Part shown: positions 1 to 64,000 of the stretch, piece after piece
Layout of the letters: each line of letters starts with the position of its first letter
How positions within the stretch are numbered: the stretch's first letter is position 1
Source of the DNA: Convolutriloba macropyga
Lineage: Eukaryota
NCBI RefSeq assembly: GCF_964194025.1
Contig: NC_134482.1
Coordinates: 40,734,001 to 40,798,000 of the forward strand
Length of the DNA stretch: 64,000 nt
Direction: 5' to 3'
The notes under the pieces: generated by a model
Told to the model about the DNA's origin: nothing
Seen by the model: the letters and a program-made list of their open reading frames with translations, nothing else
The model's database searches: none
Made by a program: the position numbers and the translations under genes

Positions 1-515
1 AAAAGAAATCCAATTTTTGGCGCATCATTTGATAGCAGCATAGAAATATTGATATCGCCTACAATAAGTGAATTTTTGAACAACAGCACTTTCTCCTCAA
101 TAAACGATGTTAACTCGCTTAAAAAGACACGAACATTAGTATTTGGTCGACGGCATATACAAACCAAAAGACACACTGACTTGCCCTGCGTAAATTCAAG
201 AAAAGCCACCTCCGCGTTTGTAAAATACTTGTTTGAAAAAATATCGACACGTAAAAATCTATCAAATAACACCGCTAATCATCCGCCACTTTTTTCTTTT
301 CTGTTTGCACTTAAGTAATAATAGCTATTTGGGAAACACTGCTGGAGATAAAACTCATCATTTGCGTTATCTTTGATCCACGTTTCTGATAAACTTATGA
401 GGTTAAAATCATTAGCTTCAATAAGATTTCTTATTTGCCAGGTCTTGTTGCGAACCGATCTTGCGTTATGTAAACACACTTTTACACGGCCATTGACAGT
501 TTTGAAATTTGATAG
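1..515 (-). pseudogene. LINE ORF2 N-terminal AP-endonuclease remnant
   Basis: LHNARSVRNK, ISLSETW and RKEKSGG motifs, followed by a premature stop at 279. Confidence 0.85.
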
Positions 516-522
516 TCATGTA

Positions 523-1316
523 TCAAAGGAGGCTAGCCATTCCCTCGCTTTCTGATTTAAATAAAATCGTGAAAATGAAACATTTTTCGGGCCAGAAATC
601 GGGAGATTCAACTTGATGATTATCGAAATTGAATACACAGTGGAAAGCGTTCAGACAAGAATCCTCCCTAGATATTTCAAGGATACACAGTATATCAGGT
701 CCCCTGTTCTTGTAACATTCTCTTATATCATCCGTAGAGACAGAGTTGCTTAAACGACCAATGTAGAGATGCCGTCTTTTCTGTGGTCTTTTAATTGCAC
801 TGACTGCCGTCTGATGATTAATATTTCTGCCCGTATTGAAAACTTTTGGTTTCCTGTCGTGAGACTCTTTGCCGGCAAGCACATTTTCATTGCCTTCAGC
901 TTTTCGTTTCTTTGAATTACGATCACTAGCAGTACTGTCAGTCCGATTTCTGAAAGCAGCTTAGATACGGGTAATCCGGTTTCTTCAGAGAATTTATCTC
1001 CAGATTCAGTGATTGAATTTCAGAAGTCAGCGAGTCTACTTTCTCTAATTTAACTTCGAGAGCAGATATTCGATCATGGGCTGATAACTCTGTTGTAAAA
1101 GTTGGCAAACAACTCGGACAAAAATATCATTCCAATGCAACTTGTTGTCTGAGCAATTCCAAGGCACGATCCATGAACACATTCAGATTTACATCGACCG
1201 CAGATAACGCGTTCTTCTTCTGTACATATACCCATGCACACAGTGCATGGCGGATCGGATGGGGGAGGAGGCGGGGACAAAGACGTCATTGTTTGGGACA
1301 AATAAAAACAGTTCAA
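523..1316 (-). pseudogene. LINE ORF1 remnant: N-terminal PHD finger and C-terminal RRM-like domain, frameshifted
   Basis: CTVC..CGRC..HGSC in ORF 1074-1316, with the last CPSC in a shifted frame (tat ttt tgt ccg agt tgt), completes C4HC3. ORF 523-882 has HLYIGRL...SPDFWPE, typical of LINE ORF1 C-termini. Confidence 0.8.
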
Positions 1317-1499
1317 AGACTGCAGTAAGCGCTGAATAAGTCATAATTAAACGAATAATCTAAATCCCTTTATCTAAATAAATAACTATAAGACAATTAA
1401 ATCAGTCGAACAAATGCCGAGAACCCTCGCGCCAAATGTTGACTGAGAGAATAACCTAATGTAACCAAAACTCAAACAATTGCGAAGAATACTTGCACA

Positions 1500-1830
1500 A
1501 AAAGCTTGATCTCGGAAGTCAGGACTTCAGTGTTCGTTAAACACTACACCGTTTGCAATAGTCGAATATGAAGCGTACAAGTTTCCTCCGCCGGAATCTG
1601 AAATCCCCGGTAACTGGGGCTACCAAAACAAAGTCCGGCCTCTGATACAACAGTAAATAATTACAATCAAAATTAAAACAAACAAAATTAAATAGCCTCC
1701 CGGGTGCACGTGGAGACTATTTAATAAGTTTATCACTACAATTAGGCTAAACTATTTATCACAACAATGTTGAACACCATTCCATTGTTACTAGAAACTA
1801 TGCTGTGCCCTATTATCAAAACCTAAAAGA
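1500..1830 (+). mobile_element. Old LINE 3'-end fragment
   Basis: tgc acg tgg aga cta = CTWRL, the ORF2 C-terminal motif seen in other LINEs in this window. Homologous to 12759-12791 and, inverted, to ~31405, ~33778 and ~36040. Confidence 0.5.
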
Positions 1831-3759
1831 GGGTGACTGGCCCCAGAGGCTGAAAAATGACAGATCTTCAAAAAATGTAAAAATTAGTATCAATTGGCGT
1901 ATTTGTTTTTGTAGTTACAAAAAATATAGCTCAGAAAAAGGTCATGACAAGTAATTTCTTCTTGAAAAGAGCCTTCATTAACTAAGTTCAAATTAAGTTA
2001 AAAAGTTCAAACTAAGTTTAATCCAACCAAAAATACAAAAGGAAAACTGCACCAATTTGAGCCCGAAAAATCCTGAAAATGAACTTTTAACCTTAAATTA
2101 AGGCCATCCAAGCAGCTGCACCACTCTAAGCACTTGAAGTACTACTAAAGCCCATTTTGGGCTTCTATTGGAACTTAATGCCCGCTGGGCTTTACCTGTT
2201 TATCCTGTTTTGAAAGATCAAATTCATTGAAAAAATGTGAAGACATCTTAAACAAACACACCGCCCCAATACAATCCAAAATCTTTGAATTATAAAAATA
2301 TTCCGGAAGAAAAGATTATCTTAATTGAGACAAAGGAAACTTAACAGAGAATAATTTGAACAAAACATAAAACTTTTTTCAAATTGTCTCAGCACAAAAA
2401 CAAAGAGAAAACAAGCTTTCAAATCGAGACAATTTCATTGCTCAGAAAAACTCGGACAAGCCAAAATAATCGCAAAAAGCAACTCAAACTTTGAGTTACA
2501 GCGAAAAACCAAGAAATTAAGGAATTCTAATACTTTTTTGCAACTTCTTGTCAAAATTTAAAACAAAACGTTACTTGGTATCAAAGAATCTGCACTTAAA
2601 TTGTAATAGAAACTGCCCAAGAGCAATAAGCTTAATTTCGGTAATGAGTATAAGCAATCCTACATTAATGGGCCAAAAATTGCTAAACGCCTTCAAAGCG
2701 GAGAACACATTGAAAAACCTCCAAATTAGCGTAAAACTCCCTTCAATAATAATAAACTTTGAAACGCTATCAAAACAACCTGAAAATTATAACTTGAGCC
2801 TTAATTAACCTTTTAGACAACATTGAAATTTTAAAACAGTCGACAGATTGCCGTAAAATAGCGACCGCTGACGCGCTAGACGCACATCGGGATTGAAGAA
2901 AAAATGCAATTTTTTCCTATATTTCAAAATTTGTTATAACTCAACGTGCTGTTTCAGTTAGATTCTAAACCTATATTTACTTAAGTTTCTAAACAGAAGG
3001 GTATTAGGCTTCATACTAATATCAGCTACCAATCGCTCTAATAACCTAATGCACTATGACTGAATGACCGGACTTTATCAGTTTAACCCGTTTCTTTTGA
3101 TTTTGCTCATTTGACATAGACCGTATTCATTGCATTGCGTAATTCAATGCGTGAAATAATTTAGAATCCATTCAGTTGAAACGTGATTGAGGTATGTCAG
3201 AAGTCAAACGTGAAAACTATGTCAACTAAAACGAAAAACGTGATCAAAAGGTAAATCAAAATAAGAAAAATCAGAGCGCATAAATAATAGCCATATGGGG
3301 AGCTGACGGCGGCTATTATAAAGCAATAAAAACAGCTTGAAAAAGCCGCAGACTAACAAAAAAAATTGCTCTCTTACCAAAAATTTTTGACACCTACTTT
3401 TAAACTGTTTCATACAAGGGCATGAACAAAAGAACCACTCTCTCTTTTCTCCGGTCTTGATTTTTTCACTCCTGAACTTGCTCACTCATTTAAAAACACA
3501 TTGCCGGAAGAACTCCGGAAAAGACTCGAAGATAGCTTCGCCAAAAAGTCAACCTGACAAAAATCTAGTTTATGATTGCAGTGAGCATCAAAGAAAAAGA
3601 AGACTATCTTAACCTAGTTTCTGATCACAATGAGCATCAGAGAATAGAGAACACTAACAAATTGAACAAAAAAAAAACAAAAATTCAATTAATTTTTCAA
3701 TCTGTACAAGTACAAATACAAAGGGAAAACAACATTAAGTAATTTAGAAAATTTAGATG

Positions 3760-6570
3760 CTCACATAAATTCGGAGAAGCAAAAAAGCATAAATTACTAA
3801 ACACACCATAGGCATTATCAACCTCAGTTACACGTTTAAAACCGCGGCAGCCTCAGACATATAATTGCACTGCATGAGACAGCGAAACTTATCTTCGTTC
3901 AAATGTATGTTATTGTGTCCGAGTAGGTGTCGTCCTCTTTTTCAGAGAGTTTTTGCAGCCAGTTGCTTTATAGTTCGTGTTGCAGTGAGTTCTGCATCTC
4001 TCATGCAGAAAAACACGAATGGAACAAAACTACTTGCTATTTTATTTGTAAAAGCTTTCGCCTTCGAGCAGCGGAAGTGAATGGTCAATTTCGACGTCAC
4101 AGCGCACGTCATGCATTATCTTCGCAAACGTGTCTAATTTTGTTGTACCGCATGTGTGTACATCCCCCGTTTGCACAATGGAGGGCATGAGTTAGTGTGA
4201 ACTTTTCTCCAATAGGACAGTAGATAGGCGTACTTTTTATTCAAGATTGTACCGAAACACAAACCGTCGCGCACTTTGATTTTATCAACATATTACCGTA
4301 GCGTTTCAGTGTCAAGGCTGTGATCCAGTTCGAGTCACCTTTTTCTGATGGCAAGCCAGCAACGTAACGTTTGATTTCGGGTAGCTTGCGTGGAATATAG
4401 TTTTGCCAGCTTCCAACTTCCTAAGTCAAGCGTTGCAGCTGTCTTGCGTAATCCTATAGCGACCAGAGATACAGCATAGTCAATGTCGTATTCTGTTGGG
4501 CCCCTGAAGTTGATTTCGCCCTCCAGGGTTGGTAGCGAACACAAATGACGCGGGTCGTCTGTGAAGGGATAGTCACAGAACGACGGCAACAATATTTGAA
4601 CATTTTCCTTTTGGTCCAAGAAAACGTTCTGAGCGTTAATTGTGGCGTGCAAGGAAAGCAAGTTTTTGATGAACAGATCTAGTAAATCATGAGGAGTTTC
4701 GCAAAATTTTTGGGTTTTCGCACTTTTTCCAAATTTATAATGTTGACTGGAGGAAGTTGCTAAAAGATTCACGCGGCAGCCGTCTAAAAAAATCAGAATC
4801 AGTTCCTTTGGAAACTTCGTGGGTTCTAGACTTTCGAAAGGTCCGTTACAATCAATTGGCATTTTGTAGCATCCACTATGTCTCTAATATGCTTACCAGG
4901 ATCGGATAAACCCGTGAAGAAATTCAACAGGATTTTTCAAACCTCCTACAGCACTGCCATTGTCCGCATTACATTTTTGAGTTATGCTTGAGTTCCACGT
5001 GAGGTCAATCAAAGGGAGTATGGCTATACCCGTTCATTGCCATGGCAATAAGTTCTCCCTGGGTGGTGCCTTCTTGAGACTGCAGGCAACTCCGGGCCAT
5101 AAACAGGTCGGATGGGGCCGTGTACAAATTTGTGAGCAACACAGCTCAAAGCAGGGCAAACTTATCTGATATTCTCTATTTTCCAAGAGCTAATTTACCA
5201 TTGAGGCAATGGAATGCATTTCTGGCGTCTATTAGGAGTACTGTTTGGTTTTCAGCGGTCTGCATTAATATGGCAGACCGCATTGAATGTATGGCATATT
5301 CAATCCGCGCTTTTGGCCTAGACAGAAACGGCTATTGCCTCTGCAGGTCAATTTATGCACTTCATGATACACTTCAGTAATACGGCGGAAGACTTCTCCA
5401 ACGCCAATTGGTCTGAACCCAGGGTTTTTGCTCAGGGTTATGTGATGACAAACGCTGTATGCTGCCAAATGTTTAGAATTTTTTCGGTGGCTAATCTGAT
5501 GGCAATTTTAGATAACGTTGCAATTTTGACTGATTTCTCTTTGAAGCATGTCAAAGTTTGTCTCCGTTCGCTTGCGTCCAAAAAGGACGGACCGTGGATG
5601 CCATGGGTTTTCACTGAAGCTTTTATGATTGCCGTTGCCCCTATGTTTTCAATTATAGATGTGTGGCATGGAATGGAAAGCTCGGGGGTCATCAAAAAAG
5701 TTTAGATTGACTGGAGAGTGCTGTGGGAGTTTTTCATGGAGTAGTTCAAGTACAGTGTTTCCTCAGATTTTATACTGTGAGATGATCCCTGATGAACTCT
5801 CCTGTTAAACACATAATTGCGTTCAAAAATTTTCTTGTCTCCGCGAACAATTGTTTCGGCTCAACCTTCTTTTCGCTTGCATTTCTTCTACAAAGCTTGT
5901 TTTGCAGGGCTTTGCTTTCAAGAAAAAGTTGGTCAGGTTGACTTTCACACCACTGTTGAAGCCGCCTAGATAAAAAGTAATCGTCATTGACCCGTGGTTT
6001 AGTTTTCACGCATGGGAGAATCAAGTGTGGAAAAATCGCTGCGACCCTGATAAGGTACAAAATTTTTTCTTTTCTTGAAAGCAATTCAAAATTTTGACAA
6101 CACAATAGACAAATTTGAGCCCCACTTTGTTTTTGTTGAGCAAAATCTTCTTCGATGCTGGGACGAAACCGCAATCATCATTGGATAGGGTTTCGTCACC
6201 CGGTGAGGTGTTTGTCAGGTTTTTCAAAACGATCCACACCTGTGGCGTTCGAGAACAAAGAAACTTGTGTATGGGACTGTTCTTCTTGATTGTCGCTTGA
6301 GTTATGCGGAGATTGACATCTGGGACAACGGAATCCGGGAGGGTGGTCAAACAAGCGCTTTAGGCTGTTACAACGTACGTGAAGCCAACCGCCGTCATGA
6401 TGCTGCAGTAATCTGTCTGATCTATGAATACTTCATATGCAGGGCCAGACTCGCATTTAAGGACATTGCGGGAGGGATAGCTGGGAAATTTAGAAAGGAG
6501 CAAATGAATAGTTTAGGAAATTTAATATTCGTGCGAAAGACTGATTATCACATGAGAATTTGTGAGGTTG
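3760..6570 (-). mobile_element. Decayed CRE-clade non-LTR retrotransposon (RT + Zn knuckle + restriction-like endonuclease)
   Basis: Motifs in order: PHLIL...RRLQQW (5770-6174); GFRPIGVGEVFRRI; LLIDARNAF; SQEGTTQGE.IAMAM; degenerate active site CNADNGSAVG for WYADD (~4950-4975); CPIGEKFTLTHALHCANGG..HMRYNKIR (~4135-4225); C-terminal KISFAVSCSAIICLR (~3855-3895). Many stops and frameshifts. Confidence 0.85.
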
Positions 6571-6571
6571 A

Positions 6572-6960
6572 TTAGAAAACAAAATAGTATTGAGGAACAA
6601 TAAAATTTGACGGGTCAAACTTGACATATATTAAATCAAACAAACAATGCCAGACAAAAGTGAACTCATTGGGGGAACTTCTATGATAACAGTTTTCAGC
6701 TTTCGAGAGGGGTCTAGCAAGAGAAGGTCTCTTAAAGTAGCTTCTCCGTATAACTAAACACAGGACTTCACAGCTCTGGGATACAAGTAATTTGTTCATG
6801 AGTTTCCCAGAACAAGTCTCTCAGACCACCTTGACATCATCTTGACGTGAAATAGTTCAGGTACAGTTTTAGTTCTGAAAGGGAATCTTTTTGCGATGTG
6901 GCCTTTAACACAAGGGCACTTTGTAGGCTAAAATCTATTTTATAAACTTCCTTATCGGTT
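6572..6960 (-). mobile_element. Highly decayed CR1-type ORF2 C-terminal fragment
   Basis: Weak resemblance to the post-RT region of the other LINEs here; no clean motif. Confidence 0.35.
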
Positions 6961-8109
6961 CTTCCAATTTATGTTGACATGTTTTTATTATTAAATTGCC
7001 TTCATTTGTCTCTATTTTGGAAATATCTCGTTGAAAAATAAGCATTATTATTAAGTTTTCACATTTTAAAAAGCAGAAACGAACACTGCTATTTTGTCTT
7101 TGCTTTTACCCATGAAATGAAACTGGTATTTTTGCGCCATGACCTTGAACATCACATCAGCACTAATCTATAAGACAAATTCATTTAAGATAATGTCATC
7201 AACGCAATAAGAGAATACATTCTCTTATCTCCGATCAAAAAATCTACGAAATTTCAGCCTAAAATAATACAAAAAAGCTTTCGACAATATAGTCCTTAAT
7301 GAATTTTGGATCGAAGACAAGTAAAATAAAAATTTCCGTCAAGTAATTTTAATACAGAGATAGCCAGAGTTGAGCTCTCGTAACAGTAAATCTTTTCAAA
7401 AGGACTCTTTTGACATAAAAGAGCTAAGCGACTATTTCCAGCTCTGTTAGAATTCAGTAGATTACAAAATTGGACTTTCTTTAACAGATCTGCCTTGAAG
7501 AGCAATCAGCAAGGGCACCACCGCGGTAAGTTATAAAACACTAAAAAAAAAAGTTAGGTCATAGGACCAAAGAACCCTGAAGACTGCACTCTTTTCAAAA
7601 AAGCCCCCCCCCCCCCCAATAAAATATTGAACCGATATTCTCTCCTAAGTTACCTGAGCACTGTTTTCAGGGTGAAATGCATATTAGTTTACTGTTAGTC
7701 TCAAATTACAGAACTAACCACCACGCCGATACACAGTTCCATCTGCTGTAGTGTACTGCACAATCTCAGGTCCATTGACCAATTGTTTAATTACATATAC
7801 TCCTCCGCATCTGGATTCAAATACCTCTTCGGACTGTAATTTCTCACAGCCCTCTCCAACCTCCATATATTGTCACTCAACAATGTCAAATCAAAAACCG
7901 GTCGTCAATTCATTTGACCTCAAAAAAATAACATAATCAAGTCAACTCAAGATATGATGTAAAGCAGAATTAATTTCAGCCGAAAATATTGCCTAAACAC
8001 TAAATATTGCTTATATGCGTTATGAAAAGGTAGTAGTAGTAATAATAATGATAATTTGAATTTACAACATGTTGAAGGGACTCTCGTCCCGAACTAAAAG
8101 TTTGAAATT

Positions 8110-10778
8110 TCAGCCAATACAGATTTCAATCAGAAGCAATTCTCCATGAACAAAGGTTGTTTTCGCTAAAGTTTTCAGTGAAGTATCGCCAGAATATTCG
8201 AAGTAACGATGGTTTCAGCCCAATAGGTCTTGTAATGTCAATAGATGGAAGAAATGATAATAGTCGAGTTGTGCGAGCAAAAAATTCGTCGTGGGATGAG
8301 TCAAATCGTGGTTTTCTGAAACTCGGAATTCTTCTATTTTCTCGTCTGGGTCCGTCCTTCAGAGATATGAAGTCCTGAGATCGTATGCTCCATTGCATAT
8401 CTTAGTCAAAGTGAGAACGTCCAACATTTGAAGGTAAAGAAGAATTGGGAGCACCTCCAGAAAGACTGAGCGCTCTTTGTAGTCACTGATGATTTGGCAG
8501 AATCCATTTCGTCGCGCGACGCTTGAGCAGTTCTAACTTCCTCATGTCGCCTATTGAAGCGTACCAACAGGGCGATGCGTAGCTGATGACAGCGACGACT
8601 GTGATATTGTGCAGATTGAGCTTCGCACTAACTCTCAGCTTGATGGAGACGTTCCTCTTAAGCAGATTGAGTGATCAGTATGCCTTGCCAAGCCTTCTGG
8701 ATGTGTTCTGACCATGACAGATTTGAAGAAACTATGAGGCCCAAGTCCCAGTGACTATTCACCGCGCCGATTGACTCGCTGTCGTCTGTCATGAGGAACA
8801 CACTCACGAACAAATCATTGAGAGCTTCGGTAAGATCGTTTATGTACACCAAGAAGAGCGGTCCTAATCTAGAGCCTTGGGGTACACCGCTGGTCACTTT
8901 CCTTTCTCATTACTTGGCGTCGTCGGTTTGAACAAATTGTCTTCCATCGTGTAGGTAGCTTTCGATTATTTGGAGCAATCGACCACTAACTCCTAGAGCT
9001 TGAAGTTTTGCTAAAAGAATGGAATGATCCACTTTGTCGAAGGCTTTCTTCAGTTCTAAGTAGACAGCATGAGTTTCAATCGAGCTGTCCTTGCTCTGCG
9101 CGATTTTGTTCAGAGAGACCAGAAGCTGGAGTACAGATGATCTGCCTCCTCGAAATCCGAACTGACACTCGAAGATTTAGGGTTAAACGATTTTGAGTAG
9201 TTTGTCGTAAAAGCATCTCTCAAAAACTTTGCCGACACAAGCTAACAAAGCAACTGGGCGACAGATAGCGACCTTGTCTTTGGCTCCTACCTTGTGCAGT
9301 GGCTTAATGCAAGAGATTTTCCAGCATGTAGGTAATTTGCTTGTCTCTTTTCTGAAGATGTAGGACACGGACTGGGCTAACCCTTCCGCGCAACCTCGCA
9401 GGAAACATGGGGAAATACCGTCAGGACCCGTTGCCTTAGTGTTGTCGAGCTCTCTTTGTATTACGCATACTTTCTCAGAACTTGTGTCAAAGTCACCAAC
9501 TAGTGAATGTTGGAGGTTCTCAGTTTTGCAAGTGCCTCTTGGGTTGTACACTGAGATGATGGACTCATTGAACGCGTTGGCTTTTTCTAGCGCTGTTCTG
9601 GTTTTCTCGTCTGCTAATTTCATTACAAGCGGTAGAATAGGTGCCCCTTTGACTCGCTTCAGATGTTTGAAGGTTTTCTCTGTAGAACGTCTAGCAAAAA
9701 GTTTGTCTGGATATTCAGATAGATCCTCCTCAGACATGCGCTCCACATCAGTTTTCAGCTGAGCAACTTTGTGTTTCTGATTTTCAGTTATTATGCCTTT
9801 TTCAGCTCGGTTTTCTGCGGTTTTGAGCCACCTGATGACGTTGGAAGGGGTTGGCCTAATCAGTTGAGGCAGTGATGTTCGATGTGAATTTTTTCTATGA
9901 ACAAAGGTGTCCAGTTTGGGTTCTAACCATTCGTGCCAATGTTGAACCATCAGCGACGGGTTTGTCCAGTAGTATGGAATGCATGGATCTTCTGTCAGTG
10001 CTTTTAGGATACTCTCTTTGTCCATCTTCTTGAAGTTAAAGAGGCATCTGCGTGTCGTTCTGTGTGAGCCATTGGACATCAACGTGTGCATAAAGAGCGG
10101 TTCGTGATCTGATTTTGGGCTGTCATCCAAAATTGGTGACGAATATGTGATGACAGATACGATAAGTGATGGGCTATTTGATAAGCATACGTCAAGAATG
10201 CGATAATTTGTCTTGTTTGATTGAGTGAGATTTAAACCTAGAAAGAAATCAAAACACTCTTGCTCGTAATAGTTGATGCTCGACATTTCGTCCCAGTTGA
10301 CTGTTGATAAATTAATTTCCCCAGCAAGGATAATGGGAACCATAGGATGCACAGAAAAATGTGTGCTAAGAAGAGAACGAAAGAGGGTGGAGGGCCAGAG
10401 GTAATTTGAGTTGCGTGGAGGATTATAGACAAAAAGAATAATAAAAAAAATTTCACAGGTGATGTGAACCGTAGCGAAACAGAAGCCGCTGACAATCATG
10501 TTCACAGGGAATGTAACTTCTTCGAAGTAAATTGAAGAGCGAATTCCAATGAGGACTCCTCCATGTTGTCCAGGATCTCTTCCACTTCTAACTAAATAAT
10601 AGTCGGGTTATAAAAGTTACCCATCTTTAAAAATACAACTACTGTCAAGCCAGGGCTTGCGTAAACAAAGAATGTCAAATGTGTTCAGTGATATAAAATT
10701 TGCAAAGTACTCTCCTCTTCGGGTGTCCATGAGACTTCTCACGTTGTAGCTAAAAATTTGACAAGTTTTGTTCTCTAG
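8110..10778 (-). pseudogene. LINE ORF2 (APE + reverse transcriptase), several frameshifts and deletions
   Basis: YNVRSL, HGGVLIGI, VYNPP, LAGEINL, ILDVCL, SDHEP; KATGPDGI, CRPVALL, KAFD, TSGVPQGSRLGPL, DLGLIVSSNLSWSEHI; C-terminal NLCSWRI. Confidence 0.92.
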
Positions 10779-11695
10779 TCAACCTTTTGGAGTCTCTTCA
10801 GAGCTCAGGTTTTTCACTTCGACTCCGTCAACAAACAGTTTTAGATTGTTTATATTGATTCTGCTCGGTTTGTTTGCGTTCCCCGTTTTCGTGAAGAATT
10901 CTCGTCGGTTTTTGAGGATGCGTCTCTCGAGATTCTGATCTTTTTCATTCAGGCTCGGGAAAAGAAGCACACTCCAGGCTTCAAAACTCCTTAAGGTTTT
11001 GGACTTCGCGAGAATCTTTCGCACATCCCAGATGCTTTTGAGGGTAACCAACATTGTTCGTGGTCGCGTGCAGTTGGGGTCGTGCTTTCCAATTCGGCGA
11101 ATGTTTTCCATTTTTGGGGATTCTTCCAGAAATTCCAGTTCAGCTTCGTCGTTATGCGATTCGTGTTTGATCGCAGGGTTATCAGGCCCGTGCTTGGTTG
11201 CTTCTCGACTGCCGTCAATTCTTAGTTGGTGCTGAATGAGCTCAGCTTCTGCTGATAGTTTCTCTTTCTTAGACTTTTCGTCGTGCTTCTTCAAGGGTGA
11301 TGTGACATCCTTTCTTGAGTTAGCTATTTCGGCTTTGACTTCGCGGATGTTTGCCTTTCATCATTCTTTTTTATCAGGGTCTGGGTAAGTCCTTCTTTGA
11401 CTTTAGACAAGGTGGCGAGGACGGCCTCGTTAATTTTTGCAGCGACAGATCTCTGCAACTGATCCTTCACGTCATTCAGTGTCTCGGAGATTGTATTTAA
11501 CTGCCTCTTCGTTTGGGTTTCTTTCTCACTCAAAACACTTCCTAGCAGCGACAGTGTCTCTCTCAATAGGTACTCGAGAGATGTTTTCTTTCGACGGCTT
11601 ATAAAGGTTTTCAGTTCGTCGTCATCAGCGGAAAGCAGTTTTTTAATCGTCGGGTAGTACTGAGGAATAGATGGGAGTCTCTTTTTTTCCGACAT
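10779..11695 (-). pseudogene. LINE ORF1 (coiled-coil + RRM/CTD-like), one frameshift near 11330
   Basis: ATG at 11695; heptad-rich QLNTISETLNDVKDQL; shifted frame AEIANSRKDVTSPLKKHD joins ORF 10779-11294, which contains IRRIGK...RPRTMLVTL. Confidence 0.82.
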
Positions 11696-11764
11696 TTTTG
11701 GGGTAAGCTGGCGATACCTACTGGAAAGTATCACGAGCTTTGGGCGGAGTCTAGGGGATAATGA

Positions 11765-11930
11765 CTGGAGCGAATGAACCGCTATTCCTACCTAAAAGAA
11801 TCACAGGAGCTATGCTGCAATTCCTACTTAAAGGTTTCACAGGAGCAAATGAGCTGCGATTCCTACCTAAAGGTATCACAGGAGCAAAAAACAGGAGATA
11901 TGTGGTTCATACTGAGAGGTTTCACAGGGA
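11765..11930. repeat. About 3.5 tandem copies of a 36-39-bp monomer between ORF0 and ORF1
   Basis: ggagcaaatgagctgcgattcctacctaaaggtatcaca-like unit repeated; partial copy at ~12024-12045. Confidence 0.85.
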
Positions 11931-12057
11931 ATTTTCTCAGAAGAAAGATAACTTAGAAGAAGACGTAAATTGATAGAAGGCGGTAAATAGATATACAGAA
12001 AGAATATAAAAGGGTTTCGAGCTTACTACCTAAAGGCGTCACAAGAAAGGAACTCAA

Positions 12058-12694
12058 TCAGTTGACCTCAGTCGTAGCTGAGGCCGAAGCTTGTTCCTCT
12101 TTGTACTTGATTGCACGTTTTCTTCTTGGGGTCAATCTCTTCTTCTTGTTCGGGATCTCGTCCAGACAGTCTTGACTTTGAGTGATTGTTTGAAGACTGC
12201 TGAGTTCCAGTTCTCGATTGATATGAAGTTTGCTGAGGTTGCTCACGTAGTCGTCGTTAGTGCGCTTTCTGTGAGAGAGGATATCTTTGATCACTTCGTT
12301 AACGAGGAGATCGGTAGTTTTGAGCTCTTTCAGGATGTCAGGGGTCAATTCAAGTCGAATGTATACAACTGCTTTGATACGATCTTCGAACTGGGTCCAT
12401 AAGTTGATCAACTCTTGGGGAGACAGGAATGAACCGTTGGCTGGGTGCTTAGAAACTGAATTGTTGATTAAGTCCGGCCACAATATCACGTCTCTCTTGC
12501 CTTTGAACTTCTCGGTCAACAAGTTATGGGCAAGCTTGTCTAAGTTTGGTTGTCGAAAGTTGAAACTGAGGCCGGGGATTGTTTGTGTAGGTGTCGTCGG
12601 GGCTGATGGGAATGACAATTTGTTCGAGCTTCCGTCGTTTATTAGTATTCGGGAAAATTGCGTGGTGCAATGAACTGGCTGCAAGTACTAACAT
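12058..12694 (-). pseudogene. Upstream ORF (ORF0), divergent SGNH/GDSL-hydrolase-like protein with basic C-terminus; probable single frameshift
   Basis: 208-codon open frame. An ATG at 12694 in another frame gives MLVLAASSLHHAI; then IPGLS, VILWPDLINNS and LSKLHI follow in the order of SGNH blocks I/II/III/V; C-terminal KKKRLTPRRKRAIKYK. Confidence 0.55.
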
Positions 12695-13399
12695 CTGATG
12701 TCAGAATTATGTCAGTGGGCCCCCACGGCCACTCACAATCAAATAATCTGAAAGCATTCTATTCAATAAGTTTATCACAACAATTAGTCTAGTAAAAAGA
12801 CTTAATTATTAGTAGTAAAAAACTTAGTTTAATTAGTATACAACAATTAGTAGTTGTAAAAGACTAATTCCTTTTAAAATAAGGTTTAAGAAAACACTCA
12901 TGTATGACTAATGTACGCCAAAATGTACACTAACACTTGATAAAATGTGAACACAAATAGTTCATATCACAATAAATTGATATTCTGGATTTCAGGTAAT
13001 TGACGAAGGAATTTTTCAGTGTTTTCATTTCCATTTCAAATAAAAAAATTTGAACCGGATGAGCTCGTTTGCAGCGCAACTTGCTCGGATGAACAATTCG
13101 TGCTCGGAGAGACCAGACCACCCACTATTCGGCCAGTATTGGTGAGGGGCTTTTCTCAATTTAGTTTGTATATCAACTAAGATAAACAGTTCTCAGTTTG
13201 ATACTAAAAAACTATTTTTGTGTTTTCGCTAATTCCGTCGCGGGGTTATTAGTTCCAGTCATCAAGTTCTAAAATACTGCCCACTTATTTCTACTGAGAT
13301 AACAATCACAAATGCCAAGTGCCGGCGTTTTTTTTCACAGTAAAATGGCTATGATAGCTTCAAAAATCTTCAGCCTCAAAATTCCAACGCAAAAAAGAG

Positions 13400-15390
13400 A
13401 ACACCTCTCATTATAGGTCATATTGAGTTGTGGATGTTGGAGTTTCGTATTAAGTAACTCCCAGTTGTCTTAACTTAAAAACTTATGATCGTGTTTCTGC
13501 ACAAATAACAAGATCAGAACAATTTCCACGTGCAGAGATTTTTTTCATCAAATATTTCACATGCAATCGGTTTTCTAATCCGTTGAAGTTGTTATGCTCA
13601 GGTATCTAGACATTCGATTTTTTAACCGTGTCGTTGGGTAGTAAAATTCCGTCTGCGCTCCTAGGATGTCGTTCGGGCGTTCTTCGAGTGTACATTCGGG
13701 TTAGAGCTATTCTTGTTGGTCCAATAGATTTAAAACGTAAAGCACATTGTTTAGCTACCGGAATATTGGAAGGGGTAGGATGTTTAAAAATCTTAAAGGA
13801 CTAACATATGACGCCACTTCGTAACCGGTTACCCACCTAAACGGCCTTGCTTTGAAGCGTTCAAGTATTTGGATGATGATCGTGTCGTTACCGCACATGA
13901 GAGCCGAAAAGCAAAAACAACTGTAAAAATAAGCCTTGTTGAGGACGGTTTACTGATTGTTCTTACATGGCACGCGTTTTCCTGAGCATGTAGGACATCT
14001 TGCTTTCTGTAGTCTCTATTGAATGTGATTTTCCCATGATGCGTCCCAAGTTATTTGATTTCCTGGTTCCTTTAGTCTCATTTTTAGAGCACTGATTCCA
14101 TTAAGATTAAATTGTGATTCCCTCGGAAAGCTAGTTTTGAAAATATGATCTTTTTGTCAAGTACTAGAGGACTCCTGGAATACCTTTACAAAGATGCAGA
14201 AGTGAAGTGGTTAAAGCAAAAAACCTTGTGAGGCTCAACTCGTGACATTTTGGAACGTTTTGAAACTGAAAATTTCAACAAGCACAGTTCCTTTTTGATT
14301 TCTCAAATAGTCTATAAACAGCTCGATCATACCTCCTACCACTCTTAAATTAGCTACTTTTTGGAATAGTTTGATTGAAGGACTTTATCAAAAGCCTTCG
14401 AGAAGTCGGTATAAAAGACATTGACTTCTGAATGCGGGTCTTAATCGAGAGCTTCATGCATGGTTTGGGGAAAAACTAGCATGTTGTGTTCGACAGATCC
14501 GCTCATCACAAAAAGTACTGACACTGAGTAAGATAAAAGCTGGAATATTTCTAGAAAATTTTTGAAACAATGTGCTTCCGATATCTGATGAAGACATTCG
14601 TCTGTAGTATTCGACATTTTGTCGATTGTTTTTTCTGTTTTATGGTGATTTTGCTTAAATTTTCATTTCATTAAATATTTCACGCGCTTGCTCTACGTTC
14701 TTAAAACGTTTTTTGAAAGACAAACAAATATATCTTGAAGTAGATTGAAAGAAAGCTGGAGGTATGGCACGTAGTCTACCAATATCCAGAGTGAACATTA
14801 TCTCACGAAGCTTTTGTTTCGAGACGCTGGTATTAGTCAATTTGTCTTTTTCAACCCTGAACGCCTAATTATTTTACTTAATTAACCTTTCGGACTGAAA
14901 ACTGAGTGAAAAATTCATTGAGCCCAATGACTTTTGCCGGCAGCTCCGACATTTTATTTCTGATGTCTTTTTGATGTATGGGATAAACTTTGAGCTTTCT
15001 TAAGGCTTTTGAGTTGTATGACGAATGCATTAGAGTTAGAGTATAGAGTTAGATAGTGTAATAATATTGTACTAGATTATTGCTTTCCAAATAAAAATAT
15101 AGCGTTGAGAAAAACAAAAACCAGGTGGCTAGAAAATTTTTGTTCTCTAAGAGTGCACAACTCCCGTCTCAACATAGTGAAAAGTTACATCGTAGGCAAA
15201 CAAGAAACGGTAATAACTGCGATCTTCACGTCCAGACCCCTCAAAGTCCATTGCTGAGTCAATTTTTCTGTAGGGACACCTAGTAAAACTCTTTGTTTGC
15301 TCTCTTTAGTCTTTTTTCAAAGTGCAATGATAGGTCTCAAGTTCTGTGAACTCGTATGTTTTTTATTCCCTCACTTCTTTGGAGCAATGT
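13400..15390 (-). mobile_element. Decayed CR1-type ORF2 (linker, RT, C-terminus); source-type sequence for the downstream arrays
   Basis: NEFFHSVFSPK-like linker (~14890-14925), FYTDFSKAFD-like (~14385-14420), C-terminal NLCTWKLF*SCYLCR (~13495-13545). Confidence 0.75.
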
Positions 15391-15995
15391 TCTGCTCATC
15401 ACAAAACAGCACTGACACTGAGTGAGATAAAATTTGGAATATTTGTAGAATATTTCGTCAAAGGATATTTGAAACAATCTGCTTCCGATATCTGATAAAG
15501 ACTGTGGTCTGTAATATTCGACATTTTGTCGATTGCTTTTTTGTATTATGGTAATATTGCATCAGTTGTCATTTCATCCAATATTTCACGCGTTTGCACT
15601 ACGTTTTCAAAATGTTTGTTGAAAGACAAACATGTATCTAGAAATAGATTTATAGAAAGCTGGAGGAATAGCAATTGGTCCACCAGATCTTGTAATATCC
15701 AGCTTGAAAATTATTTCGTGAATCTTTTGTTTCAAGTCGCTGATATTAATCAATTTGTGTTTTTGAATCCTGACAGCCAAATTATATTACTAAAATAACC
15801 TTTCGGACTTAAAACTGAGTGAAAAAATGATCGAGCACAAGAACTTTTGCCGGCAGCTCCAACATTTGATTTCTGATGGTTTTTTGATGTATGTGATAAA
15901 CTTTGAGCATTCTTAAGGCTTTTGAGTTGCATGACGAATGCATTCGATTTGGAGTATAGAGTTAGATAGTGTTTCAAAATTGTACTAGATTATTG

Positions 15996-16411
15996 ATTGG
16001 CATAAAGTTGATATTGACTGGCATAAATATCTCTCACTATCAGATATTGGAAACACAAGATCGCAGACAACTCGAAATTTCCAGTGCCTCAATTTTCGTT
16101 TAAAAAAATGCAAGTTCAATTTTAGGACGCCAGCCCGTAATCTTGCCTGTACATTTAACAATCTTTTCAAAAGCAAAATTTTGTTTATAAAGAAGACTGC
16201 AAAAAAATTTTTGGTTCTTTACTTTCTGTACTTTTACAATAAATATGACGAGAATACCTCATGTACATGGAGAATTGTTTGCTGATGTACCAAATGCAAA
16301 GAAGTGAAAAAACTCAATTTTTCCTAAACTACGAGCTTAGAACGCCTAGAACTGAGGGTCCCGTGACCCATGATATTTTGCTCTTAAGTCTTTCTTATTA
16401 TTATTTTTGTT

Positions 16412-16463
<52 letters not shown>

Positions 16464-16481
16464 TTATTATTATTATTACTT
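15996..16481 (+). mobile_element. 5'-truncated LINE 3' end with (TAT)n tail, nested in the array unit; TSD TTATTG
   Basis: Plus frame DIDWHKY...YDENTSCTWRIVC*CTKCKEVKK*; TTATTG at 15990-15995 and 16482-16487; empty sites at 15077 and 26449. Further copies at ~17400, ~18810, ~27365 and ~28370. Confidence 0.8.
16395..16478. repeat. (TAT)n microsatellite (LINE tail)
   Basis: Direct reading. Confidence 0.97.
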
Positions 16482-17799
16482 TTATTGCTCTCTTCATAAA
16501 AACATAGCCTTGACACACTCAGCAACCAGTTGGCCAGAAAAAATTTGTTCCTTAAAGGTGCACGAATCCGGTCTGAACTTAGTGAAACGTTACATCGTAG
16601 GCAAACAAGAAACGGTAATAACTGCGATCTGCACGTCCAGACCCCTCAAAGTCCATAGCTGAGTCAATTTTTCTGTAGGGACACCTAGTAAAACTCTTTG
16701 TTTGCTCTCTTTAGTTTTTTTTCAAAGTGCAATGATAGGTCTCAAGTTCTGTGAACTCGTATGTTTTTTATTCCCTCACTTCTTTGGAGCAATGTTCTGC
16801 TGATCACAAAACAGCACTGACACTGAGTGAGATAAAATTTGGAATATTTGTAGAATATTTCGTCAAAGGATATTTGAAACAATCTGCTTCCGATATCTGA
16901 TAAAGACTGTGGTCTGTAATATTCGACATTTTGTCGATTGCTTTTTTGTATTATGGTAATATTGCATCAGCTGTCATTTCATCCAATATTTCACGCGTTT
17001 GCACTACGTTTTCAAAATGTTTGTTGAAAGACAAACATGTATCTAGAAATAGATTTATAGAAAGCTGGAGGAATAGCAATTGGTCCACCAGATCTTGTAA
17101 TATCCAGCTTGAAAATTATTTCGTGAATCTTTTGTTTCAAGTCGCTGATATTAATCAATTTGTGTTTTTGAATCCTGACAGCCAAATTATATTACTAAAA
17201 TAACCTTTCGGACTTAAAACTGAGTGAAAAAATGATCGAGCACAAGAACTTTTGCCGGCAGCTCAAACATTTGATTTCTGATGGTTTTTTGATGTATGTG
17301 ATAAACTTTGAGCATTCTTAAGGCTTTTGAGTTGCATGACGAATGCATTCGATTTAGAGTATATAGTTAGATAGTGTTTCAAAATTGTACTAGATTATTG
17401 ATTGGCATAAAGTTGATATTGACTGGCATAAATATCTCTCACTATCAGATATTGGAAACACAAGATCGCAGACAACTCGAAATTTCCAGTGCCTCAATTT
17501 TCGTTTAAAAAAATGCAAGTTCAATTTTAGGACGCCAGCCCGTAATCTTGCCTGTACATTTAACAATCTTTTCAAAAGCAAAATTTTGTTTATAAAGAAG
17601 ACTGCAAAAAAATTTTTGGTTCTTTACTTTCTGTACTTTTACAATAAATATGACGAGAATACCTCATGTACATGGAGAATTGTTTGCTGATGTACCAAAT
17701 GCAAAGAAGTGAAAAAACTCAATTTTTCCTAAACTACGAGCTTAGAACTCCTAGAACTGAGGGTCCCGTGACCCATGATATTTTGCTCTTAAGTCTTTC

Positions 17800-17816
17800 T
17801 TATTATTATTTTTGTT

Positions 17817-17886
<70 letters not shown>
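17800..17886. repeat. (TAT)n microsatellite (LINE tail)
   Basis: Direct reading. Confidence 0.97.
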
Positions 17887-17887
<1 letters not shown>

Positions 17888-19210
17888 TTTTATTGCTCTC
17901 TCCATAAAAACATAGCCTTGACACACTCAGCAACCAGTTGGCCAGAAAAAATTTGTTCCTTAAAGGTGCACGAATCCCGTCTGAACTTAGTGAAACGTTA
18001 TATCGTAGGCAAACAAGAAACGGTAATAACTGCGATCTGCACGTCCAGACCCCTCAAAGTCCATAGCTGAGTCAATTTTTCTGTAGGGACACCTAGTAAA
18101 ACTCTTTGTTTGCTCTCTTTAGTTTTTTTTCAAAGTGCAATGATAGGTCTCAAGTTCTGTGAACTCGTATGTTTTTTATTCCCTCACTTCTTTGGAGCAA
18201 TGTTCTGCTGATCACAAAACAGCACTGACACTGAGTATGATAAAATTTGGAATATTTGTAGAATATTTCGTCAAAGGATATTTGAAACAATCTGCTTCCG
18301 ATATCTGATAAAGACTGTGGTCTGTAATATTCGACATTTTGTCGATTGTTTTTTTGTATTATGGTGATATTGCATCAGTTGTCATTTCATCCAATATTTC
18401 ACGCGTTTGCACTACGTTTTCAAAATGTTTGTTGAAAGACAAACATGTATCTAGAAAAAGATTTATAGAAAGCTGGAGGAATAGCACTTGGTCCACCAGA
18501 TCTTGTAATATCCAGCGTGAAAATTATTTCGTGAATCTTTTGTTTCAAGTCGCTGATATTAGTCAATTTGTGTTTTTGAATCCTGAGCGCCTAATTATAT
18601 TACTAAAATAACCTTTCGGACTTAAAACTGAGTGAAAAATTGATCGAGCAGAAGGACTTTTGCCGGTAGCTCCAACATTTGATTTCTGATGGTTTTTTGA
18701 TGTATGTGATAAATTTTGAGCATTCTTAAGGCTTTTGAGTTGCATGACGAATGCATTCGATTTAGAGTATATAGTTAGATAGTGTTTCAAAATTGTACTA
18801 GATTATTGATTGGCATAAAGTTGATATTGACTGGCATAAATATCTCTCACTATCAGATATTGGAAACACAAGATCGCAGACAACTCGAAATTTCCAGTGC
18901 CTCAATTTTCGTTTAAAAAAATGCAAGTTCAATTTTAGGACGCCAGCCCGTAATCTTGCCTGTACATTTAACAATCTTTTCAAAAGCAAAATTTTGTTTA
19001 TAAAGAAGACTGCAAAAAAAATTTTTGGTTCTTTACTTTCTGTACTTTTACAATAAATATGACTAGAATACCTCATGTACATGGAGAATTGTTTGCTGAT
19101 GTACCAAATGCAAAGAAGTGAAAAAACTCAATTTTTGCTAAACTACGAGCTTAGAACTCCTAGAACTGAGGGTCCCGTGACCCATAATATTTTGCTCTTA
19201 AGTCTTTCTT

Positions 19211-19497
19211 NNNNNNNNNNNNNNNNNNNNNNNNNNNNNNNNNNNNNNNNNNNNNNNNNNNNNNNNNNNNNNNNNNNNNNNNNNNNNNNNNNNNNNNNNN
19301 NNNNNNNNNNNNNNNNNNNNNNNNNNNNNNNNNNNNNNNNNNNNNNNNNNNNNNNNNNNNNNNNNNNNNNNNNNNNNNNNNNNNNNNNNNNNNNNNNNNN
19401 NNNNNNNNNNNNNNNNNNNNNNNNNNNNNNNNNNNNNNNNNNNNNNNNNNNNNNNNNNNNNNNNNNNNNNNNNNNNNNNNNNNNNNNNNNNNNNNNN
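19211..19497. other. Assembly gap (others at 44157-44355, 56844-57016, 61957-62176)
   Basis: Runs of N. Confidence 0.99.
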
Positions 19498-19955
19498 AAA
19501 AACATAGCCTTGACAAACTCAGCAACCAGTTGGCCAGAAAAAATTTGTTCCTTAAAGGTGCACGAATCCCGTCTGAACTTAGTGGACTGATACATCGTAG
19601 GCCGACAAGAAACTGTAGAAAATGCAACCTTCACGTCCAGCCCTCTCAAAGTCCATAGCAGGTTTAGTTTTTCTACAGGGACACATAGTAAAACACTTTG
19701 TTCGCTCTCTTTAGTCTTTTTTCTATTCTATGTGCAATGTTCAGTTTCAAGTTATGTGAACTCGTAAATCTGTTATTCCCTCACATCTTTGGAGCATTGG
19801 TTCCATCAAGATGAAAAAAAGATCTTCTCGGAAAATTAATTTTGCACATTTGTCCATCAGCAGTTCAGTCTTGATCCATTGGACCCAAGTTCTAATGGCA
19901 ACTAAGCCATTTTGTGTCTCGTGGAAACTTCCATTGAGAGTTAGAATTTATAGCT

Positions 19956-20565
19956 TGTTGGGTTATGGACTTTCGCAAGCGGAATAAAAAGCGTTTTTAA
20001 CTAAGTAAAAGAATTAATTTCTCAAAAATTGAGAGAATAACAAATTGATATTTTACAGTAGAATTTAGAGATTTACAGGAGAGATCTGATTATTAGATCA
20101 AGATGGTGATTTGAACTTGGGGATGAAAAAGGACTCAAAAATCAGCTGTACATATACCCATTATCAGTGTGAAAAAATCAAGAAACAAAACTAATCTTAG
20201 CACCGTGATTTATAGTGGGGGTCGCAAGGGTTACCCAATATGGTTTGCTTCTGCAAATCAGTCGCAAAGGGAACCATAAATGGAAAGCATTTGCACTTTT
20301 CTAAGAATTTATTCACACTTCCGGAGATATCATCATCATTTAATACATGCTAGGAAGATTTTAGATCACTTATTCTAACTCTAATAATAGTTATCTAGGT
20401 TCCCCAATTTGAACCGAATATTGATTCTCAGCACCATTTCTTGACGATTCATTTATATAATTTCTTTGATCGAAATCATATTGCTTGTCTTTCTAATCTG
20501 GTGAGTCAAACTTTCTTTCTAATTCTCACTAAGTTTAAGACTATAGTTTAATCGATATTCTAACA
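19956..20565 (-). repeat. 3' LTR (610 bp)
   Basis: Colinear with the 5' LTR; about 20 substitutions by manual count and no indels seen. Confidence 0.97.
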
Positions 20566-20574
20566 CTCCCACTC
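20566..20574 (-). promoter_or_regulatory. Polypurine tract GAGTGGGAG overlapping the pol stop codon
   Basis: Immediately abuts the 3' LTR. Confidence 0.85.
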
Positions 20575-22066
20575 AGACTTGAGCTGATTGCGTAGAGTCC
20601 GCTCCCATCAAAACTGCTCTGAATGATTCCATTTTCGAAACGGGTAAGGACTTTGTGAAGATGTCCGCTGCCATTTTGTCTGTAGGGACGTAATGAATTG
20701 AAATAGTCCCATCCTCAGTCTTGTCACGAATGAAGTGAAACTTTGTTTCGATGTGCTTGCTCCTTTTGTGCATGACTGGGTTTTGGCAGAGTCTGATACA
20801 ACTTTGGTTGTCCTCTCCAATTGCTATTGGACGTTTCTGTTGGATGCCAAAATCCTCTAGAAGTTGTTTCAGGTAGAGTGCTTCCTGAACTGCTGCTGCA
20901 ACGCCCTGATATTCTGCTTCTGATGAAGAAAGAGCAACTGTGGCCTGCTTCTTGACACCCCAGCTGAGTGCTGCGCCACGTCCGTTGAACTTGAAGTAAT
21001 AGCCCGTTGTTAATTTTCTGTCGTTCACGTCTCCAGACCAGTCTGCATCACTTTCCCCCACTAAATCATAACTAGCCTCTTTTGTGTAAGTAAGTTTTAA
21101 AACTTTTGAACCTTGAAGATATCGCAGAAGTCGTTTTCCGCACATCCAGTGTTGATTGGTAGGTGGATTCATGTGTCTGGACAGAATGTTGACTGTGAAC
21201 ATGATGTCTGGCCTCGTCTGTTTGGTCAGATACAGAAGTGATCCAACCAAGCTTCTGTAGATCCTCTGGTCCACTTCTTCGTCTCCGTTCTGTGCTGTCT
21301 GAAGTTTCAAATTCAAATCAGCTGGAGTTCTTGAGGGTTTGCATTGATCCATTTGAAACCACTCAAGCATTGTTTCTATGTAGCGTTCTTGGTCGACTGT
21401 GACTTTGCCCTCTTCTCGTCTGATTCTTAGACCCAGAAACCAGTGTAGTCTCCCTCTGTCTTCCATGTGAAAGGTTGGTTCTAGTGCCTTCTTGACATCA
21501 GAGACCACTGTCATACTTCTTGATGCTACTATGATGTCGTCAACACAGACCAAGATGAAGGTGTGATCCTCTGCCTCTGATCTTGCGAACAAGCAGTGAT
21601 CGTTCCTGCTTCTGGTGAACCCCTGTCTCAGTAGGAAGTTTGCCAGCTCTTTGTACCAGTTGTTAGCAGCCTGTTTCAAACCATAAACTGATTTATTTAG
21701 TCGACATGCTAACTTCTCCCCATCTGATCCGCGTTTTACAAACTCCTGTTGCTGTTCCAGATACACTTCTTCCTCGATTGGTGAGTGCAGGAAAGCAGTC
21801 TTGACATCAAATTGGTGCATCACATGGCCCTGCTTCGCTGATAGCTGAAGTAGAATCCTGAATGTCTCTGGCTTACAGGTAGGCGCAAAAGTCTCAAAGT
21901 AGTCCAGTCCTTCCACTTGTTTAAAGCCTTTCGCCACGTAGCGCGCTTTGTATTTGTCCACTTGACTACTGGGTCCCAATTTAACTTTGTAGACCCATTT
22001 GCCCGGTATGACGTCCCTGTCTGTGGGTGGTCTCACTAGGTTCCAAGTCTCGTTGTCTTGGAGTGC
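20573..22066 (-). pseudogene. pol: copia reverse transcriptase + RNase H (open 487-codon frame)
   Basis: KARYVAKGF, QFDVKTAFL, YGLKQA, LVCVDDII (Y to C in YVDD), SDADW, SSEAEY, EDNQ, RSKHI, ADIFTK. Confidence 0.97.
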
Positions 22067-23400
22067 CTAGACCTCGTCCTTCATTGCCCGGTGCCACTGG
22101 TCCCAATCGTTACCTCGCTTGGCTTCGTAGACTGTTTTGGGTTCCACATAGTCGCCCTCAGTCACAGCAAGATGGGTCCTGACTTCTCCAAAAAATTGCG
22201 GAACATTCCTTGCTCGTGTCCCTCGTCTGGGCTCTGCTCTGTCCGCGTGTTCCAGTGCATCTTCATTGAAGCCAACTGTATTTAACTGTGAGAAGTCTTC
22301 TGTGTCACTGTCTTCCAGTGACTCTGAGTCTCTGTAACTCCCTCTTGTTGCAGTAGATCCTTCATCTAGTGCTGTTTCTCCAACATCTGAGGCCTCTGGT
22401 CTCAGTGTTGTTTCTTGAGTATTCACGCTCCCTGCATCATGCCACTCCTCCTTTATTGCAGTAGATGTGTCCTGTCGTTCTCTGTTGTCATCATCTTGAT
22501 GACCATCATCTGGGTGCCAGATTCCCAGTTCCGACCCATCATCTAGTAGGTCAGCCGTTTCTTTGTTGTCAGGGATTGAGCCCACTTCAGACTCCTTGAT
22601 GATCAAATCTCGAACTGCCATCACCTTGCGTGTGTTGGGTATGTACACCAGGCATCCATTTTCTCCTTCAGTGTAACCCACAAACTTTCCTTCCAGTGCC
22701 TTGGGTTCAAGTTTGCTGACGTCTCTGTCCCTCTTCCTCATGAAGACTGTCCAGCCAAAAATAGATAATTTACTAATGGAAGCTTAGGTTTTATACCTCT
22801 CATCAGCTCTGCTGGGCATTTTTCTTCTCCTCGTCTCACAACCAAATTTCTGATCCTTGCTGCGTGAAGAATTGCTGCTCCCCACATCATCTTGGGAAGT
22901 CCTGAGTCAATGAGCAAACATCTTGCCATCTCCAGCAGTGTCCTGTTGCACCTCTCAGCTAACCCATTCTGTTGTGGCGTCTCTGGTATGGTCTTTTCTT
23001 GTAGAATGCCTGCATCTAAGCAGTACTTCTTGAACTGCTCTGAGAGAAACTCCTTCGCATTGTCTTGCCTCAGCTTCTTGGGCGCCCCCACACTGAGAAC
23101 AAATTTCTTCAAGCTGGCCAGTGCTTCACTCTTTGCCTTAAGCAAGTCCTTAAACACAAACTTCGTGTACTGGTCTGCAAACACTATGCAGAACCGGAAC
23201 CCTGACAGTGACTCTACTCTGAAAGGTCCCATCATGTCTGTGAACACCCTCTCCAGCTTCTCTTCTGCTTGGGTCGCTGCCACTCTTGGTACTGGAGTCT
23301 TTGTGATCTTGGCCAATGCACACACATTGCATACATCATCGAGTTCCCCCACTGTCTCTGGTGCATTCCAGACCACATCCGCTTGATTCAAATGACCCAA
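22067..23400 (-). pseudogene. pol: copia integrase (HHCC, DD35E core, C-terminal KLEPKA..GKFVGY)
   Basis: GHLN..CNVC; VFTDMMGP; LRQDNAKEF; TPQQNGLAERCNRTL; frameshift near 22770. Confidence 0.95.
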
Positions 23401-23889
23401 TCATCTGTGCCACTTCCTTGCACTGTCAAGTTTCACGCTGTTGGAACTCATCTTGAATTCTAGAACGCTGCAGGGTAAGTAAAACAAATTATTTTCTTGT
23501 GTTAGTTTTACCCGAGTTCCCTTCTGGAGTTTCATGCAGCTGTTTCCTCTCTCGAAAGTGAAGCTATGTCCCCACTCCGTGCATCTTGAGACTGATAGGA
23601 GGTTTGAAGAATAGTCCAGCACACACCGAACATTTTTGAGTTCGCATTGGAATTCCCTTTTGTTTGAGGGTATGCTGATCCTCACACAGCCTCTGCCCAC
23701 CACTCTGGAAGCCTCTCCGTTGGGATTTCTGACCACTGATTGAATGGGCACAAGGTCCAGGAACGCATCGATGTTCGTCACTATGTGATCTGTACAACCA
23801 CTGTCCACTAGCATGCCTGCTGTCTTCCACTGGGCAAGAGCTGCCCAGCATTCTTCGTCTGGTGTAGCCAATGTTGGACCCATTGCCAC
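23401..23889 (-). pseudogene. pol: copia aspartic protease region
   Basis: LVDSGCTDH, NLLSVS; ends WHR* at a premature TGA within the pre-integrase motif. Confidence 0.93.
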
Positions 23890-24806
23890 TGACTCATGTT
23901 TGCCTCCATCTCTCTGTCTCTTGCATGCCCTGTCTAGGTGACCCTTCTCACCACACTTGCTGCATTGTGCTGTCTCCTTCTTCCTGCAGTCCTTGGCAAA
24001 GTGTTAAGGGATCCCACAAACAAAGCAGTTTCCTTTCTTGGGTCCCTTCTTGAAGTCACGCTTCACTGCCAGTGCCACTGAACCACTTTGTCCCTTGTGT
24101 CTCTGCAACGTGCTCTCATAAAAGTTCTGCAGCCTTTTCCTCAACTCTGTGAAGTTCGTTGCCGGGTTGAAGCTTTCCTGTATAACAAAACTTTCATACC
24201 TCATTGGCAGAACATTGAGGACCAAGGCGTTGAAGAGGGTCTCTGAGACTGCTTCCCCTGCTTCTTGTAGCCTTATGAGCAACTCCTGTCCTCTGATGAA
24301 GAAGCTGTCCAAATCCTCAGAATCCTCGAGCTGCAGTCGAGCAAGCTGTGCCACTAAAGTCACCACTGTCGGCGTCTCCACACTCTGAAATCTCTCTTGC
24401 AAAAGTTTCCAAGCCTTTGCTCCATCTCCAATGCCATCATCGCCCACACAGGCATGTCTCATCAGCATGAGGGTTGTTGCATCTAGAGTCAGTGCCAAAT
24501 GGCACCACACATTGTTCCGTTTGTCCTTGATGTCTGCAACTTCCTTCTCATATGCATCCTTCAGCACCTTGTGGTTCTTCTTCTCATTATTCGTTGCCCC
24601 ATTGGCCAGTGGCGCAGGCCAGTGGACCAGAGTTCCTTCGTCTGCATCATCGCCACAAATCTTGTGCTCCAGATTGGAAAGTCCTGTGCCTTTCCTGTGT
24701 AGGTCAGCAGCTTCACTGTCTGTTGATCCATTGAACTTTGAGCAGGCAAAACAGTTGTGAAAAGAAAAGGTACTAAGCAGAAAAGGATTATGACTGTCAA
24801 CAACAA
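23890..24806 (-). pseudogene. gag: copia Gag with two CCHC zinc knuckles
   Basis: YTGKAQDFPIWSTRF; AKAWKLLQERF; LPMRYESFV; CFVCGIP*HFAKDC and CSKCGEKGHLDRAC. Frameshift near 24600 and stop at 24004. Confidence 0.92.
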
Positions 24807-24847
24807 ATTGGTTTTGTTTTGGAAATCAATTTTATGACTTAGAAAAT

Positions 24848-24863
24848 TGCTGGGCCCATAACC
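24848..24863 (-). promoter_or_regulatory. Primer-binding site GGTTATGGGCCCAGCA, complementary to the anticodon-arm region of initiator tRNA-Met
   Basis: + strand tgctgggcccataacc equals the internal tRNAi-Met sequence UGCUGGGCCCAUAACC; same PBS type as Drosophila copia. Confidence 0.93.
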
Positions 24864-25473
24864 TGTTGGGTTATGGACTTTCGCAAGCGGAATAAAAAGC
24901 GTTTTTAACTAAGTAAAAGAATTAATTTCTCAAAAATTGAGAGAATAACAAAATGATATTTTACAATAGAATTTAGAGATTTACAGGAGAGATCTGATTA
25001 TTAGATCAAGATGGTGATTTGAATTTGGGGATGAAAAAGGACTCAAAAATCAGCTGTACATATACCCCTTATCAGTGTGAAAAAGTCAAGATACAAAACT
25101 AATCTTAGCACCGTGATTTATGGTGGGGGTCGCAAGGGTTACCCAATATGGTTTGCTTGTGCAAATCAGTCGCAAAGGGAACCATAAATGGAATGCATTT
25201 GCACTTTTCTAAGAATTCATTCACACTTCCGGAGATATCATCATCATTTAATACATGCTGGGAAGATTTTACATCACTTAATCTAACTCTAATAATAGTT
25301 ATCTAGATTCCCCAATTTGAACCGAATATTGATTCTCAGCACCATTTCTTGACGATTCATTTATATAATTTCTTTGATCGAAATCATATTGCTTGTCTTT
25401 CTAATCTGGTAAGTCAAATTTTCTTTCTAATTTTCACTAAGTTTAAGACTGTAGTTTGATCGATATTCTAACA
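24864..25473 (-). repeat. 5' LTR (610 bp)
   Basis: tgttggg...tctaaca on the + strand; adjacent to the PBS. Confidence 0.97.
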
Positions 25474-25478
25474 TAGCT

Positions 25479-28400
25479 GCTCTGAAAATATGATCTTTTT
25501 ATCAAGAACAAAAGAACCCCTGAAAAACCGTTAAAAAGATGTAGAGCGGAATTGGTTCAAGCAAGGAACCTTTTGGGACTCAATTGGTGACATTTTGAAA
25601 TGTTTTGATTCTAAAAACTTCATTTTCGACAAGCACAACTCCTTTCCGGTTTCTCTAATAGTCTATAATCAGCTAGAGCAAAATTCCAACCACTCTTAAA
25701 TCTGCAATTTTTTGGAATGGTTTGATTTAAGAACTTTATTAAAAGCCTTCGAAAAGTCAGTGTAAAAAACCATGATTTCCGAATGGGGCTCTTCATCCAG
25801 AGCTTCATGCATGGTTTTGAGAAAAAATTGCATGTTGGTTTCGACATGTCTGCTCATCACAAAACAGTACTGACACTGAGTAAGTTAAAAGCTGAAATCT
25901 TTGTGGACAACTTCGATAATGGATTTTTGAAAAAATTTGCTTCCGATATCTGATAAAGACATTGGTCTTTAGTATTCGACATTTTGTCAATTGTATTTTC
26001 TTTATAAAGGTGATATTGCATAAATTTTCATTTCATTCAATATTTCACGCGTTTGCTCTACGTTTTTAAAATGTTTGTTGAAAGACAAACAAATTTATCT
26101 TGAAGTAGATTGCAAGAAAGCTGGAGGTAGAGCACGTAGTGCACCAGATCGAGTAATATCCAGAGTGAAATTTATCTCACGAAGCTTTTGTTTCGAGACG
26201 CTGGTATTAGTCAATTTGTGTTTTTCAAGCCTGACAGCCTAATTATAATACTAAAATAACCTTTCGGACTGAAAACTGAGTGAAAAATTCATTGAGCACG
26301 GTGACTTTCTCCGGCAGCTCCACAATTGTTTTCTGTTGGTTTTTTGATGTATGGAATAAATTTTTAGCTTTCTTAAGTTTTTGAGATGCATGACGAATGC
26401 ATTAGCGTTAGAGTATAAAATTAGATAGTGTAATACTATTGTACTAGATTATTGCTTTCCAAATAAAAATATAGCGTTGACAATAACAACAACCAGGTGG
26501 CTAGAAAATTGTCGTTCTTTAAGAGTGCCAAACTCCCGTCTGAACGTAGTGAGACGTTACATCGTAGGCCGACAAGAAACTGTAATAATTGCAATTTTCA
26601 CGTCCAGGCCCTCAAAGTCCAAAGCTGAGTCAATTTTTCTGTAGGGATACCTAGAAAAACTCTTTGTTTGCTCTCTTTAGTCTTTTTTCAATGTGCAATG
26701 ATAGGTCTCAAGTTCTGTGAACTCGAATATATTTTATTCCCTCACTTCTTTGGAGCAATGGTCTGCTCATCACAAAACAGCACTGACAATGAGTAAGGTA
26801 AAAATTGGAATATTTGTAGAAAACTTCGTCAAGGATTTTTGAAACAATCTGCTTCCGATATCTGATAAAGACAGTGGTCTGTAATATTCGACGACTTGTC
26901 GATTGTATTTTCTGTATTATGGTGATATTGCATCAATTTTCATTTCATCCAGTATTTCACGCGTTTGCTCTACGTTTTCAAAATGTTTGTTGAAAGACAA
27001 ACATATATCCAGAAATAGATTCATAGAAAGCTGGAGGTATAGCAATTGGTCCACCAGATATTGTAATATCCAGCGTGAACAATATTTCATGAAACTTTCT
27101 TTCAAGACGCTGATAATAGCCAATTTGTATTTTTGAATCCTGACAGCCTAATTATATTACTAAAATAACCTTTCAGACGGAAAACTGAGAGAACAAATCA
27201 TTGAGCACAATGACATTTGCCGGCAGCTCCTACACTTGAGTTTTGATGGCTTTTTGATGTATGGGATAAATTTTGAGCTTTCTTAAGGCTTTTGAGATGC
27301 ATGACGAATGCATTCGAGTTAGAGTATAGAGTTAGATAGTGTTTTAAAATTGCACTAGATTATTGATTGGCATAAAGTTGATATTGACCGGCATAAATAC
27401 CTTTCACTATCAGATTTTGGAAACACAAGAGCGCAAACAACTCGAAATTTCCAGTGCCTCAATTTTCGTCTAAAAAATGCAAGTCCGATTTTTGGATGCG
27501 AGCCCGTAATCTTGCCTATATATTTAACGATTTTTTCAAAAGCAAAATTTTGTTTATAAAAGACTGCAAGAATAAATTTTGGGATCTTTACTTTCTGTAC
27601 TTTTACAATAAATATGACGAGAATATCTCATGTACATGGAAAATTGTTTGCGGATGTACCAAATGCAAAGAAGTGAAAAAACTCATTTTCTCTTAAACTA
27701 CGAATTTGTTAAACTACGAACTTCTCTTAAACTACGAACTTCTCCTAAACTACGAATTTGTTTCGAGACGCTGATATTAGGAAATTTGTGTTTTTCAAGC
27801 CTGACAGCCTAATTATATTACTAAAATAACCTTTCGGACTGAAAACTGAGTGAAAAATTCATTGAGCACGGTGACTTTCTCCGGCAGCTCCACACTTGTT
27901 TTCTGTTGGTTTTTTGATGTATGGGATAAATTTTTAGCTTTTATAAGTCTTTTGAGATGCATGACGAATGCATTAGCGTTAGACTATAGAATTAGATAGC
28001 GTAATAATATTGTACTACATTATTGCTTTCCAAATGAAAATATAGCGTTGACAAAAACAACAACCAGTGGCTAGAAAATTTTTGTTCTTTAAGAGTGCAC
28101 AACTCCCGTCTGAACTTGATGAAACGTTACATCGTAGGCCGACACGAAACTGTAATATCTGCGATCTTCACGTCCAGGTCCCTCAAAGTCCATAGCTGAG
28201 TCAATTTTTCTGTAGGGACACTTAGTAAAACTCTTTGTTTGCTCTCTTTAGTCTTTTTTCAATGTGCAATGATAGGTCACAAGTTCTGTGAGTTCGTATA
28301 TCTTGTATTCCCTCTCTTCTTTGAAGCTAGATAGAGTTAGATAGTGTTTTAAAATTGTGCTAGATTACCGATTGGCATAAAGTTGATATTGACTGGCATA

Positions 28401-31380
28401 AATTCGTCTCGCCATCAGATATTGGAAACAAAAGAGCGCAGACAACTCGAAATTTCCAGTGCCTCAATTTTCGTTTAAAAAAATGCAAGTCAGATTTTTG
28501 GATGCGAGCCCGTAATCTTGCCTATATATTTAACGATTATTTCAAAAGGGAAATTTTGTTTAAAGAAGACTGCAAGAATAAATTTTTGGATCTTTTTTTT
28601 CTGTTTTTCTACAATCAATATGACGAGAACATCTCATGTACATGGAGAATTGTTTGCTGATGTACCAAATGCAAAGAAGTAAAAAACTCAATTTTTCCTA
28701 AACTACGAGCTTAGAACTCCTAAAACTGAGGGTCCCGTGACCCATGATATTTTGCTCTTAAGTCTTTCTTATTATTATTTTTATTATAATTATTTTTATT
28801 GCTTTCTCCATAAAAACATAGCCTTGACAAACTCAGCAACCAGTTGGCCAGAAAAAATTTGTTCCTTAAAGGTGCACAAATCCCGTCTGAACTTAGTGGA
28901 ACGATACATCGTAGGCCGACAAGAAACTGTAAAAAATGCAACCTTCACGTCCAGCCCTCTCAAAGTCCATAGCAGGTTTAATTTTTCTATAGGGACACAT
29001 AGTAAAACACTTTGTCCGCTCTCTTTAGTCTTTTTTCTATTCTATGTGCAATGTTAAGTCTCAAGTTATGTGAACTCGTAAATCTGTTATTCCCTCACAT
29101 CATTTGTCCATCAGTAGTTCAGTCTTGATCCATTGGACCCAAGTTCCAGTGGCAACTAAGCCATTTTGTGTCTCGTAGAAAGGTGGAATTGAAAGGTGGA
29201 ATTTATAGCTCATCTGAAAATGTGATCTTTTTATCAAGAACAAAAGAACCCCTGAAAAACCGTTACAAAGATGTAGAGCGGAAGTGGTTCAAGCAAGGAA
29301 CCTTGTGGGACTCAACTCGTGACATTTCGAAATGTTTTGATTCTAAAAACTTCATTTTCGACAAGCACATCTCCTTTCCGATTTCTCTAATAGTCTATAA
29401 TCAGCTAGAGCATGATTCCAACCACTCGTAAATCTGCAATTTTATGGAATAGTTTGATTTAGGAATTTTGTCAAAAAGCCTTCGAAAAGTCAGTGTAAAA
29501 AACCATGATTTCCGAATGGGGATCTTCATCGAGAGCTTCATGCATGATTTTGAAAAATAACAGCATGTTGGTTTCGACAGGTCTAATCTTCTTAAAAACG
29601 TACTGACACTGTGTATGATAATAGCTGAAATGTTTCTCAAAAATTTGTTAATGGATTTTTTTATTATTTGCTTTCGGTATCTGATAGAGACACTGGTTGC
29701 TAGTTTTCAAGATTTAGTCTATTGTCTTTTCTATGTAACGGTCATTTTAAAGAATTTTTGTTATTTCAGTATTTTGCGCGTTCCCTTTACGTTTTTAAAA
29801 AATCAAAAAAAGACAAACAGATCTATCTGGAAAAAGTTTGAAAGAAAAGTGGATATAAATCATTTAGTCCACCAGATCTCGCAATATCCAACAGAGACAT
29901 TATGTCAGGGATTTATTGTTTTTAGACGCTAAAAATTGTCTATTTTGGCCTTTTTTGTCTTGATAACGTTATTACTGGAATCTTCTAATGGACTGAAGAC
30001 TGAGGGAAAAATTAATTGAGCTGAGATATTTTTTCTCGTAGCTCCGAACTTGAAAAATGCATTAGAGTTAGAGTATAGATTTAGATAGTGTTATAATATT
30101 GCACTAGATTTTAATTTCCCACCTAAAAATATATACAAGTTCAACAACCAGATGGCTAGAAAAAAATGTTCCCTAGGAGTGCACGGATCTCGTCTGAAAT
30201 TAGGTTACATCGTAGGTGGACAAGCATTTGTATTAACAGCGAACTTCACGTCCAGTGCTCTCAAAGTTCATAGCGGAGTAAATTTTTTTATAGAGATAGC
30301 AAATAAAACACTTTGTTTGCTCTCTTTAGTCTTTTTTTAAAGAGCGTTTGCAATGATAGGTCTCAAGTTATGTGAACTCTCAAGTCCTCTATTCACTCAC
30401 TTCTTCGGAGCATTGGTTCCATCAAGATGAAAACAAGATATTCTCGGAAAGTAGGTTTTGCACATTTGTCCATCAGTAGTTCCATCTTGATTCATAGGAC
30501 TCTAGTTTCTGTGGCCTGGCATCTATTACCATTTGTGTTTCGTAGAAACTTCTATTGATAGAGAATTTTCAAGTCATCTGCAAATTCAAACGGTTTAGCA
30601 AGAACAAGAGAGTCTTGAATTTTTTTTACAAAAGTGCAGAAAAGAAGTGGTTCAAGCAATGAACCGTGTGGATCTCAACTCGCCTTCAATGTTTTGGAAC
30701 TAACGAGTTCGACACACACATTTTCTGTCCAACTTTTCAAACAGTCTAGCAGCACATCGAGCTTGCTTCCAACTACTCCTACATGCGAACATTTTTGGAA
30801 AATATTGAATGAAGGAGTTTCCCAAAAGGCTTTTGAGAAGTCAGCATAAAAAACCCTAATTTCCGAATGGATATAATCATCGAGAGCTTCACGCAAGGTT
30901 TCGAGAAATAACAGCATGTTGTTTTTGACAGGTCTGTTCTTCAAAAAACGTACTGATACAGAGTAAAATAATAGCTGAAATGCTCGTCAAAAACATGTTA
31001 TTGGATTCTGAAAGCATTTTGATTTTGATATCTGATAGAGACACTGGTCGATAGTTTTCAAGATTTTGTCGATTGTCTTTTCAGTGTAATGGTGGTCTTG
31101 CAGAATTAATTTTTATTTTATTCGACATTTTACGCCTTTGCTCTACGTTTTTAAAAAATATCTAAAAGTACTTTGAGAGAAAAGGATGTAGACAATTTGG
31201 TCCACCAGATCTCATAATATCCACCATAGACATTATTTCATGTATTTATTGTTTTGAGACGCTAAAATTTGTCCATTTTGGTCTTTTGATCATGATAGCG
31301 TTATTACTGAAATCTTCTTTTGAACTGAAGACTTAGCGGAAAATTAATTGAGCTTAGATAATTATTCTCGTATCTAATCA
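25479..31380. repeat. Continuation of the CR1-derived array: older, more diverged and internally rearranged units
   Basis: Same blocks recur (e.g. ~25850, ~26760, ~27770, ~28330, ~29580). RT origin is visible in ORF 30675-30944: VFYADFSKAF...LLDCL. Confidence 0.9.
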
Positions 31381-34300
31381 GTTAATGTGTGAATTCAGTT
31401 TGCCTCGCCTAATTGTTGTTATTAACCTTTGAATTACTCTCTACGTGCATCCAGGGGTTATTTAGTTCTGTTCCAGCTGGAGTTTTGAGTTAAATTGGTG
31501 CCAGGCATGGTTTTTTGAACAGCCTCACTTCAATGGGATTTTAGATTACGCCAGAAGACTGCAAATCCAAAACAAATTCCTGTCAATTAGAACAACACAT
31601 ATAACGCCACTAATGATTTCTCAGGTGCTCAATGTTAGCAGTATGCTTGCCGCTCTTTGCAAAAAAGTGGGTAGCAGTTCATGCTCATTCTTAATCTTCT
31701 GTTTCCAGTTGTAGCCGCGTCATTTGAAGTACGCATTGTGAAAATAATGCCAACATCACAAAAAGTGAAGTAATATCTTATAGGAAAAGAAATCAATTGC
31801 AAGAATTCATGTTCAAGTGTTGTCAAGCCTAGGGTTACAAAACAGATTGACTTCTCTTGCAGTTTTTTGTTTGGGTTTGGGCTTACTTTCGCTGCGCAGG
31901 AACAAAACAACCATCCAAATGTTCTGGTCGATTATTGACGACAAGACAATAATCGACCAGTACATTTGACGACAAGACAATAATGGACCAGTAATGTTCA
32001 CAAAACAAGATCAAGCATTGCACGGGAATTACGCAGCAAAAAATTTCAGAATATTTTTGAAAAACAGTCTGATTACCAAAAATTTGTACCTTTTAACAAA
32101 CTATTGATCGTGTTAATATAAGAAGGAGCCGGCATATATTAGCCGTCATTTGCCAATTCTGACATTGAGACAAACAATTCTGCAAAATGCGAGAAGCCAA
32201 AGGAAGGCGTATTCTAATAGTTAAGTTTGCAAGATGCTTTGAAAAAGAATGATTTTCCGGAATGTTTGGCAAGTTCAAGACTGTCATCAGGTTATTATAC
32301 AAATATGTGTCTCAGAGGATAAGTAATCAATTGCAAGATTCAAGTTTGGTTGTGTCCAAAACTATAATCGCTAATCAGTTTGACTGTTCTCGCAGTTTTG
32401 TGTTTTGGTGTTGGACTTCCTCCGCGCCACAGGAACAAAGCAACCAAGCAAGCGTACTGGTCAGTTATCAGCAACAAGACAATAAAAACACGATCATGCT
32501 TTGCAGGGGACTTGAGCAGACAACAATTTCAGAAAGATTTTAAGAAATTGAGTCTGATTATCAAAGTATTGTCCTTCTTACCAAAATATTGATCAAGTTG
32601 ATAACAAAAAGAGCTGACAAAAATCAGCTGCCAGTTGTCCGTCAAGTTTTTGAAGCAAACAAATTTGCAAAATGCGAGAAGTCAAAAGAAGGCAGCTTTT
32701 ATTTATTAAGATTTCAAGATACAATAAAGAGAAGTGATTTCTTGGAAAATTTGACAAATTCAAGATCGTCATCAGATTACTACACAAAATATATGGATCT
32801 TGATAAGTTAGAGATTCAAAAATAAAAGCCATAATTTCCGAATGGGGTTCTTCATTGAGAGCTTTAAGCACGCTTCTGAGAAAAGTAGCACGTTGGCTTC
32901 GACAGGTCTGTTCTTTTCAAAATCGTGCTGATACTGAGTAAGAAAATTGCTAAATTGTTTATGGAGAACGTTGTTGATAACACTTTGTCAAAACACTTCT
33001 TCATATCTAATAAAGACACTGTTCTGCAATTTTCACCATTTTGTTGATGGTGTTTTTGTGTATTGGTGATTTCGCAACAGTTTTCTATATGTCAGGTATT
33101 TTACGCGTGCGCTTAATGTTTTTAAAAACTCGTTAGAACACAAGTAGATGTATCCACAAGTATTTCGATAGCACGCTGGAGTTAGACCTTTTGGTCCCCC
33201 AGATCTTATATTTTGCACAAGTGACATTTTTTCACGAACATTTTCATAAGGATGAATTTTAAAAGTTTGTGTTTTTCATTCGTGAGAGCGTTTTTACTAG
33301 GATCGTCATTCGGATTGAAAATTGAGTGAAAAACCCATTGAACGAAGCTAGTTTCTGGTACCTCCGAGCCTGTTTGCTAATGAATTGTTGGCGTTTGAGA
33401 TAGAATTTGGATTTTCTTAGGGCTTCTGAGATGCTTGAAGAATGCTTAGAGTTAAAATAGAGCCATAGATAGTGTTATAGTTTTGCACTTGAGAACGGCT
33501 TCTTCAATAAAAATATAGCGTTGACAAAGTCAACAACCAGGGGGCTAGAAAAAAATGTTTTCTAGGAGTGCATGGATCTCATTTAAAGTTACTGAAACGT
33601 TACTTTGTAGGCAGGCAACGAACTGTAACAACTTTGAGCCTAACGTCCAGCCCTCTCAAAGTTTACAGCGGAACAAACGGATCGTTACCGGGGCTTACTA
33701 TTCTTAATTTTCATAAATGAGTTCCCTAATCGAATAATGCCTTAGTTGGTTTTTGTCTAGCCTAATTGCTGTGATAAATCTCAGAATTAGTCTCCACCTG
33801 CACCCCTGGAAAACCAATTCTGTTCCAGCTGGTGTTCTGAGTTATATTTATGCTAGGTACAAATTTTTTTTGGCCAAACTCACCTTAATGGGATTTTAGA
33901 TTCCTCCAGCAGACACCGAATCCATGGCAAATTTTTGGTCAATTGGAACAACACTTCCAACGCCATTAAAATTTTCTCAGGTGCTCAATGCTTGCAGCAT
34001 GCTGGCCCTTTTTTGGAGACAATTTGGTAGCAGTTTAAGCTCATTCTTGGTTTCCTTGGTGTTTCTTTTTAATCTTCTGTTTCCAGTGGTAGCCTTGTCA
34101 ATTGGAGTGCACAATGTAAAAATAATGACAACATCACACAACTTGGAGTAATGTCTCATAGGAGAAGAAATGAATTGCAAAATTCATGTTCCCGTGTGGT
34201 CAAGCCTAGGGTCGCCAAACAAATTGACTGCTCTTGCAGTTTTGTGTTTGGGTTTAGGTTTACTTTTGCTCCACAGGAACAAAGCGACCATTCAAATGTA

Positions 34301-37200
34301 CTAGTTGATTATTGACGACAAAACAAAAAAAGCAATATCATGCATTGCACGTGAATTTAGCAGCAAAAATTTTCAGAATACTTTTAAAAAAGACTCTGAT
34401 TACCAAAACGTTCTCCCCTTTAACGAATTATTGATCGTGTTGATAACAGAAAGAGCCGGCCGACATTAACCTTCAGTTGTCGATTCTGATTTTGTGGCAA
34501 ACATTTTTGCAAAATAAGAGAAGCAAAGGAAGGCAACTTTTAATAATTACGTTTGCAAGATGCTCTGAAAAGAAGTGATTTACCAGAAAGGTCAGGACTG
34601 TCATCAAGTTATCATAAACAATATGTATCTCATAGGATAACTAATCAATCGCAAGAATCAAGTTTGGTTGTGGCCAATATTATGGTCGCAAAATAGTTTG
34701 ACTGTTCTCGCAAATTTGTGGTTTTGGACTTCCTCCGCGCCACAGGAACAAAACAACCATGCGAGCGTAATGGTCGATTATCAGCAACTGGACAATAAAG
34801 CATGATCATGCTTTGCAGGGGATTTAAGCAGCCAACAGTTTCGGAAAGATTTTAAAAAATTGAATCTGATTATCAAGTTATTGTCCCTCTTACACAATTA
34901 TTGATCGTGTTGAAAACAGAAAGAGGCAACAAAAATCAGCCATCAGTTGCCCATCATAATTTTGAAGCAAACAACTTTGCAAAATGCAAGATACACTTAA
35001 GAGAAGTGATTTCATGGAAAATTTGACAAATTCAAGTTTGTCATCAGATTACTACACAAAATATGTGGATCTTGATGAATGAGAGATTCAAAATTATAAG
35101 CCATAATTTCCGAATGGGGTTCTTCATTGAGAGCTTTAAGCACGCTTCTGAGAAAAATAGCATGTTGGCTTCGACAGGTCTGTTCTTTTCAAAATCGTGC
35201 TGATACTGAGTAAGAAAATTGCTAAATTGTTTATAGAGAACGTTGTTGATAACACTTTGTCAAAGTCAAAGCACTTCTTCATATCTAATAAAGACACTGG
35301 TCTGAAATTTTCACCATTTTGTTGATGGTCTTTTTCTGTGTATTGGTGATCTTGCAACAGTTTTCCATATATCAGGTATTGTACGCGTGCGCTTAATGTT
35401 TTTAAAAACTCGTTAAAAGACAAGTAGTTGTGTCCACAAGTATTTCAATGGCACGCTTGAGGTAGACCATTTGGTCCCCCAGATCTTAAATTTTTCACAA
35501 GTGACATTTTTTCACGAACATTTTCCTGAGGATGAAATTTAAAAGTTTGTGTTTTTCATTCGTGAGAGCGTTTTACTAGAATCTTCATTCGGATGGAAAA
35601 TTGCGTGAAAAATTCATTGAAGGAAGCTAATCTTCGTTAGCTCTGAACTTGTTTACTAATGGCTTTTTGACGTTTGAGGTGGACTTTGAGTTTTGTTAGG
35701 GCTTATGACTTGCTTGAAAAATGCATTAGCGTTAGAATTTAGCCTTAGATGGTGTTATTGCTTTGCTTTGGACAATAGATTCTCCAATAAACATATACCG
35801 TTGACAAAGTCAACAACCAGGTGGCTAGGAAAAAATTTTCCATAGGAGTGCACGGATCTCATCTGAAGTTAATCAAACGTTAACTTGTAGGCAGACAACG
35901 AACTTTAACAAATTCGAGTCTAACGTGCAGCCCTCTCAAAATTTACAGCGGAACAAAAGGATCTTTACCGGGGCTTCTCCTTCTTGATTATTACAAATGA
36001 TTTACCTAATCGAGTAATGTCTTGGTTGAATTCGTGTTGCCTAATTGTTGTGATAAATCTTTGAATTACTCTCAACCTGCACCCCAGGGTGAAATAATTC
36101 TGTTCCAGCTGGAGTACTGAGTTATATTGATGCTAGGCATCATTTTTCTTTGGTCAGTTTCACTTTAATGGAATTTTAGGTTCCGCCAGCAGATTGCAAA
36201 TCCCAGGCAAAATCTTGTCGTCCTTAGCCATTAATATTTTCTCAGGTGCTCAATGCTTGGAGTATGTTTGCCCCTTTTTTTGCAGACAATTTGGTTGCAG
36301 TTTTTGCACATTCTTGATTTCCTTTGTGTTTTTTCTTCTGCTCGTGTTTCCAGTTATAGTGGCGTCAATTGACGCACGCATTGTGAAAACAACGACAACA
36401 TCACGAAATTTAAGAAAAGAAATCAATTGCAATATTCATGCTCTTTTGTGACCAAGTCTGTGGTCGCAACATAGTTTGACTGTTCTCGTGATTTTTTGTT
36501 TGGGTTTTGGGATACTTCCGCGCAACAGGCAAAAGGCAACCATGCTAGCGTACTGGTCAATTATTGTCGACAGGACCAGAAAGCACGACCTTGCATTGCA
36601 CTGGAATTATGCAACGAACAAATTCACCAACATTTATGGAAAATTGAGTCTGATTTCCATATTGTTTTCCCTCTGAAACAACTAACAATGGTGTTGATAA
36701 CAGAAGGAGCCAATGGAATTGCAAAATTCATGCTCTTTTGTGACCAAGTCTGTGGTCGCAACATAGTTTGACTGTTCTCGTGATTTTTTGTTTGGGTTTT
36801 GGGATACTTCCGCGCAACAGGCAAAAGGCAACCATGCTAGCGTACTGGTCAATTATTGTCGACAGGACCAGAAAGCACGACCTTGCATTGCACTGGAATT
36901 ATGCAACGAACAAATTCAGCAACATTTATGGAAAATTGAGTCTGATTTCCATTGTGTTTTCCCTCTGAAACAACTAACAATGGTGTTGATAACAGAAGGA
37001 GCCGATGGAAATCAATCGTAAATGGTTGATCAAGATTTTGAAGCAAACAATTTTTCGAAGTACGAGAGGTCCAAGGAAGGCAGTTTTCAATAATTAAGCT
37101 TGCAAGAATCATTTTAGAGAAGAGATTTCCCGGCGTGCCATCAGAACATCACACAGAAATTATGGAACCCGATAATTTAGAGAGTCAAGCTATTTATTAA
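30857..37200. repeat. Three diverged ~2.0-2.3-kb tandem units mixing minus-strand ORF2 debris and plus-strand ORF1 debris
   Basis: ataatttccgaatggggttcttcattgagagc at ~32830 and ~35103, related block at ~30857; internal ~500-bp sub-duplications. Confidence 0.85.
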
Positions 37201-39970
37201 TTGAGAATGAAGAAAAGCATGTTGCCGCAAAAGGATACAGAAAAAAAATTCATTTTCAGAAATGGCCGCTAATTAAATCCAAACGATTTTCAGCATCATT
37301 CTGTCCAAAACATTTTTAGGAGCAATCATAGGTTAAATCTTTGTGAATCCATTTTTCAACAAAAATCAGCAGTCGCTAGAAATGTTGAAACTTGGCTCAA
37401 GACCTTCATCTGCGCTTTTGTTGCTTTTTTGCCGTATGCTTTGTTCAACATGGGATCAAATCGAACGCCAGCAAGGTATGTTGGGCTTTTTTTTAGCTAT
37501 TGCGCACAAATTATAAGTAACTTTGCAGATTTTGGACTGGAAAACTAGAGACCAACTAATCGTTTAAATAAATCAGCAGCTAGGAGCCAGAAAAAATACA
37601 AATAATTTCTCAGAGTTCTGATATTTTCTAATTGCAATTCAATCCCAACAGTTTTTAAGAGCTTTTTGTTGTCATTTAAATGTACTTGACGTTAACGGCA
37701 CAGCTATTTGACCTATTTGTTCTGAAAAATAGTGTTTTTGTTATTTTTAGAACGATCTTCTGCATGAACAAACCGTTCGATATTCAATTTTCAAACGGAA
37801 TAAAATCTTGATCTTGTTTCCATTTCACATTTATACTCAAAAGATAATGTGATATAAAGTTTTTCTCGCTCGGATCATAATACAATCATCTTACAGCATA
37901 AAGAGAAAAAATTGTCTGACGCCAATATTAATCTGTTGTTCAACTAGCAGCGTTGACAGCGATATCTGTTTTTTTTTCATTTGTATCAGGCTGCATGTGT
38001 ATTATAATTAGCTGATGCTTCCTTTTCTTGCTGAAATTCAAATTCTGTTAAACACTTACCCCCGCCTTAAAACGAATACGCATTATATAATGGAATATGC
38101 TTTTATTGCTCATCTTCAAAACACCATTGTTCAAGGAAATCATTGTCGTGAAATCAGGAAAATAAAAAGTGGTAAAAAGTGCACTTAACCCCTCCTCTTA
38201 AAATTTCACAGTTAAAGACTCTTTCAATTAACAAAAACGGTTATCCGGAGCTGTAAGTTATTTTTTATCTATCGCAGAAGTTGAAGATGATCAAGCCAAT
38301 ACTTTTATTTTATGTTTCCCAGTTCGTACTTTGGAACACGGGTGATTCAACTTTTCATTGGCAGAGCAAAAAACTCATTGTTTTCTTCTCAAAGATCGGT
38401 TTAGGAAGGAGAAAATTTTGCATTGAAGCAACAAGGATACCGCAGGGATCCTTAGCAACTTGTGATGATGGTCCAAATTTTGTTGAGAGTCTTTGGGCTG
38501 AAAATTTTGCCTTATCATTTCTACCAATTATTATGCTATGTTTATGAAACCTATGAATGGCCTTAGCTTTGGAATTCAGATTTTGTAATCCCAGTTCCTT
38601 AGAAAAAATTCAATAACAAAACGATATTCCTGACTCATTGAATCCTCTTTCATTAATTAACTCCAAAAAACAAAATAGAATAAATTTCTAAAATGATCCT
38701 TTCCACTAATGTTTTAACAAATTTTTTTATTGATTTACTCTACGCTAATTTGATAGATGTGGTCATCTATCCAAATATAATGACTACGTTTATTTCAACT
38801 TTTTTCCATACAAATTGTCTCCAATTGGTCTCCATTATTAGTTTAAGAAACTATCACCGGATATTTATTAGGTAGAACTGGGCTTGTCAGACTTGATTGA
38901 AATATGTTAGGCAAAGTTGACATAACAAGCAGTATCACCCAGGGTTGCCTACTTGAAGCGCTTTTAATCCTCTTGTATCTAGATGAATGCTTTCTTTAAC
39001 TATGAGTTCTAAATTTTTTTGTTTTATTGAAGAAACAAAGGCTTGTTTTCTACAACCTAATTGTTTTTTCTAACTCTCAGATCAATATTGATGGACTTTC
39101 TATAGGGCGCGAAGAAAATGGTTTGATCATTAATCACAGCCACTGCGATTTAATTGGTTTTTCTGCCAACTCCACTGTTGCATTATAACAGATGATCAAA
39201 TACCGAAACATATTGATTGTACCCCTGAGCTCTGGACCTCGGATTTTATTTATTGTCAACTTTCAAATGGGAATTTCTCATTCGCTCAACCACTATATCA
39301 ATTTGTCAATTCATGCCTGAAAAGTTTTCATTTATCAGAGGTTTTCAATTATCTAAATTTTTCATTTAGCAAAGGCACCATGTTGTATGTCAAGCAAAGT
39401 CAACATAATCTTGTATTATTGTTGCTTTTTATCGACTCTTCGATGTCGACCACAAGTATGCTGTCCTGATGTGTTTTATATTCGACTGACGGTATATTTC
39501 ACCTGAAATGTGTTTAATTGTGTTTTGGAAACTCGGAACATTTATCTCTCTTGCAACGTGCTAACTGCACTCCGATATTGTATCACTTGATTGAAGGCAA
39601 TCTCACTTTAGTTTATTGCTATTAGAAGTGGTGAAAGTTGTTTCCTAATTAGCGCATACGTTACAATTGTGCAGAATAACTGATTTGTAAGAAATGGTTG
39701 TGTTCAACATATTTTTTGTCCGCTAAAAGCAACACATTTTCATGGCTTCGATATTGTTGACAACGATTTGAACTATTATAGAGTTTTCAATCTACTTAGG
39801 CCAATAACGAATTGGAGATCTCTTCTGGGTAATCTCTCAGAACTTCTGTGACTCTATTAATAATAACAATTTACCCTGTACTGAGTCAATAGAATGTGAC
39901 TGCCCTATTTGCAGATATTTGCTATATCTATTGTCGTACTTAAGGTTTCTTAATTTTCTTTTTTAGTCAC
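36420..39970 (+). mobile_element. Heavily decayed CR1-type LINE (ORF1 C-terminus and ORF2)
   Basis: VETWLK (~37384); ATCDDG for KATGPDG (~38455); TSSITQGCLLEALL for TSGVPQGS (~38925); C-terminal CTESIECDCPICR (~39877-39915). Confidence 0.7.
36425..37008. repeat. Recent 292-bp tandem duplication
   Basis: ORFs 36476/36768 and 36496/36788 are offset by 292 and nearly identical. Confidence 0.95.
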
Positions 39971-39979
39971 CTCTTGCAT

Positions 39980-40448
39980 CCCCGGGCCGAAGTTTTACCC
40001 TTAATCCAGGCCTAATTATCTGGGATTAGAGTGTAATGCAGATTCAACTCCTATTTAGTGGGGAAAAGATTGTAAAGGTAAAATTTTAAAAAATTACACT
40101 GTATTTAAACTCTTTTCTCCACTCTTTTTACACTCTTTGCAAAGAGTGTAATTTAGGGTGGACTGATAAAAAATTACACTCTTATACAATTACCATTATA
40201 ACCAAAATGAAACGTTTAGGTTTTGAAGCAGTTGGCGCAATGGTTAATGCATTAAGCGAAAGTAACAAGTTGGACATAGGGAAGGGTGGGGGATCGAGCC
40301 TCACCACCTCCTTCTGCCTTTATTTTTTAAAATTGCACTCTTGTAATTACACCCTTCCACCGTTAATTAAGCGGAGAAATAGGGGTAAATTTTTTTTATT
40401 TTAGCACTCTTTTCCCCGTTATTTTTGGGTAAAATCCTCGGCCCGGGG
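39980..40448. mobile_element. MITE-like element with ~21-bp TIRs and repeated internal TTACACTCT motif
   Basis: Left end ccccgggccgaagttttaccc; right end gggtaaaatcctcggcccgggg; perfect 24-bp palindrome at 40128-40151; no TSD resolved. Confidence 0.8.
40225..40312 (+). promoter_or_regulatory. tRNA-like / Pol III A-box and B-box remnant inside the MITE
   Basis: A-box TGGCGCAATGG (40233-40243); B-box-like GGATCGAGCC (40291-40300) in a 7-bp T-arm-like stem; T-run at ~40323-40328. No good anticodon arm. Confidence 0.55.
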
Positions 40449-40599
40449 CCACACTCTTTTTCTATACTGTTAAAGCTTCGTAATCAATAAAATCATATCT
40501 TTTACTACCTGTGCAATGCGAACTATATATCCAATCCAAATATTCCTGTTATTGACGTCAAAAGAGTTTGGAAAAGAAAACCAAAGAAATTATAATGTC

Positions 40600-40830
40600 G
40601 ATCAACTTAACCAAAAGTAAAACTGTCCTGTGAAGGGATTCCGTGATCTACGCATTCACGACTTCAGTTTCGGAACTTCGACGGCTATCAAAGATCTTGA
40701 TTTGATAGTTTCTAGCAACTTATCATAGAGCAACCGCTTCTAACAAAGAGCTAGTAAACATTTCACTGCCCTGTGCAGTCTCAAGCGTTGTGTCTCAGCC
40801 ACCACCCTGTCCAACAAAAAACCCATCGGT
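40600..40830 (+). mobile_element. CR1-type RT C-terminal fragment
   Basis: IKDLDLIVSSNLS*S...RASK...LKR. Confidence 0.65.
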
Positions 40831-40900
40831 AGCCCTTAAGTTAACATTACGCCGTAAAGTTTAATTTTAAAGAAATCTGTTGCCTCGGGTATTGGTAATC

Positions 40901-42096
40901 CAGGTTATGGTCCAGACCCAAATTGGTTTATGATCAGACCCAGTCGAGCGCACAATCGTGTGTTCCCAGACCGAAATTAAAGGGTCTGGCCGGAAGTTCG
41001 AGCGCACTACGGTCTGGACGATGGTCTGGAGATGGTTTGATCAAAAGTAATTTTGGTCTGAAAAGTCTGGACCATGGTCTAGAGATGGTCTGATCAGAGA
41101 TCAATTGGGTCTGAAAAGTCTGATCAAAGGCGGATTCGAGCGCATTTGAGTCTGATCAGAGGCGACTTCGAGCGCAATTGGGTCGGATCATAACCTCTTC
41201 GAGCGCAATTGGGTCGGATCATAACGTCTTCGAGCGCAATTGGGTCTGATCAGAAATGTTTTTGAAAGCAATTGGGTCTGATCAGGGACAGTTTTGAGCG
41301 CCCTATTTTTTCTTTTTTTTTTGTTTTTTTTTTACTGAGAGATGTTGACTCCGCCAAGAAGAAGAAGCAACAATAAAGCAGCTTTCTGATCAGAGACTCA
41401 TCAGAAGTCCGATAGCTCTGATCAGAAAACAGGATTCCAGCTGATATCAAAGGCCGGTCCCCTTCAGAAAAAATTTTGATCAAATGGAGACCACGATGTT
41501 TCTTATGGAAAGCTGTCTAAACTCATCCATTCAGTCAGAAAAACACTAAGCGGTACTCTAGAAAAATTTAATCCCAACAGTTGGGTTTCCTTTTCTTCAG
41601 CAATACCTTTATAATTGATTTTTCCTTAGATGAATTAAATACTGCAACTATCAGTTTTTATGAAAGGAATATATTATAGCAAAATTAAGCGATTTGTCCG
41701 TAATTTAAATATATCTCTGATCAGACTATTGCGAGCGCACTTGAGTCTGATCAGAACCGGTTTCGAGCGCGCTTCAGTCTGATCATAAATGGCTTCGAGC
41801 GCAACTGGGTCTGATCAAAAACTCTTCGAGCGCACTTGAGTCTGATCATAGTCTGATTAAGGTCTGGGCAATGGTCTGATTTTGAGTCTGGACCATGGTC
41901 TGAAGTTCGTCTTATCAGAACACCTTCGGTATGAAAATTCTGATCAGAGACCCTTTGTGTCTGGAAAGGCTGATCAGAGGTATCTTGGGTCTGGAAAGTC
42001 TGATCAGTGTTAATTTCCGTCTGGAAAGTCAGGTCAAAAATAATTTCGGTCTGGATAGTCTGATCAGACAAAAACTTGGGTTTGCAACTCAACCTG
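40901..42096. mobile_element. Non-autonomous DNA-transposon-like element (CAGG termini, hAT-like) with phased 30/31-bp subterminal repeats
   Basis: Left caggttatggtccagacccaa versus reverse complement of right end caggttgagttgcaaacccaa; many TCTGATCAGA and TCGAGCGCA motifs; AT-rich core ~41490-41715; TSD not found. Confidence 0.65.
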
Positions 42097-42245
42097 GAAT
42101 TTAAATCTGATTGCGCTTGTATTACAAAAACATATTGTTATATACTTATGGCGGCCTCAGTTTTTTGCAAATAGTTTTTTTTCAAGGGTTTTCTATTTTT
42201 ATTAACTTAACAAGACTATGGCAAATGTTCACGGAAAAGGGAACC

Positions 42246-42555
42246 CAGGGTGAGGTGCGCAACCCAAACCAGCTCTGATCAGACCGTCCAGATCAATATC
42301 GGCTCTGATCAGACAGATTTGAGTCGCGCACTGTGGGTGCCAGACCGACTTTAGTAGCGCACTGTGGGTGCCAGACTGACTTGAGTAGCGCACTGTGGGT
42401 GCCAGACCGATTTGAGTAGCGCACTGTGTGTGCAAGACCGACTTGAGTAGCGCACTGTGGGTGCCAGACCGACTTGAGTAGCGCACTGTGGATCCCAGAC
42501 CGACTTGAGCAGCGCACCGTGGGTGCCAGACCGACATGAGTAGCGCACTGTGAGA
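42246..42555 (+). repeat. Truncated second family member: TIR-like end plus ~7.5 copies of a 31-bp minisatellite
   Basis: cagggtgaggtgcgcaacccaa at 42246; unit gagtagcgcactgtgggtgccagaccgactt over 42320-42552. Confidence 0.9.
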
Positions 42556-44560
42556 CTGTATTTTTTTTGAGCAAAGACTCTTTACTGTGTACTTTTTTAT
42601 GCCTTCTTCTAACCTGTTTTTAGCATCAGGTCACCACTGCCTCCAAATCACACAGGGAGTGTTTTCAAGAGCGGTCCCCAAAGAAGCTATTCGCAAGAAA
42701 AATTATTTGCAAGATTTTTTGAACAACGGATTAGCCCATATGACTTTTGTGTCTGGACAGCTTTAGGCTTTCAGCACAAAGAGGAAATTGAAGCTGTAAT
42801 AAGTCACTGTGACGTGCCTAGTTAAAATAGTTTAGAAAAAAGACAAATTTCATTTAAGAAACAACGGAAGTTCTTGCGTTTCCGAACTACACGTGTCTCC
42901 TGTAACACTTTGGTAGGTGCTGAACAAACATTTTCGTTGTTTTTCATTTTTTTTCGTAAAAAGATAAATCGAAAATGTCCGCCAAAATTCGACACGTAAA
43001 CCAGAATTATAGCACTCTTGTCGCATTGACCGCCTTAAGTCTACTCAGAAAATCATTTTGCTTTTTGAATTAATAATGGATGATAGAAGCGTTTAAGATC
43101 AGTTCTCAGTTTTTCTAGTTTTGTGTGTTGAATTTCGCCTGCTTTTCTTCGATTACTTTTGCTTTGTCACTTCTTCTCTTAGCCATTGACGGTCTATTTC
43201 GGGCGAAGATCAATAATAGTGCATAGACGTTCTCTAATGAAATGGGCATCAAGGATGTAATGATGAAAACTCTCGCTTTCTTCGGAGGCTCCTCTGCATC
43301 ACTTCTACATTCCGTTGCTTTTTCAGATCTCAATGAAAAATGCACATTCTTGTTAAAAGTCCTTTTTAATTGAGAAACTATTTGTTTGCTTAAGCATTGA
43401 AAAAAGTATTTCACGGTTATGAACTCCTACCACTAATTTTGCGCTTATTAATTGTTGTTAGAATATCAAAATTGGTACAAACATACGCTGAATTGTTGTT
43501 CTCTACTGTGATCAAAATTCCCAAATTTCACGGGCTTCAGCGTTAAAATTTTTACGACAACCGATCGTTCTCATCAGAAATTTTTCGTTTTAGGTTCATT
43601 CTACTCTGAACATTTAAATCCATAAAACTTGTTAATTGCGTGTAATTTTTTGCTGATCCTTAGATTATTTATAAGCTTGAATAGGTTTTTGAAAAACAGA
43701 CTGTGAATGAAAAGAAGTTCGTGATGTTGTAGAATATAAAGGATTCATGAACAAAGATGACTTCAGAATACAAGTTGCAATCTCCTATTGCAAGTAAAGG
43801 AGCCGGAAAATGAACAGAAAGAAAGACATACGCAAGCAATAAAAATTGTATTACAAAATGTTATTTTATTTTTTGCACCAATGTAGCTATCTAAAACACG
43901 TATGACTTATGGCATTCGCAACACAAAAAACGGTATTGAAAAAATTGATGAAACCTGCAGAATTTTTCTTCCGACGATGTCTTCAAAAATATTTATTAAC
44001 CCTCGTTTTACATGCAACACACATATTCATTCCACGCGCATACTCATTTCTGTATACTCTCCACAGGCATATTCATTTCTGTATAGCAAGGCTCGAAAGA
44101 ATCGAAAAAAAAGACATCTACAAAAGAAAATTTTTGATTGATACACACACACCTANNNNNNNNNNNNNNNNNNNNNNNNNNNNNNNNNNNNNNNNNNNNN
44201 NNNNNNNNNNNNNNNNNNNNNNNNNNNNNNNNNNNNNNNNNNNNNNNNNNNNNNNNNNNNNNNNNNNNNNNNNNNNNNNNNNNNNNNNNNNNNNNNNNNN
44301 NNNNNNNNNNNNNNNNNNNNNNNNNNNNNNNNNNNNNNNNNNNNNNNNNNNNNNNTTCCAAAAATTAAAAAAAAGCAAAAGTACTTAACTTTTACAATGT
44401 AAAAAAATAATAAGATAGCCCCGTAAGTACATTAAGCCAATCCATAAAAAAGTTGATAACAAAAAAGTGTACGTGATTAACGAAGAATTAAAAATTATAG
44501 GAAAAAAATCAGTATTAATTTTATTAGACTTCGACTTTATTTACATTGAAAGTACACGTT

Positions 44561-44921
44561 TCACAAATAATTATTGATAAAATTTAGAAATTTAACATCA
44601 TGAAAATTGATCATGATTGTTTGAAGAAATATAAAAAGTTGCAATGCAGCTAATATTACGTGAAATCCACACAAATTATTCGTTTTCTGAAGTGGACGTT
44701 GTATTCTTTTCTGATGCATGTCATTCAAATGTTTTTTGTGTGAATGTTTGAGCTAAAGGATTTGCACAATTTTTTTTCTGTTGAGTCGAGCAAATCAATA
44801 AGTAATTGTCCAATGATTTGCAACTTTTCTTCTTGAAGAGGTGATGATGACAGCGAAGCTGAATTTAAAGCTTCTGCTCTGTATTTTCTTCAATAGGCTG
44901 TCTCAGGAAAGTGCTATCTAT
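44561..44921 (-). pseudogene. Maverick adenain-like cysteine protease remnant, copy A
   Basis: Manual translation: FAVIITSSRRKVANHW...QRPLQKTNNLCGFHVILAALQLF...NFINNYL*; catalytic H and Q..CG motifs present. Confidence 0.78.
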
Positions 44922-45266
44922 GGCAAACACTTTTTCTTTGCCTTATTTCGAAAGTATCGTTAAAGCATGATCTGTAACTTTAAAATCAATCTGAGACGAT
45001 TCGTTTTCTTCAAAAAACAACATTTTTTCGATGCTTTACCTCGAAAAAAATGTCTGCTTGTTTATTTATGTCATTAGAGTCAGTATGGGAATTTTGATGG
45101 AAGAAAATTTTTACCATGAAGAGTGACAAAAGTCAGGGAAGTTACATCAACGAAAAAGTTTGTATTAGTTCTACCCCCACTTACGCCCATTTTCCTTTAA
45201 GAAATGATTTGGTGAATAGAATGAAAAGTAGGTGTTGATGTTATCATGAATTGTTATCATCTTTCA

Positions 45267-45703
45267 ATTCGTTACCATGAATTGAACTGTATAACTATTC
45301 AATTGGTAAAGTTTTTGGTCTCGCAATGTAGAACTAAATGTTGGAAATGTAGGGGAAAGATTATCGACTTTAAATTTTGATCAGTTGGAACGGTTTCAAA
45401 AATCTCCTGACAATTTTTGTTTTCAGGAGGAACTTTCGTACTTTTGAATTTTTAGCTGTTTTACGGCTTTGAATTTTTGATTTCTGGAAATCAAAAAGTC
45501 AAAGCCGTAAAACAGCTAAAGACTAAAAAGTACGAAAGTTACTCCTGAAACAAAACTTGTCAGGAGATTTTTGAAACCGTTCCAACTGATCAAAGTTTAA
45601 AGTCGATAATCTTTCTCCTACATTTCCAACATTTAGTTCTACCACGGGCGACCAAAACTCTTACCAATTGAATAGTTATACAGCTCAATTCATGATAACG
45701 AAT
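45267..45703. repeat. ~437-bp fold-back palindrome (two ~218-bp arms, 2-nt centre at 45485-45486)
   Basis: tttttgatttc-tg-gaaatcaaaaa centre; arms pair out to attcgttaccatgaattg / caattcatgataacgaat with scattered mismatches. Confidence 0.96.
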
Positions 45704-46330
45704 ACATTTTGAAGCATCTTGAATTGAAGTTAGATCAAAAACAAGCACATATTAGTTCTTAAAAAGACGTCTAGTTAAAGCCGGAAGTCGTTTCGTGAAG
45801 TTCATTGCTTACATTGTTGTTGCGTATAACCTAAAATTGTTGGTCGTAGAAATTTAGACATTCATTTTACCTCCGTAAAGTCCTATCTCTATGTTCTCTT
45901 AACGCAAAAATTTGGTAACAGAGAGTTTTTGCTGGAAAAAGTCCCCTGAAATTGTGTTCATAACTATCAATTGGTCTTTTCAGAGCATTTTCCCTTAGTA
46001 AACTGGTTCTATCCCTAAGGAGCAATAAACGTACGCGCAGTTGTTTCCATAAGGTTATAAAAAACTGTTGAAGAATTAATTGGTATTTGTGAGTGTGATG
46101 ATACACACCTTTAACAATAGCATTTTTTGTGAATAGGGAACATTCGAGGAAAGAAAACGTGAGAATTGTACGAGACAATGTAAAAATTATGTTTTGCACA
46201 AACGAATTGTAGTTTTTTTGTAATTGTAAGCAGCAATTTTTCAAATGGAGTGAATCAGTTGCTAATTTACTGCTAAAGATAACTCCACTTTTCCAGAAAA
46301 ATCTTTGCGATATCCGACGCTCAATATTTT
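45555..46330 (-). pseudogene. Maverick major capsid protein remnant, copy A (C-terminal half)
   Basis: ECSLFTKNAIVKGVYHHTHKYQL; VFDLTSIQDA (~45710-45742). Confidence 0.72.
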
Positions 46331-46615
46331 TGTAGTGTTATTGAAAAATCTTTCTTTATATTCACTTCTGTACTGGTTGTTTTTATAATTTTTCAAAATT
46401 TAAAGACACATTACAAAATACCATCAAACTACAAAAGTACTATACGTTTACAAACCAATAAAACAAAGAGAAAGCAGCCTAGGTACATATAGCTTAGTTG
46501 TAACAAAGTCGAAAACAAAAGAGTGTGCGTAATTAACGAGGAAAGAAAGATTTCAGGAAAAAATCAGTATTAATGTTATTAGATTTCACATTTAATTACA
46601 TTGAAAGTACACATT

Positions 46616-47013
46616 TCACAAACAATTATTGATAGAATTTAAAAATTGAATTTCATGAACATTGTTTATGATTGTTTGAAGAAATATAAATAGTTGAAAT
46701 ACAGCTAAGATTGGGCAAAAATCCACACAAATTAGCTATTTTCTGACGAGGTTGTTGTATTCGTTCCTGAAGCATGCCATTCAAAATTTTTTTGAGTGAA
46801 AGTTTACGCTGAAGGATTTGCACTTTTTTTTCTGTAGAGTCGAGCAATCATTATCCAAGGATTTCCAACTTTTTTGAAGATTTGAAGAGGTGGCCATTAC
46901 AGAGGCTGAATTAAAAGCTCACTCGGGGCACAATGTGCTAGAAAAGGTCGAATGAAACGGAATTTCTTCTCCGGATTTTGTTAAAAAATCTGTCTTAAGA
47001 AAGTACTATCTAT
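46616..47013 (-). pseudogene. Maverick protease remnant, copy B
   Basis: ORF 46653-46847 contains IQQPRQKIANLCGF; homologous to copy A. Confidence 0.72.
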
Positions 47014-47344
47014 ACAAACAGTCTTTCTTTAATTTATTTTGCAAGTGTTGCTAGTGCTTGAACTGTGACCGTAAGAAAAGTCAAATGATTCCTTTTCTTC
47101 AAATAACAACAATTATTTTGACGCATTACCTTGTTAGAAAAAAACAGTGTTTGCTGGGCTATTTTTGTCATCACCCAGTATGGAAGTTTTGATGGTAGAA
47201 AAAAATTACAATGAAGTGTACCAAATATTTGGAAAGTAGCAACAACGAAAAAGTTTGTATCAGTTCGCCCCCCGTTTACGTCCATTTCCATATAAGAAAA
47301 GATTTGTTGAATGGTAAGAAAAGTGGGTGTTTATAACTCATGGA

Positions 47345-47960
47345 GCAATAAAAGTATATGCAATCGTTTCCATATGGTTTTAAAAAGCGTGTTGATGAAT
47401 TAAAAGGTATTTGATAGTGCGATGACACGCACGGATAACAATAGCATTTCTTCTGAATAAGCCAAAAAACAGTTTTAATTAAACGTGAGGATTTTACGAG
47501 AACATGTAAAAATTTTGTCTTGCGCGAAAAAGATTTAGTCTAATTTTTGTAAATGGAAGCAGCAACTTTTGAAATGCAGTATATCAAATGCTAGTTTTCC
47601 CCGATAGATATTTCCATTTTTCATTAAAAGTTCTTTCTCACAGTCTAAAAACGGATTTTATTCAAAGTCTTTGGAATCTGTTTCAATTTCATGTCCATGA
47701 AAAGCCAAAAAACCTTCATTGTTTCGGACTGAAGTGTTGAGTTCACTGTAAAGTGAATCCTTGTGTCCGTAGATTCTATATGAAATTGTAAGCTTGCTGG
47801 TTACTCAGATGCATTTCGGAGGCTGGGAAGCGTGATTGAAGCAAAGTTTTCACGTGAGTTAGATAGTGTAAATTATAGTTTTAAAAGTCTTTCCAATATC
47901 CGACGCTCCTTAATTTCATAGAGTCAATAAAAAACTTCTCTTTCGTCCCTTTCTGTACTG
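47345..47960 (-). pseudogene. Maverick major capsid protein remnant, copy B (N-terminal/central part)
   Basis: YLTHVKTLLQSRF..EMHLSNQQ; YRGKLAFDI..KLLLPFTKIRLNLFRARQNFYM; HMETIAYTFIAP, read across frameshifts. Confidence 0.78.
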
Positions 47961-48249
47961 GTTTAGGCGTTGAAGAAGTTGAAAAAATAAAATACTAGAA
48001 AAGAACGAATTAAAAAAGCCTAAAAATTGTAAAAGCCCAACAAAAACAAAAGTTTTTTACTTGACAATTATTTTAAAAAAGTACTCTGATAATTTATAAA
48101 GAATGCACTTTAGGTACATTTAGCCTTGTCGTAAATACAGCCGTGAAAAAAACAGTGTGCGCAATTAACGAGGAATTAAAGTTTCAGGAAAAAAATCAAT
48201 ATTATTATTTTTAGACATCTACTTTTTTTTACCTTGAGTTTCAACATTC

Positions 48250-48652
48250 CGCAAAAAAAACAAATAAAACGTTTTGTTAATGGATTATCAAGAACAAAGG
48301 TCAATTTTTTTTGAAGAAATGGAGATATATTTGAAACACAGCTAAGATTGTGTAAAATCCACGCAAATAAGTCTTTTTCTGAAGTAGACTATGCATCTTT
48401 TTCTGATGCTTGTTTTTCAAATGTTTTTTATATGAATGATCGAGCTCAAAGATCTGCATAATTTTACATTCTGTTGAGTAGAGCAGTCATTATCCAACGA
48501 TTGCAAAGTTCACTACTTGAAGAGGGGACGATGACAGCGCAGCTGAATTTAAAGCTGATTTGATACACAATGTGCTGGAAAAGATCCGATAAAACCGAGG
48601 TTCTGCTCTGGAAATTGTTCAGTAATCTGTCTCAGGAAAGTCCTATTTATGG
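48250..48652 (-). pseudogene. Maverick protease remnant, copy C
   Basis: Nucleotide homology to copies A, B and D; NRWIMTARLNR. Confidence 0.68.
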
Positions 48653-49074
48653 CAAACACTTTTTTCTCTGCCGTATCTCGCAAGTAATGTTAATGCATGA
48701 TCTATAACTTTACAATCAAGCTCATATGATTCGTTTTCTTCAAAAAGCAACAGTTATTTGCCGCCTTACCTCGTTCGAAAAAAACTTTGTTTGCTTGTGT
48801 GTTTTTTGTCATCAGAGTCAACCTGGGACTTTAGATGGAAGAAAAAAATTGAAATGAAGATTACCAAACCTTGGAAAGTGTACATCAACAAAAAAATTTT
48901 GTATTATTTCTCCTCCGTTTACATACGTTTTCATTTAAGAAATGATTTGGTGAATAGAACGAAAAGTGGATGTTGATAACCCATATCCTTAACCGTCCCA
49001 GAAATCAATATTTCCAAGCCGTAAAAAACTTTAAAAAAAGTGCGCAAAGATTCCTCCTTGAAACAAAATTTGTC

Positions 49075-50070
49075 AGAACTTTTGGCTACGTTTCCAAACG
49101 GATCAATGTTTAAACTGGATTGTCTTTCTGCTAGAATATTTTCTCTAGCATCATGAAGTGAAGTGAGATGAAGTACAAGCACTTAGTGTCTCTGGAAGAG
49201 ATGAATAGGTAAGGCGGGAGATAGTTCCATTAAGTTCAATGCTTTCATTGTTGTTGCGATTGCCTGACATTTGAGATATCCATTTTACCTCCACCTAAAC
49301 GAAGTCCTGGTAACGCAAGGGATTTGCTGGAAAATATCCCCTGAAATTTTGTTCAATACTACCAAATACTTACAAAAAATTTTTGGAGAATCTCTAAAAG
49401 AACTTTTTTTATAAACTGGTTCTGTCGCTTAGGAGCGAAAAACGTACGCGCAGTTGTTTCCATAAGGTTTTAAAAAGCGTGTTGATGAGTTAAATTGTAG
49501 TTGATACTGTGATGATAACACGGTTAACAATAGCTTTTCTTCTGAATAAGCAACAAAAAAGAACTTTAAGTAAGCATGAGGATTTCACGAGACCATGTAA
49601 AAGTTCTGTCTTGCTCGAACAAGATTTATTCTGTTTTTTTTTTATATTTTGAAGCAGCAACTTTCAACTGGAGTAGCTAATTTGCTAATTTACGCAATAA
49701 ATCATTCCCTTTTTCAGGAGAACTTCTTCCTCACAGTCTTAAAACGGAATTTTTTGAAAATTTTTGGATTTTGTTTCGTTTTCAATTCCACGACAAGCCA
49801 AAATATTTTAATTGTTTCTGGTTGAAGTGTTGAATTCATTGTAGAGTTGAATTCTTTGCAAACTAAAGCCTTGTGTCTGTAGATTCTATATGAAATTGTA
49901 AATTTTCTGGTTGCTCAGATGTATTTTATATGATGGTAGGAGCGAGTGCAGCGAGATTTTCACGTTAGTTAGTTAGTGTAAATCATCGTTTGAAAAGTCT
50001 TTCTGATATCTGACGCTCCTCATTTTTATAGAGTCGTAAAAAAACATCCCTTTCGTCCTCTTCTCTACTA
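49075..50070 (-). pseudogene. Maverick major capsid protein remnant, copy C
   Basis: LMETTARTFFAPKRQNQFI; FQGIFSSKSL / NP region; LVLHLTSLHDA...LNIDPFGNV. Confidence 0.75.
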
Positions 50071-50359
50071 GTTGTTTTAAGGCGCTGAAGAAGTTGAAAA
50101 AGAAAACAACACGAAAAGAACGATTTAAAAAACACAGATGTTAAAGTCGCGTCTTAAAAGCCCATCACATTACAAAGATACTTTACGTTTACAATAAAAA
50201 AACATAAAAAGAAACCCCTTAAGTACAATTAGCCTTGTCGAAAATCTAGCCAATTCAAAAACAACAAAATGTGTTGATTTAAAAAGGATTCAAAGATTTT
50301 GTCGGAAAAAATAATAACTTGATGAGATTTAGACTTTATTTACAATGAATTTAAACATT

Positions 50360-50715
50360 TCACAAATAATTACTAATGAAATTTAGTAATCGGACATCAA
50401 GAACATAGGTCATGTTCGTTTGAAGAATAATAGATAGTTGAAACACAGCTAAAACATTGTATCTTTTTTTGATGCTGGCTTTTCAACTTTTTTTTATGTA
50501 AATGGTCGATATCAAGGACCTGCACAATTAACATTCTGTTGAATCGAGCAATCATTATCCAAAGACTTCCAAATTCACTACTTGAAGAGGCGATTATGAC
50601 AGCGCAGCTGAAGTTAAAGCTGACTTGGGGCACAATGTGCTGGAAAAGAACCAATATTCCCATATTTCTGATCTGCAATTCGCTCAACAATATGTCTGAG
50701 GAAAGTGCTACCTAT
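50360..50715 (-). pseudogene. Maverick protease remnant, copy D
   Basis: STFLRHIVERI...YGNIGSFPAH (G.FP.D motif) and CAVIIASSSSEFGSLWIMIARFNR. Confidence 0.75.
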
Positions 50716-51395
50716 GACAAACAATTTTTCTTTGCCGTTTTTTAATAGTATCGTTAATGCATGATCTGTAATTTTACAATCAAGCTCAAATGATTCGCTT
50801 TCTTCAAAAGCAAAAATTATTTGACGCTGTACCTCGTTCGAAGAAAACTTTGTTCGCTTGTTTGTTTTTGGCATCAGAGTCCCTATTGGATTTTTGATGG
50901 AACAAAATAATTAAATTGGAGATTAACAAAAGTTAGGAAACGTGAATCAGGGAATGATTTGAAGAAGCAAATGAAAAGTGAATGTTGATATTCTAAATCC
51001 CATAGATGTCCCATAAAACAATAATTCAAAGCCCAAAAAAACTAAAAATCAAAAAGTACAAAAAATCCTCCTTACAACAAAAATTGTCAGGATCTTTTGT
51101 CAACGGTTCCAAACGGATCAATGTTTAAAACTGATTGTCTTTCTCCTTGAGCATTTATTTAGTTCTTCCAAAAATCTTTTATAATTGAACACTTTCATCG
51201 CTGATTACATGAGAACAATCATTTTTTCCAGCATCTTGAAGTGAAGTGAAATGAAATACAAGCATTTAAGGTCTCTGGAAGAGATGAATAGGTAAAACGG
51301 GAGTTCGTTTCATAAAGTTTATTGCTTTCATTGTTGTTGCAAATGCCTGACATTTGAGACATATAGCTTTGCCTCCACCTCAGCGTAGTCCTGGT

Positions 51396-54300
51396 AATGC
51401 AAGGGATGTGATTGAAAATATCCCCTAAAACTGTGCATTACTACCAAATTTTTCTTTTTGTAGCGTCTTTAAAAACAATTTCCTTAATAAACTGGTTCTA
51501 ACCCTAAGGAGCAATAAACGTACGCGCAATTCTTTCCATAAGGTTACAAAAAGCTTGTTGATTACAAATTGGTTTTTCATAGCGTGATTATACACAATGT
51601 TAACAATAGCATTTCTTCTCAATAAGCAACAGCCAAGAACATAAGGTAAAACTTGAGATTTTTCAACAATGTGCTGGAGAGGTCCTGTATTCCCATTTTT
51701 CTGCTCAGGAATTCGTTCAACAATATGTCTCAGGAAAGTGCTATCTATAGCAAACAAATTTTTTTGCTGTATTTTGCAAGAATCTTAATTTATGATCTCA
51801 CTGTACATTCAAGATGAAATTATTCCTTTTCTTCAAAACGCAACAATTGTTTGAAGCTTTACCTCGATCACAAAAAAAAACATTCTTTGCGTTTTTTTTG
51901 TCATCAGAGTCAGTATGAGAGTTTTGGTGGACGAAGATACTTACAATATAGAGTACCAAATGTTGTACCAAAAAGTACAAAAATACCATAAAACAAATAT
52001 TGTCAGAGATTTTTGGCAACTGTTCCAAACGGATCAATGTTTAAAGTGGACTGTCTTTCTCCTAGAATATTTAGTTCTTCCACCGCGGGCCGAAAAACAT
52101 TTCTAACTGAATAATTTACCTCTGATTTTATGACAACGATTTTTTTTTCCAGCATCTTCAAGTTAAGTGAGGTAAAACACAAAACATTAATGGTTCTGAA
52201 AGAGATGACTGCGTAAAACTGGTATTCGTTTCATGAAGTTCGTTGCCATATTTGTTGCTGCGAAAGCCCTACATTTAAGACATCGATTTGACCTGCGCGA
52301 AGTTCTCGTAACAGAGGGGTTTGCTTGAAAATGTCCCTTGAAATTTAATTCATAACTACCAAATTTGTCCAATTGGAACATCGTTAAAATCTTTTCCCTC
52401 AATAAACTGGTTTTATCTCTAATGAAAATTAAACTTATGCGCAATAGCTTCCGAAAGTTTTTGAAAAACCTGTTGAGGAGTTAATTGGTATTTGATGGTA
52501 CGATGATAAACACCGTTAACAATAGGATTTCTCGGAATAAGGAACAGCCAAGAATTTTAAAGAAACGGGAGGGTTGTTCCCGACCATGTAAAAACTGTGT
52601 CGTTAACGAATAATTTTTAGTCTTTTTTTGTAATTGGAAGCAGCAAATTTTCAAGGGAATGCAAGGGATGTGATTGAAAATATCCCCTAAAACTGTGCAT
52701 TACTACCAAATTTTTCTTTTTGTAGCGTCTTTAAAAACAATTTCCTTAATAAACTGGTTCTAACCCTAAGGAGCAATAAACGTACGCGCAATTCTTTCCA
52801 TAAGGTTACAAAAAGCTTGTTGATTACAAATTGGTTTTTCATAGCGTGATTATACACAATGTTAACAATAGCATTTCTTCTCAATAAGCAACAGCCAAGA
52901 ACATAAGGTAAAACTTGAGATTTTTCAACAATGTGCTGGAAAGGTCCTGTATTCCCATTTTTCTGCTCAGGAATTCGTTCAACAATATGTCTCAGGAAAG
53001 TGCTATCTATAGCAAACAAATTTTTTTGCTGTATTTTGCAAGAATCGTAATTTATGATCTCACTGTACATTCAAGATGAAATTATTCCTTTTCCTCAAAA
53101 CGCAACAATTGTTTGAAGCTTTACCTCGATCACAAAAAAAATCATTCTTTGCGTTTTTTTTTGTCATCAGAGTCAGTATGAGAGTTTTGGTGGACGAAGA
53201 TACTTACAATATAGAGTACCAAATGTTGTACCAAAAAGTACAAAAATACCATAAAACAAATATTGTCAGGGATTTTTGGCAACTGTTCCAAACGGATCAA
53301 TGTTTAAAGTGGACTGTCTTTCTCCTAGAATATTTAGTTCTTCCACCGCGGGCCGAAAAACATTTCTAACTGAATAAATTACCTCTGAATTTATTTCAAC
53401 GAATTTTTTTTTCCAGCATCTTCAAGTTAAGTGAGGTAAAACACAAAACATTAATGGTTCTGAAAGAGATGACTGCGTAAAACTGGTATTCGTTTCATGA
53501 AGTTCGTTGCCATATTTGTTGCTGCGAAAGCCCTACATTTAAGACATCGATTTGACCTGCTCGAAGTTCTCGTAACAGAGGGGTTTGCTTGAAAATGTCC
53601 CTTGAAATTTAATTCATAACTACCAAATTTGTCCAATTGGAACATCGTTAAAATCTTTTCCCTCAATAAACTGGTTTTATCTCTAATGAAATTTAAACTT
53701 ATGCGCAATAGTTTCCGAAAGTTTTTGAAAAACCTGTTGAGGAGTTAATTGGTATTTGATGGTACGATGATAAACACCGTTAACAATAGGATTTCTTCGG
53801 AATAAGGAACAGCCAAGAATTTTAAAGAAACGGGAGGGTTGTTCCCGACCATGTAAAAACTGTGTCGTTAACGAATAATTTTTAGTCTTTTTTTGTAATT
53901 GGAAGCAGCAAATTTTCAAGGGAATGCAAGGGATGTGATTGAAAATATCCCCTAAAACTGTGCATTACTACCAAATTTTTCTTTTTGTAGCGTCTTTAAA
54001 AACAATTTCCTTAATAAACTGGTTCTAACCCTAAGGAGCAATAAACGTACGCGCAATTCTTTCCATAAGGTTACAAAAAGCTTGTTGATTACAAATTGGT
54101 TTTTCATAGCGTGATTATACACAATGTTAACAATAGCATTTCTTCTCAATAAGCAACAGCCAAGAACATAAGGTAAAACTTGAGATTTTTCAACAATGTG
54201 CTGGAGAGGTCCTGTATTCCCATTTTTCTGCTCAGGAATTCGTTCAACAATATGTCTCAGGAAAGTGCTATCTATAGCAAACAAATTTTTTTGCTGTATT

Positions 54301-56445
54301 TTGCAAGAATCTTAATTTATGATCTCACTGTACATTCAAGATGAAATTATTCCTTTTCTTCAAAACGCAACAATTGTTTGAAGCTTTACCTCGATCACAA
54401 AAAAAAACATTCTTTGCGTTTTTTTTGTCATCAGAGTCAGTATGAGAGTTTTGGTGGACGAAGATACTTACAATATAGAGTACCAAATGTTGTACCAAAA
54501 AGTACAAAAATACCATAAAACAAATATTGTCAGAGATTTTTGGCAACTGTTCCAAACGGATCAATGTTTAAAGTGGACTGTCTTTCTCCTAGAATATTTA
54601 GTTCTTCCACCGCGGGCCGAAAAACATTTCTAACTGAATAATTTACCTCTGATTTTATGACAACGATTTTTTTTTCCAGCATCTTCAAGTTAAGTGAGGT
54701 AAAACACAAAACATTAATGGTTCTGAAAGAGATGACTGCGTAAAACTGGTATTCGTTTCATGAAGTTCGTTGCCATATTTGTTGCTGCGAAAGCCCTACA
54801 TTTAAGACATCGATTTGACCTGCGCGAAGTTCTCGTAACAGAGGGGTTTGCTTGAAAATGTCCCTTGAAATTTAATTCATAACTACCAAATTTGTCCAAT
54901 TGGAACATCGTTAAAATCTTTTCCCTCAATAAACTGGTTTTATCTCTAATGAAAATTAAACTTATGCGCAATAGCTTCCGAAAGTTTTTGAAAAACCTGT
55001 TGAGGAGTTAATTGGTATTTGATGGTACGATGATAAACACCGTTAACAATAGGATTTCTCGGAATAAGGAACAGCCAAGAATTTTAAAGAAACGGGAGGG
55101 TTGTTCCCGACCATGTAAAAACTGTGTCGTTAACGAATAATTTTTAGTCTTTTTTTGTAATTGGAAGCAGCAAATTTTCAAGGGAATGCAAGGGATGTGA
55201 TTGAAAATATCCCCTAAAACTGTGCATTACTACCAAATTTTTCTTTTTGTAGCGTCTTTAAAAACAATTTCCTTAATAAACTGGTTCTAACCCTAAGGAG
55301 CAATAAACGTACGCGCAATTCTTTCCATAAGGTTACAAAAAGCTTGTTGATTACAAATTGGTTTTTCATAGCGTGATTATACACAATGTTAACAATAGCA
55401 TTTCTTCTCAATAAGCAACAGCCAAGAACATAAGGTAAAACTTGAGATTTTTCAACAATGTGCTGGAAAGGTCCTGTATTCCCATTTTTCTGCTCAGGAA
55501 TTCGTTCAACAATATGTCTCAGGAAAGTGCTATCTATAGCAAACAAATTTTTTTGCTGTATTTTGCAAGAATCGTAATTTATGATCTCACTGTACATTCA
55601 AGATGAAATTATTCCTTTTCCTCAAAACGCAACAATTGTTTGAAGCTTTACCTCGATCACAAAAAAAATCATTCTTTGCGTTTTTTTTGTCATCAGAGTC
55701 AGTATGAGAGTTTTGGTGGACGAAGATACTTACAATATAGAGTACCAAATGTTGTACCAAAAAGTACAAAAATACCATAAAACAAATATTGTCAGGGATT
55801 TTTGGCAACTGTTCCAAACGGATCAATGTTTAAAGTGGACTGTCTTTCTCCTAGAATATTTAGTTCTTCCACCGCGGGCCGAAAAACATTTCTAACTGAA
55901 TAAATTACCTCTGAATTTATTTCAACGAATTTTTTTTTCCAGCATCTTCAAGTTAAGTGAGGTAAAACACAAAACATTAATGGTTCTGAAAGAGATGACT
56001 GCGTAAAACTGGTATTCGTTTCATGAAGTTCGTTGCCATATTTGTTGCTGCGAAAGCCCTACATTTAAGACATCGATTTGACCTGCTCGAAGTTCTCGTA
56101 ACAGAGGGGTTTGCTTGAAAATGTCCCTTGAAATTTAATTCATAACTACCAAATTTGTCCAATTGGAACATCGTTAAAATCTTTTCCCTCAATAAACTGG
56201 TTTTATCTCTAATGAAAATTAAACTTATGCGCAATAGTTTCCGAAAGTTTTTGAAAAACCTGTTGAGGAGTTAATTGGTATTTGATGGTACGATGATAAA
56301 CACCGTTAACAATAGGATTTCTTCGGAATAAGGAACAGCCAAGAATTTTAAAGAAACGGGAGGGTTGTTGCCGATCATGTGAAAACTGTGTCGTTAACGA
56401 ATAATTTTTAGTCTTTTTTTGTAATTGGAAGCAGCAAATTTTCAA
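51396..56445. repeat. Four near-identical 1262-1265-bp units arranged A-B-A-B
   Basis: Unit starts aatgcaagggatgtg at 51396, 52658, 53923 and 55185; diagnostic variants alternate. Confidence 0.97.
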
Positions 56446-56815
56446 ATGAAATAAATCAATTGTTAATTTACCGCAAAAAAGGATTCCACTTTTCAAAAAA
56501 AATTCTTCCTCGCAGTCTAAAGCCGGACCTTTTTAAAGACTTCGGGTTCTGATTCATTTTCATATCAGTGAGAAGCCAAAATACTTTTGATGTTTCTGGC
56601 TGAAGTGTTAGATTCATTGCCAAGTAAACCTTTGTGTTGTTAGATGATATTTGTAAACTTGCTGTTTGCTCATTGCATTCTGAGTTTGGGAAGATTGAGT
56701 GCAGCAAGTTTTGCACGTGAGTTAAATACTGCGAAATCATTGTTTTTGAAAGTCATTCCGATATCCGACGCTCCTTATTTCCATAGAGTCGTTAAGAAAT
56801 CTTCCCTTTTGTCAA
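55790..56815 (-). pseudogene. Maverick major capsid protein remnant, longest contiguous copy
   Basis: YLTHVQNLLHSIF (NN.LHSLFS motif); FCGKLTIDLF; LGCSLFRR..VYHRTIKYQL; FKGHFQANP (F.G....NPF motif); CRAF..NF..IP...LFQNH. Confidence 0.8.
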
Positions 56816-57016
56816 GTGACTATAACTTGAAGAATTATATTTCNNNNNNNNNNNNNNNNNNNNNNNNNNNNNNNNNNNNNNNNNNNNNNNNNNNNNNNNN
56901 NNNNNNNNNNNNNNNNNNNNNNNNNNNNNNNNNNNNNNNNNNNNNNNNNNNNNNNNNNNNNNNNNNNNNNNNNNNNNNNNNNNNNNNNNNNNNNNNNNNN
57001 NNNNNNNNNNNNNNNN

Positions 57017-57860
57017 TAATATCTATCTGTTGTAATTTTAATTGAAATGCTAATTTCATCCAAAACATTACGGGAATCAGCTTCTTGAACATTCAATTCG
57101 TACCAAAACAGTAATTTTCTCAAGCCGGAAAGTGTACTTTCGAAGGTTGCTATCGATAGTATATATAGAGTTCATTTTATCCGAGAAAAATATCGTTTCC
57201 AATTCAACAATGTTGGATGATTTTTGGAAGATCTTCTCGATTAAGAGGTCATTTCTATATTCTTCCTACACATAATTGTTTACGTAAAGTCTTTTGTCCA
57301 ACATCCGTTGCAATGGATTTTTATTTTCTCCCAGTGCAAAAACTTTCTATTTTTAAAAAACGTTGCAATGGATATCAGTGGACTATCTTACAATGATTGT
57401 TTTGACAAATGAAGAACAAAAAAAATAGGAAGTCAACTCTGAACTGTTCTTTCTTCTAGAATGTCTTTACTCTAGTAAGCCTTTTTAATTGAAAGGCAGG
57501 CAGACTCTTAATTCTCTGTAAAAACAAAACCATAAAAACTGTTCCCTTGCAGCTTTTAAAGTTTTGAATCACAATATCTATTTGGCAGCAAATAGTTGAA
57601 GTCTTCCAATGAAGATCGGTCGGATTTGAAAACTGCTTTTGGACTTATTCGCCAGATTCTACATGAAATTTTACATGATTTTGTTGGGGCTGTAGAAATT
57701 TCAGCAGATCAGGGAAATAATTACCATTTTATGCTACTGCCATTCTCAATCTCCAGTCTTCTAAGACATGTAGCTTTATAATTATTTTGCCTTAACTTTT
57801 AAATTTGTTATTACCATATCTTTAAAGTAACTGATTGTTATTCAGTTGTCAATAGTTGCA
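57017..57860 (-). pseudogene. Possible Maverick minor capsid (penton) remnant
   Basis: GD(W)RMAVA..IIFP-like N-terminal motif (~57710-57760); FKKLI...DEISISIKITT C-terminal motif (~57025-57092). Confidence 0.5.
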
Positions 57861-57879
57861 GTAAAAAGAAGCATGACTC

Positions 57880-58300
57880 TGGTAGTTTTCGATTTTGAGT
57901 AAACTGAGAGAATATTTGATAGGGATTTGAGAAACTTTATGGATGAATTGTGTTGTGATATACACTTCTCTTACAGACCGACTCCAGGACAACATTTCTA
58001 ACAGTAGAGAACACTCAGGATTTGCATAAGATCAACTGCAGTAATCAGAAATTGATTACTCAGGTTCGCTGTATGTTATTGAGCAACATTGTCCACCTAC
58101 AACCGTAAACTTTGCCAAAAGTTCTTTAAAAAATTAGATCCTATCCCAGTAGTTTTTAAGGAGGAGGAAAATTTGGATGTCCAAAAGGCACTTGGTTAAC
58201 CTGTCAATGAAGATAATATCTGGGATTGTAGTAGATACCCTTGTCGGCACAAGAAAACACTCCGCTGCGCAAAGAAGAAAAATTATTCTTACGGAATTTG
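57880..58300 (-). pseudogene. Possible retroviral-type integrase remnant, large deletions
   Basis: VDNVAQ...QFLITAVDL and QFIHKVSQIPIKYSL resemble the Maverick integrase start and end; weak. Confidence 0.35.
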
Positions 58301-58599
58301 GTCTCCTAAACTTCTAGAAATATACAATACTGTCATATTGTACAGCACTCCAATTCAATTTTAAAATTGTCTTTGTTTTTCTACAAATCAGAGAAACAGT
58401 TCATCAGAAAATGAGTAAGTTGAAACATTTTTGTACAAGGGTTACACAGTTATTTTTGTTTCAATTGATTTGTTTTTTTTTAATATTAATTTTGTATTTA
58501 CTTTCTAAGGCAAAATTATACAGAGACACACTGTTTTGGCTATCCTTTTGGTTTGCTTTCTTTTTCATTTTTTGAGGCTCATGATTTTGTTTATTGTTT

Positions 58600-59080
58600 G
58601 CACTGTAATTCAAATGAACAATTTTTTCCTTCATCTCAATGATAACGTTTATATGACAGAACATACAGATAGAGGGCTAAATTTGGATGATTTTGACCCT
58701 TATGATGTTATTCAAGAAGGGAAATTGTGGATAGGTTTTTGGACTACTTGTAATAAAGAATTAGATCTTATTCGGTTTAATTTTTTTGTTATACGCCTAA
58801 TTTGGCTTGTTGAGTAGTTAGAAAAGCACTGGCAACAATTTGTTTAGGGAAAACGTTCATGGTTGCAAATTTTTCAAGTACAGTTGAATATAGTTTACGA
58901 TCACCTAAAATATGAATATGATAATTTCAAGAAGCGATAAAAAACTTGAATTAAACTTGGTCCAATGATATCTGGAAGATCTGATCTTAAGCATGAATGT
59001 AAAACGAGTAAAAAGATTTTGCTGAAACTGCAACCGCGAAAGGAAACGAAGTCTCAATGAGGAAATTTTAAAGAGCATTT
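58600..59080 (-). pseudogene. Possible packaging ATPase remnant
   Basis: RFLFAVAVS..FYSFY and KICNHERF..IVAS-like segments; Walker A not retained. Confidence 0.38.
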
Positions 59081-61174
59081 TAGTTGATAACAGTACCTAA
59101 AGATCAGATAGAGTGTTGGAAATTACTAATATTATTGTGCTAAAATCTCCTAGGGATGTTCTGCACGAACAACATTTAGATCACAATTGAAAGAATCGTA
59201 TACCAAAGCAGCCTCTATGCCTTACTTTAATATTGATTTGAATTTTAGATATGGATTTGACTCTCTTAGCACTCGGCGTTCTTCAATTTTGTAGTAATAG
59301 TGAATTACTGGACCAATATCCTCAAACTTTAACCTTCCTGAACACAAACCACAAACAACAAACTACGTTTTGTGTGATGAGGACACAACAATTGTACTCT
59401 GTGATTGTTCCAAAAACATTGAACTTCAAGACAATATTCCTAAGAAATAGTCCCAGAGTTTTTATACAGTTTTCACAATAATTCATTGTAAAACTGCTTA
59501 GAGCAATACTGCAGGAACTTCAAAAACAGGCGTAATAAGTATTGAGAGGAAATTCATATTGCTAACACTTTGAACAATTAGGTGGTAATGGACAAATTTT
59601 ACATTATTTTGTTGAGGCTGTAGAAATTTCAGCAGATCAGGGAAATAATTACCAATTTATGCTACTGCCATTCTCAATCTCCAGTCTTCTAAGACATGTA
59701 GCTTAATAATTATTTTGCCTTAACTTTTAAATTTGTTATTGCCACATCTTTAAAATAATTGGTTGTTATTCAGTTGTCAATAGTGGCGGTAAAAAGAAGC
59801 ATGACTCTGGTAGTTTTCGATTTTGAGTAAACTGAGAGAACATTTGATAGGGATTTGAGATATTTTATGGATGAATTGTGTTGTGATATTCACTTCTCTT
59901 ACAGACCGACTCCAGGACAACATTTCTAACAGTAGAGAACACTCAGGATTTGCATAAGATCAACTGCAGTAATCAGAAATTGATTACTCAGGTTCGCTGT
60001 ATGTTATTGAGCAACATTGTCCACCTACAACCGTAAACTTTGCCAAAAGTTCTTTAAAAAATTAGATCCTATCCCAGTACTTTTTAAGGAGGAGGAAAAT
60101 TTGGATGTCCAAAAGGCACTTGGTTAACCTGTCAATGAAGATAATATCTGGGATTGTAGTAGATACCCTTGTCGGCACAAGAAAACACTCCGCTGCGCAA
60201 AGAAGAAAAATTATTCTTACGGAATTTGGCCTCCTAAATTTCTAGAATTATACAATTTTTGTCATATTGTACAGCACTCCAATTCAATTTTAAAATTGTT
60301 TTGTTTTTCTACAAATCAGAGAAACAATTCATCAGAAAATGAGTAAGTTTGAACATTTTTGTACAAGGGTTACACAGTTATTTTTGTTTCAATTGATTTG
60401 TTTTTTTTAATATTAACTTTGTGTTTACCTTCTATGGCAAAAATATACAGAGACACACTGTTTTGGCTATCCTTTCGGTTTGTTATTCTTTTTCATTTTT
60501 TGAGGCTCATGATTTTGTTTATTGTTTGCACTGTAATTCAAATGAACAATTTTTTCCTTCATCTCAATGATAACGTTTATATGACAGAACATACAGATAG
60601 ATGGCTAAATTTGGATGATTTTGACCGTGATGATGTTATTCAAGAAGGGAAATTGTGGATAGGTCTTTGGACGACTTGTAATAAAGAATTAGATGTTATT
60701 CGGTTTAATTTTTCTGTTATACTCCTAATTTGGCATGTTGAATAGTTAGAAAAACACTGGCAACAATTTGTTGAGGGAAAACGTTCATGGTTGCAAATTT
60801 TTCAAGTACAGTTGAATATACTTTACGATCACCTAAAATATGAATATGATAATTTCAAGAAGCGATAAAAAACTTGAATTAAACTTGGTCCAATGATATC
60901 TGGAAGATCTGATCTTAAGCATGAATGTAAAACGAATAAAAAGATTTTGCTGAAACTGCAACCGCGAAAGGAAACGAAGTCTCAATGAGGAAAATTTTAA
61001 GCGCATTTTAGTTGATAACAGGACCTAAAGATCAGATAGAGTGTTGGAGATTACTAATATTATTGTGCTGAAATCTCCTAGGGATGTTCTGCACAAACAA
61101 CATTTAGATCACAATTGAAAGAATGGTATACCAAAGCAGCCTCTATGCCTTACTTTAATATTGATTTGAGTTTT

Positions 61175-64000
61175 AGATATGGATTTGACTCTCTTAGCAC
61201 TCGGCGTTCTTCAATTTTGTAGTAATAGTGAATTACTGGACCAATTCCCTCAAACTTTTACCTTCCTGAACACAAACCACAAACAACAAACTACGTTTTG
61301 TGTGATGAGGACACAACAATTGTACTCTGTGATTGTTTCAAAAACATTGAACTTCAAGACAACATTCCTAAGAAATAGTCTCAGAGTTTTTATACAGTTT
61401 TCATAATAATTCATTGTAAAGCTGCTTAGAGCAATACTGCAGGAACTTCAAAAACAAGGCGTAATAAAGTATTGAGAGGAGATTCATATTGCTAACACTT
61501 TGAACAATTACGTGTTAATGGACAAGCAGCAAAAGAATGGATAATATTGGTTCAAATACGAATTTTTGAAATCCAAAATATTCGGATTGCAATGGGGCTC
61601 TGTTCCTTTTATTAATTTTCTTTTCGTCAACTAAAGACCAGAATGACTTAAAATCAAAATTCAGTGATTAAAAGATCAATTTTACAAGCAAAGAACAGTC
61701 GATGAACGTATTTTAAATTTCATCGGAAAGCTCTAAGTTTTTTTTGCTGCATCACTGTAATTGCGTAAAATTGTTTTTGATTTTCTGATTTGTACCAATA
61801 TATGTTGTCCTTTTGTTGTCTTTTGACTTAATCTCTCTAGGATAGTACTAATTGGTTTCTAAGGCAGCTACAAGATAATCAATTTAATGAAAGTGTAGTT
61901 AAAAGCCTATGCTTGTAATGACATCAAGATGTCTATTTCAAAAAATATTAAATATTNNNNNNNNNNNNNNNNNNNNNNNNNNNNNNNNNNNNNNNNNNNN
62001 NNNNNNNNNNNNNNNNNNNNNNNNNNNNNNNNNNNNNNNNNNNNNNNNNNNNNNNNNNNNNNNNNNNNNNNNNNNNNNNNNNNNNNNNNNNNNNNNNNNN
62101 NNNNNNNNNNNNNNNNNNNNNNNNNNNNNNNNNNNNNNNNNNNNNNNNNNNNNNNNNNNNNNNNNNNNNNNNNNNNGATAGATAGGGGGAGACTTTGCAT
62201 CCTGTTTTAAACGAATCACAATGTAATTTTGATTGCGTTTTCATGTTTTAAATAATGGTTCTTTGGCTTTGATACCTGACGGGTTTTCTTAGATTTTGTT
62301 GGACTTCTGGACGTTTTCGCGTTTCTGATATTGTTTTTTTACTGCCACAATATCAAAATAATACGAGCAATCTATATTGTTGTTGCAGTTGAAGGTTATT
62401 GTAATTGATAATATTTGATCTTTTTATTGAGTAGTTTAAAATATTAGCTACAAGTGATTAGTTTTATACCTTTCAGCTGAAAGCTTAAGATTTCTGTGAT
62501 TTTTTGTTTTCGAGAAAAATTTAATGGTTTTGTGAGCTTTGCCATTTTTTAACTTATTTTTGTCAATTCGCAGCGTTGTCTCAGCAATGAGAGAGTTTGC
62601 GTCCTTTTCAAATGAATTAGAACGAATTTCTGATAGCGGTTTTATACTTTATTTAACTCTTGTTGGCTTTTAGCTTCTAATGTTTCTTTTTTGCTGTCTT
62701 GTGTCACTTTATCATAAAATTAACCTGTAGAATATCAAATCAAAGCCGCTGAAAAAAGATGCCATTGGTTCTATTCAATCTTTTTAGTGAAGAGAACTGA
62801 ATTTTAATTGGTTGGAGAGCCTTTCATCTCAAAATTTAATTGAATTTTCATTGTCGTTTCTGTTTTTCTTTTTTATTCTCATAACTCATTATGTTACAGA
62901 ATAGTTCTCATTGGTTTTATGGAAGTGTATGTAAAACTAAATATTTGATAGTTTTTGATTTTCAAGATGTTGAAATTATTTGTTTTCAAAAAATGCCTTT
63001 TCTGTTTCTTTTGTTTACCGGTATTTTTTTCTCCTTGAAGACAATTACCATATCTTTTTTGATGAGGTGCAAGTTAAATGAACCAATTGTTAAAACAAAT
63101 ATAACAATCTTTTTCAAACAGTGTTTGAATTTTTCAAAGTTTTCAACCTGATCCACATTTGGTAGACAATTAAATCAGAAATGTGGATAAAAGCGGTTGC
63201 AAACGCACACTACCAAGCCTCCACAATTACATCTGTAATTCTATTTACAATCTGACTGCTCTTATAACAATGGAATGAGTTATAAAACTAAAGCAAATTT
63301 TGGTAATATGCATACATGTGATTGGATATTCGGTAAAAACTTGATTAGGCGAACTTGATTAGAAAGAACGTTTGTAGCCATTATTCTAAAATTCTGACGT
63401 AAAACTTTGTTCAAACTAGACGAGTGGTTTTGCAATATCCGCTTACTGTTTCACTGGTACTCCCGGACGAGCGTTACCCATTTATATAGTCATTACTTAA
63501 TTAATAGTGATTACTTGAGACCCAATTCATAGACTTATTTATTCTAGTGAGCAACGATATGGGTTCCAATTGTACTCTTAAGCCTCGATCGGTAATGAAT
63601 TAAGAGCGGCTATCTAGCTATTAGATACCGCGTGAAAATGAATTATTTTCAGGCTGGGAAAGAAAAACACAATCAAGTACCTTTACTTGACAAATCCTAA
63701 GTTGGCCACACAATAGAGGAAAATATGAACAAACTATTTTTGTGCAAATAAGCTTGGAGTTTTTTTGCCCGCCTTTTGCAAAAAATGTTGGTCTGGGAAA
63801 AATCTTTTATTGTCCTCAAGGGAAAGGTAAATAACATTTATGGAATTATTTTATTATTATCATCGTCTCGATACCGATCAAAACGATCAAAATATTAAGA
63901 CAGTTCTGATTTTGAAGGTAAAAGCAAAACCGTTTCCTGTCGAGATAACTTTTTCCAAGATCTTTTCAAAGGTGATATTTTCTCTATTTCCGGGGTTGCC
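61175..64000 (-). pseudogene. Protein-primed DNA polymerase B remnant
   Basis: IVIFVLTIGSFNLHLIKK at 63055-63110; the DNA tttgttttaacaattggttcatttaacttg is a few changes from FGFNSGSYDL (ExoII). FLQY...YY segment at ~61410-61465. Contains a gap. Confidence 0.5.

What the first reader, a model, noticed from the sequence alone, without database searches (positions are those of the whole stretch)
11735..12740. Apparent three-ORF LINE with a stand-alone SGNH-like ORF0
Seen: upstream of a complete ORF1 and a monomer spacer lies a same-strand 208-codon frame, with a frameshifted ATG start MLVLAASSLHH followed by IPGLS, VILWPDLINNS, LSKLHI and a basic tail. Its preservation is similar to ORF1/ORF2. 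Established: SGNH esterase domains occur within ORF1p of some CR1/L2-type elements such as ZfL2-1. Inference: here it is a separate cistron with non-canonical blocks (ASS for GDS, NN for ND, no Asp before His), in addition to a normal coiled-coil/RRM ORF1. That suggests a distinct LINE architecture with a lipid-binding or RNA-binding accessory protein.
Basis: partly seen in the sequence, partly recalled or inferred. Interest (0 to 1): 0.75.

Follow-up and report, generated by a model that had tools for sequence, protein, structure and literature searches.

The report
Esterase-like extra gene heading a LINE
A decayed LINE retrotransposon in this animal genome starts with an extra small gene for a divergent SGNH-esterase-fold protein; the same gene, usually followed by an RNA hairpin, heads intact LINEs of other lineages and BEL/Pao LTR retrotransposons, so it looks like an accessory module shared between unrelated retroelements.

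Summary
On the minus strand, window 12694..12058 encodes a ~212-codon frame with one frameshift near 12590.

- **Part of the LINE.** The frame is the first cistron of a ~4.75-kb LINE (window ~12774..8030). Five other genomic copies and one in another assembly begin at the same 5' end upstream of ORF0. The remaining copies are 5'-truncated at scattered points.
- **State of this copy.** It is dead. ORF1 is split in two, ORF2 is broken, and conserved ORF0 residues are lost.
- **Fold.** An intact homologue models at pLDDT 96.7. Its top 50 solved-structure matches are all SGNH/GDSL hydrolases (Z up to 10.7). Ser, Gly, Asn and His are conserved, but the motif is GASS, there is no Asp before His, and no Pfam GDSL model matches.
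- **Family.** It is large (944 clusters at 50% identity), basic and stand-alone.
- **Other carriers.** Intact three-ORF LINEs of divergent lineages carry it, as do hundreds of young BEL/Pao elements, where it sits between the 5' LTR and gag.

This scan reported the same cassette twice before on other DNA of this genome. I rate it a new variant of a known kind.

The parts
8030..12774 (-). Whole LINE copy: 5' end ~12774 (TAAACTTATTGAATAG...), 3' end ~8030 with an (ATT/ACT)n-type microsatellite tail. About 80-88% identical to its sister copies.
   Evidence: Own-genome DNA search and blastn of six sister loci; sequence of the 3' end.
12695..12774 (-). 5' UTR (~80 nt) shared by the full-length copies.
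   Evidence: 5' ends printed side by side; L057.
12058..12694 (-). ORF0: divergent SGNH-fold protein, ~212 codons, ATG at 12694, one frameshift near 12590, stop TGA at 12060-12058. Conserved residues H66, R108 and G110 (numbering of the intact homologue) are replaced here.
   Evidence: frame; motifs; fold of this copy; fold of the intact homologue.
12013..12048 (-). First hairpin unit, ~10 nt after the ORF0 stop. Decayed here; in sister copies it is a clean CUUGUGA...UCACAAG stem.
11767..11888 (-). Tandem 39-bp monomers (3.2 copies here, 3-13 in sister copies). Each unit folds into a ~11-bp hairpin (CUGUGAUaCCU / AGGaAUCGCAG).
   Evidence: TRF; folds; pair counts: 80% of cells paired against 32-52% when slid, 25 double-sided changes against 14.7 +/- 2.6 in shuffles.
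11705..11740 (-). Last hairpin unit (AGCUC GUGAUACUU ... AGGUAUCGC CAGCU), ending ~10 nt before the ORF1 ATG.
   Evidence: strand folding, z = -3.6, 0 of 200 shuffles fold as well; conserved in L043 and L057 with a changed pair.
11324..11695 (-). ORF1, first piece (123 codons from ATG 11695), helical and coiled-coil-like. Ends at a stop at 11326-11324.
   Evidence: Pfam gives only weak helical hits.
10779..11294 (-). ORF1, second piece (171 codons, another frame). Weak language-model leads to Transposase_22 / Baculo_FP-type RNA-binding ORF1 domains.
   Evidence: (scores 0.82-0.88, a lead only); no Pfam or PDB sequence hit.
9183..10505 (-). ORF2, largest open piece: apurinic-type endonuclease and the start of the reverse transcriptase.
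   Evidence: Pfam Exo_endo_phos_2, E = 3e-5.
8718..9476 (-). Reverse-transcriptase core of ORF2, fragmented. 26-30% identical to the RTs of the intact three-ORF LINEs L051 and L053-L055.
   Evidence: tblastn.

Best explanation
Window 12774..8030 (minus strand) is a dead, full-length copy of a tricistronic LINE. Its order is 5' UTR, ORF0, an array of RNA hairpins, ORF1 (coiled-coil/RNA-binding type), then ORF2 (endonuclease plus reverse transcriptase).

ORF0 encodes a stand-alone, strongly basic ~210-residue protein with a divergent SGNH-hydrolase fold and an arginine/lysine-rich C-terminal helix. It belongs to a large family of retroelement-borne genes. The same gene is the first cistron of intact LINEs of several distant lineages. 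It also lies between the 5' LTR and gag in abundant young BEL/Pao elements of this genome. In most of these elements a stable hairpin sits on or just after its stop codon.

Shown here: the gene is real, it is part of the retrotransposed unit, it has the SGNH fold, and its Ser, Gly, Asn and His are conserved.

Inferred:
- It acts as an accessory factor of the retroelement RNP. I favour a low-turnover Ser-His hydrolase or lipid/membrane-binding module, like the esterase domain of ZfL2-1 ORF1p.
- Its basic tail and the adjacent hairpin couple it to the element's own RNA, or allow translation of the next cistron.
- The gene-plus-hairpin unit has been exchanged between retroelement classes.
For: Part of the LINE:
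- Five own-genome copies and L057 share the 5' end upstream of ORF0.
- Homology runs unbroken through ORF0, spacer, ORF1 and ORF2.
- Other copies are randomly 5'-truncated.

Real protein family:
- More than 150 intact 207-231-codon homologues were scored in this genome, out of ~2,000-2,500 candidates.
- The family spans 944 clusters at 50% identity, 624 of them at E <= 1e-10.
- H151 is invariant. A7, S8, G34, W65, H66, D67, N71, H76, Y105 and R108 are nearly invariant.

Fold:
- The intact homologue models at pLDDT 96.7.
- Foldseek's top hits are GDSL lipases and PAF-AH.
- On realignment the top 50 are all SGNH, Z 7.8-10.7, with 137-164 residues aligned.
- The window copy's own model (pLDDT 85) searched exhaustively against 48,161 chains gives SGNH proteins in all but one of the top 45 rows, Z up to 7.4.

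Architecture elsewhere:
- Intact ORF0-ORF1-ORF2 LINEs are L051, L053, L054 and L055.
- BEL/Pao elements carry ORF0 inside LTR pairs that are 97.2-99.8% identical. L052 carries DUF1759, Pao_retrotransp and integrase.

Exchange: ORF0s of four LINEs are 38-47% identical over their full length. Their RTs are 25-31% identical over the core only, and their ORF1s are of different types.

Hairpins.

Basic character: median pI 10.5, median net charge +12 in the last 45 residues. The ZfL2-1 esterase has pI 10.8, binds phospholipids and is a weak esterase (PMC3905857).
Against: - No Pfam GDSL model matches any of 70 members at E <= 0.1, and no PDB chain matches by sequence.
- TM-scores are only ~0.5.
- The GDS motif reads GASS or AASS, and there is no Asp three residues before the His. 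Catalysis is therefore unproven.
- I could not inspect coordinates to confirm that S8, G34, N70/71 and H151 superpose on the catalytic positions.
- All copies of this particular LINE family are decayed, and their differences are nearly even over codon positions (0.136, 0.131, 0.175). Selection on ORF0 is therefore shown by the wider family, not within this LINE family.
- The ORF0 tree is poorly resolved, and an AU test does not reject a single LINE-side clade (p = 0.34). The direction and number of transfers are unknown.
- No RNA data were available.
- Hairpin covariation counts include inherited changes, and L055 shows no significant hairpin.
Confidence: 0.8

Rival explanations
1. One-off chimera. 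A fragment of a BEL/Pao element (its 5' gene) was joined once to the 5' end of this LINE's master copy by template switching or insertion. It was then carried along as a passenger with no role for the LINE.
For: In the quick 70-row tree, which is poorly resolved, the window ORF0 falls on the side holding all the BEL/Pao-linked proteins, and it shares their AASS variant. All copies of this LINE family are dead, and their differences show little codon-position bias.
Against: At least four other, mutually distant LINE lineages carry intact ORF0s in the same position. So the arrangement recurs and is maintained. The family amplified to at least six full-length copies with ORF0 retained. ORF0 is slightly better conserved between copies than ORF1/ORF2, with a mild third-position excess. 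The placement on the tree rests on a long branch, and an AU test does not reject the alternative.
Confidence: 0.1
2. Non-catalytic SGNH-like domain. ORF0 is a pseudo-esterase used only as an RNA- or protein-binding scaffold, like the OSK domain of Oskar. The hairpin is its binding site.
For: GDS reads GASS and there is no Asp before His. The protein is very basic with an Arg/Lys-rich tail. The OSK domain appears among the structural matches at Z 5.5. Hairpins lie next to the gene in most elements.
Against: The positions expected for the nucleophile Ser (68 of 70) and the His (70 of 70) are the most conserved in the family, along with Gly and Asn. Known non-catalytic SGNH proteins have lost them. 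The ZfL2-1 esterase is both basic and active.
Confidence: 0.25
3. The 208-codon frame is a chance open frame in a LINE 5' UTR and not a gene.
For: The copy is old. Pfam finds nothing.
Against: There are hundreds of intact homologues, 944 database clusters, a high-confidence fold and invariant motif residues.
Confidence: 0.01

Closest known systems
Type IV ORF1p esterase of CR1/L2/RTEX LINEs and some Penelope-like elements, e.g. Danio rerio ZfL2-1 ORF1p (Kapitonov & Jurka 2003; Schneider et al. 2013, PMC3905857)
   Same: An SGNH-fold module encoded upstream of the LINE polymerase. It is strongly basic (pI ~10.5 here, 10.8 for ZfL2-1) with an arginine-rich stretch, and Ser, Gly, Asn and His are conserved. 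A conserved His four residues before the block III Asn (H66...N70) recalls the 'transposon-specific' H191...N195 of ZfL2-1. That is a resemblance read from the paper's text, not an alignment.
   Different: Here it is a separate ~210-residue cistron with no coiled coil or zinc finger. It sits in front of a second, ordinary ORF1 (PHD/CCHC or coiled-coil type) rather than replacing it. The motif is GASS, not GDS, and there is no Asp of the triad at His-3. No Pfam GDSL hit and no sequence match to any solved chain was found. It also occurs in LTR elements.
GDSL esterase/lipase ORF3 of bdelloid rotifer Vesta LTR retrotransposons, shared with Athena/Terminon Penelope-like elements (Rodriguez, Kenefick & Arkhipova 2017, PMC5408684)
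   Same: A stand-alone SGNH-type ORF carried by LTR retrotransposons and shared with a different retroelement class. This is a precedent for modular exchange of accessory ORFs.
   Different: Those ORFs lie 3' of pol (ORF3), keep canonical catalytic residues, are detectable by HHpred as GDSL, and sit in Gypsy-like elements of rotifers. Here the gene is 5' of gag in BEL/Pao and 5' of ORF1 in LINEs, is non-canonical, and is followed by a hairpin.
Cellular and bacterial SGNH/GDSL hydrolases (PAF-AH Ib alpha, TAP/TesA, OatA C-terminal domain, carbohydrate esterases CE2/CE3)
   Same: Three-layer alpha/beta/alpha fold, with the same order and secondary-structure context of the four blocks. Best structural matches have Z 9-10.7.
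   Different: 7-16% sequence identity, TM ~0.5, altered block I and block V, and an extra C-terminal basic helix.
Primate L1 ORF0
   Same: Only the name, 'an ORF upstream of ORF1'.
   Different: It is unrelated.

Membership tests
SGNH (GDSL) hydrolase superfamily | Three-layer alpha/beta/alpha fold with a five-stranded parallel sheet | tested here: met
   Intact homologue: pLDDT 96.7, top 50 PDB entries all SGNH, Z 7.8-10.7, 137-164 residues aligned. Window copy: SGNH proteins fill all but one of the top 45 rows of an exhaustive search, Z up to 7.4.
SGNH (GDSL) hydrolase superfamily | Four conserved blocks with Ser (I), Gly (II), Asn (III) and His (V), in that order and in the right structural context | tested here: inconclusive
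   S8 68/70 just after strand 1, at the start of helix 1. G34 63/70 after strand 2. N70 58/70 and N71 66/70 after strand 3. H151 70/70 in a loop before a C-terminal helix. Order and context fit, but I could not check superposition on catalytic residues because no coordinates were available. It is also unclear which of D67, N70 or N71 is the block III residue.
SGNH (GDSL) hydrolase superfamily | GDS(L) motif and the Asp of the DxxH triad | tested here: not met
   Block I is G-A-S-S (A-A-S-S in this LINE and in the commonest BEL/Pao family). Position His-3 is variable (K/A/S/Q/R).
SGNH (GDSL) hydrolase superfamily | Match to the Pfam Lipase_GDSL or Lipase_GDSL_2 models | tested here: not met
   No such hit at E <= 0.1 in any of 70 members, nor for the window ORF0. 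Only weak language-model leads.
LINE type IV ORF1p (esterase ORF1) | The esterase is a domain of ORF1p, usually with an N-terminal coiled coil or zinc finger, and is the element's only ORF1 | tested here: not met
   It is a separate cistron followed by a second ORF1. That ORF1 is PHD +/- CCHC in L051, L053 and L054, and coiled-coil type in L055 and the window.
LINE type IV ORF1p (esterase ORF1) | Sequence similarity to known transposon esterases | tested here: not met
   A profile of 70 members found no solved chain at E <= 10 other than a spurious ribosomal protein. I had no Repbase esterase sequences to compare with directly.
APE-type LINE (non-LTR retrotransposon) | Endonuclease plus RT ORF2, variable 5' truncation of copies, a 3' tail, no LTRs | tested here: met
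   Exo_endo_phos_2; RT core by tblastn; copies truncated at scattered points; microsatellite tail. The clade was not determined.
BEL/Pao LTR retrotransposon (carrier of the homologous ORF0) | LTR pair enclosing a gag-pol with DUF1759, Pao protease/RT and integrase | tested here: met
   LTR pairs of 435-536 bp, 97.2-99.8% identical, enclose ORF0 and the polyprotein. DUF1759 in L031. DUF1759, Pao_retrotransp, Integrase_H2C2 and DUF5641 in L052.

The most novel reading that the evidence does not exclude
ORF0 plus its adjoining hairpin is a self-contained mobile cassette that has moved repeatedly between LINEs of different clades and BEL/Pao LTR retrotransposons. Earlier scan notes add gypsy-like elements. 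The protein's arginine-rich C-terminal helix binds the hairpin that overlaps or follows its own stop codon. This would tether an SGNH hydrolase or lipid-binding domain in cis to whatever retroelement RNA carries the cassette, making it an RNP-membrane adaptor or counter-silencing factor that works independently of element class.
Probability: 0.3. Interest if true: 0.8.

Novelty: new variant of a known kind. Interest (0 to 1): 0.6.

Why it matters
SGNH esterases are the least understood of the LINE ORF1 types. So far they are known as a replacement for the usual RNA-binding ORF1 in CR1/L2/RTEX elements, and as a 3' extra ORF in rotifer LTR elements.

Here the esterase-like protein is a separate first cistron that coexists with a normal ORF1 or gag. 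That separates the "esterase job" from the "RNA-packaging job" and makes each testable on its own.

The same gene, with an adjacent hairpin, sits in LINEs and in BEL/Pao elements, which replicate by quite different mechanisms. It should therefore serve a step common to both, such as RNP assembly, membrane association, translation of a polycistronic RNA, or evasion of host silencing.

The family is large (944 clusters at 50% identity) and has no Pfam model, so it is currently invisible to routine TE annotation.

Tried and rejected
- **Sequence searches for GDSL.** Pfam scans of the window ORF0, intact homologues and 70 family members found no GDSL hit, only scattered weak hits (KaiA_N, TPR_ZFYVE26) that I treat as noise. 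A profile search of PDB sequences found nothing.
- **ESM Atlas.** Feature and shape searches gave only weak GDSL leads, TM ~0.5.
- **Word-based search with the window ORF0.** It found only 2 relatives. The intact homologue and the exhaustive profile search were needed.
- **Codon-position test for selection within this LINE family.** Differences are nearly even over positions, so it says little.
- **ORF0 phylogeny to count transfers.** The tree is poorly resolved. The AU test does not reject placing the window ORF0 with the LINE-side clade (p = 0.34), so I claim no direction of transfer.
- **Stop-codon readthrough fusing ORF0 to ORF1.** Rejected. In L051 the frames differ, and in L053 an in-frame stop intervenes.
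- **Rfam on the element.** No family matched.
- **RNA evidence.** No RNA runs hold this stretch, so I did not use read laying.
- **ORF1 of the window.** No Pfam or PDB sequence hit. Only a language-model lead to Transposase_22/Baculo_FP. Both structure-prediction jobs had gone to ORF0.
- **Target-site duplication.** None is recognisable for this old copy.
- **Kapitonov & Jurka 2003.** Not held in the library.
Full report
**What is at the coordinates**

The element lies on the minus strand. The ORF listing gives a 208-codon frame at 12684..12058, followed on the same strand by:
- two ORF1-like frames (11734..11324 and 11294..10779), and
- a 440-codon frame with an endonuclease signature (10505..9183; Pfam Exo_endo_phos_2, E = 3e-5).

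An ATG at 12694 in a different frame reads MLVLAASSLHHAIFPNTNKRRKLEQIVIPISPDDTYT. A sister copy from another assembly (L057) reads MLLLAASSLHHAIF...EDIYTIPGLSFNFRQPN... straight through in one frame.

- The window copy therefore has one frameshift near 12590.
- Its real ORF0 runs 12694..12058.
- The first ~35 residues of the TTG-started ORF are out of frame, and AlphaFold gives them low confidence.

ORF1 is not complete: it is split between two frames. ORF2 is fragmented as well.

**ORF0 belongs to the LINE**

I searched the reverse complement of window 5000-13500 against the whole genome. Homology to other copies starts at window ~12763-12788 and ends at ~8025-8040.

- Five other loci carry ORF0, spacer, ORF1 and ORF2 in one colinear block at 77-85% identity. 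They are C10:16.15 Mb, C13:27.28 Mb, C1:35.37 Mb, C6:40.43 Mb and C1:45.40 Mb.
- Their 5' ends coincide (TAAACNTATTGAATAGAATG...), about 80 nt upstream of the ATG.
- A seventh copy in another assembly (L057, 88% identical) has the same 5' end.
- All other matches are 5'-truncated at scattered points, as expected for a LINE.
- The 3' end is an (ATT)n-like microsatellite.

Between copies, identity is 83-85% for ORF0, 80-83% for ORF1/ORF2 and 74-79% for the spacer. Differences are spread almost evenly over codon positions (0.136, 0.131, 0.175 for ORF0). So these are old copies decaying neutrally, and this family alone says little about selection.

**ORF0 is a member of a large protein family**

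A six-frame search of the genome with the window ORF0 found more than 150 scored matches out of ~2,000 candidates. Most are uninterrupted frames of 207-231 codons at ~33% identity that begin MVFILAASSLHHA....

An exhaustive profile search of 1.84 billion representatives found:
- 944 clusters at E <= 0.001,
- 624 clusters at E <= 1e-10,
- nearly all of them stand-alone proteins of ~190-230 residues.

In a 70-member alignment (numbering of the intact homologue):
- H151 is invariant.
- A7, S8, G34, W65, H66, D67, N71, H76, Y105 and R108 are present in at least 90% of members.
- The consensus reads M-x-x-I-x-G-A-S-S-L ... P-G-L-S-x-N ... I-W-H-D-x-I-N-N-S ... H ... V-Y-C-x-R-x-G ... L-H-P.

The window copy has lost H66 (Pro), R108 (Leu) and G110 (Leu), which fits a dead copy. 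The proteins are strongly basic: median pI 10.5, with a median net charge of +12 in the last 45 residues.

**Fold**

No Pfam family matches the window ORF0, the intact homologues or any of the 70 members at E <= 0.1. A profile search of all PDB sequences finds nothing.

Structure prediction is clear:
- The intact 212-residue homologue, with the 70-sequence alignment, gives pLDDT 96.7 and pTM 0.86.
- Foldseek's best hits are GDSL-like lipases and PAF acetylhydrolase (probability ~1.0, E ~2e-3, TM ~0.5).
- On realignment the top 50 entries are all SGNH/GDSL proteins, with Z 7.8-10.7 and 137-164 aligned residues spanning residues 1-173.
- The window ORF0 itself models at pLDDT 85, and above 90 from residue ~40 onward.
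- An exhaustive search of that model, independent of Foldseek, against 48,161 chains puts SGNH proteins in all but one of the top 45 rows, Z up to 7.4. They include the non-catalytic OSK domain of Oskar and viral haemagglutinin-esterases lower in the list.

The conserved Ser follows strand 1 at the start of helix 1. Gly follows strand 2, Asn-Asn follows strand 3, and His lies in a loop before a C-terminal helix. That is the SGNH block order.

Not canonical: GASS or AASS in place of GDS, and no Asp at His-3. I could not inspect coordinates, so the superposition of these residues on the catalytic positions remains untested.

**The same gene in other retroelements**

*BEL/Pao elements of this genome.* The abundant homologues lie 0.7-1.2 kb downstream of a 5' LTR and 0.6-1.7 kb upstream of a long gag-pol frame of more than 1,400 codons with DUF1759. 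They sit inside LTR pairs of 435-536 bp that are 97.2%, 97.7% and 99.8% identical. These are young BEL/Pao elements. In another assembly, P0124 precedes a gene with DUF1759 and Pao_retrotransp, followed by an integrase.

*Intact LINEs in other assemblies.* Four family members are the first gene of an intact LINE:

| Locus | ORF0 | ORF1 | ORF2 |
|---|---|---|---|
| L051 | 207/247 aa | 396 aa, PHD + CCHC knuckles | APE-RT |
| L053 | 200 aa | 321 aa, PHD/FYVE-like | 993 aa |
| L054 | 199 aa | 399 aa, PHD + CCHC | 958 aa |
| L055 | 197 aa | 350 aa, coiled-coil type | 1,106 aa |

The three-ORF architecture is therefore real, intact and recurrent.

*Comparison between LINEs.* The ORF0s of these LINEs are 38-47% identical over their full length. 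Their RTs are only 25-31% identical over the core, apart from the related pair L051/L054. Their ORF1s are of different types. Together with the BEL/Pao carriers, this argues that ORF0 is a module exchanged between retroelements rather than co-inherited with the polymerase.

*Limits of the tree.* The ORF0 tree is too poorly resolved to count events. An AU test does not reject placing the window's ORF0 with the LINE-side clade (p = 0.34).

**The spacer is an array of hairpins**

The 'monomer spacer' is a 39-bp unit repeated 3.2 times here (11767-11888) and 3 to 13 times in sister copies.

- Each unit folds into a stem of about 11 bp.
- A first unit lies ~10 nt after the ORF0 stop. It is decayed in the window and clean in the sister copies.
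- A last, perfect unit ends ~10 nt before the ORF1 ATG (11740-11705; z = -3.6, 0 of 200 shuffles fold as well).
- Over 58 units, 80% of cells pair, against 32-52% when the partner is slid. Double-sided changes number 25, against 14.7 +/- 2.6 in shuffles (0 of 500 reach it). Many of these changes are inherited rather than independent.

In the other elements examined, the ORF0 stop codon lies in the 5' arm of a stable hairpin:
- the abundant BEL/Pao family, z = -3.8;
- the second BEL/Pao family, z = -4.6 and -6.3;
- L052, z = -3.9;
- L056, z = -2.2;
- L051 and L053, which share a hairpin over the UAG with compensatory differences but individually weak z-scores.

In L054 (z = -2.7) the hairpin starts just after the UAA stop rather than over it.

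L055 and a deletion subfamily of the BEL/Pao element show no significant hairpin. Readthrough fusion to ORF1 is excluded in L051 and L053. Rfam has no matching family.

**Relation to what is known**

- Schneider et al. 2013 (PMC3905857) showed that the esterase domain of ZfL2-1 ORF1p is an SGNH hydrolase. It is very basic (pI 10.8), weakly active, binds phospholipids and liposomes, and does not bind oligo(A). They note such esterases in CR1, RTEX and Penelope-like elements.
- Metcalfe & Casane 2014 (PMC4120745) classify the esterase as ORF1 type IV, found in place of the other ORF1 types. Neither that paper nor a 2026 survey of CR1-group elements mentions a separate ORF0 or three ORFs.
- Rodriguez et al. 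2017 (PMC5408684) describe canonical GDSL ORF3s, 3' of pol, in rotifer Vesta LTR elements, shared with Athena elements.
- Full-text searches for an esterase upstream of gag in Pao-type elements, or for three-ORF LINEs with an esterase, found nothing.

I therefore rate this a new variant of a known kind. It is a non-canonical SGNH-fold protein as a separate first cistron, coexisting with an ordinary ORF1 or gag, coupled to a hairpin, and shared by LINEs and BEL/Pao elements.

**Earlier notes of this scan**

Two earlier findings on other DNA of the same genome (s1-229303, s1-237271) reached the same reading: an esterase-like first gene with hairpins, shared by LINEs, BEL/Pao and gypsy-like elements. 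I reached the LINE and BEL/Pao result before reading them. I then tested their hairpin claim on my own loci. I did not see any gypsy-like carrier.

**Mechanism**

- Shown: ORF0 is part of the retrotransposed unit, it is a conserved SGNH-fold protein, and it recurs in unrelated retroelements next to structured RNA.
- Inferred from conservation of the Ser, Gly, Asn and His positions: it is most likely still a hydrolase with a Ser-His centre, or at least keeps a functional pocket.
- Inferred by analogy with ZfL2-1: it helps the element's RNP associate with membranes or lipids.
- Hypothesis only: the basic C-terminal helix binds the neighbouring hairpin, or the hairpin serves reinitiation on the next cistron.

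**Limits**

- No RNA runs hold the stretch.
- The LINE's clade was not determined.

Noticed in passing
L045:1000-4873 (G000:C6:40435999-40439872): At one full-length copy of this LINE, the 5' UTR + ORF0 unit (window 12774-12114 equivalent) is tandemly repeated four times with a ~978-bp period before the element continues into ORF1/ORF2. This is a macrosatellite-like amplification of the 5' module.
   Followed up: partly
G000:C7:54256519-54289184: Four copies of a 5'-truncated piece of this LINE recur at ~8.68-kb spacing. They look like a segmental tandem duplication that contains the element.
   Followed up: no
window 8775-8781: All other copies carry ~140 bp here that the window copy lacks, between the RT region and the 3' part.
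   Followed up: no
window 12848-13114: Just upstream of the LINE's 5' end lies a different ~270-bp repeat, with 84-87% identical copies on C7, C6, C3 and C4017.
   Followed up: no
window 15526-19082: Near-identical ORF sets recur at ~1,405-bp spacing (15526, 16931, 18339), which suggests a tandem macrosatellite. An N-run follows at ~19200-19500 and was left untouched.
   Followed up: no
window 20573-22036 (-): A 487-codon open frame with Copia-type RT/RNase H sequence features (YVDDIIV-like motif), i.e. another retroelement.
   Followed up: no
L031:4531-5776, L032, L034 (BEL/Pao spacer between ORF0 and gag): The 1.2-1.7-kb spacer holds ~110-bp tandem repeats that give long antisense frames of the MARDETGKRHGRGGNVGR type. 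So the LTR elements, like the LINE, have a repeat array between ORF0 and the next gene.
   Followed up: no
L034+L050 (G000:C1:81547928-81558683): A BEL/Pao copy with an intact ORF0 whose two 435-bp LTRs are 99.8% identical, so it inserted very recently.
   Followed up: partly
L024, L027, L034 versus L010-L026: A subfamily of the abundant BEL/Pao element has lost the inner ~50 nt of the long hairpin over the ORF0 stop codon, while ORF0 stays intact.
   Followed up: no

Follow-up and report, generated by a model that had tools for sequence, protein, structure and literature searches.

The window analysed here, 64,000 nt of Convolutriloba macropyga contig NC_134482.1 (positions 40,734,001-40,798,000 of the forward strand; genome of 1.18 Gb), carries at 44376-61488 the remains of a Maverick (Polinton) in two parts of opposite orientation. 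The first (44376-57336) is a minus-strand array of five old capsid-to-protease units and four recent 1263-bp repeats; the second (57337-61488) is an ATPase block, present in two copies on the plus strand and joined to the array through an inversion that cuts two genes (Table 1). Maverick-derived sequence amounts to about 15,836 of the 19,645 bases of 44356-64000, the ATPase block being counted whole; distinct Maverick sequence makes up only about 5 kb, and the remainder consists of repeats of the same sequence. Seven ORFs of a young Maverick family of the same genome, the reference used here, have matches in the relic, with identities of 30-55% at the amino-acid and about 68% at the DNA level, and within each block they follow the local order of that family.

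Table 1. Features of the relic and its right flank (window positions; capsid positions refer to the reference)
Feature	Positions	Strand	Content	Method
Old unit E	44376-46301	minus	capsid (nt 556-1320), 95-aa ORF, protease remnant, 3' untranslated part	nhmmer, tblastn
Fold-back within unit E	45267-45703 (437 bp)		arms 91% identical	
Old unit D	46399-47947	minus	capsid (nt 230-851, remainder deleted), 95-aa ORF, protease, 3' part	nhmmer
Old unit C	47979-50060	minus	capsid (nt 227-1183), 95-aa ORF, protease, 3' part	nhmmer
Old unit B	50109-51657	minus	capsid (nt 695-1321), 95-aa ORF, protease, 3' part	nhmmer
Four recent head-to-tail copies, 1263 bp each	51393-56445	minus	span end of unit A and start of unit B	
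Old unit A	55457-57336	minus	3' half of 118-aa ORF, near-whole broken capsid span, 95-aa ORF, protease 5' end	
Inversion junction	57336-57337		mid 118-aa ORF (minus) joined to mid 135-aa ORF (plus)	
Inverted block, copy 1	57337-59595	plus	135-aa ORF end, 134-aa, 155-aa and 87-aa ORFs, C-terminal two thirds of packaging ATPase	
Inverted block, copy 2	59594-61525	plus	tandem duplicate of 1.93 kb (96% identity); Maverick match reaches 61488	
Old dispersed repeat, non-Maverick	61490-63564	plus	copies of about 70% on many contigs; common to sister locus	
Host 7TM-receptor-like exon	63610-64000	minus	3' region and last codons (from 63987); continues past window	

A preliminary description of this DNA had seen no long ORF, and none above 156 aa exists in 44356-64000, frames running through N excepted. 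It was also right to regard the region as a frameshifted Maverick/Polinton fossil, as judged by tblastn, nhmmer and profile HMMs with a clean reversed control. With Pfam, the stop-free frames of 100-156 aa in the window itself gave no viral family; the relic is visible only via its relatives. All ORFs of the first ATPase-block copy are broken, and the capsid of unit A, which includes a run of N (56844-57016), carries 26 frameshifting indels and 9 stops in 330 codons.

The element had been thought to extend to position 64000, but the last 2.5 kb are non-Maverick: the dispersed repeat contains no Maverick match (nor did the searches yield a name for it) and is followed by the receptor exon. A sister copy of the relic, which shares the inversion, is located 325 kb from it, and the exon piece in the window is 94% identical to the one beside it. 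No upstream exon of the window-side receptor copy was found within 80 kb, the two relic sites have no sequence in common on their left side, and a second, distant Maverick family at G000:C16:40612881-40627192 has no match in the window.

Maverick ancestry and the missing genes

The capsid and protease motifs previously listed are present on the minus strand: NLLHSIF at 56710, GKLTIDLF at 56472, KLLLP.TKIRL.L.RAR at 47568, FKGHFQANP four times (52342, 53606, 54869 and 56132) and VFDLTS at 45742, together with the protease motifs G.FP (50652 and 48587) and NLCGF (44677 and 46733). The exact pattern Q..NLCGF, however, has no match as written, the Q being three residues away, and the motifs, which had been joined as one gene, actually come from separate copies (units A, D and E). 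They sit on near-invariant columns of alignments of 84 capsid and 72 protease sequences. Profiles built from the young family matched the window in 33 capsid, 10 protease and 4 ATPase rows, including a small number of duplicates from overlapping tiles, with best E values of 7e-21, 3e-21 and 3e-23, respectively, and no match in the reversed window; the best E values of the young family against the relic were 3e-26 by tblastn of its proteins and 7e-89 by nhmmer. The relic thus contains broken copies of the major capsid gene that match the family capsid (tblastn, nhmmer, HMM), four fuller protease remnants and short 5' pieces (nhmmer, HMM), and, twice, the C-terminal two thirds of an A32-type packaging ATPase (59012-59558 and 60940-61488; tblastn, nhmmer, profile HMM). 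The ATPase, which had been placed in the orientation of the capsid, is on the plus strand, opposite to the array.

The folds were examined on reference proteins of the young family, not on the relic. The capsid model (pLDDT 65) has the predicted double jelly-roll that had been expected and matches the capsids of PBCV-1 (Z 20.9, rmsd 3.6, 350 aligned residues), Sputnik and mavirus; a bracovirus protein with 22% identity headed the matches in the viral fold library, where no adintovirus major capsid took first place. The protease model (pLDDT 90) is closest to the adenovirus protease (Z 14.4, rmsd 2.3, 129 aligned) and, with the profile matches in the relic, upholds the adenain-type assignment. 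Pfam Peptidase_C5 is found in 24 of 72 protease homologues at E<=0.01, with the reference protease below the curated cut-off; the identity of the protease is settled because the fold search matched where a sequence search of solved structures gave a best E of only 0.22. The reference ATPase matches Pox_A32 at 23.3 bits (cut-off 22.8).

By contrast with what had been proposed, integrase, minor capsid and protein-primed DNA polymerase B have no remnant on either strand of 44356-64000 by tblastn, nhmmer or profile HMM. The minor capsid was sought through the 270-aa ORF of the family (profile of 48 sequences), a putative minor capsid to judge by its position and by an Atlas lead in which 26% of one cluster bears Sputnik V18/19 (score 0.97). 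The retroviral-like integrase of the young family is absent from the surrounding 463 kb as well, where the search for the three missing genes turned up only the sister relic; nor did Pfam find anything resembling them in the three minus frames of 61490-64000. The same searches did detect a Copia integrase at 22.8-23.2 kb of the window and, in the relic itself, fragments of 120-300 nt from other Maverick genes of equal age. The ends of the relic are lost. A search for terminal inverted repeats with AGTAGT ends found none in the window, but a run of N (44156-44355) occupies the expected start of the right repeat; the sister locus holds a correctly oriented terminal-repeat remnant (E 7e-18).

Intact relatives with terminal repeats, for which a search had been suggested, do occur elsewhere in the genome. 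In contrast to the relic, where none of these features was found, the young Mavericks carry 0.8-0.9 kb terminal repeats, target duplications of 6 bp (in three of the five single copies whose ends were read; young copies on C15, C8 and C1 of G000 have them), integrase, polymerase and minor capsid, ATPase and capsid on the same strand, and a strong third-position bias. Their AGTAGT ends and 6-bp duplications agree with PMC8097293, as does the capsid-side order of integrase, minor capsid, small ORF, major capsid and protease.

Inversion, tandem copying and decay

The inversion junction falls at nt 179-189 of the 118-aa ORF and nt 215-231 of the 135-aa ORF of the reference, both of which are whole in the young families. 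An identical junction is found in the sister locus (G000:C16:40468690-40468718), and the ATPase endpoint is likewise identical there; in the window, where no contig of four DNA runs covers 56958-57253, the junction is known from the assembled sequence. Could an extinct Maverick lineage have had this opposite-strand layout natively, rather than acquiring it as post-insertion damage? According to PMC8097293, vertebrate Mavericks have the ATPase on one strand and the capsid-protease module on the other, and the modules of one toad's Maverick face away from one another; the relic lineage, moreover, is distinct from the young family at third positions. Nevertheless, the junction lies inside two ORFs that the young families keep whole, ATPase and capsid share a strand in all young copies listed, and, among the 40 scored of 343 candidates, none outside the window joined both sides, so that we consider a native order very improbable.

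Tandem copying is not confined to the relic. A decayed LINE reverse-transcriptase relic at 13.4-37 kb of the window was amplified in the same manner, and kb-scale tandem duplications occur in 10 of 20 other loci, picked by repeat matches and not at random, including young Mavericks in which capsid-protease or ATPase blocks have been duplicated. The array might, on the other hand, have been kept or amplified as a piRNA-cluster-like small-RNA memory that silences the active Maverick family of the genome. There are young copies to silence, amplification continued until recently, 12,981 of the 15,121 bases of transposable-element coding remnants in the window are on the minus strand, and 387 of 16,922 array 26-mers (about 2%) pair with young copies at up to three mismatches, against 0 in the control. 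Yet no more than four independent elements contribute to this strand bias, one of which is divided between the strands, and the tally outside the window is opposite (14,200 plus vs 7,339 minus); none of the 26-mers matches two young copies perfectly (97 do so at up to two mismatches), the recently amplified unit is no richer in young-matching 26-mers (0.65% vs 0.84%), and the LINE relic was amplified likewise. We regard a memory function as very improbable, and give no more credence to its variant, a dead Maverick end that was repeatedly amplified and perhaps transcribed by read-through from the neighbouring receptor gene.

The recent 1263-bp copies are 98.7-99.8% identical, an identity that could raise the suspicion of assembly artefacts. 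They carry, however, alternating differences (1, 4 or 12-15 mismatches between copies, the first resembling the third and the second the fourth), from which one duplication followed by duplication of the dimer can be deduced, and a small piece of the repeat region is identical to unit B. The joint between the ATPase-block copies (59593 to 57666, a go-back of 1928 bases with a 2-base overlap) is present in four of four runs, which represent two samples of one study and possibly include the source of the assembly. The summed contig depth over the 1263-bp unit exceeds the neighbouring depth, which is not a copy number. Since the old units could not be explained by misassembly in any case, an artefact is very unlikely. 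The old joints are too decayed to be read; the two readable ones show either an overlap of 2-3 bases or a short insert templated nearby, so that the copying probably arose by break repair of a polymerase-theta or template-switch kind. In C. elegans, head-to-tail tandem duplications in break repair depend on polymerase theta (PMC7368036), and the relic resembles them in its kb-scale head-to-tail copies and in its joints; unlike in that case, its repair pathway is inferred from two joints.

The old copies have decayed without a trace of selection. Differences among them at codon positions 1/2/3 are 0.299/0.280/0.298 for the capsid, 0.273/0.272/0.278 for the protease and 0.281/0.246/0.275 for the ATPase (ratio of third to first and second positions 1.02-1.04; P=0.61 on three disjoint old pairs), as compared to 0.072/0.023/0.384 between two young capsids and 0.257/0.244/0.419 between old and young ones. 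This even spread indicates that the element multiplied after it had died. Each capsid copy carries 10-26 frameshifting indels and each of five protease copies 3-8; frameshifts and stops occur in every copy. With core genes neither open nor under purifying selection, the relic is filed as Maverick-derived and not as a Maverick element; judging from its sequence, the locus would make no protein and have no mobility. No RNA record is listed over 51400-57000, which speaks neither for nor against expression. Units A-E cluster together with support 98, leaving the sister copy and six young copies outside. The young families, about 68% identical to the relic, are no closer to it than the old copies are to one another, and the true source lineage of the relic was not found. 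The units are mutually as distant (22-31%) as they are from the young family (26-29%), as if different Mavericks had inserted independently at one hotspot; this is most improbable, since the units form one group in one orientation with no terminal repeats between them, C and D begin at the same capsid base, and the lack of third-position excess refutes independent insertion unless the alignment is badly wrong. A complete, unidirectional 20-kb element decayed in place, as first proposed, is practically untenable: genuine remnants of capsid and protease do share one strand, but the units are repeated, the ATPase is on the opposite strand, and three genes are absent by three methods that detected short fragments of the same age.

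A probable history and its meaning

Very probably, 44376-61488 goes back to a single Maverick insertion whose neutral remains were reshaped by the DNA repair of the host; it is an ordinary genomic fossil of a known kind, rearranged and neutrally amplified, rather than one whole hidden virus. The earlier idea of an origin from one integrated element survives, with Maverick ancestry evident and a single insertion probable. The founding element, a Maverick from a relative of the young family's lineage, would have inserted beside a 7TM-receptor gene. An internal inversion would then have flipped the ATPase-integrase-minor-capsid block, cutting the two genes whose junction is seen, and the sequence beyond the ATPase, where both sites share an endpoint, would have been lost or replaced by another repeat; the order of these two events is conjectural. 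The relic and the receptor exon were duplicated as one block to the two sites, after which the capsid-protease end in the window was copied head-to-tail over several rounds into the five old units, which decayed without selection. In recent rounds, the ATPase block was copied once (about 4% diverged) and the 1263-bp segment raised to four copies (1% and 0.1-0.3% diverged). The divergences place the events relative to one another only. One observation counts against this explanation: the two sites differ by only 5-14% over a receptor island of 1064 bp vs 28-33% for the adjoining relic, which needs gene conversion or constraint.

Like other animal Maverick/Polinton fossils, the relic has broken remnants of a double jelly-roll capsid, adenain protease and A32-type ATPase, and a partial core gene set, and its terminal repeats were not found in the window. 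Of vertebrate Maverick loci, 96% are degraded (PMC8097293), and placental fossils have stops, frameshifts, no terminal inverted repeats and only some core genes (PMC9683012). Unlike these, the relic is internally inverted, occurs at two linked sites and had its capsid-protease end tandemly copied over a long time; the accessible parts of both papers describe decay and loss, not such amplification, and in the literature searched, from which most subscription papers are absent, no capsid-protease relic of a Maverick is described as amplified in tandem.

The relic alone reveals no new biology. It is a worked case of what befalls a Maverick after its death, namely inversion, truncation, segmental duplication with a host gene and repeated tandem copying, each step being ordered by divergence. 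It also cautions that counting capsid or protease matches overstates the number of Mavericks: at least nine capsid matches here trace to one insertion. The relic also suggests that tandem duplication on the kb scale is frequent in this genome, where a Maverick family with a strongly conserved capsid is still spreading. If it were true that small RNAs from the array silence this young family, host control of Mavericks would become testable.

Layout of the relic and its reference family

The preliminary description took 44356..64000 for one complete, unidirectional Maverick/Polinton of ~20 kb. The capsid motifs that it named do lie on the minus strand, as do G.FP and NLCGF of the protease, and stop-free frames, as it had stated, are short (all ≤156 aa except those crossing N); the motifs are, however, spread over different copies rather than belonging to one gene. 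GC content is 32-34% across the relic stretch.

Intact relatives do exist elsewhere in the genome. A capsid piece used as a DNA query gave at least 44 matches (40 of 259 candidates scored), and several of these proved to be young Mavericks that have AGTAGT ends and terminal repeats 776-932 bp long (99% identical), 6-bp target duplications being present in three of the five single copies with ends read. Genes of this young family match the rve integrase (E 1.6e-12), Pox_A32 (5e-5) and, below the cut-off, DNA_pol_B_2 (9e-5) and Peptidase_C5 (0.005); its capsid has 1393 database homologues, with no named ones among the 120 listed. Unaltered young-family proteins served as stand-ins for the relic proteins in fold comparisons. 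The reference capsid model (84 sequences, pLDDT 65) has the predicted double jelly-roll (Foldseek E 4e-12 against such capsids; VIA: Z 20.9, rmsd 3.6, 350 aligned, the top 15 rows all being viral capsid or scaffold proteins), the relic itself being known here by sequence, and the protease model (pLDDT 90) finds its best match in adenovirus protease (Z 14.4, rmsd 2.3, 129 aligned), as would befit the adenain type.

Matching the young-family genes to the window reveals two blocks on opposite strands that meet at 57336/57337, in disagreement with the single orientation proposed earlier. Since the young families keep all genes of both blocks on one strand, the plus block is inverted. Alternatively, though improbably, the opposite strands could represent a native two-strand gene order rather than later damage. 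Such an order is described for vertebrate Mavericks in PMC8097293 (section 7), but the junction here interrupts two ORFs (of 118 and 135 aa) in mid-gene, and it was spanned by none of the 40 scored candidates (of 343) outside the window, a partial test as this list also missed the sister locus. A small-RNA role for the array is weakly suggested by a minus-strand bias inside the window, but this bias is contributed by four elements and has the opposite sign beyond the window, and no 26-mers out of 16,922 match two young copies exactly (97 at ≤2 mismatches).

The integrase, minor capsid and polymerase, for which motifs were reported previously, had no matches in the stretch by tblastn, nhmmer or HMM, in searches that picked up 120-300-nt pieces of other equally old genes and an unrelated Copia integrase; the reversed window gave no matches. 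Nor were the integrase, minor capsid or polymerase of the young-type family found in the 463 kb around the window, where the sister relic is the sole relative. An N run covers the spot where the relic terminal repeat should begin. A second, distant Maverick-like element lies upstream of the window; it encodes an endonuclease VII domain (E 3e-9) and another that is double-jelly-roll-like (E 3e-5).

Features of the window and of related loci
Feature	Position	Strand	Remarks
LINE pieces	8-12.7 kb		
LINE reverse-transcriptase array, old, decayed, head-to-tail	13451-37131	minus	units 66-98% identical
Copia element	19950-25473		inside LINE array; 616-bp LTRs, 96.6% identical
Nested 31-bp tandem arrays, inverted arrangement	40926-42583		likely non-autonomous DNA transposon; Maverick terminal repeat does not match it
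Capsid-protease block	57336 down to 44376	minus	unit A, four 1263-bp segments, units B, C, D, E
Unit A		minus	half of 118-aa ORF, capsid, 95-aa ORF, protease start
Units B, C, D, E		minus	each: capsid part, 95-aa ORF, protease, 3' region
Fold-back, 437 bp	45267-45703		unit E, between capsid end and 95-aa ORF; arms 91% alike
ATPase block	57337-61488	plus	half of 135-aa ORF, three small ORFs, C-terminal two thirds of ATPase; 1.93 kb duplicated, copies 96% alike
Old dispersed repeat, ~3 kb	61490-63564		many contigs have copies, about 70% alike; Pfam search of the three minus frames negative
Host receptor, 3' end of last exon	63610-64000 and L022:1-669		7TM-receptor features; copy at L041:8049-9108
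Satellite, 176-180 bp, two arrays	L023:7978-10000, L024:1-8148, L103-L104		18-55 kb downstream
Distant Maverick-like element	L091:7881-10000, L092, L093:1-2192		~110 kb upstream
Sister locus	G000:C16:40465937-40474108		one unit
Young Mavericks, head-to-tail	G000:C7:8430001-8480000 (L017-L021)		period 17.1 kb, 99% identity

Divergence among the copies

Every copy was taken separately in the reference reading frame. At codon positions 1, 2 and 3, the six old capsid copies (15 pairs) differ by 0.299, 0.280 and 0.298, the old protease copies (10 pairs) by 0.273, 0.272 and 0.278, and the old ATPase copies (2 pairs, the recent pair omitted) by 0.281, 0.246 and 0.275; three disjoint old capsid pairs give P=0.61. 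The corresponding values are 0.072, 0.023 and 0.384 for two young capsids, and 0.257, 0.244 and 0.419 for old versus young. Thus, purifying selection acted on the branch between the relic source and the young family and on no branching among the relic copies, which refutes independent insertions as the origin of the units. Frameshifting indels number 10-26 in each capsid copy and 3-8 in each protease copy. In an unrooted capsid tree (six rows each for old and young copies, recent repeats of A and B omitted), A-E are split from the sister and young copies with support 98, and B, C and D group together (support 95). The relic source lineage is absent from the sequences recovered, and the N run masks the start of a terminal repeat; both are weaknesses of the neutral-relic reading.

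Taken together, the two opposed blocks, the repeated units and the unmatched integrase, minor capsid and polymerase refute a single whole element decayed in place; the locus is a real Maverick-derived relic, rearranged and neutrally amplified. Among vertebrate Mavericks, degraded loci make up 96% (PMC8097293); the fossils of placentals retain just part of the core gene set and have no terminal repeats (PMC9683012), and nematode copies are mostly incomplete (bioRxiv 10.1101/2022.07.12.499685).

The sister locus and the order of events

The sister locus repeats the layout of the window relic: the remnant of a terminal repeat, protease and capsid, the inversion junction seen in the window and an ATPase block, shorter than in the window and with an identical endpoint, followed by the same old repeat and a second receptor exon copy. 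Because the breakpoints are shared, inversion and truncation would predate a segmental duplication in which the host exon was copied too. The receptor exon (Atlas 0.94; family matches 10/10 in one clan; 108 matches in the genome) differs between copies at 19 synonymous versus 2 non-synonymous codons and at 11 of 81 four-fold sites, and by 4.8% in its 3' part; an upstream exon was found for one copy only. The 1064-bp receptor island is 94% identical between the sites, with a sharp edge to its flank at 66-72%, and has diverged far less than the adjoining relic. This low divergence goes against the neutral-relic reading and calls for conversion or constraint.

Corrected capsid distances are 0.42-0.44 for the sister split, 0.32-0.40 for A/E/BCD and 0.27-0.34 within BCD, and ranking by them places the events in this order. 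Later come, in turn, the unit E fold-back (arms 91% alike), the copying of the ATPase block (4% diverged), the duplication of the 1263-bp segment (1%) and that of the resulting dimer (0.1-0.3%). This order is relative, being drawn from divergence with no rate, and gives no years.

Mode of copying

At the 1.93-kb joint, present in four of four runs (two samples of one study, possibly the assembly's own source), the ends overlap by 2 bases; at the 1263-bp joint, capsid positions that are not homologous meet via a 3-base insert repeating adjacent sequence. Such joints would match polymerase-theta or template-switch repair; in C. elegans, PMC7368036 reports, polymerase-theta-type repair yields head-to-tail duplications of at least 1 kb.

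The assembly is that of a 1.18-Gb animal genome, and the window, G000:C16:40734001-40798000, is repeat-rich, with two old arrays besides the LINE pieces and the Copia element; the downstream satellite arrays suggest heterochromatic surroundings. Among 20 other loci compared, 10 contain like duplications (73,225 of 490,000 bases, in a non-random sample where one 17-kb case weighs heavily), and young Mavericks on contigs C5, C8 and C9 carry internal tandem duplications of 1.1-3.6 kb. The LINE array was copied in the same way as the Maverick relic. Since this array, the other loci and the young Mavericks all bear like duplications, tandem copying is not particular to capsids.

Follow-up and report, generated by a model that had tools for sequence, protein, structure and literature searches.

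The tandem array at 44.4 to 56.8 kb of the window, the 64,000-nucleotide stretch of DNA analyzed here (G000:C16:40734001-40798000), is a long-dead, virus-like transposon of the Maverick type, in which the disrupted capsid and protease genes underwent several rounds of head-to-tail copying. Our preferred reading, to which we give a probability of about 0.82, is that a dead and rearranged Maverick was copied by a form of local duplication, common in this genome and likely blind to sequence, probably without any selected function. The neutrality of the array is probable, judging from divergence and context. In a self-comparison of the window, the old repeats of the array share 66 to 75% identity and the young ones 98.7 to 99.8%.

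When the proteins of a near-intact relative were compared with the window by tblastn, matches were found at 44564-61487 and nowhere else in the window, and the segment 44376-61525 is a single decayed Maverick/Polinton. Capsid fragments match the capsid of the relative down to an E value of 1e-26 and protease fragments match its protease down to 4e-22, and remnants of the ATPase are also present. With the same proteins, no integrase match was found within the window, and neither they nor mapping on the C2 copy revealed a DNA polymerase there; terminal inverted repeats with AGT/ACT ends were not seen in the window copy. Pfam searches of the window open reading frames (ORFs) and of stop-masked frames of the first old unit gave no capsid or protease family, so that the identification of capsid and protease rests on the intact relative; a search of the whole window against Rfam gave 0 matches. 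The GC content is 31 to 35% across the block and about 33% in the array. A Maverick origin of the capsid/protease block, as originally predicted, is thus borne out by the tblastn matches and by the fold of the relative's capsid. The element runs past the predicted end at 56445, continuing to 61525 with a 1.93-kb tandem pair.

The relative, L012 on C2, is a near-intact Maverick of about 19 kb and was among the dispersed relatives found when a young unit was searched against the 1.18-Gb assembly; most of these are 64 to 68% identical to the query, and the best nonlocal matches, among 40 scored of 486 candidates, are 64 to 77% identical. Its rve integrase (E value, 7e-13) and Pox_A32 ATPase (E value, 9e-6) both score above the Pfam cut-off. 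Its protease has a weak Peptidase_C5 match (E value, 0.0058), below the curated cut-off, and is adjoined by the capsid gene, as fits; a PDB sequence search with the protease gave one chance match only. The capsid is a 443-amino-acid ORF that had no match when its sequence was searched against Pfam and PDB. A model built from 52 homologues (mean pLDDT, 59.5) gave Foldseek matches to the capsids of PBCV-1, SGIV, Sputnik, and mavirus (best E value, 1e-10), and the predicted fold identifies the ORF as a double jelly-roll major capsid protein. A large polymerase-like ORF of 1276 amino acids and one of 172, which gave no Pfam polymerase match, carry motifs that may resemble those of PolB, the protein-primed B-family DNA polymerase. 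The element ends in AGTAGT/ACTACT terminal inverted repeats and is flanked by a target-site duplication of 6 bp, a criterion taken from PMC8097293. The family is abundant, with the 150 best protease matches of 3023 candidates at 83 to 100% identity, and has been active recently in this genome. The search for intact Mavericks matching the array, suggested beforehand, yielded near-intact relatives, and the copies compared are about 30% diverged from it.

The original prediction counted four old units of about 2 kb; old, diverged units do exist, but there are five, of 1.6 to 2.1 kb, all on the minus strand, about 25% diverged and each with its own deletions. U1 (44376-46301; L012 554-1415 and 1438-2282) comprises decayed protease, intergenic DNA, and the 3' half of the capsid gene, with 18 frameshifting indels in its coding parts, and contains a fold-back inverted duplication at 45267-45704 with arms of about 217 bp that are 92% identical and separated by almost no spacer. 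On its left, U1 is cut by a run of 200 Ns (44156-44355) whose round length points to a likely assembly gap, and a second run of exactly 200 Ns lies at C16:40857662. Relative to a paralogue described below, U1 begins about 90 bp into the unit; further old units, or the terminus of the element, may be hidden by this run. U2 (46377-47946; L012 448-1412 and 1986-2608) has lost about 570 bp internally, and U3 (47962-50056; L012 403-2608) is the most complete. The final 260 bp or so of U4 (50066-51657; L012 391-2141) are also the first part of the young unit. U5 begins at 51666 and, beyond an interruption, continues at 55455-57352 (L012 1003-1302 and 1477-2639), running into the 5' end of the capsid gene and a basic core-protein-like ORF, with an N run at 56844-57016 inside it.

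The four nearly identical 1.26-kb young units were confirmed, also on the minus strand, at 98.7 to 99.8% identity. Since the 1.26-kb unit is built from the ends of U4 and U5 and spans their junction, each is, as foreseen, chimeric, with the protease start and intergenic DNA set between two fragments of the capsid gene (in Y1, L012 1003-1302 between 1869-2141 and 1477-2224). Y1 (51393-52654) and Y3 (53920-55181) are of type A and differ by 1 substitution, and Y2 (52655-53919) and Y4 (55182-56445) are of type B and differ by 4, compared with 13 substitutions between Y1 and Y2; Y4 continues into the remainder of U5. Y2 opens with the 3-base insertion of the tandem junction (52655-52657, GGG on the plus strand), which lies within a 7-mer repeated directly downstream and is identical at 53920 and 55182. 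Among 19 variable columns in Y1 to Y4, 13 alternate in the order ABAB, 3 are private to the tail of Y4, 2 to Y2, and 1 to Y1. Past U5, the inverted rest of the Maverick (57337-61525) holds two small ORFs, the ATPase, and a 100-amino-acid ORF, and here the ATPase region forms the 1.93-kb tandem pair (57666-59595 and 59594-61525, 96.3% identical). The paralogue, L014, lies about 318 kb upstream, with the same rearranged gene order, a matching right flank, one capsid-protease unit, and retained terminal-repeat sequence.

The genes were dead before they were amplified, as shown by shared frameshifts and by a flat divergence across codon positions. Pairwise differences among old units number 688/2582, 662/2599, and 645/2569 at the three positions (0.266, 0.255, and 0.251), an evenness from which two sets of disjoint unit pairs do not depart (chi-square P values, 0.66 and 0.40), whereas two intact copies differ at 32/511, 20/511, and 121/512 (0.063, 0.039, and 0.236). 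Three frameshifting deletions recur: one of 1 base in U1, U2, U3, U5, and the paralogue; one of 8 bases in U2, U3, U5, and the paralogue; and one of 16 bases in U3, U4, and U5. Frameshifting indels are common to all units that cover them, and likewise to the paralogue. In trees of two segments, the units are monophyletic (support, 99) and sister to the paralogue (support, 100), with a stem of 0.12 to 0.14 substitutions per site, an array stem of about 0.05, and tips of 0.10 to 0.20; the two trees conflict on the branching order among old units, and U5, too short on the protease side, was omitted from that tree. Five independent Maverick insertions are ruled out by the monophyly, the shared frameshifts, and the flat codon pattern, as is duplication of the module while it was still coding. 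These comparisons order the events as decay and rearrangement, segmental copying, and old tandem rounds, followed in turn by the fold-back (92%), the 1.93-kb pair (96%), the young duplication (99%), and the ABAB expansion (99.8%). The self-comparison and unit phylogeny proposed at the outset thus agree with a layered array, and the claim of at least two amplification epochs after coding was lost is upheld by the shared frameshifts and flat codon pattern, the epochs numbering more than two.

That the young copies are an artifact of assembly, either stutter or the collapse of a far longer array, we consider extremely improbable. Y1 and Y3 differ at a single base, a probable gap adjoins the block, and the runs used for depth may be those from which the assembly was made, but 13 diagnostic sites alternate ABAB. 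The young unit forms one unitig in 4/4 runs, at 2.65 and 3.26 times (sample S1) and 4.34 and 3.58 times (sample S2) the depth of a 5.9-kb single-copy flank (runs 1 to 4: 2.65, 4.34, 3.58, and 3.26), the four runs representing at most two samples of one study that may include the assembly source. The GGG junction is present in unitigs of 4/4 runs at 2.3 to 3.8 times the flank depth. To the left of the palindrome, depth drops. A depth of 2.7 to 4.3 times, which as a sum over unitigs gives no exact copy number, agrees with about four young copies and with neither one nor dozens, and the proposed depth check therefore speaks against stutter and against a large satellite hidden by the assembly. Two further runs, X5 (with a different organism label) and X6 (with the same species label, shallow), contained only short pieces and dispersed Maverick matches and for this reason do not date the array.

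A second reading, raised in the original prediction, is that the array was kept as a small-RNA template, a source of piRNA or siRNA against active Mavericks, possibly aided by the hairpin that the U1 fold-back could form. The abundance and recent activity of the family described above would suit such a role, the 217-bp inverted repeat could yield double-stranded RNA, and a block of an approximately 177-bp satellite, lying some 18 kb outside the window, is suggestive of neighboring heterochromatin. However, 0% of the 25-mers sampled every 5 bases from the young unit, U1, and U3 match two intact copies, from two subfamilies, with at most 1 mismatch, and at most 1% do so with at most 2, whereas for two ordinary dispersed copies the share with no more than 1 mismatch against L012 is 29% and 56%. 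Divergence between the array and the intact copies used for comparison is about 30%, the best nonlocal DNA matches to the young unit are those of 64 to 77% given above, and the units diverge without constraint. With no near-matching sampled 25-mers and many closer Maverick copies in the genome, the array would be a poor source of guides, and we regard this reading as very improbable.

Layered duplication is also found in DNA that is not viral. A second layered array in the window (14138-37131; 65 to 98% identity) consists mostly of local sequence and a dispersed repeat of about 390 bp, with no Maverick protein or DNA match. Among 59 evenly spaced 10-kb control tiles on 12 contigs, in which duplications with a period of 0.4 to 7 kb were counted, 12 contain kilobase-scale tandem duplications, amounting to 8.9% of bases by a measure that overlooks duplications cut at tile edges and overlooked the old units themselves. 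Five of these tiles have about 3 or more copies and 3 have young duplications, although duplications with at least 95% identity make up only 1.1% of control bases; none of the duplications in the 12 tiles overlaps a Maverick protein match. With 4/25 neighboring tiles duplicated, compared with 12/59 controls, the region is not richer in duplications than the genome. The expectation of a satellite forming specifically from a virus is not supported, given the same layering in the 14138-37131 array and in 12/59 control tiles. A reading that keeps a role for the virus holds that Mavericks have an intrinsic hotspot of duplication at their capsid-protease end, through terminal repeats or replication of the element, and that the array would thus reflect the biology of the element. 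In its favor, inspection by eye of the best 150 of 3023 protease matches picked out six loci (of approximately 143) where a second protease match lies less than 5 kb away, which together with one on C12 and the reference locus are duplicated at this end, and four loci have periods near 3.6 kb. The loci were found via a protease search, however, which selects the capsid-protease end by design, and they make up about 4%, not above the 8.9% of control bases (1.1% for young duplications alone). The breakpoints of all eight young duplicated loci differ, four extending into flanking DNA, and the units in the window were already dead and without a terminal repeat. We therefore judge a hotspot very improbable, and a duplication of 3.6 kb shared by a subfamily is ruled out by the differing breakpoints. 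The non-Maverick array, the control tiles, the differing Maverick breakpoints, and the unamplified paralogue indicate that viral origin is probably irrelevant, and since the same process likely affects nonviral DNA, the array is more likely a neutral relic than a means of antiviral defense.

A frameshifted, rearranged Maverick was copied in tandem in several rounds, its segmental copy about 318 kb away staying single and the window copy amplifying to at least five old units. Deletions, the fold-back inversion, and the 1.93-kb duplication followed, and recently a 1.26-kb stretch spanning U4 and U5 was duplicated and then expanded to the ABAB order. The source of new duplications would be aborted break repair, completed by end joining of the polymerase theta type, and once two copies exist, unequal homologous exchange could add more. 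The site patterns of the young copies fit an exchange of ABB with AB or short gene conversion, and because all three young junctions are identical, a single end-joining event probably produced the first pair, with unequal homologous exchange the likely source of the others. The readable young junctions carry 0 to 4 bases of microhomology or short insertions: an exact 15-base templated insertion copying the adjacent flank on C3, a 5-base insertion on C1, 1-base microhomology on C9 and C7, and a blunt junction at a second C7 locus. At the window junction, the 3-base insertion re-creates the 7-mer found just downstream. The exact junction caller was misled at 7/11 junctions by nearby mismatches or extra copies; of these, C1, the first C7 locus, and the window young unit were read from their contexts and the others left untyped, and the old junctions are too decayed for typing. 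Counting against our reading, the same 2-kb stretch was struck in several epochs, beyond what most control tiles display, though control tiles L062 and L069 likewise span a range of identities. An existing array favors further unequal exchange.

The genome contains an unbroken polymerase theta frame of 2242 amino acids. As separate observations, Ku-family exons are present, and there is a second POLQ_helical match, possibly HELQ. A search for MMS22L_C gave no match anywhere, controls included, and is hence uninformative.

With its intact relatives and single-copy paralogue, the array can serve as a clock, in that rounds of duplication can be ordered and junctions read. The wider lead is the apparently high genome load of kilobase-scale tandem duplications with end-joining junctions; if it exceeds that of other animals, this genome would offer a natural system for studying the origins of satellites and tandem-duplicator genomes outside mutants and cancer. 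The tandem-duplicator pattern is known from repair-deficient worms and from tumors. Tentatively, and with more doubt than confidence, we suggest that the germ line is a natural tandem duplicator, in which repair of the polymerase theta type is so frequent that about 9% of sampled DNA is duplicated, the dead Maverick being a dated record of at least four rounds at a single site.

Several known systems resemble the array in part. In helq-1 mutant worms, duplications of 100 bp to 10 kb with a median of about 1 kb and such junctions are described in PMC8654963, and templated insertions are described as a hallmark of polymerase theta in PMC7368036. The duplications of Caenorhabditis elegans helq-1 and brc-1/brd-1 mutants, as presented there, are likewise of kilobase scale and head-to-tail, with microhomology or templated insertions, but their setting is that of repair mutants and the wild type rarely has them, whereas the genome here is a natural one, in which only the junctions point to polymerase theta. 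Human macrosatellites such as D4Z4, DXZ4, and RS447 (PMC5687341) also consist of kilobase-sized tandem units at one locus, but are described as typically extending over tens and up to hundreds of kilobases, CpG rich, and variable in copy number. The term macrosatellite, used in the original prediction, suits the kilobase-scale head-to-tail units but is overstated for a 12-kb array of 8 positions and about 33% GC, in which the homogeneous copies number 4 over 5 kb, with the left end hidden by an N run, and which, judging from a GC content of 31 to 35%, is probably not CpG rich.

Among Mavericks themselves, 96% of vertebrate Maverick/Polinton loci are reported as degraded (Barreat and Katzourakis 2021, PMC8097293). 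The intact relative has the features given there, namely, rve, an ATPase of the A32 type, a double jelly-roll capsid, the terminal ends, and the 6-bp duplication, as well as a weakly C5-like protease, and the array, like the degraded fossils, is host eroded, with stops and frameshifts. Unlike the degraded Mavericks as described in that source, the fossil in the window has undergone rearrangement and several rounds of tandem amplification. A search by titles and the openings of abstracts found no literature on a tandem array or satellite derived from a Maverick or Polinton, although subscription papers or supplements could hold one; in the available text of PMC13130569, PMC12694884, and PMC9026859, Mavericks are mentioned only as classes of transposable elements (TEs). 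Tandem repeats and satellites derived from TEs, including those derived from ORFs, are a class reviewed in PMC9659126, the main text of which has 0 occurrences of Maverick or Polinton. As in that class, the head-to-tail monomer here is a piece of a mobile element and contains sequence that once was coding; unlike the satellite families covered there, the array is local, short, unhomogenized, and not abundant, and it has a single-copy paralogue. Nothing suggests a function for the array, which is a further instance of a TE-derived tandem repeat.

A young Maverick on contig C12 (stretch L022, 2182 to 9363; C12:31949182-31956363) was found to carry a 3589-bp tandem duplication with 99.8% identity, in which the capsid, core-like, and protease genes are each present in two open copies. 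Among the 150 best-scored protease matches, from 3023 candidates in the genome, same-strand protease pairs were located on contigs C10 (C10:16424883/16443417), C7 (C7:8465863/8484146 and C7:69031861/69053811), and C15 (C15:40970232/40990253). The members of these pairs are spaced 18 to 22 kb apart, approximately one element length, and the pairs are possibly head-to-tail Maverick dimers.

On contig C16 itself, an old segmental paralogue of window 44 to 64 kb was identified at C16:40466387-40474108 (stretches L014 and L016); it extends into right-flank DNA, and the inverted Maverick remnant that it shares with the window is present there only once. Directly left of the fold-back palindrome, at 44535 to 45405, unitig depth drops to approximately 3, versus 13 to 16 in the single-copy flank; the drop is listed for three of the four runs, and the first bins are low in all four. 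The start of the window is overlapped by a young 6.6-kb tandem duplication with 98% identity (C16:40723074-40735344; L037, L019, and window 1 to 1344), and 18 kb past its end lies about 37 kb of a satellite of approximately 175 to 177 bp (L038 to L042, C16:40815978-40852560).

Arrays larger than the Maverick capsid-protease array of the window take up nearly all of three control tiles: L069 (C12, 5.0 Mb; 600-bp units, about 17 copies), L070 (C12, 15.0 Mb; 515-bp units, about 14 copies), and L065 (C7, 25.0 Mb; 1021-bp units, about 6 copies). Non-Maverick DNA at 14138 to 37131 of the window likewise forms a layered tandem array, the second in this stretch, and its old units share 65 to 85% identity. 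Within it are three 1.4-kb copies at 15077 to 19210 (96 to 98% identity), a 2.35-kb pair (78%), and a 292-bp pair (98%), and its components include a dispersed repeat of approximately 390 bp and TTA runs.

Inserted in this array is a minus-strand Copia LTR retrotransposon (19956 to 25473) with 96.6% identity between its LTRs, a 5-bp target duplication (TAGCT), and a gag-pol disrupted by stops and a frameshift. Minus-strand open reading frames at 9183 to 12687, with a weak endonuclease match (Exo_endo_phos_2), are likely a decayed LINE. A cluster of minisatellites of 24 to 53 bp lies at 41012 to 42552 and is in part an inverted repeat (41012 to 41284 versus 41716 to 42006); it looks similar to the subterminal repeats of DNA transposons.
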